Shown: in pieces, positions 1 to 64,000 of the stretch
How the letters are laid out: each line of letters starts with the position of its first letter
Position numbering within the stretch: position 1 is the first letter of the stretch
Origin: Gnetum montanum
Taxonomy: Eukaryota > Plantae > Gnetophyta
Length of the DNA: 64,000 bases
Assembly: GCA_015680685.1 (NCBI GenBank)
Contig: MNCI01001980.1
Coordinates: 265,375-329,374, forward strand
Direction: 5' to 3'
Made by a program: the position numbers and the translations under genes
Notes under the pieces: model-generated
Told to the model about the DNA's origin: nothing
The model's input: the letters and a program-made list of their open reading frames with translations, nothing else
Database searches by the model: none

Positions 1-2070
1 TAGTTGGCCTTGGTGTAGCCTGTTTTGAAGTATTTTGTTGTTAGCCACCTTTAGTGGGCTTTGTTGTTGGTTTGGTGATAGGTTGTTTTCATTGTTGTTC
101 TAACAATGACTTCTTGCTAACATCTAAGTTATTGGCCATTATAGGTGGGCTTTGGTCATGGGTCGTTGTGGAGGGACCCGAATAATAAGTGGTTCCTTGG
201 ACTTTGAAGGATTAGCAACTTGTTGATTACATTGTGATGTTGAATCCACTGAAGGGGGAACGTGTATGATGAAAGGCTCCTTAGGGATTGGAGAAGGTGA
301 TACCAATATAACGAAGGGCTCCTTAGGCTTTGTGCTTTGGGGTCATGTTGGTACTCTGATGAAAAATAGTTTCCTAGGGGGATTAGATCGTTTGGCTTTC
401 ATGAAAGAGGCTACAATGTAGGAGTTGTTGTTGGCTCTTGGAGAGTTGGGCTCATTCACTACCAACTTTTTGTGGTTTATCATCTTCTAGAGGTCATCCT
501 TTAATGCTAGGGCAAAATAGATATCATGACCACACATTTGATGATAATGGCAAATACCTATCCAACCTGAAGTACCTTGGTAGCTTAGGATTGTCTTTGG
601 TAGCTATTGTTGGGTTTCTTGCTATGTCAAAAAGACAATTGCACCTCCTACAAGCCTCTTCAGACAATTGCTTGTGTTATATACGATTATCTTTAAGCAA
701 CTGTTCTAAGAGCTCAGAGGGCTCTAAAGGCACCCTTGCGTACTTAGACCTATCCTTTCATCCAAAGTTTGATCTTGGTTGATTTGGGGTGTAGGAAGTG
801 GATGGTTGCAATGAGTCTTGGGATGTGTTGCATGGTGATGATTCCCTCCTCTCCCCTTGCGTTGACTCCTTTGTTACTATAGCCACAGTTGTGTGTTCTT
901 TTTTGGTTCTATTGCTATCCCTCCTTGCATGTTGATTTATATAAGCCACATAGGCTAGATCATTGCTTGCCTCAGCTAGCTCCTTAATGTTCTTAGTTTG
1001 GGAGAAGGCTTAGCTTAATGACTGGGGCTCTAAGTAGTATAGCTTTGACTTGATAAAGTCATTTATTGCTTACTTGTAGATGGCCAAGAGGTGGATTTCA
1101 ACAATAGGCTCTAAGATCTTGTAAGTGTTGAGTTCCACCTTTGAATAAACCTTTTGACTGGTTCAAGTGGCCCTTGCTTCACCTTCATCAATTGATCTAA
1201 TGTGGTATTCGTCTTCAAGTTGTATCTGAAGTAGTTGATAAATTAGTCTATTAAGTTTTCAAGTGAAGAGATGGAACCTTTAGGCAAGGCTTCATACCAA
1301 TCTAGAGCCTTTTCCTTTAGAGACACGGGGAAATTTTGTAGTATTGTATGAGGCCAAGCTTGCAAGAAGAGGCACTCAGATTGGAAGATTACTAGATGTG
1401 TGTTGGAATCCCCTTCATCATTGTATTTGGTGAAGTTTGGAATAGGAAAGTCTGTAGAAAAGGTTAGTTGAGGCAGTGTAGGGCTTATAGGGTCATCCTA
1501 GTAGAAATCTAGAAAGCTTGTTGGCTTTAAGTTTTCGTAGCTCTTTGTTAAGGTCTTGGATCATTTAGAAAGCTTGATCCAAGTTGTGGGGCATTCCTGT
1601 GGGCTATGATGCTTGTGTTGATAGTTGAGGAAGAATTTGTCAAGTTGTTGACCTCATGATAGGTTGTGGTATTGAAAGGAAAGGCTGGGTTATGATGGTC
1701 ATAGGTGGGCTAAACAAGGAGAAAGATGTTTGTGTCAAAACTTGGGGCACAAAGGGGACAAAAGGAGTATGAGAGGCTTGTGTTACTTGGGGCACCAATG
1801 AGGGTCCCACTGGTATGAAAAATGGAGATGGTGAGTTAGACATCACCATAGTTGGATGAAGAGAATTAGGTTGTGTGGCAAAGGGCATTGATGAGAATAA
1901 AGAGATGGATTGAGACATAGGTTGTGTCTAGTGCATGGTGATGATGGGTGTGGACCTAAACATAGTAGAATGAATAGGAGAAGAGTTGGGCCAATGGGCC
2001 AAGGGATCTGTTCCATTGATGAGGTAAGAAATGTGGAGTTGGATGTGGTTGTTTGGGAAGTTAGAGATAG
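1..2070 (-). pseudogene. Decayed Ty3/Gypsy retrotransposon gag (element X, copy 1)
   Basis: Minus-strand translation of ~1130-1450 gives a Retrotrans_gag-type core (FTKYNDEGDSNTHL...SLKEKALDWYEALPKGSISSLENLI...QLMKVKQGPLEPVKRFIQRW). P/S/T-rich N-terminal part in ORF 1640-1918; multiple stops. Confidence 0.8.
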
Positions 2071-4790
2071 TAAAAAAAAAGTGCTAAAATGGCTAAATGA
2101 GGTTGTAAAAGGTTAAATAAAGTGCGCCAACAAGTGGAATTTAAGAATGGGTAAAAGAAGCAAAAAGAATGGTTAAAAGAATGGCTGAAAATGGATTACT
2201 TACTATAAATAGTATGTGGCTACCAAAGAGGGCATACCCCCCTTACTAAAGATGGTAAAGGGTGGTATCAACCCCATCCATGCTAGGCTTCCTAGCTGCA
2301 AAAAAAGAAAAAAGAAAAAAAAAGGCAAAAGCAAGTCACTTACTATAAATGGTAAGGGGTACGTCAAAGGAATATATCCATTTACTAAAAATGGCAGAGG
2401 GTTGATGTCAAACCCCACCCACACTAGGCTTCCTAGCTGCACCTACATTGAGGAAGAAAAGAAGAAAGAAAAGGGATGAGATGGGGAGATCTCACACCTT
2501 CCTTGGCAACATTGGTGGGAGGGGTTTTACCTTTAGAAAGTTGGGTTTTGGTTGAAAAATCAATGTGAAAGCTTTGATTTTTGTAAAGGTGAGATTTTTT
2601 TAGTAGGTGGCCATGTTGACTCTGCCAGAAAGAATTCACAGCAAGGGGGTAACACCCTAGTTGAGAGCGGTATAACACATACGCTAGCTAAGAGGTGGGG
2701 GGTGTGTGTGGTGGACGAGCATGGCGGGGATGTGTAACACCCACATTGAAGTTAGAGAGGAGGGAATAAAGGGGTGTAAGATCAAAATTCTTATACCCTT
2801 CCACACAACATTAGGGGGCTACCCTTTCCGCAAGTTTTAAAGTCTTTGCTGAAACTTAAAGTAAAAATTTAGTTGGTTTTCCAAAGGTTTTATCTTGGTT
2901 TTGGTAGGGTGTCAACATTGGCATTTCTGGAAAATTTCCAGCAACTGCTGTAAATTTTTCGCCAAAACCCAAACACTCACATTGGCTTTCATGTGAAATT
3001 TTCATAACAGGGGGTATGAGGTTTTGGTAGTACACCAATGCTAGTTTTAAACTTTCCAACAATTGCTGTGAAATTTTTTAAAACTCAAATTACCTACAAC
3101 CTTAACATTGGGTTTTGGTGGTAAAGGGGGATGTGTTGTAGTGTCAGTTTTGTGTAGAAAAATTGGAAAAAATGTTTGGATGCAAAACTTGGGCAGAGGC
3201 CCTCCTTCAAGCACTAGAAAACTATAGCAACTAAAAATTTTGATTGTTAGAGAACTGAAAATTTTAGCATAACAACTTTAATTTCAAATCCCTAGGCCCT
3301 CCAAAAAATAGGATCTAAGGTGCCGTGGATCGGTAGATCACTGAGGGACATAGAAACTGCAAAACGGGGATAACAAAATGAAAAGATACAGATTTGAATG
3401 TAAATAATGCCAAAAATGAAACGAATAAATGAAACTTACACACAAACTATAGACTTTATTTCATTCAAAATAAAAGTGTTGGGGGGTGTTGGGGGAATGG
3501 GTGGTGGTGGGGTTTGTATAGAAAATGTGTACAAGAGGGCTTGGTGGAGTGAGGGGTTCACTTTAATGGGGGATTGGAATTTATTGCTCCATGGTTCGAA
3601 TGCTTCATAACCCCCGAAAATGTGAAACCTTGCTACATTGGTGTTATAGGGGGTGTAACAATGGCTATGGGGGGTTCCATGTTGAGAGGATTTGAGAGGC
3701 TACGTTTTTGCTGGATTGCAAGACCTCTCAAAATAACAAAAGTGCCAAAGGGGGAAGGTGCCAAAAGTGTGAAACCTTAGAACTTTGAGGTTGATTTTTA
3801 TAGGTTTTGGGCCATGGGTTGTGCTGAAAATTGGTTGTAATTTGGCTACAAATTGCTGTAAATTTCTACCACATATAGGTGAGATAGGTGCTCAATTTAG
3901 GAGGTTACTATGTATGGAAAGTGCCAAACCACCATGGCCATTTCGTTTACTATAAATAGTAAGGGGGGCACACCATAGGTAGATCTTCTATGCTGGGGGA
4001 ATGGCTTCCACACTAGGGGGAGATCTTCCATGTTGGAAGCACATCTACCATGTTGGGGGGAGATGAGTTGTACCCCCATGCATCTTAGCTAGGGGTAGGT
4101 GAGTTATACCCCCATGCATCCTAGTTGGAGTTTCCTTGCTAGAGTTTTTTTGTTGGAGTTTCCTAGCTGGAGGTTTCTTACTTAGGCTTCCTTGATAGAG
4201 TTTCCTCATTGGGGGGGAATGTGTAGAAATCTTGACCATGTTGGATCTACATTGGGGATAGGAAGTATCCACATTGGAGGTTGGCATCTTTGTTGGGGGA
4301 AGGGATGTGAGTTATACCCCCATGCATCCTTGTTGCAGGTAGGTGAGATCCACACCCATGCATCCTTGCTGGGGGTAGCTGAGATCCATCCCCATACATC
4401 CTTGTTGGGGGCAGGTGAGATCCATCCTCATGTATCCTTGTTGGATGTAGGTGAGATCTACCCTCATGCATCCTTGTTGGGGGTAGTGTGTTTAGTGTAG
4501 AAAATGTGTTACCCCTTATAAAACCCATCAAAATGCCAATTTGGGCATCCCAAAAGGCATTTTTAACCCCCCAAGCCCAAATATAGACACTATATGACTT
4601 TTTTCACTTGGGGGATGAGGCTTTGACCATTTATGTAGCATTTTGCAAACCCAAAAGTATAAAGTATGTGATATTGCACCTCAAGGGTTACAATCCTCAC
4701 ATTTACAATGAAGTTTTGCCTTGGGTTTCATGGGGTGAAGGCTACATGATCAAAATGGTTACAACATACAATTTTGGTGGTGTTTCACAT
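2071..4790 (-). mobile_element. Probable 5' non-coding/LTR region of element X (paralogue ~34490-36755)
   Basis: Lies upstream of gag on the minus strand, rich in short repeats, no credible ORF. A possible LTR end reads TGTGAAACA on the minus strand at ~4789. No PBS was identified. Confidence 0.4.
4305..4485. repeat. 36-bp tandem repeat, ~5 copies (catgcatccttgttgggggtaggtgagatccacccc-like)
   Basis: Unit starts at 4321, 4357, 4393, 4429 and 4465. Confidence 0.9.
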
Positions 4791-6369
4791 CTTTAAACAT
4801 AAATGCAAAACTAGTGGATAAAATAGAGATGAATGCTAAATATGGGACTTAGGTAATTAGTGCCACAACATACCTTTAAATAATAGTTGGATGCATGATC
4901 CCTTAAATCGCTTCCCTCTCAAACCCAAATCTAGTCTCTCATGAAGAGTCTGGATCAAACTAGCTTATAGGAAAGCCTCATACCACAAACTCTTCCTAGC
5001 CTTAACTATCTTATCAAAATAAAATAAACTAAAATAAAAAAAATAAAAAAAGGGTAAACCTTGTGGAATGCTAGTTCTCTTTAAGCATATAAGACAATAA
5101 TTCACATAAAAAAATAGGACAAACTTTGAATAGATATCCAAAACATAGAAGACTTAGCATACAATTGAAAATTTATGCCAACATACTTGGAGACTATGAT
5201 GTGAGTACTAGTAAGAATAAAGAGATTCTAGATATGACAAGGGTATAAGAGTAATGTAGTATTCACATTGAACCAAGTATAGGGATGATCCCTTCACAAA
5301 TAATCTAATTTCTTCCATTAAACCTCTTTGGTCTTGTTACTCCTGTCTACTACGATGTTCACAACCTTACATAGATCCCATGATAGATCCTGTCAAGAGC
5401 CAATGAGACTATTGGTAAGGGTAATGAGGTTTACATAAGTACATGAAAGTGTTCTATGTAGAACTTTAGAAAACATCTAGCACTAGGATGAGCCCACATT
5501 TATGTGGGAATAGAGTGAATGATCATCCACTATAGGTAGAGCTTTCACTCTCCTAGATCTCTTCGTAATCACAAGGGTTACATCACAGATCAAAAAATAC
5601 ATGGAATCAATTACTAGAAGCCTAGTATTGTTACAATTCCATCATTTCATGGAATAGTTAAATCAATAATAGGGATTTTATATTAATGAAGAGTAAGGGA
5701 CAAGTTCAAGAAACAATCAAACCTTGAATGTGTATTAAAAAATAAATGGTTATTAAGTTAATCTCAAGTTAAGTTAATCCCAAATATTGAGAAAAATCAT
5801 TAGGTAATTGAAAGTATATGATTCCAAAATGGAATAAATAAAGTTACATATTGAAAATGAAGAGCTAAATTTAACATTGTCCATATCAATTACTTAAGTT
5901 GATGGCAAAAATCAAGTTTTGGTTCATTGAATCTAAAAGCTAAATCTTCATAGAGTAGAGAGTTACAATAACATGATCATAAAATCAAGCTTTAATATTA
6001 AATATAAGAAAATTAATTTTTGCAATCTGATGAACATGAATCATGGTTAAATATCTAAAGCCTCTCTTGGAACAAGAGGAATTTTAGGATACTATTAGAA
6101 TTTATAGTTAGAGTTGTTTTAGGGTTCTACAAGAAGCTTAGTTGCCACACTAGCTTAAGAATAAAGGTTATACTCTGTTTAAACATAGCTCTAATGATAA
6201 AATCATAACACAAAGTATAATCAACAGCTACTTTTTTATTCAAAACATAAAAAGTAGTATTATGAAAAGGAGCTTAAGAAAAAGGCACATGCAAAGCTAA
6301 ATTTATAACCTAGCTATGCATAGTGAGGACTAGTAAAGTTAGATGTGAGAGCTTTACTCATGCAAGTTA

Positions 6370-7505
6370 ATTAGAACCATCTTGTAAAACTAAGATTTGG
6401 TTCTATGCATTTAGTTCTATAAAGAACTCAATCGCATGTAAGAAATGGACCGTCTAAAAATCCTGTAGAACCAAAACTTGATTCTAAGAAAGTTTATAAA
6501 TTTAGTTCTATAAGAAAATTTAATTCCAAGTAAGTAGCAATTAACTTTCTAACCTGTCAGCCAAAGTTATGAGAACCAAAATTGGTTCTATAAGGAGTGC
6601 TAGATTTCTTACTTTAAGTGTGCAAGGCCAAACTTACATTTGGTGCTTGTCCATGTTAGCTCATATGACACAAAAGCTCACAGAACCAAAAATGGTTCTA
6701 AAGAAAAGTGTTAGTTTGGTCATGCTAAGAAAACTCATCATCTAACACATTAATAGAGGTATTAAAACCAAAATTTAGCTCAATTTGGTTCCACGAAGAT
6801 GATAAGATTAATGTCTTTGCGCTATGGTGGGACATGACAGTTTCACATTTCAAAAAGAATTTAAGAAATATTTTATGCTTCATAAACTCCATATCAGTTC
6901 ATAGAGGTGAGGATCTAGTAGAACCAAAAGATAGTTTTAAAGAGAAGTGTTTTGATTTTATGAGCAAGCTCAAAGTTGCAGCAAGGCTCTTACACATTAA
7001 CTCAGCCATTCTGAAGTCAAAAAAGCATGTAGAAGAAAAATATGATTATAAAGAAAGGGTTTGATTTGGTTTTATAAGCCACATTAGCATCACAATGATG
7101 CACTTAAACATCCATTTATAAAATGAAGAAGCTAGAAAATAAGGAAAGATATGAAAAAATGGCCTATCACATCATCAGAAAGAATTTTAAGAAAAAGTTG
7201 GTTGAACAAATTTTTTTTTTACAGGAAGCTCACAAATGATTCTACTAAAGTGACATATTCGCACATAGCAATGCATGTGAATCCATTTCTAGTTGAAAAG
7301 CAAAATAGGAGAAACTTATTCTAAAAAGCTAGTAGAACCAAAAATGGTTCTAAAGCTTGATATCATACCAACATATCATGCAGAAAGTCATGTAGAAACT
7401 AAAATGGCCCTAAAAAGAAGCTTAAATTTAGTTCCACTTTCAAAGCTCTACAAGATGCTTATGCCACACTAGCGAAATTAATAGAACAAAAAAGTGGTTC
7501 TAAAG
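6370..7505. repeat. Cluster of palindromic TAGAACCA-N4/5-TGGTTCTA motifs (paralogue ~38415-39535)
   Basis: Perfect copy at 7333-7352; degenerate copies near 6385, 6466, 6571, 6681, 6765, 6919, 7393 and 7482. Confidence 0.75.
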
Positions 7506-7559
7506 GAAAGCTTAAGTTTGGTACTATAAGAAATTAAGGGGGCCCAATAGAAGTCAATA

Positions 7560-8600
7560 AAAGTATTACTAATCATACTTTAGCATGACTACTAGAAAAA
7601 GATTAACATTGATATAACTAGATCAATAATTGAAACAAGTCTACTTACGATTCAAACCTTAGATTGATGAAGTTATGTTGATTGTCATATCAACCTTTAA
7701 AGGATCATATATTTGATAATTACTTGAAGGATTTGAATTCAAGTGATTATAAAGGGTAGCTTTGAAAATTTAACAAATTATAGAATGCTTGAATAAGTGG
7801 CATTCATTAATTCCAACAACTTAGCCTAACATAAAATTAGGACTCTTTTTAAATAGGTAAAGCTTAATGAATGTAACATAAATAGGTAAATAGGTAAGAG
7901 AAAATTCACAAAGTCAAGAGAATAGATGAGACCATATATGATAAAGATAAGCTTTATTTTAGAGACAATATTAAGTGATATATTGATATCAATGTTAAAA
8001 AGGAATATATTATAGAGCCACACATTAATGAGGGTGAAGCATAATATATTAGTGAAAAAGTATTAAGTGGAAAATTTTAGCTACACCCAAAGATTGACAA
8101 AATTATTAAGCTCACACTACAAAAACGTGCTAAACATGGGGATACAAGAACATTATTTTGAAGGTAAATGAGCTTAGATTCCCACATAGAATTTTCATTT
8201 GAGCATTTAAAATCTATACAGGTCTGGAGATTAATTCTATTGGGAGATTATTATATTGAGATGTTAGAAGCATTAGTAAATGAAAAAAAAATTTCTTTCC
8301 CATGTAACACATGAATGATACATTATAATAGAGCATATCAGAAATTCATCAATAGGAAACATAACTGAGTTTGAGCTCATTTTTGATGGATATTTTCTTG
8401 AGTAAAGTTCATGAACTAGAGTGTATAGAACTCATTTTTGTAGACAACAAATACAAAAAGGTTTTTGCATTGAAGTTTGGCTTTTGGAAATTCAACAATG
8501 TTGGCCATCGAAAAGGAATGTCTCAAAGATATATGGAATAATGTGATCTTCTAGGTTTTTTTGACTAGAATTTATTCAGCTATGAACACTAGGAAAGCTC
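7560..8600 (-). pseudogene. Possible highly decayed Ty1/Copia integrase-region fragment
   Basis: Minus-strand translation of ~7600-7800 weakly resembles the Copia post-catalytic integrase segment (the A.YL.NR...PYEL...FGC...KFD.K region). Heavily disrupted. Confidence 0.3.
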
Positions 8601-8959
8601 ATCAACCTAATGATAAAGTTACTATATATTAAAGAGCTTCAAACAAGAAAGTAAATGAGGCTATGAAGTAGGAGGATAATTAAGAAAAAATATTTTTAAT
8701 AAAACCTACTGTTGAGCTCTATCAATGATTGTAGAGTAGAAATCACCCATTAGTCAAAGATTTTTTAAAGAAGCACATATCCATAATGAAGGTGAATTAT
8801 TTCTCCTAGAAGCTTGATAGTCCTAAAGAAGCTTTTCTTAATGCAAGGTTTCCTTTAGATGGAACTAGATTTTCAAGAGTTTGAGACACCAGGAAATCTA
8901 GAATTAAAGCAATTAAAGAAAAGGAGTAGTAAATCTAATCAAATCTAGTATGGTCATGG

Positions 8960-11395
8960 AAAGGAGAGCCCAATCAAATCCATGTATGTAGTGAATCCTT
9001 AATGGTGAAATATGTTATGACTGATGATTAATATAAATTCATTGAGCCAAAAAACATTGAAGTAGGAGTTAGCATTGTACATAAGATACACATCATGCAT
9101 CTAAATAAGCAAGAAAAGTAATATTGGAAAATGTGTTTTAATGATGCCAATAATTCAAAAGGGTTAAGAATAGATGTTTTATTAATATATCGAAAAGGTC
9201 ATAAAGAATTCAAAGTTTCTTAATTAGAGTTTTATTGCATAAACAATAAAGCTTCATACAAAGTTTTGTGTAGAGGTATTAGAATGGCTATCAACAAGGG
9301 AGCTAAGAAAATAAAAATCAAGGATGATTCAAAGCTTTTCTATGATTAGATTCAAGGAAAATGTGTCGTTAAAAGCTCATTCTTGAGATCATATAAACTA
9401 TTATTGTTAAAGATGCTAGAATATTTTGATGAATATAAGACTAAAAATGTTCCAAGAGAAGAAAATCAAATAGTCGATCTTGTAGTAGTAGCTTCAACCT
9501 TAGACATTGCTAAAATAAGAGGATAAAAAGGGAGAGTAATTGAGTTTGAGATAGAACCTTTAGTTCCTAATAATATAAATTGCCTCCAAGTATTTGAAGA
9601 TGATTAGCAAATAATAAATCTTTTGAGAAACATAGGTGAATTTAAAAATCAGGTATTTACTAAGAAAAAAGTAAAAACTAATATAATCCCAAAAAGAGTG
9701 CTTGAATTCAAAGAGAAGTTAAAGGAAAAATTGATTAAGGGTAAAGATATTCAAGATCCCAAAGATCAAACATATGAAATGTTAAACTTTAGATCTAAAG
9801 ATATGCTTTTACCTTCCATATTGGCATAAGGTTAAAACCTTAAGGGAAATCATAATTGACTAAATTATTAAAGGAACACTTAGAGAAATTTGTGTAGTCT
9901 TATGATTACTTATGAAATTTTATTGCTAATGTGATGATTCATAAAATTTTGCTAATCAAAGGATGCAAAATTATGAAAGAAAAGCTAAGTTTTAATCCTA
10001 GTTTGGAACCAGTCATGGATCTTGAAATTAAGATATTATTAAGAGCTAAAATAAGTTATCTTCTCTGTTATCCATTATTAATAGAAAATTTGATACTAGT
10101 TCAAAAAAAGAATGGGGACATTAGGTTGTATGTTATTTTAGAAACTTAAATAAAGCTTCACTTAAGGATAGGTACTAGCTTCCAAGGATCAATGAAATGC
10201 TAATAAAAGTATCAAGGTGTTAGCTATATTCATTCTTAGATGATTTCACATGATACAATCAATTTATAGGAGATAAGAATTATTGATACATAAACATATT
10301 CATAACAAAGTAAGAAATATTTGCATACAAAAGAATGCCCTTTGCTTTGTCTAATGGTTGAAAAATATTTCAACATGCCATGAATATTGCTTTCAAAGGC
10401 CTTCATTCAAGAATCAATGGTTGTATGCTTGAATGATATCATAGTATATGCAAAACATGAAAAGATCACATATTATACTTTCAGTAGATATTTGGCAAAT
10501 GTAAAAATTTTGGGAATTCTTTAAACCCTAAGAAATTCATTTTTGAGGTGAAATCATGAAGTTTGTTAGGCACCTAATTTGATAAAAAGGAAGAGCCATA
10601 GATTAATCTAGGATACTGGCAATTCAAAATATTATACATCCCATGAACAAAAAATCCTTACACTTATTCTTTAAAAAGATTAATTTTAGTAAGAAATTTG
10701 TTCTAGGATTTACAAGAATAACAAAGCCTTTATTATAAATGCTAAAGAAGGATGTGGAAGTAAGAAAAACTGAAGATTCTATCAAAGCCTTAGAGTTAAT
10801 CAAAGAAGCTATCATGGAAGCTCCATATTTGGTAAAACTAAAATTAAAAGAAGACTTGTGGTTATCCAAGGATTTTGTAGCTACATTATTAACAAAAAAG
10901 AATGATAAGAAAGAGAACCCAATTGAAGTTTTTGGTTATCAACTAAAATAGATTGAAAGAAAATATTCATAAATAGAAAAGAAAAATTACATTGTCATCA
11001 AGGATTTGTTACATTTCAAGTACTATTTGAAAAATTCAATTATTCATATTATGACTATAAAGCTAGCAACTAGGCAATTCTTATAAGCAAAAAAAGAAAA
11101 AAAAAAGAAAAAGAAATTGGGCTGAAAAGGATAAATTGGATATTAAGCTGCAACAATTTTAATCCACTTTAGAAATATGTATAACCTTAAAAACTATGGG
11201 TTTCTCTAGGATAATGGCTAAAGAAATTGAAGAGGTATTAATAACTTTAATTGAGATTAAAAATTAGTATGATGACATTGTTAGATTCCTTATTTAGCAA
11301 AAAGTTCCTAATGATTTAACTAAAAGTCAAAAAATTATTTTATTCAGAGGAAAGCCAAATATGTTTTGAGATACAGGATATTATACAGAAAAAAT
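8960..11395 (+). pseudogene. Decayed Tat-lineage Ty3/Gypsy pol: extra RNase H (aRH), RT, RNase H/connection, start of integrase (copy 1)
   Basis: 9124-9480: WKMCFNDANN...EFYCINNKASYKVL..GI.MA..KGAKKIKIKDDSKL...NVPREENQIVD (RNase HI/aRH pattern). 9950-10600 RT: VQKKNGDIRL, YNQF, YKRMPFALSN, CLNDIIV. 10640-11170 connection/RNase H: ALELIKEAIMEAPYL. Confidence 0.8.
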
Positions 11396-11449
11396 TTTAC
11401 AAACAAAAAGATCAATATTTATTCTACTTAATGCAATATATTTAGACCT

Positions 11450-12180
11450 TGATGGGACACGATATCACATGGGCTGCAATATTGCGTACGTGATATTGCG
11501 TTGTTCCCCATGATATCGCGTACACGATATCGCAGTGCACCGCCAAGTCTATAAATAAGAGGTGGCTCTCCCTTGTTTCTCATCTAGGCCTAGACCGTAG
11601 TGAAACTCTGGCAGTTTTACCTCTCCAGAGATAGATTAATTTCGATGTGCCCGCAGTAGGAACTCTAGAGTGAACGGATCTTTTTTCGAGCAGGACAATA
11701 AAGATGAACTTCTTGGATAAACCTTGCAGTGCATGGAATAGGCTAATTAGGATTTTATTTAATGTTATTTATTATTCGTTATTTAAATGCTTTATTAGTC
11801 ATTAAATCTCTCTCAACCCTTCTCTCCTAGTTAAGTGCCACAGTACGACCACTTTGAGCATGTGCGTTACGCTTCGTGATCCCAGCAACGACTAGCATTT
11901 GGTAACCAAGGTTGCATTGGTTTAGGGTGTGAACGGTAAGTGGGAACAGATGCTGACGCTAGGTTAATTAAGGCTTAGTTAGTTAGTTAGAGTTAGTTAA
12001 TTAGTCTCTTCACCCTTCACCTCAATAGCATAGGAGGTAAAATAGAAAAGACATAAAAATCATATACCTCAGACCTACTTAATCATACACTGTGACAACT
12101 ACAAGTAAGTCTGGGAAAAAAAAGAATGATTAACCTTAAGTGTTCCATAAGGCGTGTAGGCACTTAGTCTGTGGAGATCG
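11450..12180 (+). repeat. Family-A LTR, left arm (3' end and PBS lost at assembly Ns)
   Basis: Homologous to 30903-31938 and 56897-57690. GCGATATCGC-like repeats precede TATAAATA at 11550-11557. Confidence 0.88.
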
Positions 12181-12639
12181 CNTTAGAAATAGTCGGTAGT
12201 CTAAAACGCATAACCGAAATCCGCCAATTCCTCAACAATACTGAGTGGTATAAACTCATCCCGATGAGTACATACCAAATTTTACCTTTATCCTCCAGAT
12301 CGGTCAACCCCAAACATGCTCCTCCATGTTCTTGCATAGNAACAACACACTGAATAAAATAACAATGTCTTCTTCTTCAAACAAAAGCAATTCACCACCT
12401 AGGGATTATATTAGAAATAGTCGGTAGTCTAAAACGCATAACCGAAATTCACCAATTCCTCAACAATACTGAGTGGTATATACTCATCCCGATGAGTACA
12501 TACCAAATTTTACCTTTATCCTCCAGATCGGTCAACCCCAAACATGCTCCTCCATGTTCTTGCATAGATCCGCATGACATAGCTATATGTTGAGTACGTT
12601 ATAGGTGATTTTGACACAAGGGATTACCATCCCAAATTA

Positions 12640-14405
12640 GCACAATGTTTAAGGGACTCACGACAGGAGAGCCATCACACACTGTTGAAGGACAAAAGGG
12701 TCCTGCACGTCCTAAGTGAAATCAGAGATGGCGAACCACTTATAATGGGTTCTCCATCAGATGATGTTCCCCCCCTTCTAATGATGGTGAGCAGGTGGGG
12801 TATCAGAACTTACGCTCCACGATACACAACCCTAGTTCTGATCCTTGTGAATGGCAATTGTTCACTGAGGAAACAACAACACATAACAAGGACAGGCACT
12901 TAGATCGTCATCACGATTGGGGTCGTAGTCATAGAAGAGAAGGTAAGAAGCATTGTCATGGCGATGGTTCTCCTTCTTCTTCTCCTTCATCACATCACTC
13001 ACCCTCTCCTTCCACATCTGGGTGCACCGATCAAGAGCATAACAGAGAGGATAGAGGTAGGAAAAATGAGAGACCTCGATGAGAGAGTCAAGAGTGAGGA
13101 CAAGGGCATGAACGAAGGGAAAGTAGGGAACAACGTAGACACCATTGATGTCATGAAAGAGATGATCATGACAAGCCCCTACTTGCCACCTAAAGTATGC
13201 TAGATATAACGGAGGTAGTGAGAATACTGACAAGGCACCAAAAAGATAACTAGATCAAGTGCTTAAACATGAATAATATCCCATGCTTTGAGGGGGGATA
13301 CAACGCTGATCCGCAACATCATTTACAGGCATTCCATGATGCCTGTGGCTTGCAAAACATAGAGAACGAGTGGCAAAAACTAAAGTTGTTTCCTAGGACA
13401 CTCACAAAGGAAGTAGAGAGTTGGTATCGGTCCTTAGAACTGAAAACCATTAGGAGATGGAGTACAATGTTAGAGTTGTTTAATGATAAATATCAAATGT
13501 ACTCCAGAGTGTCTAACTTGTGTAAGCAGATCCAAGGATGGAAGCAAGGTAATCATGAACCCTTGGATGCTACCATGGGCTAATACTATGCATTGCTACA
13601 TCACTGCCCGAGCCATGATTGCACACAATGGGACCAACTTCGCCACATCGTAGATGGGCTAAGATATGAGACTAGGAGAACCCTTGGGAGATTATCAGAA
13701 CTTAGATCCCATGAAATTCATCACTTGTTGGAGTAAGTAGCCAAAGAAGAAGGGGAGCTACAAAAAAGAGAGAGCGTGAAAGAATACAACCGTGATCCTT
13801 CCCTTTGAAAGAAGGGAGTGAGATTTTGTGATGAAGAGGATGAGTCACCACTCGAAGAGTTGGTGAACAGAAAGACCTTGTTGATTCAAAAGCTAACAAC
13901 CAAAGTGTCGGCTAAGGTGGATCAATTGTGGGATTCCTTGGACTCTAGACTTGAAGCTGTCATGAAAATCGTAGAGGAGTCTAAGGTGGAACGAGGTAGT
14001 GACTCTAATAAGACAAAGCATAGAGATGGAGGCCATGCACGTAACAATGGTAAGGGGAAAATAACTATCTCCGATGAGGTTGTGGATTCAGACATAGACA
14101 ATGATGGTGGATGTGAGATCTACCAATACGACCATCCTAAGAGATGTTGTCCAATCATCTCACATCTACAAGAGTCTGGGGTGTATGCACTCAACTCGAG
14201 ACTTAATAGATGACAAACACCTCAAAGGTTACCTTATCCCCAAGTTAACCCAAGGTAGTTCCACCAATCGTTAACATAGTATCCAAGTGGAACTCCACCA
14301 CAACCCATCGGGCAACATCAGCAGTGGCAACACCCACAGTCATGGGGGATGGCACCGCCCAGAGAACAATACCCTAATCGATAACCTGATCCTTATGGCT
14401 ATTAC
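12640..14405 (+). pseudogene. Family-A gag, left arm (disrupted)
   Basis: ORF 13269-13583 IPCFEGGYNADPQHHLQAF...KLKLFPRTLTKEVESWYRSL (Retrotrans_gag pattern), plus further fragments. Start coordinate is approximate. Confidence 0.85.
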
Positions 14406-15593
14406 GTGCAACAGCTGGTTTCTCCAAGTGACTCTATGGGTCACACGACTCCCCAATGTCACTACCAAGTTCAGGAGTACTTTAGAAGTACTCCTTCTCC
14501 TATGGGAGACAGTCCACACTTGTACCATCCTCAAAATCGATCCGCCACTCTTCCGCCGATAGTTCCACTACCACTAGCTCCAACACTGCAAGGGGAACTC
14601 CCCACTCAACTGCAGCAACGCAATGCTACGAGAGCTATAAACATTCAACTCGCTACTAGTTCTAACAACCGCAAGAAAAGAAGACCCTGGTTCAGAACCA
14701 AAAGCCCAGAAAAGCTCTCACAACAACAAGCGGTTGAGTCTATGTACGCTCCTTCGGCAAACAAGACTTCGGAGCTCCCTTCGATCCAACAACAGAGCTA
14801 CATGCATACGATTATGTTAATGCATACCATTACTGATTGGATCAAGGTAGGCTACCTTCCCAGGAAACTCTCTGATCTTGGAAGCCCCTTAATCTATTTA
14901 CAAGTCACTAGGAATGAACCACAAAAGGCTCTTCTTGACTCAGGTTCTGGAGTCAACTTAATCTCACAAGAAATGTATCAAGCCTGGAACTTGCCCGAAC
15001 TCAAGAAGAGCAACATTCAACTAGAGCTTGCTAACCAATCCATCACCATTCCCTTGGGATTGCAGAAGGACATAGTTACCACTGTGTGTGGTTGGTCATA
15101 CCTAGTTGATTTCATGGTGATAGAAGTTAAGAGTGACAATGGGGGCTTCCCAATTATAATGGGAAGGCCATGGCTGAGTACAATAGATGCATACTTAGGG
15201 ATCTGCGATCTTTCCTTGGAGATATCTAAGGTAAAAATTTATGGAAAGATCGAGAAGAAGAAAGTTCCATGCATCACATACAGTGACTCAGAGGATGATG
15301 ACATAGAGGAATGCTCAACATCCCTTCCATGTAATCGATGTGCCCTAGAAACACAAATACAAAGGTGCCTATATGTAGAAACCACACAAGTAGTGGACAC
15401 CCCGTGGTTGACAACTAGTCAAAAGAGTAATCCAATATGCATGGAACAAACTGGGGGAACAACTCATGCTAACAATGAAGGCAGAGACACACTGGAATAC
15501 GAGCATCACCAACTTCCACCCCTTAACCTGAAAACATCAATTGGGAGAAGTTGGACACTTTTAAGAAATTCAAATAGGCGCTCATTACTTTAG
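14406..15593 (+). CDS. Open gag-tail plus retropepsin (aspartic protease) segment of the family-A element; pol deleted downstream
   Basis: 395-aa open frame with KLSDLGSP, ALLDSGSGVNLI, LELANQSI, DFMVI and IIMGRPWL, typical of Athila-type proteases. Confidence 0.8.
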   Translation: MQQLVSPSDSMGHTTPQCHYQVQEYFRSTPSPMGDSPHLYHPQNRSATLPPIVPLPLAPTLQGELPTQLQQRNATRAINIQLATSSNNRKKRRPWFRTKSPEKLSQQQAVESMYAPSANKTSELPSIQQQSYMHTIMLMHTITDWIKVGYLPRKLSDLGSPLIYLQVTRNEPQKALLDSGSGVNLISQEMYQAWNLPELKKSNIQLELANQSITIPLGLQKDIVTTVCGWSYLVDFMVIEVKSDNGGFPIIMGRPWLSTIDAYLGICDLSLEISKVKIYGKIEKKKVPCITYSDSEDDDIEECSTSLPCNRCALETQIQRCLYVETTQVVDTPWLTTSQKSNPICMEQTGGTTHANNEGRDTLEYEHHQLPPLNLKTSIGRSWTLLRNSNRRSLL

Positions 15594-15682
15594 ATCTCTC
15601 CCTTTCCATTTAGTCATGGGGGAGATGGCCACCTATGCTGATCATTGGAGGCCCTCAGTTCTTTTTGATTTTTGTTTTACAT

Positions 15683-17860
15683 GTGAAGCTCTGTTGTTGG
15701 ATGGAAGGGAGCTCTGAAGTTTTCTTTGTCAGAGGAGCATACATAGACTCAACCACTTGTTGTTGTGAGAGCTTGTCTGGGCTTTTCATTCTAAAGAAGG
15801 GTCTTCTTTTCTTGCAATTGTCAGAACCAGTGGCGGGTTGAATGTTTATAGCTCTCGTAGCGTTGTGTTGCTGCGGTTGAGTGGGGAGTTCCCCTTGCAT
15901 GGTACATGTATGGAGCTGGTGGTAGTGGAATTACTGGCGGAAGAGTGGCAGATAGATTTTGAGGATGGTACATGTATGGAATGTCTCCCATAGGAGAAGA
16001 GGTACTTCTAAAGTACTCCTGAACTTGGTAGTGACGTTGGGGAGTTGTGTGACCCATAGAGTCACTTGGAGAAACTGGCTGTTGCACGTAATAGCCATAA
16101 GGATCAGGTTGCTGGTAAGGGTATTATTGTCTGGGTGGTGGCATCCCCCATGACTGTGGGTGTTGCCATTGCTGATGTTGCCTGATGAGTTGTGGTGGAG
16201 TTCCACTTGGATAGTATGTTAACGGTTGGTGGAACTACCTCGGGTTACCTTGGGGATAAGGTAACCTTCGGGGTGTTTGTCGTCTGTTAAGTCTCAGGTT
16301 AAGTGCATACATCCCAAACTCTTGTAGATGTGAGATGATTGGACAACATCCCTTAGGATGGTCATATTGGCAGATCTCACATCCACCGTCATTGTCTATG
16401 TCTGAATCCACAACCTCATCGGAGATAGTTATTTTCCCCTTACCATTGTTAAGTGCATGGCTTGCATCTCTCCACTTTGTCTTATCAGAGTCACTACCTC
16501 GTTCCACCTTAGACTCCTCTATGATTTTCATGACAGCTTCAAGTCTAGAGTCTAAGGAATCCCACAATTGATCCACCTTAGCCAACACTTTGGTTGTTAG
16601 CTTTTGAATCGGCAAGGTTTTTCTGTTCACCAACTCTTTGAGTGGTGACTCATCCTCTTCATCGCAAAATCTCACTCCCTTCTTTCAAAGGGAAGGATCA
16701 CGGTTGTATTCTTCCATGCTCTCTCTTTTTTGTAGCTCCCCTTCTTCATTGGCTATTTGCTCCAACAAGTGATGAATTTCATGGATCTAAGTTTTGATAA
16801 TCTCCCTTGGGCATAAGTCCCAAGGGTTCTCCTAGTCTCATATCTTAGCCCATCTACGATGTGGTGAAGTTGATCCCGTTGTGCATAACCATGGCTTGGG
16901 CAGTGATGTAGCAATGCATAGTATTGGCCCATGGTAGCATCCAAGGGTTCATGATTACCTTGTTTCCATCCTTGGATCTGCTTACGCAAGTTAGACACTT
17001 TGGAGTATGTTTGATATCTATCATTAAACAACTCTAACATCATACTCCATCTCCTAATGGTTTCTGGTTCTAAGGATCGGTACGAACTCTCTGCTTCCTT
17101 TGTGAGTGTCCTAGTAAACAACTTCAGATTCTGCCACTTGTTCTCTACGTTTTGCAAGGCATAGGCATCATGGAATGCCTGTAAATGATGTTGTGGATCA
17201 ACGTTGTATCCCCCCTCAAAGCGTGGGATATTATTCATGTTTAAGCGCTTGATTCAGCTATCTTTTTCATGCCTTGTTGGTATTCTCACTACCTTCGTTA
17301 TATCTAGCATACTTCGGATGGAAATTAGGGGCTTGTCATGATCATCTCTTTCATGACGTCTATGGTGTCTACGTTGTTCCCTACTTTCCCTCCGTTCATG
17401 CCCTTGTCTTTGCTCTCGACTCTCTCGTCGAGGTTTCTCATTTTGCCTACCTCTATCCTCTCCGTTATGCTCCTGATGGTTGTGCCTAGATGTGGAAGAA
17501 AGGGTGAGTGATGTGATGAAGGAGAAGAAGAAGGAGAACCATCGCCATGACGATGCTTCTTACCTTCTCTTCTGTGACTACGGCCCCAATCGTGATGACG
17601 ATCTAAGTGCCCGTCCTTGTGATGTGTTGTTGTTCCCTCAATGAACAGTTGGCATTCATGGGGATCAGAACCAGGGTTGTGTATCATGGAGTGTAATTTC
17701 TAATACCCTACCTCCTCACCATGGTTAGGTGGAGGAACATCATCTAATGGAGAACCCGTTATAAGTGGTTCACCATCTTCGATTTCACTTAGGATATGCA
17801 GGACCCCTTTGTCCTTCAACAGTGTGTGATGGCTCTCCTACCGTGAGTCCTTTAAATGTT
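15683..17860 (-). pseudogene. Family-A gag, right (inverted) arm, truncated before the protease
   Basis: ORFs 16753-17238, 16235-16675 and 15655-15900 mirror 13269, 13818 and the start of 14406. Confidence 0.88.
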
Positions 17861-18319
17861 GTGTTGATGTGGGATGGTAATACCTTGTGTCAAAATCACC
17901 TATAACATACTCAACATATAGTTGTGTCATGTTGATCTGTGCAAGAGCACGGAGGAGCATGTTTGGGACTGACCGATGTGGAGGTAACACTATGTTACCT
18001 TGCAAGTCTCTCCATTGCAGCTATTCATCTTGATGGAGGATAAAGGTAAAATTTGGTATGTACTCATTGGGATGGGTATATACCACTAGGTATTGTTGAG
18101 GAATTGGTGGATTTCGATTATGTGTTTTAGATTGCCGACTGTTTCTAGTATAATCCCTAGGTGGTGAATTTCTTTTGTTTGAAGAAGAAGACATTGTTAT
18201 TTTATTCGGTGTGCTGTTTAACCATTATATAATTTTTCATTTAATTAACCCTAAGGTTGGTTTAAGCTTCCAACGATGGGAGTAATTTCCTATGTTCTAC
18301 TTAGCACACAAACACTTAG

Positions 18320-18336
18320 CCCCGGCAACGACGCCA
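18320..18336 (-). promoter_or_regulatory. Primer-binding site (tRNA-Asp type) of the right arm
   Basis: Minus strand TGGCGTCGTTGCCGGGG, 1 nt after the LTR end; Athila-type consensus is TGGCGCCGTTGCCGGGGA. Confidence 0.85.
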
Positions 18337-18337
18337 A

Positions 18338-19114
18338 TCATGAGTGACGAGGTACCCATACAATCAACCATACGAATACGAGCGTAGCACGCGCAATCCG
18401 GTCGAACTCCACAAACTAAGTGTCTACATGCCTTATGGAACACTTAAGGTTAATCATTCATTGTCTTCCTAGACTTACTTGTAGTTGTCACGGTGTATGG
18501 TTAAGTAAGTCTGAGGTATATGATTTTTATGTCTTTTTTGTTTTATCTCCTATGCTATTGAGGTGAAGGGTGAAGAGACTAATTAACCAACTCTAACTAA
18601 CTAACTAAACCTTAATTAACCTAGTGTCAGCATCCGTTCCCACTTACCGTTCACACCTTGAACCAATGCAACCTTGGTTACCAAATGCTAGTCGTTGCTG
18701 GGATCACCAAGCATAACGCACGTGCTCGAAGTGGTCGTACTGAGGCACTTAACTAGGAGAGAAGGGTTGAGAGAGATTTAATGACTAATAAAGCATTTAA
18801 ATAATGAATAATAAATAACAGTAAATAAAATCCTAATTAGCCTATTCCATGAACTGCAAGGTTTATCCAAGAAGTTCGTCTTTATTGCTGTACACAAACT
18901 TGTGTTCAGGTACAATGTCTGCTCGAATAAAGATCTGTTCACTTTGGAGTTCCTACTGCGGGCACATGGAAATTAATGTATCTCTGGATAGGTAAAACTG
19001 CTAGAGTTTTGCTATGGTCTAGGCCTAGATGAGAAACAAGAGAGAACTGCCTCTTATTTATAGACTTGGCGGTGCACCATGATATCACGGCGACTGCGAT
19101 ATCGCGTCCCATCA
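18338..19114 (-). repeat. Family-A LTR, right arm (inverted)
   Basis: Minus strand TGATGGGAC...CTCATGA, TATA box near 19055-19063, followed by the PBS. Confidence 0.9.
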
Positions 19115-19119
19115 GACCT

Positions 19120-22100
19120 CTTACAAGAAAAACTAACCTTCTCTTACAAGAAAAAGAACTTATAGGTACCAAATTAGTGAATGAAAGGCTAGTTAAAGGG
19201 AAAGAATATCTTCACATTATGCAAAGACAAGGAAGAAGTCCACAAAATAAAAGTAGACTAGGATTCTACCAACAAGAAGAAGCATCTACAAAAAATTCAT
19301 CCAAATAAGAGAATACTCGAAAGATTAAAGTGTCAACTTGCACTACATCAATACAAAGAGCAGCTCCAAGGTTTGATCACTTTATCCAAAATAAAAGGGT
19401 TAGATGTTACTATTGTAATGGAATTTGGCACAAGTAATGTGATTGTAACTTAAAATATTATCGCATGAACACCTAGTCAATCATAAGACTCCTTGGTCTT
19501 ACCAAAATGCACCTAGAAAGGAAGTCTTGCATGACAAGAAGAAACAAAGGACAAATCAAAAGGGCAAGGAGAATAAAAAGGTGTGGAGAATTAAATGAAA
19601 GGAAGAAAGTTAAAAAAATATTCATAAAAAATTTTATCTAATGGAGCTAAACATTAGAAATAAAAATTTATATGAAAGGAGAACTTCAAAAGAAGAACCT
19701 CATTCTCAAGCTCCTTAAACATCTTCATCTCCATCAACAAGCACGATAATTAGAGGTAAGCCTTCATCTCAATTAGAATATCTTTTAACACATCCATGGA
19801 AATTATCCCATGAACCTTTCCTTGCTAAGACATCTACCATTAGACGTCTACACAGCAAGATGGACATATATCCATAGATGTCTGCATTGCAAGTCTATCT
19901 AAGTTTTGAGTAGACACAACATAGATGTCTACTAGTCAAGATAGATGTCTATATTTTTGTAAAAAATCCATGATGGTCATAATTACATAAAGCCAACACT
20001 TCATTTTCCCCTCATGTTACAACATCCAAGCATAGATGATTGAGAGAAAATGACCAGGGCTTCCTCAGCAAAAAGATTTTGTTACTATCTGAGAGATTCT
20101 TTTACTTTTAGCAACGTCATTCGAAGTAACTTATGGCATTTTTCCAAGTGTTGAATTAGGTGTCCTTTATTTCTCTAAACTTTTGTATCCCTAAGATTCT
20201 CATTAGGGAATTTTATAAAAACATTGTAATTCAAATGCTAGTGTTGATGCTTTTACTTCCATTTTTGGGGAAATGTTGATTGAAGTCACCCCACAAGTTG
20301 TCAATGTCATCCTTGGCATTTTTAGTTCTAGTGTTCATAGGGTTACAATTAATTCCATGTCTAACATTTTCATGAATGGTGTAATACCTATTTCACACGA
20401 TGAATTTTGTGTTGCTTTGTTTAGGTAGTTTGTGTCTTTGGGTAGTGGGAAATTATTTAGGATTTAGATGGATTCAGATGCTTGCACCCTCTCTTTAATT
20501 ATTTTTTATAATATTACTGTAAAAGGGGGAAGTTATAGCTTCTTATTACTAGCCTAAGCCTTTGTTCTTTATTTTCTACTCATTGGGTAGCCACTAGACT
20601 TGGGCCATATCTTATGCAGAGACATGTTATGTCTCTTTGCTAGGGAGAGAGTTTATGAACATCCTCATCACATCAATTTGCTAATCCATTAGATAAGTGT
20701 TTTCATTCTTGATATGCCTTTACTCAAGGCTAAGAGAAGCCTTGGTGAGTATTTAGAGAAAATGAGCTCCACCCATGTTGAAGTTATAGAACTTAGAACC
20801 AGGCCTCATAAGTCAAGGAAGAAGGCAAATACATCACCTCCATAGGCATCTCCTCAGTTGAGAAGATCTAAATTAGTTAGTGGCTAGGTGAGATCCACTC
20901 TCAAGAAGTTTCTTAAGCCTTTTGCTCGTACTATTAGGATGATTGGCAAGAACCTCTATTACCTTCATAAGAGAATGGATGCAACTAGAGTACCTCTTCC
21001 TTCATATGGGAAAAAATTTAAGAATATCATCACTCCTCCCATATTAGATAGTGAGGAGGATCTTTTAGCTTCAACTAGGCACTTGGTGACTACTAGGCCA
21101 TCTTGGGCATATGACTCATGAAATGCATCTAATTTTTAGGGCACATGTTTAGGAAAAGATTCCTAATCCTATGTATCCTAGACCCAGTTCTCACCCTCAT
21201 GGTGATGCTCCACAGACATTTGAGAAACAAGCTATGGAGAGCATCTTCGAGACTTCATCTAAGTGAAGGCTAGTTGATCCAATCATGTATTAGATAAAGG
21301 GCACTTTCTCATCTTCTTAGTAGGCTCCATCTCATCCATCCACTTCATCCTAGTTTCAAGTGAAGCTTCATCCGAAGAGAGCTCATGTATACGTTCCATC
21401 GTTAGATGATGACGATGAGTAGCATGTCTCAAGCATCAATGCCAGCACCAGTAGTGATGATGAAGAGGAGGAGACATACCAACCCACTTGTGTACTAGCT
21501 TCCTCTAATGATGAGTTTAATGATGTCACTGAGATTAGTGGTTAGGTTCCCTTGTTGGTTCCTCCTTTTGAGTGATGTCTAAAAAGGGGAGAATTTTGTA
21601 GATTGTATGGATAGTTATATATAAATATGGACGTGTATGGACATCAATAGGATGTTATGATAGTATGTCATGATCTTTTGACCTTTGTATGTGTTAGTGG
21701 ATAGCTAATGATAGTTTTATCATTGTTGATCATGTTTATGTATATGGGAAACTATGTTTTTGGTATCATGATATATTATGTGTGGATTGTATGGACAGTT
21801 ATCTATGGATATGGACTTGTATGGCTAATGACAATATGTTATGATCTTTTGAACTTTGTATGTGATGGTGGACAACATATGACAGTTTTATTATTGTTAA
21901 TAATTTTTATGTATATGGATAGTTGTGTTTTTAGTAGCATGATATATTATGAGATAGGTTTGCATTTGCAAAGTTTATGAAGAATTCTTGGTGTTATCAT
22001 TTTTTTTCTTTTACCCACTAGGTTGAACCTTTTGTCCCTATTCTAGTTTTACCCTTTGTTGCCATTGGAATATAAGTCTTAAATGCTTTTATTATTTATC

Positions 22101-23254
22101 ATTTAATTTATATGCTATGAATGGTACTAATCCATTTTCTTAAGTTTTGGACACCACCAAAAAGGAGGAGATTGTTGACCTTTTGGCATGTCAAAACCTT
22201 AAAGAAAAGGAAATTGTAGATTGTATGTATGTAATGATAATTTTGTAGGGCCATGACCTAGAACTTCACATGAAGATTTGAGAGTTCAAAAAACTAGATC
22301 TATTTTAAGTTGTCAAAATGAAGACTACATGGTGAAGATGAGAGCATGAATGAAAATGAAGTTTACAAGCCAATTGAATGTGTTTTGAAGATTTCCATGA
22401 TGTCAACTTGACAAGGGAATGCCTCAAATTGCAAAGTGCAAAATTGAAGTAGACATCTACAAAAACAGCAGATGTCTATCTTTAAAAATAGATGTCTATT
22501 CTTCTAGGTAGATGTCTCTCCTACATTAGGAACTATCTCATGTAGACATCTCAACTTTGAAGTAGATGTCTATACTAGTCATTTGATAGTTGTTGCATGA
22601 ATTCCAAGGAGTTTTTAGAAACTTTGAGGCTGTAAGACAATGTAAAAATATTGGAAATTGGACAAGCACTATTCATAGAAAGATTCATCATTGTTTACTC
22701 AAAGTGAATTTTCCTTTACTCTTCATTGTAACATCATTTGCTTGTTTGTATTAAGCTTCAAATACAAGGATCTATAAATTTAGTTACACTCTTCCCTTGT
22801 TTCTTTTTCTTTCTTTCTTGTAGCCCTATGTGGTTGATGTACTTCTTGTAAGAAGACATTTTTGTTGAGCTTGTCGGGATCCTATGGATTGTAAGGTTTT
22901 GTGGTGTCAAATTACTCTAGTGTGAAGCTCAATTTTGTAAAGGTTATGGGATCCTCTAAATGACATTTTTGAGCTTGTTGAGGCCTTCTAAGGTTGAGTG
23001 GTTTCACCATGATGAAAAACTCTTGAGTAAAGCTTAAAACTTGTATAGGGTATGGTGCCCTTCAAAACCACTTTTTGAAGAAACAAAGTATGGAAATGTG
23101 CTCATATTCTACACTCTAAGTGTGGATGTACCCAAGTTAAGAAACCATATAAAATTTTTGTGTGTTTTTTTGGCTTTAGCATTTAAATTAGGAAACTTAT
23201 TCAACCCCCCTTCTAAGTTCTCGATCCATAGAAACCGCTTCACTATTCCCAACA
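19120..23254 (+). mobile_element. SIRE/Maximus-like Copia remnant: gag C-terminus, env-like ORF remnant, double PPT, 3' LTR (copy 1; begins ~11400, split by the insertion)
   Basis: gag LHIMQRQGRSPQNKSRLGF plus a CYYCNGI knuckle and KVWRIK. env-like motif ILIREFYKN near 20195-20222. PPTs aaaaagggggaga (~21581) and aaaaaggaggaga (22159-22171). LTR TGTTG at 22173, 'tattcaacccccc' near its 3' end, ends CAACA. Confidence 0.75.
22173..23254 (+). repeat. SIRE-like 3' LTR (end could be 23259)
   Basis: TGTTG...CAACA termini directly after the PPT; GTAGACATCTAC-type repeated motifs at 22449-22572. Confidence 0.75.
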
Positions 23255-25772
23255 CAACAAATGTATGCTCCTGTGAAAATGAATCCTAGCACCTAGGAAG
23301 TTATGATGTCCATCCTTAAACAAGAATTCCTTGAGATATTTGGGAATGCCACAACTTTCTTAATGTGTCTAGAGGAAGATGAGGGGACAACTATACTAGT
23401 GATAAAGCACCATGGACAAGAGACATGGATGGAAGTGATGGTAGATAGGATGGTTGAGCTCCTAAACACTCTTGAGACACCAATACCAGACATTGCTTCC
23501 ATGGCAGATATTCAAGTGTCCATAGGAGCAAGGAGTGGTCAGCTCAGTGTAGCCCAACATAAGGAAGTGTATGATCAACTAGTGGAAACTAGGCAACCAT
23601 TTCTAGAGATCTTTGATCTCCCAAATAAAATTATAGTAACCCAATTAGGACTACTAGAGACTAAGAGCAAACTGATCATTGCCAATGCTTAGCTACAGGA
23701 AGCCACTATTGAAAACCAACAATTTATTGCCAAAGTTGTAGAGTTTTGAGCCCATCTATCCAACCCTACCATTCTCAACTTGAATCTTAATAGAGATGAA
23801 GCTTTCTAGTAGCTTCAATAAAGACTCAAAGAGGTTGAGAATGCGAAGAAGAATATAGTATTTGACACCTTCTTATTAAAAGCCTTAACATTCAACACTG
23901 ATAAGGATTTGACATAAGTCTTCAAAGAGAAATTGGTGCTCATCAAGAAATGTCGAGCAACAAAAGGACCAAATAATCAAATTCATTCAAAAATAGTAGG
24001 AGCTACTAGCTAAGGTTAGCAGAGAATCAAAATCTCTCCATGGAGGAAGTTCGAGCACTTTGCCAAAAAGATAGCCATTGAGGTAGCTACCTAGAAGAAT
24101 GAGGCCCTGAAATTTGAATAAGTCAAAAATCATTATAGGGACCAAGTTTGGCTCCTCAAAGAGATGAACAAGAGGGAGATTTAGTTAGCCTAGGTGAAGA
24201 TGAACAAGACCCTCTACCAACTCCAGCAAAGAGGCAATGTAGTAGCCAAATTTTGATGGCTTAAATGCATGTAACAAAGCTAAGATCTGCCTAGAGGAGT
24301 TGCGGATTGAGGTGATGATTGAATACACAGAGCTTGCCAACCTTTGATACACAAACTTAACTATGCTGACTATAGGGAGGCCAAGGATAGAGTTGAAAAA
24401 GCATGTGGCCAATTCATACCTCTTATACGAGGGAAAATTCAAGCACCATAAAGAGACAAAACAATAGTTGGAGGTAGCCAATATGGAGCTTGAAGTTATT
24501 TGAAGCCAATTCACTAATCAATGATCACTTGCTAAAAACCTAGCTAGGAGAATGAACGACTACCACGAGCTGTAGAACCTTATCAAGATGTTTGATATCG
24601 AACAAAAATAATTTGCGGCATGGTTAGTCAATGCTAAGGAGTTGTTCCCTATAATGTTGTGTGTATGGGACATTCTCATACCAACCCATATTGGTGAATT
24701 CACATGGATTATGTACAACCCATGAGATAAGGAAGAGAAGATGAAAGCAACAACAACAGGACAACCTTGACTACCTCCAACACCATAAGCGTTAAAGCCT
24801 GGTAAAGGAAATTTAGCATCCTAGGAGCCTCCACCTCCTAGCACTATTTGGATTTGACCTCATCTTCTATAATATATGAGGAATTCTGCCATCATCTTTG
24901 TAAGGGTGTCCAATGTTGTTGTCATGAACACCAATTTTTGTAATTTTGTACAATTCAACACTCAGAGTTAGTTAGTCAAAGTTAGTCAATTAATAATTTC
25001 ATATTTTTCCAAATTTGTAAGAAGCTCAATCCTACCTTTATTCACTCGAGGTTGAGTTTTCACTAAATCATGGGGGTATGATGAAGTATAGTCAACTGGT
25101 TGCATCAATGGGCATGCGTCAATGCAGCCCCATTGAGACATGGTTACATGCATCAACACAGATGTAAGTCAAGCATATATAAATGTACATACCCACCATA
25201 TTTATGGCATGTTAAGTTAATAGAGTAGAAAAGCTCTTGTAATTTTCTTTCTAAGTGCCAATTGTATGAGCTAAAGTAATTCTACCTAAACACATTGATG
25301 TGAACAGTAATAAAGAAGAGATTATTCACATTCATTGTAGCACTTGGAATAGATTAATATTTCTTACTTGCACTTTGTTCTTTATGCACTTTACATTCTT
25401 GTCTTAAGCAATTAATACATTTAATAGTGAATACATAAGTATGACCACTTCAAGCATACTATTTAATGCTTGGTAATCCAAGCAGTGGTCATTTGATACA
25501 CCTAGTAATTGTTACTTGGTAACCTAGTAGTGTTAATACAAGTTTAGGATGTGTATTGAAAGTATGTACTGATACTTATGTTAGGATAGTTAGCCTTTGA
25601 ATTGTTATATAGCTAGAATAGTTAATTATCAACCATTTATCTTTTCACCAATACTTAGGCTAAAATATATACAAAAAATATAAACATAAATACATATAAT
25701 ATGTCTTAACTCATACTTAACCATACATAAGAGCCTACATGAGTGAGAGTTAGGAAGACAATAGTCAGATGG
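23255..25772 (+). mobile_element. 3' part of a second Athila-related element (Y): decayed 3' ORF, PPT-like tcatgggggta, truncated LTR from 25079
   Basis: Same pre-LTR signature as family A (cttgaggaNgagtttt...tcatgggggta TGATG; compare 25043-25083, 49031-49070 and 30869-30907). TATA near 25176. LTR tail 'taggaagacaat' resembles family A. Confidence 0.65.
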
Positions 25773-27124
25773 ACTTCAAGTGCACCATCTTTGTTTATAG
25801 GCACACTTAGGAGCTAAGTCCATAGGATGTGATTGGATCGCTAGTTCATGCTTATGATTCATATGGTTGGATGGAGAGACTACTTGCTACTCATTAGACA
25901 TCTACTTTGGTTGTGAGATGTCTACTATTAATTATTAAGCTCTCAAGAAAGATAACTATACTTCATGAAAGATGTCTTCTTCTGACCTAAATACATCCAC
26001 TCTCTTGCAAAAACTTCTACTCTAAAATCCTTCTACATTTGAAAAAGGTGTCTCCTCTTTTCCAAAGATGTCTTATCTAATGATGGAATGTTTTTGTTTA
26101 GATACCAATGGGCATAACTTTGTAATCGAAGTATCAATGGAAATATGAAAAGTCACTTAAAAAGTATAAATAGGCATCCAAGAGCTAAGAGAATGTAAGA
26201 GAGTGAAATGGTAAAGAGTGAGGATGAGAAGAAAGAGAGTTAAGAGGCTAATTATCTATTTATCCTCCTTTAGAAATTGAGAGGTCTTTTTGTGTGCTTG
26301 TGAGTGAGTGCTTGCTTTGAGTATGAAGTGGGAATTTAATTGAATTACTTGTCTATCCTTGGAAGTGATTAAGCTTCCTTTGTAATTTATAATCTTTTCG
26401 TTAAGAAAGAGTAATGTTTATTTTTTGTTCAAAGTTAGCTTATTGTGACTTCAAAGCTTGGATTATAAAATCCAAGGGAGCTCCTCATTATTTCCTTTCT
26501 TATTTTCACAAAGCATCCATTGTAAGAATATTTACCTAAGTAGAAATACCTTAAATTAGAAAGTTATTCATATCTATGTTATTTCTAGAGCTTTCTACTC
26601 CATGATTAAATATGTGATGTACCCTAACATATTTTTATAAATATTTTTTTGGGATTGGACACCTCCTCATCCTAACAATTACTACCTCCAGATCTTCCTT
26701 TCTAAGTGTGTTTACTTAATTTTTATGTATATCCATTGAGAAACTCTTGGATCTATTAATTCATAATTTCATAATTTCTTTAAATTTTTTCATCCATATA
26801 ACCTAGTATTACCCAATATAATTGAATTTGTGACTTGGATTGACCTCGTAACTTGGGTTTATGAAAAAGAAATTTCATAACTTGTTTTTTCTTAAATACT
26901 TGAGGGTATGGACCCCTAAAAAATGAATAATGATTAAGAAAAGCTAGAGTACATTGGATCATCAACATAAAAGAAAAAGTATGAAGAAAGAGCCAAAAAA
27001 TTTTAGACATGCCTTTTTGAATTTTCATCCTTACAACTAATCATAAAAAATATTCCTTTATGGATAGGAAAAGAATTAGGCCTTTCCATTATTCAAAAGT
27101 GTTCCTTGTAAAGAGAAGAAGAAA
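25773..27124 (+). repeat. LTR-like repeat fragment with agacatcta motifs and TATA box (paralogue 49794-51173)
   Basis: tagacatcta/agatgtct motifs at 25895-26075, TATAAATA near 26165, purine-rich leader. A third copy lies inverted at 55307-55830. Confidence 0.55.
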
Positions 27125-27479
27125 GTTGGCAAGGTGGGATAAAGAGAGTTGTAGATAATTAGATATGATTGCGAAGGATATGAAGCAGTTGCAGGACAAG
27201 GATACGAAGCCACATGTTTGATAAGCAAGCTAATTATTTTCTATGATGGAAATCATATCTCCATTGATAGAGATATATTACTTTTAGATAATGTTTTTGG
27301 TTGCTACTGACGTAGAGTAGCTCTCTCTTTATGGTGGCTTTGAAAGCCCCTAAATCAAGTGGGTTGGATTCATTGGTGGCATTGCTTGTTTTTATGGTAA
27401 GGTAGTGGCTACTTGGGCTAGACAAGAAAATAACATTCACGTCACTATTGAACATCTCACTAATAAACTAGCTTAAGAT

Positions 27480-28087
27480 CCTTTTAACACTCTAGCTCAC
27501 GAGGAGCTAGCTAGAGCCTAATTAGCCTTTCAACATTGGGAAGTGTATCAAGCATAAAGTGCCTTAACTAAAAGTTGACTTGGTTAAATATTCAAGATGA
27601 AACTGACCAGAACAGTATCCTCTCCTTTCTTAAGAACCACTATGAAACCCTTTTTACAGCTACCCTTATGGACATCTCTTCGTTCAAGGCTGCCACCCCC
27701 AATTATCCTTGCCTTATCAACTCCATTATGCTACAAAGTCTTAACACTGATATCACTATGGTGGAGCTTTAGGTGGCTTGTTCCAAGTTAAGTTGTGGAA
27801 AGGCTTCTAGTTATGATGGTTTCCTCATGGAATTTTTTCAAACTCGTTGAGATTTGGTGGGAAATGATCTTCTGCAGGTCATTAATGAGGTTATCCTAAC
27901 TAGTTCCCTTGGACCTAATCTAAATCAATTGGCTATTCGTCTCCTCCCTAAGTTTGGGGATCTTACCGGTATCTTCAATTGGTGTCCCATAACTCTTCTC
28001 AATGTCATGTATAAAATTTGGGCCAAGTGCTTAGCCTTATGGCTAAAAATAATTCTTGGCCAAATCATATCTCCCCAGCAAAGAACA
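27480..28087 (+). mobile_element. L1-type LINE ORF2 fragment (pre-RT and RT N-terminus)
   Basis: GKASSYDGFLMEFF...VGNDLLQVINE...IRLLPK...NWCPITLLNVMYKIWAKCLALWLKIILGQIISPQQ matches the L1 pattern KAPGPDG...LIPK...RPISLLN..YKI.AK.LA.RL. Confidence 0.88.
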
Positions 28088-29711
28088 AGTTCCCATAACA
28101 CCTCCTGCTCCAACAATGCAAGGGGAACTTCCTCCTCAACCGCAGCAACGTCACGCTGCGAGAGCTATAAATATCCAACCAGGTACTAGTTCTGGCGACA
28201 ATTGTACAAAGAAGACATCTTTTTTCAGAACTAAAAGCCTAGAAAAACTCTCGCAACAACAAGCGGTTGAGGCCATGTACATGCCTCCATCATCTAACAC
28301 CTCAGAGCACCCTTCATTCCAAAGGAGTGTAACGCATACGGTTATGCTAACACATACTGTAACTGATTGGATCAAGGTAGGCCACCTTCCCAGGAAACTA
28401 ACTGACTGTGGGAGTCCCTTTATTTATTTGCAGATTGTTGGAAATGCACTACATCAAGCTCTTCTTGACTCAGGTTCCGGAGTCAACTTAATTTCGCGAA
28501 AGATGTATCACGCCTGGAAACTGCCCCAACTTAAGAAGAGCAACATACAACTAGAGTTGGCGGACCAGTCCATCACCATTCCCTTGGGATTGGTCGAGGA
28601 TGTTATTACCACTATGTGTGGTTGGTCCTACCCAGCGGATTTTCTAGTGATCAATGTTAACAACAACGAAGGGGACTTCCCAATTATAATGGGAAGGGCA
28701 TGGCTAAGCATAGTAGACACATGCCTTAGGATCCGCGATCTTTCCTTGGAAATCTCCAAGATAAACATATGTGGAAAGATCGAGAAGACGAGAGTTCCAT
28801 GCATCACATACAGTGATTCATTGGGTGATGACATGAAGGAAATGTCTCCATGTAACAGGTGTGCCCAAGAAACTCTGCAACAAAGATGCCTGTATGTAGC
28901 AAGCACACAAGAAGTAGTAGACACCCCATGGTTGACAACTTCTCATAGAGGCAAACAAATATGAATGGAACGAACTGACGAAACTCATGCCAACAACCGT
29001 GGCATAGACACATTAGAACATGAGCGTTGCCAACTTCCACCCTTGAATCTAAGATTATTAATCGGGAGAAGTTGGTCACTTCTTAGAAATTCGAATAGGC
29101 GCTCACTATTTCGGATCTCTCCCTTACAACTCAATCATGGGGGAGATGGCCACCTATGCTAATCATATGGGGCCCTCAGTTCTTTTTCAGTTTTTTTTTA
29201 CACATTTTTTTACAATGTTTTTGTTTTACACATTTTTTTTTTACAACTTTCTTTACCTTTTGATGTTTTTGTTTTACAACATCGTTATACTTTTCTATTT
29301 TGTGTGTGTGTGTATCACCCACCATGTAAGTTCGTCACCCAATAAGTGTTCAGGCCGATGGGATGAACTGTTTTTCATTAATTGCCAATGTTTGGTCTTT
29401 ACCTTTAAGTTACAATGTTGATACTAAGGTATGTCTCTGTTGATATGGCAGGCAATGAGATCCACTTCATCCATCCATCCATCAAGTCTATGGTTTCCCT
29501 TGGTTTTGAAATGTATGGGTCCCTTCCAATAAGAACTTTAACGAAATGGTGACTAGGCATTTCTCAAACTAAGGAAGGACTCAAGGATTGCAAAGGGTGC
29601 GACTTCAATGAAACTTGATGCTTTTGTGTTGGTCATTCACTTGGGTGCTTGGTTATTTTCTTCTTGAGTTTTCTTACCGTTTCGATGTTACCCATTCTTC
29701 GGAAGCTGAGA

Positions 29712-29932
29712 NNNNNNNNNNNNNNNNNNNNNNNNNNNNNNNNNNNNNNNNNNNNNNNNNNNNNNNNNNNNNNNNNNNNNNNNNNNNNNNNNNNNNNNNN
29801 NNNNNNNNNNNNNNNNNNNNNNNNNNNNNNNNNNNNNNNNNNNNNNNNNNNNNNNNNNNNNNNNNNNNNNNNNNNNNNNNNNNNNNNNNNNNNNNNNNNN
29901 NNNNNNNNNNNNNNNNNNNNNNNNNNNNNNNN
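29712..29932. other. Assembly gap (221 N)
   Basis: Run of N. Single Ns also occur at 12182, 12340 and 35136. Confidence 0.99.
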
Positions 29933-30902
29933 TTCACCTCATTGCCGGTTGTATCATTAGTGTATATATTTTGGTTGATGCATTTTTTTCTTTTTGGTAA
30001 ATTCTTCCAGTTAAGACTTTAACTCTTATTCCAAAGGACATTCCCTGAGCCTACGAACTCTTTGAATGTGGGATTGTCAGGGCATTAAGGGCATAAGCCT
30101 GCTTTGGGGAGGACTCACTGACAATCCTATTTGGAACACTAGTTAACTTCTTTTCCTTAACTTTTTGGAATTAATTTTATTTTTGTTCATTTCCATCTTG
30201 ACATCCATTTCACTGATGCCATAGTTGTCCCTTTTTACCTATCTTTCTTACTCTTTTTTCTCTCTCCATTCTAACGCTACCGGAGGTTCGCGATTAGTCA
30301 TGGGGGTATGGGGCCTGATTTTTTGATTTTTCTCCTAAGCCTCAGATTTTTTTTCATTTTTCTTCTTAACCCCTACACCTTCGGTAGTCATCATCTACAT
30401 TTTCCTAGATCCATATCAGCCATACCACAACCTAGCTAATGAACCTAAATCGAAGCAAGGTATTCTTTACTTAATGATTCAATTACCCTTGCTAATATAT
30501 GATTGTGTTGTGTATGCAGATGGCAATCATACAACAACGGAATGGATCTGGAGCAACCACTTGGAATGGAGCAGTAATGAAGCAGCTATGCAAGGAGCAA
30601 GATTGATAATGCGCTTACGGATGGACAACGGAAGGCGCGCTTTAGGTGTTGGCAGCAGCAAGACTCTTCTCTCTTCTTCTCTTCCATTCTCTCTCCTATT
30701 TTCTCTCAGCTGCCAAATGTGGCCTGATGTCATTGTAATAAGGTGTTCACCCTTGTTGTCATGAACACTAGTTTTGTCAAGTCTTGTAATAAGGATCCGT
30801 TCACATGTCATCCCATTAGTTCCATTCCCCTCAATAATCCCATACCTACCTGATATTATTGTAAGGAACTTGAGGACGAGTTTTCATTCAGTCATGGGGG
30901 TA

Positions 30903-31938
30903 TGATGAGACGCGACATGCATAGCGTCGCAATATCACATACGCGATATCGCAGCCACCGCGATATCATGGTCTGCCGCCATATCTATAAATAAGAGGCG
31001 GCACTCCCTTCATTTCCCAATTCTGGCTAGAAGTAGCGAAGCTCTAGTAATTTCAACACTCCAGAGTTAGATTAATTTCCCATGTACCCGCAGTAGGAGT
31101 CCTAGAGTGAACGGCTCTTTATTCGAGCAACTTTGTAACCTGAACACAAGTTGTGTACGGCAATAAAGACAAACTTGATTGGATAAACCTTGCAGTATAT
31201 GGTTTTATTTATTGTTATTTACTGCTTTCCTAGTGTGCACGAGTACGACTTGATTACGAGCATCTATGGATGTGTACAGCTAATCAAGGAATCTACTCAT
31301 CGCAATGCGTGAGTATGACTTGACTACAAGCATTGTGACTGCTTGGTAATCCAGTAGCGTATTCCAGGATTGGTGCTTGGTAATCCCAGTAGTAGTCCAA
31401 TGTGTACGGCTAGTTAAGGAATCGGCTACTCATTGCTAGGCTAGAACGTGTGATAAGTACGACTTGGCTACGAGCATCCATGGGTGTGTATGGCTAGCCA
31501 AGGAATCGGCTGCTTATCACACTTAGGCTAAATAGGTGCCTCAGTACGACCACTTCGAGCACTTGCGTTACGTGTGGTGATCCAGTAACGAGTAGCGTTT
31601 GGTAGCCACAGTTGCATGGTTCAGGGTGTGTACGGTAAGTGGGAACGGATGCTGACGCTAGTTAATTTAGAGGGGGGACATTAGTTAGTGTTAGTTAGTT
31701 TCTCAACCCTTTCCCTCATAGCTTAGGAGATAAACTGAAAAATACCAAAAAAATCACATACCTTAGAGTTGCTTAACCATACACCGTGACACATACAAGC
31801 AAGCCTAGGAAGACAACGAACGATTAACCCCAAGTGTTTCTTGTGGCGTTAAGGCATTTAGTCTACGGAGTTCAACCAGATCGCGCGTGCACGCTCGTAT
31901 TCGTATGGTTAAGTGTAGGGGTACCTCGCCACTCATCA
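30903..31938 (+). repeat. Family-A 3' LTR (1036 bp, internally expanded)
   Basis: TGATGAG...CTCATCA termini, TATA near 30986, internal repeats at 31235-31525. Confidence 0.92.
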
Positions 31939-34485
31939 GGTTCCAATGTATGTACCTTGGGCCGCTTGTCCATGGATGTAGTTGGTTTTGGTGTAGCCTA
32001 TTTCAAATTCTTTTGTTGCTGGTTACCTTTAGTAGGCTTTGTTGTTGGTTTGGCGATAGGTTGTTTTCATCATTGTTATGATGATGAATTCTTGCTAACC
32101 TTTGATTTATTGGTCACTATAGGTGGGCTTTGGTCATGGGTCATTGTGGTCTTACTTATTAAAGGTGGAGGGACCCAGATAATAAATGGTTCTTGGGCTT
32201 TGAAGGATTAGCAAGTCGTTAATTACATTATGATGTCGAAGCCACTGAGGGGGGAACACGTATGATGAAAGGCTTCGTAGGGACTAGAGAAGGAAACACT
32301 TATATAACGAAGGGCTTCCTAGGCTTTGTGCATTGGGGTTGTGATGACACTCTCATCATGACAAATGATTTTCTAGGGGGATTAGATCATTTGGCTTTTG
32401 TGAAAGAGGCTACAGTGTAGGAGTTGTTGTTGGCTCTTGGAGAGTTGGGCTAATTCACTACCAACTCTCTATGGTTTATCATCTTCTAGAGGTCATCCTT
32501 TAATGTTAGGAAAAAATTAGTATCATGACCAGTCATTTGATGATAATGATAATACCTATCTAATCTATAGTACCTTGATAGCTTAGGATTGTCTTTGGTA
32601 GCTATTGTTGGGTCTCTAGCTATGTCATAAAGATGACTATACCTCTTACGAGCCTCTTTAGATAATTGCTTATGTTGTATATGGTTGTCTTTAAGAAACT
32701 ATTCTAAAAGCTCAAAGGGCTTTAAAGGTAACCTTGCATACTTAGACCTATCCTTTCCTGCAAATTTTAGTCTTGGTGGATTTGGGATGTAGGAAGTGGA
32801 TGGTTGTGAGGAGTCTTGGCATGTGTTGTGTGGTGGTGATCCCCTTCTCTTCCCTTGCTTTGAATCTTTTGTTACTACAGCCACAGTTGTGTGTTCTTTC
32901 TTGATTTTATTGCTATCCCTCCTTGCATGTTGATTTATATAGGCCACATAGGCTAGATCGTTGCTTGCCTTAGCTACTCCCTCAATGTTCTTAGTTTGTG
33001 AGAAGTTTTGGCTTAATGATTAAGGCTCTAGGTAGTAAATCTTTGACTTGATAAAGTCATTTACTACTTCCTTGTAGATGGGCAAGAGGTGGATTTCAAT
33101 AATAGGCTCTAGGATCTTGTAAGTATTGAGTTTCACTTTTGAATGAACCTTTTGACTAGTTCAAGTGACCCTTGCTTCACCTTCATTAATTGATCCGATG
33201 TGACATCTAACTTTAAGTTGTATCTGAAGTGGTTGATGAATTGATCTATTAAGTTTTCAAGGGATGAGATGGAACCTCTAGGCAAGGTTTGGTACCAATC
33301 TAGAGCCTTTTCATTTAGAGACATGGGGAAAATCCATAGTATTGTATGAGGCCAAGCTTGCAAGAAGAGGCACAGTCTGGAAGGTTACTAGATGTGCATT
33401 GGGATCCCCTTCACCATTGTATTTGTTGAAGTTTGGAATAGGCAAGCCTATGGGCAAGGTTAGTTAAGGCACCATGGGCCTTATAGGGTCATCTTAGTAG
33501 AAATCTAGAAGCTTCACTATCTGAGTTGTGTGTTGGCTTTAAGTTTTTGTAGCTCTTCTTTAAGGTCTTGGATCATTTGGAAAGCTTGATACAAGCCTTG
33601 GGGCATTGCAATGGGTTGTAGTGCTTGTGTTGACTATTGAGGAAGAAGTTGTAAGGTTGGTGACCTCATGATAGGCTACAGTATTGAAGGGAAAGGTTGG
33701 GTTACAGTTGTCATAGGTGGGGTAAACAAGGAAAAAGATGTTTGTGTAGGAACTTGGGGCACAAAGGGGACAAAAGGAGTATGAGAGACTTGTGTTACTT
33801 GGGGTCTTAGTGAGGGTCCCATTGGTATGACAAATGGAGATGGTGAGGTAGACATCACCATGGTCAAATGAAGAGAATTAGGTTGTGTGGAAAAGGACAT
33901 TAATGAGAATAAAGAGATGGATTGAGACATGGGTTGTGTCTGGCGTATGGTGATGATGGGTGTGCCCAAACCTAGTAGAATGAATAGGAGGAGAGTTGGG
34001 CCAAGGAATATATTCCATCAATGAGGTAAGAAATGTGGAGTTGGGTGTGATTTTTGGGGAGTTGGAGATTGTAAAAGACTTCCAATGAAGGTTTCCATCT
34101 ATTGTTTGGCCTCACACTTATCATCTTCTTCTTGTCAATCCTTTGAGCTAATTCCCTCACTAAACTCATCAACCTCTATGAGTTGTATGAGCATTTGTGC
34201 ATAAAAGTTTGTGAGGGGGATTTGATCATAAGGGGATGGGATGTATTCTTTCCCATCCCAACATATGATTTTGAATTGATGCTTAGCATTAGATTTGGAG
34301 CATGGTATTAATAAACCAACTCGCATCTTAGCATAAAGGAAGTTGTAGAACTCCTTGTTGCTAACTGCAAAATTTGGGTTCTTACCTCTTTGCCTAAATG
34401 ATTGCCTTCTTTCTATGTCTATGGGATCTTTCAAGTTATAAACATGAACTACATTTTAACTAGATACATTTTGACTAAAAGACAT
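31939..34485 (-). pseudogene. Decayed Ty3/Gypsy retrotransposon gag (element X, copy 2)
   Basis: ORF 33133-33363 (SLNEKALDWYQTLPRGSISSLENLIDQFINHF...VKQGSLELVKRFIQK). Retains ~420 bp of 5' sequence (34070-34488) that is deleted in copy 1. Confidence 0.8.
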
Positions 34486-34709
34486 GATAAAAAAAGTACT
34501 AAAAATGGCTAAATAAGGTTGTAAAAGATTAAATAAAGTGCAAATTACAATAAGTGGAATTTAAGAATGGCTAAAAGAAGCAAAGATGGTTGAAAATGGG
34601 TTACTTACTATAAATAGTAAGTGGCTGCCAAAGGAGGTATACCCCCTTACTAAAGATGGTAAAGGATGGTCTTAACCCCACCCATGCTAGGCTTCCTAGC
34701 TGCAAATGA

Positions 34710-34731
34710 TAATAATAATAATAATAATAAA
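34710..34731. repeat. (AAT)n microsatellite
   Basis: About 7 AAT units. Confidence 0.9.
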
Positions 34732-36239
34732 TGGAAAAAGTAAGTCACTTACTATAAATGATAAGGGGGATGTCAAAGGGGTATATTGCTTCACTAAAAA
34801 TGGTAGAAGGTTGGTGTCAAACCCCATCCATGCTAGGCTTCCTAGCTACAACTAGGTTGAGAAGGAAAGGGGATGAGATGGGAAGATCTAACACCTTCAT
34901 TGGCAAGGTTGGTGAAAGGGGGTTTACTTTTATAAAGTTGGATTTTGGCTGAAAAATCAAAGTGGAAGCTTTGATTTTTGCAAAGGTGAGATTTTTTAGT
35001 AGGTGGCAATGTTGACCTTGCCAAAAGGAATTTACAGCAAGGGGTTTGGGTGGTCTAGGGGAGTAACACCCTAGTTGAGAGAGGTATAACACACACCCTA
35101 GCTAGCGCGCAAGAGGGGGGGGGGGGTCGGGGGGGNAGGTAGGATGAGGGTGGTAACACCCATACTAAAGGTGGAGAGGAGGGAATAAAAGGGGGTAAGA
35201 TAAAAAATCTTATATCCTCCCACACAGTGTTTAGGGGTTACACTTTTGGCAGGTTTTAAAGGTTTTTCCAAAAATTAAAGTAAAATTTTAGTTGGTTTTC
35301 CAAATGTTTTACCTTAGTTTTGGCATGGTGCCAATGTTGATCTTGCTAGAAAATTCCTAGCAATTGCTATGAATTTTCTACCAAAACCCAAAAACCCACA
35401 TTAGCTTTGCTATGAAATTTTCATAACAAGGGGGTATGAGGTTTTGACAGTACAAAATATGTGTTCAAGGTGGCTTGGTGGAGCAAGAGGTTCACTTAAA
35501 TGGAGGCTTGGAATCCATTGCTCCACGATCTAGATGCTTCACAACTCCTAAAAAATATAAAACCTTGTTACAAACTTAACTAGATCTACAACATTGGTAT
35601 TATAGGGGGTGTAAAAATGGCTATGGGGGATTCCATGCTAAGAGGATTTGAGAGGCTATGTTTTTTGTAGGGTTTCAAGAGCTTTCAAAATAACAAAAGT
35701 TCCAAAAGTGTGGAACCTGAGAATGGTATTTGAGGCTGATTTTTATAGGTTTTGGGCTATGTGTTGGGTTGCAAATTGGTTGCAAATTGTTGCAAATTTC
35801 TACCATGTACAAGTGAGATGGGTGCCCAATTTAGGAGGTTATTATGTATGGAAAGTGCCAAACCCCCATGGCCATTTTGTTTACTATAAATAGTAAGGGA
35901 GCATACCATCTATGCTAGAGGTAGATCTTCTGTGCTGGGGGGATGGCTTCCACATTAGGAGTAGATCTTCTACGCTAGGGGAGATCTTTGATGTTGGGAG
36001 CACATCTACCATGGTGGAGGTAGGTGAGTTATACCTCCATGCATCCTAGCTAGGGTTTCCTTGCTAGAGTTTTCTTGTTGGAGTTTCCTAGCTAGAGTTT
36101 TCTTGCTAGAGCTTCCTTGCTAGAGTTTCCTCATTGGAGGGAATGTGTAGAAATATTGGCCATAATAGGGACATGAAGTATCCATGCTGAAGGTTGGCAT
36201 CCTCACTTGGGAGTGGTTGGGGCGGGGAGGGGGAAATGT

Positions 36240-36452
36240 GAATTATACCCTCATGCATCCTTGCTAGAGGTAGGTAAGATCCATCCCCATGCATTCTCAT
36301 TGGGGGTGAGTGAGATCCACTCCCATGCATCCTCAGTGGGGGTAGGTGAGATCAATCCCCATGCATCCGTGCTAGAGGTAGGTGAGATCCACCCCATGCA
36401 TCCTCATTGGGGGTAGATGAGTTGTACCTCGATGCATCCTAGTTGGGGGTAG
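36240..36452. repeat. 36-bp tandem repeat, ~6 copies (paralogue of 4305-4485)
   Basis: Same unit; gives the HASxxxVGEIHP periodicity in ORF 36207-36416. Confidence 0.88.
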
Positions 36453-39400
36453 GTGTCTTCAGTGTAGAAAATGTGTTACCCCTCATGAAACCCATCAAAA
36501 TGCTAATTTTGACATTCGAAAGGACATTTTAACCCCCCAAGCCCAAATATAGATACTATGTAACATCTTTCACTTGGGGGATGAGGCTTTGACCACTTAT
36601 AAGGAATTTTTCAGCCCTAAAAGTATAAAGTATGTGAGATTGCATCTCATGGGTTACAATTCTCACATTTACAATGAAGGTTTGCCTTGGGTTTCATGCA
36701 TTGAAGGCTACATGATCAAAATGGTCTCAACATATAATTTTGGTGTTGTTTCACAACTCTAAACATAAATGCAAAATCAGTGGATAAAATAGAGATGAAT
36801 GCTAAATATGAAATTTAGGTAATTAGTGCCACAATATACCTTTGAATAATAGTTAGATGCATGATCACTTAAATCGCTTCCCTCTCAAATCCAAATCTAG
36901 TCTCTCATGAAGAGTCTATATCAAACTAGCTTATAGGAAAGCCTCATACCACCAAATCTTCCTAGCCTTATCTATCTTATTAAAAAAAGGATAAACCTTA
37001 TGGTATGCTAGCTCTCTTTAAGGACCATCTCACATAGCATCTGCTCTAGCATCTCTAGGTAAGAATTCTTTTATTTAGGGTTCTCAAATATATAAGCACA
37101 TAGGACAATAATTCACATCAAAAAATAGGACAAACTTTGAATAGATATCCAAAACATAGAAGACTTAGCATATGATTGAGAATTTATGCCAACATACTTA
37201 GAGACTATAATGTGAGTACTAGTAACATTAAAGAGATTGTAGATATGACAAAGGTTTAATAGTAATGTAGTATTAACATTGAACCAATTATAGGGATGAT
37301 CCCTTCACAAATAATCTAATTTCTTCCATTAAACCTCTTTGGTCTTGTTACTCGTGTCTACTATGGTGTTTACATCTATAAGTTCTTGGATCACATAATC
37401 AACAACCTTACATAGATCCCATTAGAGATTCTCTTAAGAGCATATGAGACTATTGGTAAGGGCAAAGAGGTCTACATAAGAACATGAAAGTGATCTATGT
37501 TGGACTTTGAAAAATATCTAGCACTAGGTTGAGCCCACATCTATGTGGAATAGAGTCAATGATCATCTACTATAGGTAGAGCTTTCACTCTCCTAGATCT
37601 CTTCATGATCACAAGGGTTACATCACAGATCAAGAAATACATGGAATCAATTACTAGAAGCCTAGCATTGTTATAATTTCATCATTTCATGGAATACTTA
37701 AATCAAGAACAGAAAATTTTATATTAATGAAGAGTAAGGGACAAGTTCAAGAAACAATAAAACACTAAATGAGTATTAAAAAAATAAATGGTTGTTAAGT
37801 TAATCTCAAGTTAAGGTAATCCCAAATATTGAGAAAAGTCATTAGTTAATTGAAAGTATATGATTCCAAAATGGAGATCACTAGAGTTGCATATTAAAAA
37901 TGAAGATCTAAAATTTAACATTGTACATAACAATTACTGAAGTTGATGGATGAAATCAAGTTTTGGTTCATTGAATCTAAAAGCTAAATCTACATAGAGT
38001 AGAGAGTTGCAATAACATGATCATAAAATTAAGCTTTAATATTTAAAACAAGAAAATTGTTTTTTGCAATTTGATTAACATGAATCATGGTGAAATATCT
38101 AAAGCCTCTCTTGGAACAAGAGGAATTTTAGGATACTATTAGAATTTATAGTTAGAGTTGTTTTAGGATTCTACAAGAAGCTCAGTTGCCACACTAGCTT
38201 AAGAATAAAGGTTATACACTTTTTAAACATAGATCTAACAATACAATCATAACACAAAGTATACTTAAGAGCTACTTTTTTATTCAAAACATAAAAAGTA
38301 GTATTATGAAAAGGAGCTTAAGAAAAAGGCACATGTAGAGCTAAATTTATAATCTAGCTATGCATAGTTAGGACTAGTAAAGTTAGATGTGAGAGCCTTA
38401 CTCTTGTAAGTTAATTAGAACCATCTTGTAGAACTAAGATTTGGTTCTATGTATTTAGTTCTATAAAGAACTCAATCACATGTAAGAAATGGACAGTCTA
38501 AAAATCTTGTAGAACCAAAACTTGATTCTAAGAAACTTTACAAATTCAATTCTATAAGAAAATTGAATTCCAAGTAAGCAGCAATTAACTTTCTAACATG
38601 TCAGCCAAAGCTATGAGAACCAAAATTGGTTCTATAAGGAGAGCTAGATTCCTTACTACAATTGTGCAAAGCCAAACTTACATTTGGTGCTTATCCACGT
38701 TAGCTCATATGACACAAAAGATCATAGAACAAAAAATGGTTCTAAAGGAAAGTGTTCATTTGGTCCTATAGAGAAAACACATCATCTAACACCTTCATAT
38801 AGGTATTAAAACCAAAATTTAGCTCAATTTGGTACCACAAAGATGATAAGATCTCTATGCTATGGTGGGACATGGTGGTTTCACATTTCAAAAAGAATTT
38901 AACAAATATTTTATGCTTCATAAACTCCATGTTAGTTTATAAAGGTGAGGAGCTCATAGAACCAAAAGATAGTTTTAAAGAGAAGTTGTATTTTGATTTT
39001 ACGAGTAAGCTCAAAGTTGCAACAAGGCTCTTACACATTAACTCAGCAATTTTGAAGTCAAAAAAGCATGTAGAACTAAAATATGATTCTAAAGGATAGA
39101 TTTGATTTGGTTTTATAAGCCACATTAGCATCAAAATGATGCACTTACACATCCATTTATAAAACAAAGAAGCTAAAAAATAAGGAAAGCTATGAAAAAT
39201 GGGCCTACCACATCATCATAAGAAATTTTAAGAAAAAGTTGGTTGAACAAAAAAAAAAATTTTATAGGAAGCTTAGAAATGGTTCTACTAAAGTGACATA
39301 TTAACACATAGCAATGCATGTGAATCCATTTCTAGTTGAAAAGCAAAATAGGAGGATATTGTTCTAAAAAGCTAGTAGAAGTAAAAATGGTTCTAAAGCT

Positions 39401-40811
39401 TGATATCATACCAACATATCATGTAGAAGCTAAAATGGCTTTAAAAAGGAGCTTAAAGTTAGTTTCACTTTCAAAGTTCCACAAGATGCTTATGCCACAT
39501 TAGCAAAATTAGCAGAACAAAAAAGTGGACCTAAAGGAAAGCTCAAGTTTGATACTATAAGAAATTAAGGGGGCCCAATAGAACTCGATACAAGTAGTAC
39601 TAATCATAATTGAGGATGACTACTAGAAAAAGATTAACATTGATATAACTAGATCAATAAAAATCTAAAACAAGTCTATTTATGATTCAAACCTCATATC
39701 GAGGAAGTTATGTTGATTATCATATCAACCTTTAAAGGATCATAGATTTGATAATTACTTGAAGGATTTGAAATCATATGACTATAAAGGATAGATTTGG
39801 AAATTTAATAGATTATAGAATGCTTGAATAAGTGGCATTGATTAATTACAGAAACCTAGCTTGACATAAAATTGGGACTCTTTTTAAATATGTAAAGCTT
39901 AACGAATGTAAACATTGAACTTTCGAGTTGCAAAGCTAAGAGCAAATTCAGAGAGTCAAGAGAATAGATGAGACCATATATGATAATGATAAGCTTTGAT
40001 TTAAAGGTAATATTAGGTGATATATTGATATCAATTTTAAAAAGGAATATTAATTATATGAGATAGAGCCACACATTAATGTGGGTGAAGCATAATATAT
40101 TAGTGAACAAGTATTAAGTGGAAAATTTTGGCTACATCCAAAGATTGACAAAATTATTAAGCTCACTCTACAAAAACTTGCTAAACATGGGGATACAAGA
40201 ACATTATTTTGAAGGTAAATGAGCTTAGGTTCCCACATAGAATTTTCATTTGAGAATTTAAAATCTATATAGGTCTCAAGATTAATTCTATTGGGGATTA
40301 TTATATCGAGATGTTAGTAGCATTGGCAAATGAAAAAAAAATCTTTTCCATATAACACATGAATGATACATTACAATAGAGCCTATTAGAGAATCATCAG
40401 TAGGAAACATAACTGAGTTTGAGTTAATTTTTGATGGAGTTTTTCTTGAGTAAAGTTCATGAACTAGAGTGTATAGAATCCATTTTTGTAGACAAAAAAT
40501 ACAAAGAGGTTTTTGCATTGAAGTTTGGCTTTCGGGAATTCAACAATGTTGGCCATCTAAAAGGAATGGCTCAAAGATATATGGAATAATGTGATCTTCC
40601 AGTTTTCTTGAATATAATTTATTTAGCTATGAATACTAGGAAAGCTCATCAACCTAATGATAGAGTTACTCTATATTAAAGAGCTTCAAACAAGAAAGTA
40701 AATGAGGCAAAATATGAAGTAGAAGGACAATTAAGAAAAAAACTTTTTAATAAAACTCCCAACATTATTGTATAACAAACCTACTATGGAGGTCTATCAA
40801 TGATTGAAGAG

Positions 40812-42968
40812 CTTAATTAGAGTTTTACTGCACAAACAATAAAGCTTCATACAAACTTATGTGTAGAGGTATTAGAATGCCTACCAACAAGGGAGCTAAG
40901 AAAATAAAAATCAAGGTTGATTCAAAGATTGTCTATGATTAGATTTAGGGAAAAGGTATCGTTAAAAGCTCATTCTTAAGATCATATAAACTATTATTGT
41001 TAAAGATGCTAGAAGTTTTCAATGAATATAAGATTAAAAATGTTCCAAGAGAAGAAAATCAAATAGTCGATGAACTTGTAGTAGCAACTTCAACCTTAGA
41101 CCTTGCTAAAATAGGAGGATAAAAGGGGATAGTAATTGAGTTTGAAATAGAGCCTTTAGTTCCTAATAATATAAATTGCCTCCAAGTATTTGAAGATGAT
41201 TAGTAGATAATAAATTTTTCTGAGAAACATAGGTGAATTTAAAAATCAAGTATTTACTAAGGAAAAAGTAAAAACTTATATGCTCCCAAAAAGAGTGCTT
41301 GAATTGAAAGAGAAGTTTAAGGAAAAATTGATTAAGGGTAAAGATATTTAAGATCCCAAAGATCAAACATATGGATTGTTAAACTTTAGATCTAAAGACA
41401 TGCTTAAAGCCTTCCATATTGGCATAAGGTTAAAACTTGAAGTGAAATCACAATTGACCAAATTATTAATGGAAAACTTAGACAAATTTGTATAATGTGA
41501 TGCTAATGTGATGATTCATAAAATTTCACTAATCAAAGAATACAAAATTATGAAACAAAAGCTAAGAAATTTTAATCCTAGTTTGGAACCAGTCATGGAT
41601 CTTGAAATTAAGATATTATTAAGAGCTAGAGTAACTTATCTCGTTTGCTATTTATTATGAATATAAAATTTGATACTAGTTCAAAAAAAGAATGGGGACA
41701 TGAGGTTGTATGTTTATTTTAGAAACTTAAATGAAGCCTCACTTAAGCATAGGTACTAGCTTCCAAGGATCAATGAAATGCTAATAAAAGTATTAGGGTG
41801 CTAGCTATATTCAATTTTAGATGATTTCACATTATACAATCAATTTATAGTAGATAAGAATTACGCATACATAACCATATTCATAATAAATTAAGAAATA
41901 TTTGCATAAAAAAAAATGCCCTTTGGTTTATCTAATGCTAGAGGAACATTTCAACATGCCATGAATATTGCTTTCAAAGGCCTTAATTCGAGAATCAATG
42001 GTTGTATACTTGAATGATATCATAGTGTATTCAAAACATGAAAAAGGTCACATATTATACCTTTAGTAGATATTTGGCAAATTTTAAAAGTTTGGGATTT
42101 TTTTAAACCCTAAGAAATGCATTTTTGAGGTGAAATCATGAAGTTTGTTAGGCACCTAATTTGCTAAAAATGAAGAGTCATAGATTAGTCTAGGATATTG
42201 GTAATTCAAAATATTATACATCTCATGAACAAAAAATCCTTACACTTATTCTTTAAAAGGATTGATTTTAGTAAGAAATTTGTTCTAGGATTTACAAAAA
42301 TAAGAAAGCCTTTATTAGAAATGCTAATGAAGGATGTGGAAGTAAGAAAAACTATAGATTCTATCAAAGCCTTAGAGTTAATCAAAGAAGGTATCATGGA
42401 AGCTCCATATTTGGTAAAACCAAAATTAAAAGAGGACTTGTGGTTACATGCTTTTTCATCCAAGGATTCTGTAGCTACATTATTAACAAAAAAGAATGAT
42501 AAGAAAGAAAACCCAATTGAAGTGTTTGGTTATCAACTAAAAGAGATTGAAAGAAAATATTCTTAATTAGAAAAGCAAGCTTAAATTATCATCAAGGCTC
42601 TATTACATTTCAAGTACTATTTGGAAAATTCAATTATTCATATTATGACTATAAAGTTAGCAACTGGGCAATTCTTATAAAAAAACAAAAAAGAAATTGG
42701 GCTAAAAAGGATAATTGGATGATTAAACTGCAACAATTTTAATCCACTTTACAAATGTGTAAAACCTTAAAAACTATGGGTTTTGCTAGAATAATGGCTA
42801 AGAAAACTAAAGAGGTATTAATAAATTTAGTTAAGATTAAAAATTAGTATGATGACACTGTTAGATTCCTTATTTAGTAAGAAGTTCCTAAAGATTTAAC
42901 TAAGAGTCAAAAAAAATTATTTAGACGAAAAACAAATATGTTTTGACATATGGGATATTATACAGAGA
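40812..42968 (+). pseudogene. Decayed Tat-lineage pol (copy 2; N-terminal part of aRH deleted)
   Basis: Paralogous to 9222-11395. Includes ORF 42198-42566 and the motifs CTNNKASY, VPREENQIVDEL and MPFGLSNARGTFQHAM. Confidence 0.8.
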
Positions 42969-45900
42969 ACAAGATCAATATTTATCTTTACTTAATGCAA
43001 CATATTTAGACCTCTTACAAGACAACTCAAACCTAAGTGCTGAGAATGAAAAACTAACCTTGTCTTCCAAGTAGATGGGAAAAGAACTTCGAGGTACCAA
43101 ACTAGTAAATGAAAGACTAGTCAAAGGGAAAGAATCCCTTCACATCATGCTGGGACAAGGAAGAAGTCCACATGATAAAAGTGGACTAGGATGCTACCAA
43201 TAAGAATAAACATATACGCAAAATTCATCCAAACAATACTCCAAAGATTAAAGTGTCAACAAGCACTATGTCCAAACAAAGAGTAGCTCCAAGGTTTGAT
43301 CACTTTATCCAAAATAAAAGGGTTATATGTTACAATTGTAATAGAATTTGACATAACCAATGGGGTGGTAACTTAAAATATTATCACATGACTACTTGGT
43401 CATATCATAAGACTTCTTGCTCTTACCAAAATGCACCTAGAGAGGAAGTCTTGCAGGACAAGAAGAAATGAAGGACAAATCAAAAGGCTAAGGAGAACAA
43501 AAAGGTGTGGAGAATTAAATGAAAGGATGAAAGTGAAAAAACCTTGATACAAAATTTTCTAAAAGGGAGATAAACATTATAAATAGAAAAAATTTATATG
43601 AAAGGAAGAACTTCAAAATAAGAACCTCATTCTCAAGCTTCCTAGAAATCTTCATCTCCATCAACAAGCAAGGTAATTAGAGGTAAGCCTTCATCTTAGT
43701 TAGAATTTCTTTTAACACATCCATGGTAGTTATCCCATGAACCTTTCCTTGCTATGACATCTACCATTAGACATCTATACAATAGGATAGACATCTACAT
43801 CAGGAGTTAGATGTTTATTTGAGTTTTGAGTAGACACAACATACACATCTACTAGTCAAGATAGATGTCTATATTTTTGTAAAACACCTTGATGTACATA
43901 AAGCCAACACTTCTTTTTTACACATACAACCATCAATGACTAAGAGAAAACAACCAAGGATTCCTCAACACTGATGATTTGTGCATCTTCTTGCAGATTG
44001 ATGGCTCATAAAAAGATTGTGATGTCCAAGGATCTACCTAGAAAGAATAAGAAGTTGAAGGAAGCATCTGCTAGTGCTACAAATTCTTATACTCAATTTT
44101 TCTCCACCAATGCTCAACATAGATATGTGGTAACTCGTTCTGTTACTATCTAAGGGGTTCTTTTACTTTTAGCAATGTCGTCCAAAGGAACTTATGGCAT
44201 TTTTTCAAGTGTTGAATTGGGTGTCCTTTATTTCTCTAAACTTTTATATCCCTAAGATTACCATCACGGAATTTTATTACAACAATATAATTTTAATGCT
44301 AGTGTTGATGCTTTTACTTCCACTATTGGGGAAATGTTGATTGAAGTCACCCCACAAGTTATTAATGTCATCCTTGGCATTTTTAGCTCTGATGTTCACA
44401 GGGTTACAATTCATTCCATGTCTAACATTTTCATGAATGGTGTAATCCTAGTTTCCCATGATGAATTTTGTAATGCTTTGTTTGGGTAGTCTATGTCTTT
44501 GCATAGTGGAAAAGTTTTTAGGAGTCAGATGGATTTAGATGCTTCCACCCTATCTCTCATTATTTTGTATAATATTATTGTAAAAGGGGGATGTTATAGC
44601 TTTTTATTGCTAGCCCAAGCCTTTGTACTTTATTTTCTACTCATCGAGTAGCTAGTAGATTTAGGCCATATCCTATGAAGAGACATGTTAGGTCTCTTTA
44701 CTAGGAAGAGAGTTTATTGACATCCTCATCACATCAGTTTGTTGATCCATTAGAAAAGTGTTCCCATTCTTGATATGCCTTTTCTAAAAGGTAAGAGAAT
44801 CCTTGGTGAGTATTTAGAGAAAATGAGCTCCACCCATGTTGATGCTACAAAACTTAGCACCATGCATCATAAGTTAAGGAAGAATAGATCTACATCACCT
44901 CCTTAGGTCTCTCCTCAGTTGAGAAGATCTAAATCAGTTAGTGGTCAGATGAGATCCACTCTCAAGAAGTTGCTTAAGCCTTTTTCTCATACTATTAGGA
45001 TGATTGGCAAGAACCTCTATTACCTTCGTAAGAGAATGGATGCAACTAGAGTACCTCTTCCTTTGTATGGGTAGCAATTTGAGAAGATCATCACTCCTCT
45101 CATATTAGACAACGAGGATGACTTTCAAGCTCCAACTAGGCACTCAACAACTATTGGTCCATCTTGGGCATATGACTTAGGAAATGTGTATGATTATGAG
45201 GAGCTTAACACACTACCTGCACATGTCTAGGGGGAGATTCCTAATCCTACGTAGCTTAGACCCAGTTCTCACCCTCATGGTGATGCCCCATAGACATTTG
45301 AGTAACAAGCTATGAAGAGAATATTTGAGAATTCATCTTAGGCAAGGATAGCTAATCCAATAATGTATTAGAGGAAGGGCACTTCCTCATCCTTTTAATA
45401 GGCTCCATCTCATCCACCTGCTTCATCCTAGTTTCAAGTGAAGCTTTGTCCCAAGAGAGCTCATGTAGATGTTCCATCATCAAATGATGACAATGAGGAG
45501 ACATACTAGCCCTCTCATGTAGTAGCTTCCTTTGATGATGAGTTTGATGGTGTCATTGAGGTCAATGATTAGGTTCCCTTGTTTGTCCCTCCTTTTGAGT
45601 GATGTCCAAAAAGGTGGAGAATTTTTTGAATTTTATGGATAGTTATATATGGATATGGACTTGTATGGACAATGATAGTATGTTATGACCTTTTGGCCTT
45701 TGTATGTGATGGTGGACATTTTATGACAATTTTATTGTTGTTGATCATATTTATGTATATGGACAACTAATTTTTTGGTATCATGATATATTATGTGTGG
45801 ATTTTATGGACAATTGTATATGGATATGGACTTGTATGGACAACGATAGTATAGTGGACAACATATGATGGTTTTATTGTTGTTGATCATGTTTATGTAT

Positions 45901-47188
45901 ATGGATAGTTGTGTTTTTAGTAGAATGATATATTATGAGACAAGTTTGACATTTGGACAGTTTATGGAGACTTCTTGGTGTTATCAATTTTTTTTCTTTT
46001 ACCCAGTGCCTTGAGCCTTTTATCCTTGTTCCAACATTACCCTTTGCTACCATTGGAATTTATAAGTCTTAAATGATTTTATTATATATCATTTAATTTA
46101 TATGCTATGAATGGTACTAACCCATTTTCTTAAGTTTTGGACATCACCAAAAAGGAGGAGATTGTTGACCTTTTGGCATGTCAAAACCTTAAATAAAAGG
46201 AAATTATAGATTGTATATATGTATTGATAATTTTGTAGGGCCATGAACTAGAACTTCACATGAAGATCTGAGATTTGAAAAAACAAGATCTACGTTAAGA
46301 TGTCAAAATGAAGACTACATGGACAAGATGAAAGCATGGATGAAAATGAAGTCTACAAGCCAAGTGAACATGTTCTAAAGACTACCATGATGTCAAATTG
46401 ACAAGGGAATGCCTTAGACTCCAAAGTGCAAAATTAAAGTAGACGTCTACAAAAAATAGCATATGTCTATCTTTAAAAATAGATGTCTACTCTTCTAGGT
46501 AGACGTCCCTCCTACATTAGGAACTATCTAATGTAGACATGTAAATTCTGAAGCATATGTCTATACTAGCCATTTGATAGCTATTGAATGAATTCCAAGG
46601 AGTTTTTAGAAACTAGTTATAAGACAATGTAAAAATCTTGGAAATTGGACAAGCACTGTTCATAGAAAGATTCATCATTGGCTACTCAAAGTGAATTTAC
46701 CTTTACTCTTCATTGTAACATCATTTTCTTATTTATATTGAGCTTCAAGTACAAGGATTCTTTCCTTGTTTCTTTCTTGTAGCTTGCAAAAAGGCATCTT
46801 TATTGAGCTTGTTGGGATCCTATGCGATTGAGTGGTTTTGTGATGTAAAAAAACTCTAGTGTAAAGCTCAATTTTGTAACAGTTATGGGATCCTCTAAAC
46901 CACATTTTAAATCTTGTCGGCATGAGATTGAGTGGTTTCACCATGACAAAGCCCTCCTCAGCAAAGCTCAAAGCTTGTATAGGGTATAGTGCCCTTCAAA
47001 CCACTTTTTGAAGAAACAAAGTATGGAAATGTGCACGAATTCTACACTTTGAGTGTGGATGTACCCAAGTTGGGAACCATATAGGATTTATGTGTATTTT
47101 TTATGGCTTCAGCATTTAAATTGGGAAACTTATTCAACCCCCCCTTCTAAGTTCTCAATCCATAGAAATTGTCCCACTGTTCTCAACA
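42969..47188 (+). mobile_element. SIRE-like Copia remnant, copy 2 (uninterrupted; LTR 46163-47188)
   Basis: GKESLHIMLGQGRSPHDKSGLG at ~43126-43191, env-like ATG at 44001, PPT followed by TGTTG at 46163. Confidence 0.75.
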
Positions 47189-49793
47189 CAACAACTGCAA
47201 GCTCTTGCGAGAATGGATCCTAGCACCCGAGAAGTTATAATGTCCATCCCTAGACAAGAATTCCTTGAGATCTTTGGAAATATCACAACTTTCTTGATGT
47301 ACCTAGACAAAGATGAGGGGGCAACTATCCTATTGATGAAGCACCATGAACAAGAGATAGTAACGAAAATGGTGGTAGATAGGATGCTCAAGGCCATAAA
47401 CACTTTTGAGGCACCAACACTAGACATTGCTACCATGGCAAATATTCAAGTGTCCATAGGAGGAAATAGTGTTAAGCTTAGTGTAGTCCAACATAAGTGT
47501 ATGATCAGCTAGTGGGAACCAGATAACCATTTCTAGAGATCCTTAATCTTCCAAATGACATTATAGCAACCCAGTCAAGGTTGCTAGAGGCTAAGGGAAA
47601 ACTAATCATTGCCAATGCTTAGATATAGGCAACCACTATTGAAAATTAGCAATTTATTGCCAAATTTGTAGAGTTGTAGGCTCATCTATCTGACCCTACC
47701 ATTCTCAACCTAAATCTCAATAGAGATGAAGCATTTCAGTAGCTTTAACAAAGACTTAAAGAGGTTGAGAATGCGAAGAAGACTATGGTATTTGACACCT
47801 CCTTATTGAAAGTGTTAGCATTCAACATTGATAAGGATTTGACTCAAGTCTTCAAACAGAACTTGGTGCTTACCAAGAACATTCACCAATTGCGAAATGT
47901 CAAGTAGTAAAAGGACCAAATGATCAAATTCATTTGACAACTGTAGGAGTAGCTAACTAATGCGAACCTTGACTTAATGAGGTTGATAACAGAGAACCAA
48001 AATCTCTCCATGGAGGAAGTTCGAGCACTTTGCCAAAAAATAGCCATTGAGATAGCTGCTTAGAAGAATGAGGCCCTAAAATTTGAACAAGTCAAAAACC
48101 ATTATATGGACTAGGTTTGGCTCCTCAAAGAGATGAACAAGAAGGAGATTCAATTAGCCAAGGCGAAGATGAACAAGACCCTCTGACAACTCTAGTAAAG
48201 AGGCAATGTAGTAGCTAGTTTTTAATGGCTTAAATGCATGTGACAAAGTTGAGATCTACCTAAAGGAGTTGTAGATTGAGAAAATAACTGAATACATGCA
48301 GCTTGCGAACCTTTGATACATAAACTTGACTATGCTAGTTGCAAGGATGCCAAGGATAGAGTTGGAAAAGTATATGGCCAATTCGTACCTATTATACGAG
48401 GCAAAATTCAAGCACCATAAAGAGACAAAACAATAGTTGAAGGTAGCCAACATGGAGCTCAAAGTTTTTAAGAGGCGATTCACTAATTAATAGTCACTTA
48501 CTAAGAACCTGGCTAGAAGAATGAATGACCACCACTAGTTGCAAAAACTTATCAAGATGTTCGACATTGAACAAAAACAATTTACAACATGGATCGTCAA
48601 CACTAAGGAGCTATTCCATTTAATGTCGTGCCTATGAGACATTCCTGTACCAATCCATATTGGTGAATTCATGTGGATTGTGTACAACCCATGAGGCAAG
48701 GAAGAGAAGATGAAAGCATTGTTGGATGCTTTTAAGCTTCCACCAAAAGTAGTAGCAATAGCAATACAACCTTAATTGCCTCCACCACCTTAAGTGTCAG
48801 AGCTTGGCAAAGGAACTTTAGCATCCCAAAAGCCACCACCTCTTAGCGCTATTTGAATTTCACCTCATCTTTGGTAATCTATGAAGGAACCTGCCATCAT
48901 TTTTGTATTGGCATCCAATTTTGATGTCACGGACACCAATTTTTGTAACTCTGTACAATCCAACACTCAAAGTCAATCAATAATTTCATGCTTTCCCAAT
49001 TTTCTAAGAAGCTTGATGTTACTTTTGTTCACTTGAGGATGAGTTTTTACTCTATCATGGGGGTATGATGAAGTATAGTTGATTGGTTGCATCAATGGGC
49101 ATGCGTTGACGTAGCCCCATCGATGCATAGTCACATGCATTGATGTAGATGTAAGTCAAGCCTATATAAATGCACAGACTTATCACATTTATGGCACATT
49201 AAGTTAGTACAGTAGTGAAGCTCTTGTAATTTTCTTTCCCTACAGTTAGAATAGTTTCTAAGTGCCCATTGTATGAACTAAATTAATTGAACAAATATTT
49301 ATTTAAGCATCAAGTACCTAAACACATTGATGTGAATGGTAATAAAGAAGAGATTCTTGACATTCATTGAAGCACTTGGAACAAATTAATATTTCTTACT
49401 TCCACTTTGTTCTTTATGGACTTTATATTCTTATCTTAAGTAATTAATACATTTAATAATGAACACATAAGTATGAGCACTTCAAAAATACCATTTAACG
49501 CTTGCAATCTCAACAATGGTCATTTGATACATCTAGCACTCGTTACTTGGTAATTTAGTAGTGTTAATACAAATTTAGGATGTGTATAGAAGGTTGGTAT
49601 AGATACTTATGTTAGAATAGTTAGCCTTAGAACTATTATATAGCTAGAATAGTTAATTATCAACCATTTATCTTTTGACCAACACTTAGGCTAAAATATA
49701 TATAAAAAATATAAACATAAATACATATCATATGTCTTAACTCACACATAACCATACATGAGAGCCTACATGAGTGAGAGTTAGGAAGACAAT
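47189..49793 (+). mobile_element. Element Y remnant, copy 2 (LTR from 49066)
   Basis: Paralogous to 23255-25772; ORF 47213-47512. Confidence 0.65.
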
Positions 49794-52700
49794 GATCACA
49801 TGGCCTTCTTCACCATCTTTGTCTATAGGCACACTTAGGAGCTAAGTCCATAGGATGTGATTGAATCGCTAGTGCATGCTTATGATTTGTATGATTGGGT
49901 AGAGCAACTACTCATTGCTCATTAGACATCTACTTTTTTTGTGAGATGTTAACTATTCATTGTTAATCTCTCAAGAAATACAATTATACTTCATGAAAGA
50001 TGTCTTCTTTTGACCTAAATACATCCACTCTCTTGCAAATACCTCTATCTAAAACCCATCTACATTTGGAAAAGGCATCTCCTCCTTTCCAAAGATTTCT
50101 TATCTAATGTTGGAATATTTTTGTTTGGATACCAATGGGCATAAATTTGTAATCGAAGTATCAATGGAAATATGAAAAGTCACCTAAAAAGTATAAATAG
50201 GCATCCAAGAGCTAAGAGAATGTAAGAGAGTGAAATGGTAAAGAGTGAGGATGAGAAGAAAGAGAATTAAGAGGCTAATTGTCTACTTATCCTCCTTGAA
50301 AGATTGAGAGGTGTCTTTATATGCTTGTGAGTGAGAGCTTACTTTGAGTGTGAAGTGAGGATTTCACTGAATTACTTGTCTATCCTTGGAAGTGATAAGC
50401 TTCCTTTGTACTTTATACTCTTTTCCTTAAGCAAGAGTAATGTTTCTTTTTTTTTTTCAAAATTAGCTTATTGTAACTTCAAAGCTTGGATTGTAAAATC
50501 CAAGGGAGCTCCTCATTATTTCCTTTCTTATTTTTGCAAAGCATCTATTGTAAGAACATTTACCTAAGTAGAAATACCTTAAATTAGAAAGTTATTCCTG
50601 TCTATGTTATTTCTAGAGCTTTCTACTCCATGATTAAATATGTGATGTACCCTAAAATATTTTTATAAATATTTTTTGGGATTTCACACCTTCTTTCCCT
50701 AATAATTACTACCTCTAGATCTTCTTTTCTGAGTGTGTTTACTAACTTTTTTATGTATATCCATTGGGAACCTCTTGGATCTATTAATTCATAGTTTCAT
50801 AATTTCTTTAAATTTTTTATCCATATAACTTAGTATTACCTAGTATAATTGAATTTGTGACTTGGATTGACCTTGTAACTTGGGTTTATTAAAAAGAAAT
50901 TTCATAACTTGTTTTTACTTAAATACTTGGGGGTATGGAACCCCAAAAAATGAATAACAATTAAGAAAAGTTACATTGGATCATCAACATAAAAGAAAAA
51001 GTATGAAGAAAAAGCCTCAAAATTTTAGAGATGCCTTTTTGGATTTTCATCCTTACAACTAATCATAAAAATATTCCTTTAGGGGTAGGAAAAGAATTAG
51101 GCCTTGCCATTATTCAAAAGTACCCTCGTAAATTTTTACTTACTCAAGCATTCCTTGTAAAGAGAAGAAGAAAACTCTTTTTAAAGACAAAAGAAAGCAT
51201 CAAATAGAAATAATAAACAAATAGCAACAAAAACTTATAGCTTCCCCAACTTGAGCCCTCAAAATAAAAGGATGTTAAGACTACAAAAAAACAAATGAAA
51301 TTTTTCAGCTTTCACTAGAAACTTTCCTAATTGAAGCTGTCACTAAAAAGCAACCTTTTTAAGAATCTTATATTTTACTTCTAAAAAAATATTATAATTT
51401 TATTTTTGCTACTAAAAAATAACTACACATTTAAAACTTCCAATTAGAATAGATAATAGTGGAAGACACTAATAAATACAAGGAATGAAAGAAGACAAAC
51501 CAAATTGATCATCCTCAATCGTCCCCAATTCCTTGCAAAATTGTTGTTCCTGCACCAATATTTGACAAAACGTGGTCGGTTCTGTTATAAACTTTGAATG
51601 ATGAAAGGATTGAACATTAGTCTGACAGGTTTAAACGACGACCTCACCTGACCGTGAGATGATCATGGTGCCACCCGTCTGGGCCAACATGTTATGAGCG
51701 GCTCTTCCTGCAACGACAATTCTTGACGCGTTCTTCTTCAATGGCAGCGTCGGCTCTGCATCATCGTTGCCGTTCTTGAGCAGTACCAGAGATTTCATTG
51801 CCGCCTCCCTTGCCAAGTCTCCGTGTTTCCGTAAAATTAACAAACCGAGTTCTCTGTCATCAGTGAGTGACAGATGCTGACACTGAAGTACGTTTATTCT
51901 GCGCACTGCGTTGTCTATTCTGGTCTTTGGAATGATCTTGCTCCGCACCACTGCCCTCACTGTCACCAAAAACCATTCGAAATCATTTGGAACTGTCACC
52001 CTCTTTAAAATTTTTTTTCTTGCTTTCAGTGTTTCAGATAAACCGATAATAATATATTAAACCAAAAACCTTGGGTCTCTTGTGCATGTTGCAGAGATTT
52101 AAATAATTACCATGTCCACTCCAGTATTAATAGCTGCTGCAAGGCTATTACGGTAGTGGGAATGTGCTCTAGAAGAGCAACAGGCGGCCACTGGATCAAA
52201 CTCTCCTCCCTAATCTGCCACCACAATTCCCTGCAGCAATACAAGTCAAATCAAATCAACATCATTATATATTTCAAAACTATGATAGATAAATCAAATT
52301 CTTGCCCGGATCCCATTTGGTGTTTCAACAGCGCCGTGAGCAATTCATGGTTTACTTGAACTTTAACTTGAGAGTGGCCGATGAAACAAAAAATTACAGA
52401 AACGACTTTCTCGAGCGCGTCCAGAAATTGAAGCAGGTAATTCTCGTAAATATGCAGAACGGTAAATATGCAGAACGCTAATGTTTCGGGGGCCTCTGCC
52501 ACTCCATCCATTTCACCAGCAATCACATGGGTTCTGAAAGCACCCAACCAGTCACTCTTATTCTTTCAAATTTCAATGACCCACAAAAATTCCCTTGTTA
52601 AATTGCCGAAACGAATTCAAAAATCCCCATCGACGCACCCCGATCCCGATCGTGACTCTTACTGATGGAGTCGGAAAGAATTCGAGCATTAGATGAATGA

Positions 52701-53157
52701 TATGCAACAAAACATTTACGACAAATCCAGATTCCAGAACGAATTCAAGCATTCAACGAAAAGAGAAGGACCCACATTGAATCGGAAGCTAAAGATCCAT
52801 AATGAACCAGAAATTGTACAAGAAATCTAACAAAATTATAGGGCCAATTAGGGGCAACAATTCAAAAATTTTATATCTAGAGGGCCAAGAAAGGTCAAGT
52901 AAAATTATGCAGAGTTGATTGCATTGGTCATTTTTGGTACCTGGAATCTTTGTGAGGTATGGATAACCGGTGAGGTGAGTGTAGCGTCTGAACATGTCGG
53001 TGGCTGGAACACCAATATTAGGCGCACACAGCCTAATCCGAATCGGTGCGAGGGCTGTGCTGGAGAAAACGAAAATGAGGTGCCTTGAACAGTCTTGTTG
53101 ATCAAACAGAGACTTACGTGTGTGAAAAGAGTTTATACTATGTCATGCGAGAGAATC

Positions 53158-53508
53158 GGGTTCAGCTGGCTAGAGCGGATGTCCCGGCCTAACAACAATG
53201 ATGCCAACGTGCAAATATGTATGAAACAGTAAGAAAATACAAGCATTAAACTAAATGCCAGAGAGAAATGCTGCGGGTCCAGCTCTGTTAGAGCGGATGT
53301 CCCGGCGTAAGAACAATGATGTGAACGTGCAAATATGTATGAAATAGTAAGAAAGTACAAGCATTAAATTAAATGCCAGAGAAAAATGCTTGGGTCCAGC
53401 TGGGCTAGAGGGGATGTCCCGGCCTAAGAACAATGATGCGAACATGCAAATATGTATGAAACAGTAAAAAAGTACAAGCATTAAACTAAATGACAGAGAG
53501 AAATGCTT
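53158..53508. repeat. ~118-bp tandem repeat x3 in the GH3 intron
   Basis: tagagcggatgtcccggc at 53171, 53289 and 53406. Confidence 0.93.
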
Positions 53509-53961
53509 CAAAAATGTAATAAAATTTAAGAACAGCAATGCACCGCCCCAAAAAAAAAGCACGGTTAATTCACAAAGATATACACAGTGTGGAAGCGCAA
53601 TCACAGCCTCAGTGGCGTTGGGTCGTGAAGTCTGGCATTTGTCATAATGAATCTTGCCAGTTGGCCACTGCAATGTACCATGCAATATTTAACGGGATGC
53701 AACTCTCTACTGGTGTGGTGTGCTCTGGGTCTTGTTCACTCATGGAGCTCAGTGGCAAGATGCCAGAATGCCAAATGCCAAGAACTTAAAAAAGCTCACA
53801 TCCAAAGAATGGCAAGAATGTAAACCCTAGGGGAATGTCAACGATCAAGAAATGTAACTCGCTCAGAGATGCCAACAATTAAGGAATGCCAACCCTTGGA
53901 GAATGCCAACGGTCAAGGAATGTAGGGCTAACCCAAAACCCAAAATGTGGATCAGGTGTCA

Positions 53962-54033
53962 CGTGGCAGTGCAATGGGTGAGATTATGCTTACGCTGCGT
54001 GGCAGTGCAATGGGTGAGATTATGCTTACGCTG
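53962..54033. repeat. Perfect 36-bp tandem duplication followed by gctacgct-like repeats
   Basis: cgtggcagtgcaatgggtgagattatgcttacgctg x2. Confidence 0.9.
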
Positions 54034-55306
54034 CATAGCTTAAAAACTGTGCTACGCTGCCCTACGCTACACAGCATGACATATGGTGCTACACTTCAAT
54101 AAAAGTAAATATAGATGCTACGCTACACAGCGTAACACTGTGCTACGCTGTAGCTCAAAGTGATACTTAGCCAAATTTGTAGTTGCGATGCCAAACCCAA
54201 AATTTTGTGGTATTTCAGTGAGCAGATGGCAGCCGCTCCATCTTGAATCTCTGCAAAACGACTGTAGTGCCATAAACATTGGCATGGCTATGAATAACAT
54301 CGGTGGCATACATAATGGGAATTCTGAGTCTGCTTTGCCTAACAACCGCCTGCAATTCTCCAATCATGGCGGATGCGCGCAGAGAAACATTGGTTCCCAC
54401 TGCATTCATCGCGCGTCCTGCATCAGACGGAGAAAACAACACATGATCGAAATAGAAACCATCAATAAAGAATTCCTAGCATATACCCAGTCTATAATGC
54501 AATCAATTGTGCAGAATTTTGCTTGAGCTTTCCTGGCCTTCCAGATATAAAATTTTTGAATTGTTGCTCCTAATTGGCCACGCAATTTTGTTGGGTTTCT
54601 TGTACAATTTCTGGTTCATTATGAATCTTGAGCTTCCGATTCATTGTGGGTCCTTCTCTTTTCGTTGAATGCTTGAATTCGTTCTGGCTCCTGCTTTTGT
54701 TCTTAAATGTTTTGTTGCATATCATTCATAGAACACTCCAATTCTTTCCGACTCCATCAGTAAAAGTCAGGAACAAGGTGTGTCGATGGGAATTTTTAAG
54801 AAAGGAATTTTTGTGGGTCATTGAAATTTGAAAGAATTAGAGTGGTTAGGGTGCTTTCAGAACCCATGTGTTACTGGCGTTGTAAATGGAGTGGCAGGGC
54901 CCGAAACATAAGCTTTGTGCATACCTGCTTCAATTTCTGTACGGCGTTTCTGTAATTCTTCTTTCATCAGCCACTCTCAACAGAGTTAAAATTCAAGAAA
55001 ACCCTGAATTGCTCACGGCGCTGCTGAAACACCAAATGGCATTTGGGAAAGGATTTGATTTATCCATGACAGTTTTGAAGTATATAATATCTTAACATGT
55101 AAAAAAGGATGTTGATTTGAGTTTACCTGTGTTGCTGCACGGAATTGTGGTGGCAGATTGGGGATGAGTGTTGGATGCAAGAGCCGCCTGTTGCCTATCT
55201 CATCGCCATCCTCTTCTTCTTCTTTTTATTGTTTTGAGGATGAGGATGAGGATGATGATACTGCCTCTCTTTTTCGTTTGGGGTTTGACTTCCTGAAAAA
55301 AAAAAT

Positions 55307-55830
55307 TCTTGCTCAAGGAAAAGAGTACAGAGTACAAAGATCACTTTCAAGGATGGACAAGTAATTCAGTTAAATCTTCACTTAAGACTCAAAGCAAGCA
55401 CTCACAAGCACACAAAGAGACCTCTCAATCTCTCAATCTTGCTCAAGGAAAAGAGTATAGAGTACAAAGATCACTTTCAAGGATGGACAAGTAATTCAGT
55501 TAAATCTTCACTTAAGACTCAAAGCAAGTACTCACAAGCACACAAAGAGACCTCTCAATCTCTCAATGAGGATAAGTAGACAATTAGCCTCTTAACTCTC
55601 TCTCTTCTCATCCTTGCTCTTCGCCATTTCACTCTCTTACATTCTCTCAGGAGATACCTTTAGAGAGTGGATCAAAAGAAGACATCTTTTATGAAGTATA
55701 GTTGTCGTTCTTGAAAGCTTAACAATGAATAGTAGACATCTTACAACCAAAGTAGATGTCTATAATTCAAGAAAAGACATCTTTCACATGAAGTAGACAT
55801 CTTTCCTCTAGAGTAGGCATCTTACACCTA
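55307..55830 (-). repeat. Inverted fragment of the 25773-27124 LTR-like family, with a 130-bp tandem duplication (55307-55567)
   Basis: 55570-55650 is the reverse complement of ~26190-26268. gctcaaggaa occurs at 55311 and 55441, with two mismatches seen between the units. Confidence 0.85.
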
Positions 55831-56896
55831 GAGTATATGTTTTTCCTGGTAGGTATTCCAAAGATAAGATGCTTGTTCTAAAGCTTGAACTTCTTAAACA
55901 AGCTCCCATTGGTCCAAAACACCCCTAGCATGATTCATAATAAGATAAAACATAAGAATTAAGAATTTTAAGAATTAAAAATTTATGCAAATCGTGTGCA
56001 ATAGTTAAAGCTAGTTGGTAGAGACCAAACAAAGTGAAGAAAGGGCAAAGAAACTGTAAGAAATGGAAAACGTTGCTAAAAGTAAACTATAAAAGAGGAA
56101 AAAATACAAATATTGGAGCAACTTAATTTCTGTAGTTTAATTTAGAAGTTTTTTCTTTGTAGTCTCCTTACTTTACTTTTTTTTTGGGTAAGTTTCTTTG
56201 GTTTCTACCTAACTCACTTTAGCAGTTGCACATGATCTACTAAAATTTTTTAAGTCCACAAAAAGTTTTCAAAATGGATTTTAGTCCAACTAAATCCTTA
56301 AATGTGAGGGCAACCCTAAACCATGAATTCTTGTGGCTTTGGTAATATGATTCATGTTTGGTAAATGTCATCTCCAAATTTCTTGTCTATTGAAGAAATC
56401 CTTATAAATTGTAGAGGTTCTTGATGCATAGAAGATATAGCTTTTATCATTAGATTTATCTTTGATCATCAAACTAATGATTCACCCTCACAAATCTAAA
56501 AATGCAATGATTGAGTTTTTCTTTTAAAACTCCAAACATGTGCTAACTTGCTATTTTTTTTTTTTACAAAGGGTTACTTTTTCCTATAAATATTTTGTTG
56601 TCATCTCTACTTTGGTACACATCTAGCATTCTTCTAAAGCATGCTAATGAGGGGTGAAATTCCCTAAAAGTTCTATGTTTATCATTTTTATAGTTTAATT
56701 TAGTAGTTTTTTCTTTATATTCTCTTTTCTTTTATTTTTCTACAAGTTTCTTTCTTTTCTACCTAACTCTCTTTTGTTGTTGCACGCAATTTGCAGAAAG
56801 TTTTTAAGTCAAAGAAAACACACAATTAATTAAGGATTGATACATAGATTGAGTGATGTCCTCATCAAAAAATTAATTGTTAGTAGGGAGAATGGT

Positions 56897-57690
56897 TGAT
56901 GAGCCGCAATATCACATCTACCACGTGATATTGCATACGCAATATTGCATCCTACCTCATCTTCTATAAATAAGAGACAACGCCCTTGGTTCCAAGGCAG
57001 TTAGACTTAGACCCTTAGCTAGACTCTTACAGTTTTGTCATTCCAGAGTTAGAATTATTTCTGTGTGGCCGTAGTAGGATTCATAGAGTGAACGAATCTT
57101 TATTCGAGTAATTTGTACTTGAGCACAATTTTGTGTATGGCAATAAAGATGAACTTTATGATAAACCTTGCAGCCTACAACTTAAGCTAATTAGTAATTA
57201 ATGATTGTTTAATGCTTTCCTAGTTAATTAATATCTCTCTCAACCTTCGACCCCCTTAGTTAAGTACACTCAGTACGACCGCTTCGAGCATACGTGTAGC
57301 ACTTGGTAACCTAGTGACAATTAGCATTTGGAAATCCCAACAGTGTTGCACTAGTTCAGGATGTGTACAGCAAGTGGGAACAAATACTGGTGTTAAGAAC
57401 ATTTAGAATCTAGTTAATGAATAGTTAAGGTAAGTTAGCCACTTAGTTCTCTCTCCCTCTCCTTTATTAGCAGAAGACATAAAAAAGACAAAAGCTATAA
57501 AAATCATATACCTCAAGCTTACTTAACCATACAACTGTGACAATACAAGTAAGTTTGGGAAGACAATGATTGATTAACCTTGAGTGTTCCATTAAGGCGC
57601 AGAAGTATTGAGTCTTTGGGGTTCAACCGGATCATGCATGAAACACTCATATTCATATGGTTGAGTGTAGGGGTACCTCACCACTCATCA
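56897..57690 (+). repeat. Family-A 5' LTR (794 bp)
   Basis: TGATGAG...CTCATCA termini, TATA near 56965. Confidence 0.93.
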
Positions 57691-57691
57691 T

Positions 57692-57709
57692 TGGCGCCAT
57701 TGCTGGGGA
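57692..57709 (+). promoter_or_regulatory. Primer-binding site (tRNA-Asp type)
   Basis: TGGCGCCATTGCTGGGGA, 1 nt after the LTR; two transitions from the Athila consensus. Confidence 0.88.
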
Positions 57710-58169
57710 CTTAGTTGTTTGTGCACTACGTAGAACATAGAAAATCATTCATATCGTTGGAACGTTAGAATGAATCCTTAGGGTTAATCAAAGAAAGACA
57801 AGACAATAGTACATTGCACACCGAACAAGACAAGATTTTTTCTTCTTCACATAAGAGCACTTCAGTGCCTAGGACTAACACAAGAGGTAGTCGGTGGAAT
57901 AATACATGAAACTAGGATCTACTAGTTCCTCAACAGTTTCATGTGGTATATACTCATCCCAATGAGTATGTACCTAATTTCCCCTTTATTCTTCACCAAG
58001 ATGAACAACTGTGTTGGAGAGACTTGGAGGGTAACATAGTGTTGCCTCCAGATTGATCAGTTCCCAACATGCTCCTTCGTGCTCTTACACGAATAGGCAT
58101 GTTGCTTTTATATGCAGAATACGTTGCATGCGATCATGACTCAAGGAACTATCATCCCACAAAAGCGCA

Positions 58170-60960
58170 ACGTCAAAGGGACTTGTGATAGGAGAGATTC
58201 CATACATCCTTGAAGGGTAAATGGCCCCATGACGCTTTGCACATTTTGAGAAAAATTGAGGATGATGAACCTGCTTCAATAGGTTCCCCACAAAATGATG
58301 TTCTTCCTCCTAACATTGGTCAGGAGGTGGTGTATCAGAACCTCCACTCCACTATTCACAACCCTGGTTTTGATGCCTACAAACATGAAGTGTTTAACGA
58401 GGGAACATGAGCACACGATAAGGACAGACGTTCTGATCATGATCACGATTAAGGATGAGACCACCAAAGAGAAGGTAGAAAACACCGTCATGGCAATGGT
58501 TCTCCTTCTTCTTCACCTTCATCATCATCTTCACCCTTTCCTGTAGTGTCAGGATGCAGTCATAGGGAAACCAATCATGAGGATAAAGAAAAACGAAGTG
58601 AAAGACATCGACGAGACAGTCGAGAACGAGGACACGTCCACTCTAAGGAATCAAGGCATAGAAGAAGGGAGAGTAGGGAACCGTGTAGACACTATAGAAG
58701 CTATGAACGAGATGATCATGAAGAACCCCTACTTGCAACTAGAAGCATGCTAGATATAACAGAGGCTATAAGAGTTCCAACAAGGCACCAAAAGGATAGT
58801 AGGATCAAAAGGTTAGACATGAAAAACGTCCCATGATTTGAAGGGGGATACAACACTAATCCTCAAAATCATTTACAAGCATTCCACGATGCATGTGCCT
58901 TGCAAAACATAGAAAAAAATGGCAAAAACTGAAGTTGTTCCCAAGGACACTAGTGAAAGAAGCTAAAATTTGGTACCGGTCCTTAGAACCGGAATCCATT
59001 CGGAGGTGGAGTACAATGTTAGAACTATTCAATGATAAGTACCAAACGTACTCCTGAGTGTCTAACCTATGGAACCAAATCCAAGGATGGAAGCAAGGAA
59101 ATCATGAACCCTTGGATGTTGCCATGGGCTACTATTACGCACTATTACATCATTGCCCTAGCCATGGTTATTCGTAGTGGGATCAACTATGCCTTCTCGT
59201 GGATGGACTTAGGCATGAAATAAGAAAAACCCTTGGGATGTATGCCCAAGGAAGGTTATTGGAGCTTAGGTCTCATCAAATTCATAGACTGCTAGAGCAA
59301 GTAGCCAAAGAAGAAGGTAAGCTAGAAAAGAGAGAAAGTGCGGAAGAATACAACTGAGATCCTTCCCCCTGAAAAAGAGGAGTGAGATTTTGTAAGGAGG
59401 AAGAAGAGTCACCACTCAAAGAGATGGTGAATAGGAAAAATTTTCCTCTGTAAAAGTTAACAACAAAAGTATTGACAAAGGTAGACCAAATGTGGGACTC
59501 CTTGGATAGTAGGTTTGAAACTATTTTTAAAATTGTAGAGGAGTCTAGGGAGCAAGGTAGTGATCGTGAAAAAAAGAAAAAGAGAGAAATGGAAAATGCA
59601 GGAAACAAGGATAAGGGAAAAATGGCCATCACAGAAGAGGTTGTGGATTCAGACATAGACAATGATGGTGGAAGTGAGATATGTTAATATGACCATCCTA
59701 AGGGATGTTGCCTAGTGATCTCACATCTACAAGAGTCTGGGGTGTATGCACTCAACCCACGACTAAATAAACGGCAAGCACCCTGATGGTTACCTTATCC
59801 CCAAGGTAACCCAAGGTAGTTCCACCAACCTTCAACATATTATCCAAGTGGAACTCCACCACAACTCATTAAGCAACATCAACAGTGGAAATATGCATAG
59901 TCATGGGGGATGCCACCACCAAGGCAATAATACCCATATCGGCAACCTGATCCATTTGGCTACTACATGCAGCATCAAATTTCTCCACGTGACTCTGTTA
60001 GTCATGTTACACCACAACATCACTACCAAGACCATGAGTATTATAGAACTCCTTCTCCTATTGAAGATAACCCACAAATATACCATCCTTCAAATCCATC
60101 TGCAGATCTTGCACCAATAGCTCGATTACCACCCACTTCAGCGATGCAAGGGAAACTCCTTACTCAACCACAACAATGCAATTCCACAAGGGCTATAAAC
60201 CCTCAACCCGCTGTTGGTTCTGATAACCGTATGAAGAAAAGACCTTTCTTCAGAACAACAGTCCAACCAAGCCCTTACAACCATAAGCAGTTAAACCTCT
60301 GAATGCCTCCCCATCAAACAAGGCTTCAAAGCTCCCTTCGAACCAAACACTGAGGTCAACACATATGGTTATGTTAACACATGTCGTTACTGATTGGATT
60401 AAGGTTGGTCACCTTCCTAGGAAATTTTCTGATCCTAGAAGCCCTCTAATCTATCTCCAAATTGTTGGAAATGAGCCATGGAAAGCTCTTTTGGATTCAG
60501 GTTTCGGAGTCAACTTAATATCAAAAGAAATGTACAAAGCCTAAAACCTGCCTCCATTAAAAAAGAGCAATATTCGCCTAGAGCTGGCTAACCAGTCCAT
60601 CACTATTCCCTTGGGACTGGTGGAGGACATCGTCACCATTGTGTGTGGGTGGCCATACCCAGCTGATTTCCTAGTGATACAAGTGAATAACGGTAAAGGG
60701 GACTTCCCAATAATAATGGGAAAAGCATGGCTAAGCACTATAGATGCACGTCTAGGAATCTGCAATCTTTCCCTGGAAATATCTAAGGAGAATACTTTTG
60801 GAACGATCAAGAAGAAGAAGGTTCCATGCATCACATACAGTGATACAGGGTGCAATTGCATGCAAAGATCATGGGTTGTGCACAGTTTAGCATTACCTAC
60901 ATGCAACCGGTGTGCACAAGACATTAACATACAAAAGTGCTTGTATGCAGCAGCCACATG
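58170..60960 (+). pseudogene. gag and aspartic protease remnants
   Basis: gag core ~58819-59200 homologous to 13269-13680; protease KALLDSGFGVNLI at ~60482 and ORF 60611-60961. Confidence 0.88.
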
Positions 60961-60979
60961 ACAAAAAGACACCTAGTGG

Positions 60980-63800
60980 ATGATAGCTTATCAAGAGAGA
61001 AACTCACTAACATGCATGAAACTAACTAAGGGAATAACTTATGCTTATATCAAAAGCATAGATGCACTACAGCAAGTCCACTACCAACTTCCAAGCCTTA
61101 ACCTTGAAAACATCAACTGGGGGAAGTTGGAAATTCCTAAAAAATTCAAACAAGAGCCCCTAGAATTGAAACCATCTCCCATCATTCTGGAATATATGAT
61201 CCTTGAAAATGGAAAACCAGTAGTCATCGACGCAAGACTTGCTTCCAAAAAAAAAGAAAGACTGCCGAAGGTAATAAACAAGTGGTCAAAAGCCTTTTCC
61301 TGGACATATCCCAAATTAATTAGAATAGATCCTAGGATATGCCAGCATAGGATTTACACTAACCCCTCCATGAAGCCTCAAAAAAAACCGTAGAGGTGAT
61401 TGAACCAAAAATTGAAGCAAGTAGTAAAAGAAGAAATAGAACAGCTTCTTAAGGTTGGGTTCATATATCCCATTGCTGATGGAAAATGGGTTAGCCCTTT
61501 GGTAATCGTGCCTAAAAAGGAAGGCAAATGGAGGGTGTGCATAGATTTTAGGCTACTGAACATGGCAACATTTAAGGATCACTTTCTGTTGCCATTCATT
61601 GACCAAGTCTTAGACACTATAGCAGGGCATCGCTATTACAGTTTTCTGGATGACTATAGTGGATACAACCAAATACGAATAGCCCTAGAAGACCAAGCCA
61701 AGACAATGTTCACCAGTCCTTGGGGAATGTTTTTGTAGAAGCAAATGTCATTTGGCTTGTGCAATGCTCCTACCACGTTTCAATGCCTAGTTCTAAGCAT
61801 ATTCCAGCAGTAGATAGGGAATGAAGTGGAAGTCTTTATGGATGACTTCTCCACCTATGGAACAAGTTTTGATCAAGCCTTGGACCGATTAGAGTAAGTG
61901 CTGAAAAGATGCGTAGAAACCAATTTAAGGCTCAACTGCTAGAAAAGCCATTTAATGGTCCAAGAAGGCATAGTACTTGGGCATAAGGTTTTACATGCAA
62001 GAATAGAGGTAGACCTAGATAAAATTAGGGTCATCCAAGGAATCACCCATCAACTGGAAACTGTCAAAGACATTCGGTCATTCCTTGGACATGCTGGCTA
62101 CTATAGGAGATTCATTGAGAACTTCTCCAAGATTACCAAACCGTTGGTAAAGCTAACAAAGAAGGATGTACCATTTGAGTGGACCAGGGAATGTGAATAA
62201 GCATTCCAAACTCTGAAATGAAATCTTGTAGAAACTCCCATTCTACAAGCTCCTGACTAGTCTAGACCATTCCACATAATGACTGATGCATCCAATTATG
62301 CTTTAGAAGCTATACTTACATAGTTAGATGACCAAAAATGCCCTTACTACATCCATTGTGCAAGTAGAAGTATCATCGGTACACAACTTAACTACACAGC
62401 TACAGAGAAAGAATTAATGGCTATAGTGTTTGCACTGGATAAGTTTAGGCACTATGTGTTAGGTTACAAAGTGTTCATCGACACGGATCATAGTGTAATC
62501 CAGTTCCTCATGAACAAGCCAACAGTTAGCCCTCGTATTATACAATGGTTGGTAATCCTACAAGAGTTCTATAAGGCACTGAGAACGTAGTTGTAGATCA
62601 TTTATCTCAGTTACGCTGGGACAGCAAAGAGTATCAATATGTAATGTCTGATCATTTTCCTGATGAAGCCCTCTTTGCCGGTGTAGTGAATAACGAACCC
62701 ATAAAGACGAAATGGTATAGTAGCATTCTCACCTATCTCCTTACTCAACAAACACCACAGGAGCTGGACTTTAGGAAGAAACAACAGTTTTTTCACAGAG
62801 CCAAGTACTTCATGGAGATCAATGGAAAAATTTATAAAGTGTGTTCTAATGGCTTGGTTTGATGGTGCGTGCTTGAGGTAGACCAATTGAGAGTTCTCTA
62901 AGATGCTTATGAGGGCCCTTGTAGGGGTTACTATGTGGGGAGACGAACGACTATTAAGATCTTGCCTGTAGGATATTACTTTATGGGGCCTATTACACTA
63001 ATGTCCAATGGAAAAGCTTACATTGTAGTTGCGGTACACTATTTAACAAAATGGGCTGAAGCAGCTACTATTAAAGACTGCACAATATCTACAGCTGCAT
63101 GATTTGTGCAACAAAAAATCGTAAATAGGTTTGGTGTGCCATATGCACTTATCTCAGGTAATGGAACACACTTCACAAGTGCAATTTTTTGAAAGTTAAT
63201 GCAACGCTTAGGGGTTGAACATAAATTAACTACACCCTATCACCCCCAAGCTAACAGACAAGCTGAGGTCACCAATAGGGAGATCACTAAAATATTGACT
63301 AGGGCAATTAGCAAGTATAGGCGAGATTGGAGCACTAAACTGAATGATGCTCTTTGGGCATACTACTCCACCTGGAAACTCCCTATAGGCTACTCTCCCT
63401 ATGAGTTAGTATACAGAAAGCTTTCAACGCTTCCAATTCAAACCAAGCTCCATACACTATCAACAACTTGTGATCTCCACCTCGATCTTGATCTAGCACA
63501 AAAACAAAGGCTGGAAACTTTAAATGTGCTAGAAGAAAATCGATTAGTTGCCCTTTTATCAAATGAGTTACATAAGGCATATAACAAGCAACGTCATGAC
63601 TTGAAGATTTGAAAGGTTAAGTATCAACCAAGAGATAAGGTTCTCTACTAGAACCCCACACATGTGCCACAATGCACATAATTTCAAACACTGTGGGAAG
63701 GATCTTACATTATTCATACAACCTTTCCTTCAGGGGCCATGACTATATACAAACCTGAGAGCCCTGATAAGAGATTGTTAGTCAGTGTGCAATAAACCAA
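60980..63800 (+). pseudogene. pol remnants: RT, RNase H, integrase
   Basis: RT: WVSPLVIVPKK..WRVCIDFRLLN, FLDDYSGYNQI, FMDDF (~61835). RNase H: TDASNYA, YTATEKELMAIVFALDKFR, TDH. Integrase: YLTKWAEA, FGVP...SGNGTHF, TTPYHPQANRQAEVTNREI. The zinc-finger CxxC segment appears deleted at ~62980. Confidence 0.93.
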
Positions 63801-64000
63801 ACCCTTCCATGAATTTAGAACGGTTAGTGCACATAATACCTTTGAGAAGGGACGACCCTGCTCACTATTTCAAATCTTCTTCTTCTAACTCAGTCATGGG
63901 GGAGATGACCACCTCTGCTAATCATTTGAGGTCCTTAGTTCCTTTTAAAGTTTTTTTTTTACACATTTTTGTTTTACAAATTTCTTTAACTTTTCTTGTT

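Follow-up and report, generated by a model that had tools for sequence, protein, structure and literature searches.

We examined a stretch of Gnetum montanum DNA of 64,000 nt (the window, in which positions are counted from the first base) that carries a 7665-bp insert composed of two 3'-truncated gag-protease Ty3/gypsy copies, arranged tail to tail with their 5' LTRs outward (Table 1). The arms (left, 11450–14802; right, 19114–15682) form an inverted repeat of 3.35 kb with an unpaired centre of 0.88 kb, and ten inverted-repeat pairs of 88–94% complementarity tile 11526–14802 against 19086–15684. The two LTRs of the unit are thus inverted, not direct, and both outer termini are U3 starts.

Table 1. 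Coordinates of the unit, its target site and the paralogous empty site in the window.
Feature	Position	Strand	Remarks
Left target-site duplication	11445–11449	none	GACCT, 5 bp
Left-arm 5' LTR	11450–12181	+	from first base (TGATGGG); start aligns with LTR starts at 30903 and 56897
N-bounded segment	12182–12340	+	157 nt (12183–12339) between single Ns; 98% copy of 12411–12567
Left-arm leader and gag	12341–14802	+	Retrotrans_gag, ORF 13269–13583; paired with right arm
Unpaired loop, left copy alone	14803–15681	+	aspartic protease (DSG, 14937–14945) into T-rich tract
Centre join	15680–15681	none	CA common to left-copy end and right-copy inner end; 2-nt microhomology
Right-arm gag and leader	15682–18319	-	Retrotrans_gag, ORF 16753–17238, E 7.5e-08
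Right-copy primer-binding site	18320–18336	-	TGGCGTCGTTGCCGGGG; same motif in relative at 57692–57708
Right-arm complete 5' LTR	18338–19114	-	777 bp; U3 start abuts target-site duplication
Right target-site duplication	19115–19119	none	GACCT, 5 bp
Paralogous empty site	43009–43013	none	one GACCT, both flanks contiguous

Anatomy of the unit

Gag is followed by aspartic protease in the unit, and the right arm has LTR ends of the TG...CA type with an adjacent primer-binding site. Both arms match PF03732, the right arm above the cut-off, and the leader/gag segment of the left arm contains numerous in-frame stops. The loop, for which a length of ~0.9 kb and a protease had been proposed, has both, with the motifs LLDSGSG and IIMGRPWL; its Pfam match to gag-asp_proteas, at E 0.0019, falls short of the gathering score and is weak. 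The point at which the right copy is truncated corresponds to 14803 of the left copy. The motif TATAAATA lies at 11550 in the left-arm LTR and at 19062–19055 in the right-arm LTR. An earlier note on this DNA, made by eye, had leader following each LTR, which is wrong in part, since the LTR of ~777 bp (19114–18338) takes in some of the sequence assigned to the leader.

The unit contains no reverse transcriptase; in a relative elsewhere in the window (from 56897), RVT_1 follows the protease, at 61400–61738. Judged by gag, protease and the position of RVT_1 in this relative, the unit is a derivative of a Ty3/gypsy LTR retrotransposon. Of the 14 ORFs in the unit that reach 80 aa, eight were compared with Pfam; these gave matches to gag and protease only, with no tyrosine recombinase among them.

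Termini, target-site duplication and empty site

The LTRs of other family members begin with TGATGAG, as the earlier note stated, and have a perfect 7-bp terminal inverted repeat, TGATGAG...CTCATCA (30903–31938, 56897–57690), so that the U3 end and the U5 end offer integrase the same terminal bases. In the unit, the left GACCT is followed by the LTR start TGATGGGAC, and GTCCCATCA, the reverse complement of the LTR start, extends up to 19114, where the right GACCT begins. The outer ends of both arms are complete to the LTR terminal TG/CA. Both elements of the earlier description, GACCT on either side of U3 ends in opposite orientations and a paralogous site with a single GACCT, are therefore confirmed, the latter by a flank alignment in which the left flank, one GACCT and the right flank align continuously to 42830–43241. 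The join of the insertion flanks and the paralogue differ by a 27-bp indel 7 bp to the right of the empty site.

A target-site duplication (TSD) of ~5 bp, as made by integrase, is thus present on both sides of the unit and single at the empty site. That GACCT is repeated directly and that the empty site is uninterrupted show that the whole 7665-bp unit occupies one staggered cut, and an integrase-type insertion of the entire 7.67-kb unit is the simplest reading. Integration through two U3 ends had been proposed before, and the two outward U3 ends, the 5-bp TSD and the empty site agree with it, but that proposal did not consider a double insertion (see below).

Several other origins are rejected. 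In a chromosomal fold-back or an ODIRA-like replication template switch, the left flank would be copied backwards, and AGGTC with an inverted flank would be expected; the right side consists of a direct GACCT followed by the right flank of the paralogue. Homologous recombination or inversion within one normal element is rejected because the LTRs share only the 7-bp terminal inverted repeat, which leaves nothing to bring a U3 start exactly up to the TSD on the right. Autointegration makes circles with a duplication of element rather than host sequence.

Assembly of the interior

The N-bounded segment of the left arm (12183–12339) replaces the LTR end, the primer-binding site and ~118 nt that are present in the right arm and in a relative. 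It is probably a gap-filling artefact; it hides the LTR end and primer-binding site of the left arm, which are absent from the assembly. The N-free stretches extend over 1–12181 and 12341–29711, and each outer junction lies inside one of them, together with flanking sequence that stays collinear with the paralogue over kilobases, so the two outward U3 ends and the TSD hold whatever the interior contains. A contig mis-oriented between the Ns and 19114, which the earlier note had named among the findings that would refute its reading, is excluded: 12341–29711 contains no N, and flipping yields no sensible element. A palindromic long-read chimera is likewise excluded by the unequal lengths of the arms and the 11% of substitutions between them.

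It is very unlikely, in our judgement, that the interior is otherwise misassembled, by a mis-join in the T-rich centre or a collapsed middle, with other content between the outer LTRs. The wrongly filled segment between the single-N gaps and the extreme abundance of the family in public runs would fit such an error. Logan contigs on 13500–19400 came from four runs, with four organism labels and from three studies; among the contigs listed, all of 60–130 nt, none bridges 15681 or 19114, which speaks neither for nor against the centre join. The lack of a bridge at 15681 would suit a misassembly, as would contig X8 record 28, which agrees with the left copy as far as 15681 and beyond that leaves the window sequence, as canonical copies do. 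Against misassembly, in addition to the collinear flanks and the exclusion of a chimera, the two copies have 2 nt in common at the join, too little for a k-mer graph to connect them without spanning reads, and runs under two different organism labels contain arm-specific contigs with zero mismatches (X1, 14462–14585; X6, 14472–14569) at places where the arms differ at 10–12 sites.

The centre join

The left copy follows its relatives to 15681 and the right copy (as reverse complement) follows them from 15680, so that the two overlap in CA. The arms had been placed as meeting at ~15679–15684; the join is there, now located to these 2 nt. The inner ends of the two copies are at unequal positions, and neither GACCT nor a 3' LTR is present in the centre, a gag/protease-to-gag join.

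The centre join is present only once in the 64,000-nt window, which bears on the suggestion of the earlier note that the unit belongs to an undescribed mobile fold-back family copying itself as such. This suggestion, with which only the TSD and the intact termini agree, is not supported, and we give it hardly any credence. Reverse transcription of LTR elements needs a sense-oriented 3' R for first-strand transfer; the unit has no sense-oriented 3' LTR, a transcript from either of its LTRs would lack this R, and the arms are decayed, with different stops and indels.

The sequence of the join also bears on an origin from a single snap-back cDNA, which appears improbable. A plus-strand 3' end that had stopped at 15681, within the T-rich tract, would have folded at a TG near 14797 and been copied back to the U3 start, and the resulting full duplex with two U3 ends would then have been inserted by integrase. 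The join reads as this route predicts (...TTTTACA, then, in reverse complement, the bases upstream of this TG); the left copy ends within the T-rich tract, 59 nt past a PPT-like motif (AGTCATGGGGG, 15612–15622) in the loop, a plausible pause site; and arms identical at birth would fit their neutral, symmetric divergence. However, a hairpin has one duplex end and one 3'-OH, and a 5-bp TSD should need two duplex ends. The route moreover requires an extra, unexplained second-strand synthesis and a fold-back primed by the pairing of only 2 nt, and the PPT-like motif occurs nine times among the elements of the window, so that its nearness carries little weight and a central PPT as the cause of the left copy's end is downgraded to a weak lead. 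The fold-back cDNA considered in the earlier note thus suits the join sequence itself but, with a single duplex end, suits the TSD poorly.

Divergence of the arms

The arms are not alike but differ by ~11%: a MAFFT alignment gave 2924 matches and 373 mismatches (88.7% identity, K2P 0.097). Divergence is uniform over LTR, leader and gag (K2P 0.08–0.11), and the differences are mildly uneven along the arms (chi-square p = 0.016) without a clear mosaic. By codon position the differences number 56/50/56, which agrees with a uniform distribution (p = 0.80) and departs from the selected pattern of 132/98/217 obtained from a distant copy (p = 0.001). These counts are a cleaner test here than dN/dS between the arms (Nei-Gojobori 0.58), which we dropped as a sign of selection because transition bias inflates dS; the arms differ by 222 transitions vs 59 transversions. 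Derived changes are divided 120 vs 117 between the arms, and 53–57% of them are C>T or G>A.

Divergence thus looks neutral and symmetric, and its uniform, even distribution fits two near-identical copies that began to decay at the same time. A neutral pattern would also be expected if two decaying non-autonomous lineages had given rise to the arms, a point against the reading favoured below. Transversion divergence is lower between the arms (1.9%) than between the flanking paralogues (3.3–5.6%), consistent with a coherent timeline in which the duplication came first and the insertion second.

Origin of the unit

The outer ends, complete to TG/CA, resemble ends processed by integrase and favour a single insertion, and the unequal inner ends with their 2-nt microhomology are as expected for joined broken ends. 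We infer from this, tentatively, one integrase event that used the two U3 ends of two truncated, end-joined cDNAs. Two 3'-truncated double-stranded cDNAs of the same gag-protease subfamily would each have contributed an intact 5'-LTR terminus (TG...). Integrase would have paired the two U3 termini and joined them to the target 5 bp apart, duplicating GACCT, and host end-joining, before or after strand transfer, would have connected the broken inner ends at the 2-nt CA. The resulting inverted repeat of 3.35 kb with its 0.88-kb unpaired centre would afterwards have undergone neutral decay of both arms in place. Ty1 integrase carries out concerted full-site integration in vitro with short U3-only donors and prefers U3 to U5 (PMC8487063). 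The unit may well be a like-end pair inserted as one unit, a rare by-product of integration. In a full-text literature search we came across no report of a U3-U3 insertion in vivo with a correct TSD, which does not prove that none exists.

Some observations count against a single event: the join lies in a T-rich tract, where assemblies err easily; the left arm holds the N-bounded artefact; the contigs listed, of only 60–130 nt, do not bridge 15681; and the unit is one old locus.

The main rival, which we consider rather unlikely, is a double insertion. A second copy in the opposite orientation would have inserted into one GACCT of the first, giving the tail-to-tail dimer GACCT-element-GACCT-element-GACCT. 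Illegitimate recombination would then have removed ~6 kb from its centre, including the middle GACCT and the 3' parts of both elements. Long palindromes are unstable and prone to losing their centre, and a 2-nt microhomology join is typical of illegitimate deletion. A contig in X5, in which a family LTR end is nested in the gag of another copy (joint 19115 to 14143), indicates that members of this family do insert into one another. Double insertion is moreover a described process that yields inverted TE tandems at one site, with the target motif at the junction, as for the LTR retrotransposon Rover in Drosophila (McGurk and Barbash 2018, PMC5932611). A double insertion with a later central deletion ends in the same structure as a single insertion, and no trace tells the two apart. 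Three events are needed for it, however, including a second insertion that strikes exactly these 5 bp and in the right orientation; once the first element was in place, LTR and no longer the original site would have made up half of the target context; and the unit retains nothing of the middle duplication or of a 3' LTR. Exact reinsertion at the same site within one family should be rare by chance, as an order-of-magnitude estimate.

Relation to known systems and significance

The unit shares with a canonical Ty3/gypsy insertion the TG LTR start, TATA box, adjacent primer-binding site, gag (PF03732), DSG protease, 5-bp TSD and intact termini, and in the relative that starts at 56897 the order is gag-protease-RVT_1. 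It differs from such an insertion in its inverted LTRs, both of them 5' LTRs with leader and gag inward, and in having no 3' LTR, PPT-LTR junction, RT or integrase. Inverted double-insertion dimers likewise place two inverted copies of one LTR retrotransposon at one target site, but these retain the middle target motif and whole elements (McGurk and Barbash 2018, PMC5932611), whereas here the middle motif and the 3' halves are absent. In vitro, retroviral or Ty1 integrase can insert two donors in concert, pairing U3 with U3 from separate molecules and joining them to a target with the normal stagger; the donors are short oligonucleotides (PMC8487063), whereas a single insertion here would have involved kilobase-long cDNAs in the germ line with host-repaired inner ends.

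A germ-line U3-U3 insertion with a correct 5-bp duplication and an empty site would show that the pairing of two like ends, which integrases perform in the test tube, also takes place in vivo and is heritable. At birth, a long perfect inverted repeat with convergent promoters could give rise to double-stranded RNA that targets the element's own family, and it would form a fragile site in the chromosome. If the double insertion were correct, the locus would be an ordinary decayed nest.

Like-end integration (U3-U3, U5-U5) by plant LTR-retrotransposon integrases might even be recurrent in this very repeat-rich genome; this is a long shot. If true, every such event would yield at birth a perfect kilobase-scale hairpin driven by convergent LTR promoters. 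The hairpin could naturally set off RNA silencing of the family it came from, as a 'killer' locus that the element's own integrase had made. Mu killer of maize is an inverted partial duplication of MuDR that makes a hairpin RNA, and its silencing effect has been demonstrated. Like it, the unit is an inverted, rearranged part of an element, and its transcript would form a long double-stranded RNA directed at the family from which it stems. Mu killer, by contrast, derives from a DNA transposon.

DIRS/Ngaro elements are retroelements bounded by inverted repeats, as is the unit. DIRS elements have a tyrosine recombinase and an internal complementary region and leave no TSD; the unit, by contrast, has a 5-bp TSD, which excludes a DIRS identity, and its arms comprise the whole LTR-leader-gag of an integrase-type family.

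Insertion site and target-site duplication

The insert consists of two 3'-truncated Ty3/gypsy copies lying tail to tail, with their 5' LTRs facing outward. The left boundary reads ...ATTTA-GACCT-TGATGGGACACGATATC... and the right boundary reads ...GATATCGCGTCCCATCA-GACCT-CTTACAAG.... Self-comparison showed that the window contains a duplicated unit of at least 27 kb; in its second copy the flanks of the insert are contiguous over one GACCT. This bears out the empty site proposed in the earlier note, and the target-site duplication (TSD) is therefore no chance 5-mer match. One staggered cut holds the entire unit. Each outer junction lies within an N-free stretch that extends for kilobases into flank that is collinear with the paralogue, so the outward U3 ends and the TSD are independent of the interior.

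The filled and empty paralogues also differ by a 27-bp indel located 7 bp past the insertion site on its right side, which is without effect on the one-staggered-cut reading. The two large-unit copies lie ~32 kb apart, and their K2P divergence is uneven between blocks (0.09-0.18). The first base of the window is the start of the large unit, so the unit may extend further. No ORF of at least 150 aa was found within the duplicated unit. Further inverted repeats with 79-87% identity occur 3' of the second large-unit copy.

Coordinates of the inverted unit, its relatives and its surroundings in the window
Feature	Position	Detail
Large-unit copies	1-27100; 31979-51121	
TSD	11445-11449; 19115-19119	GACCT
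Inverted unit	11450-19114	7665 bp
Left copy	from 11450 (+)	4.23 kb kept
Right copy	from 19114 inward (-)	3.43 kb kept
TATA boxes	11550; 19062	in the two convergent LTR promoters
Segment between single Ns (12182-12340)	12183-12339	157 nt
Long ORF	14406-15593	LLDSGSG, IIMGRPWL
Unpaired loop	14803-15681	0.88 kb
Centre join	15680-15681	CA
Right-arm LTR	19114-18338	777 bp
Right-arm primer-binding site	18336-18320	TGGCGTCGTTGCCGGGG
27-bp indel	19127 vs 43021-43047	filled vs empty paralogue
5'-truncated relative	28107-31938	same subfamily
 gag-protease	28107-29202	followed by T-rich tract, 221-N gap
 PPT	30890-30900	AGTCATGGGGG
 LTR	30903-31938	
Empty site	43009-43013	one GACCT
Distant copy	56897-64000	extends past window end
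 LTR	56897-57690	794 bp
 PBS	57692-57708	followed by gag, protease
 RVT_1	61400-61738	
PPT-like 11-mer sites	14338, 15612, 16145(-), 29133, 30296, 30890, 59899, 63892	at most 1 mismatch
Inverted repeats	52177-52925 vs 54496-55194	79-87% identity
Further inverted repeats (79-87% identity)	26188-26369 and 50215-50436 vs 55437-55647	

Anatomy of the inverted unit

Ten inverted pairs with 88-94% complementarity, detected with a repeat finder, tile 11526-14802 against 19086-15684. When 11450-15683 was aligned (MAFFT) to 15684-19114 in reverse complement, 2924 positions matched and 373 did not (88.7% identity), with few indels (48, 29, 55, 15 and 7 bp). The unpaired loop carries the protease, in agreement with the ~0.9-kb protease-containing loop described previously. 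Retrotrans_gag (PF03732) was detected in both arms, in the right arm with an E value of 7.5e-08, better than the curated cut-off. The two motifs inside the long ORF are hallmarks of a predicted retroviral-type aspartic protease; the Pfam protease match of this ORF is weak. The primer-binding site that follows the right-arm LTR is presumably of the tRNA-Asp type, as in Athila/Tat-like elements. In the left arm, the segment between single Ns duplicates 12411-12567 at 98% identity and stands in place of a homologous 184 bp (the LTR end, the PBS and sequence beyond); the right arm and a relative have the LTR end and PBS here. This segment is probably a gap-filling error of the assembly.

The extent of the LTR was set from two other copies, those of the 5'-truncated relative and the distant copy, both of which start with TGATGAG and end with CTCATCA. 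In the 5'-truncated relative, AGTCATGGGGG-TA stands directly before the LTR, and the sequence beyond it, GGTTC at first, is unrelated; this is therefore a 3' or solo LTR. In the distant copy, which is ~75% identical and decayed, the LTR is followed by TTGGCGCCATTGCTGGGGA, and the protease precedes RVT_1, the gene order of Ty3/gypsy elements. The left copy (from 15575) and the 28107-29202 copy both part from this RT-bearing relative and enter a T-rich non-coding tract. This shared departure and the make-up of the 5'-truncated relative suggest that the subfamily is a gag-protease-only, non-autonomous derivative of ~7 kb.

The PPT-like 11-mer occurs nine times in the window at no more than one mismatch (0.81 expected). 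All but one of these sites (8/9) fall within elements of the family, some of them in gag or past the protease, and they may be internal plus-strand priming sites.

Divergence between the arms

The arms differ by an overall K2P of 0.097 (LTR, 0.097; leader, 0.079 and 0.114; gag, 0.096). Differences between the arms in the gag frame are spread over codon positions 1/2/3 as 56/50/56, compared with 132/98/217 between the left arm and the distant copy; the pattern between the arms is compatible with uniformity (p = 0.80), and the selected pattern is rejected (p = 0.001). Polarised by the distant copy, the left arm has 120 derived changes and the right arm 117, 53-57% of them C>T or G>A. Outgroups within the window are too distant to separate differences private to the locus from shared ones. 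In the left arm's frame, the left arm has 12 in-frame stops and the right arm 5, and the indels are not alike between arms. The differences thus look like in-place decay of two copies that were near-identical at first; neutral divergence before insertion could also have occurred in a non-autonomous lineage. Transversion divergence is lower between the arms (1.9%) than between the flanking paralogues (3.3-5.6%), so an order of duplication followed by insertion of near-identical arms is self-consistent. At an assumed rate of 1.3e-8 substitutions/site/year, the arms would be ~3.7 million years old.

Origin of the inverted unit

Integrase is indicated by the direct TSD confirmed at the empty site, together with termini from which no base is missing. 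The same observations rule out autointegration and homologous exchange inside one normal element. They also rule out chromosomal fold-back replication, which would turn the flank round.

We tentatively favor a single integration pairing the two U3 ends of two truncated cDNAs, a reading to which we give somewhat less than even weight. Integrase would pair the U3 ends in one event, and end-joining would unite the inner cDNA ends, either ahead of strand transfer or following it. The family has a 7-bp perfect terminal inverted repeat, so its U3 and U5 tips are alike for integrase. Full-site integration by Ty1 integrase proceeds in vitro with U3-only donors, and the enzyme prefers these (PMC8487063).

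The reading next in weight, rather unlikely in our estimate, is that two oppositely oriented insertions struck the same 5 bp one after the other and that the centre was then lost. Double insertion is known in Drosophila, including inverted tandems of LTR elements whose middle carries the target motif (PMC5932611), and palindromes are prone to centre loss, but this route requires an exact re-hit plus a deletion erasing all traces. Exact re-hits in a suitable orientation are expected ~n squared/2G times (n, copies of one family; G, genome sites), a number well under one unless n is near 1e5 at a few gigabases (assumed values).

At the centre join as assembled, the left copy agrees with the 28107-29202 copy and with the loose end of public contigs until ...TTTTACA (15681), past which canonical copies go on CAT.... 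The right copy, in reverse complement, matches the 14760-14802 region of the left copy, starting at 15680. The CA common to both copies is a 2-nt microhomology. The join reads as predicted for a snap-back cDNA, but a hairpin has one duplex end, and a 5-bp TSD would demand extra, unexplained second-strand synthesis; we consider this origin improbable.

Comparison with known elements

The unit behaves like a Ty3/gypsy derivative that integrase inserted; unlike a normal LTR element, it does not have the direct LTRs that define the class. A DIRS-like element is ruled out by the TSD and by the absence of a recombinase among the unit's ORFs tested. A full-text literature search found no published in vivo counterpart. 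The unit is an aberrant product of known machinery, well documented through its internal empty-site control, and that it belongs to a self-propagating fold-back family is scarcely credible. It would gain interest if it were recurrent genome-wide, or if its convergent LTR promoters yielded silencing RNAs.

Comparison with public contigs

None of the listed Logan contigs compared with the unit (60-130 nt long) crosses the centre join. Arm-specific, mismatch-free contigs were found in runs of two organism labels, over stretches with 10-12 differences between the arms. Locally, the arm sequences are therefore real, although these runs may or may not contain this very locus. An assembly error of the interior is very improbable. 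In one public run (X5), a contig joins 19115 to 14143, an inverted LTR terminus to a gag position, both of this family, so members of the family nest in one another elsewhere in the X5 genome.
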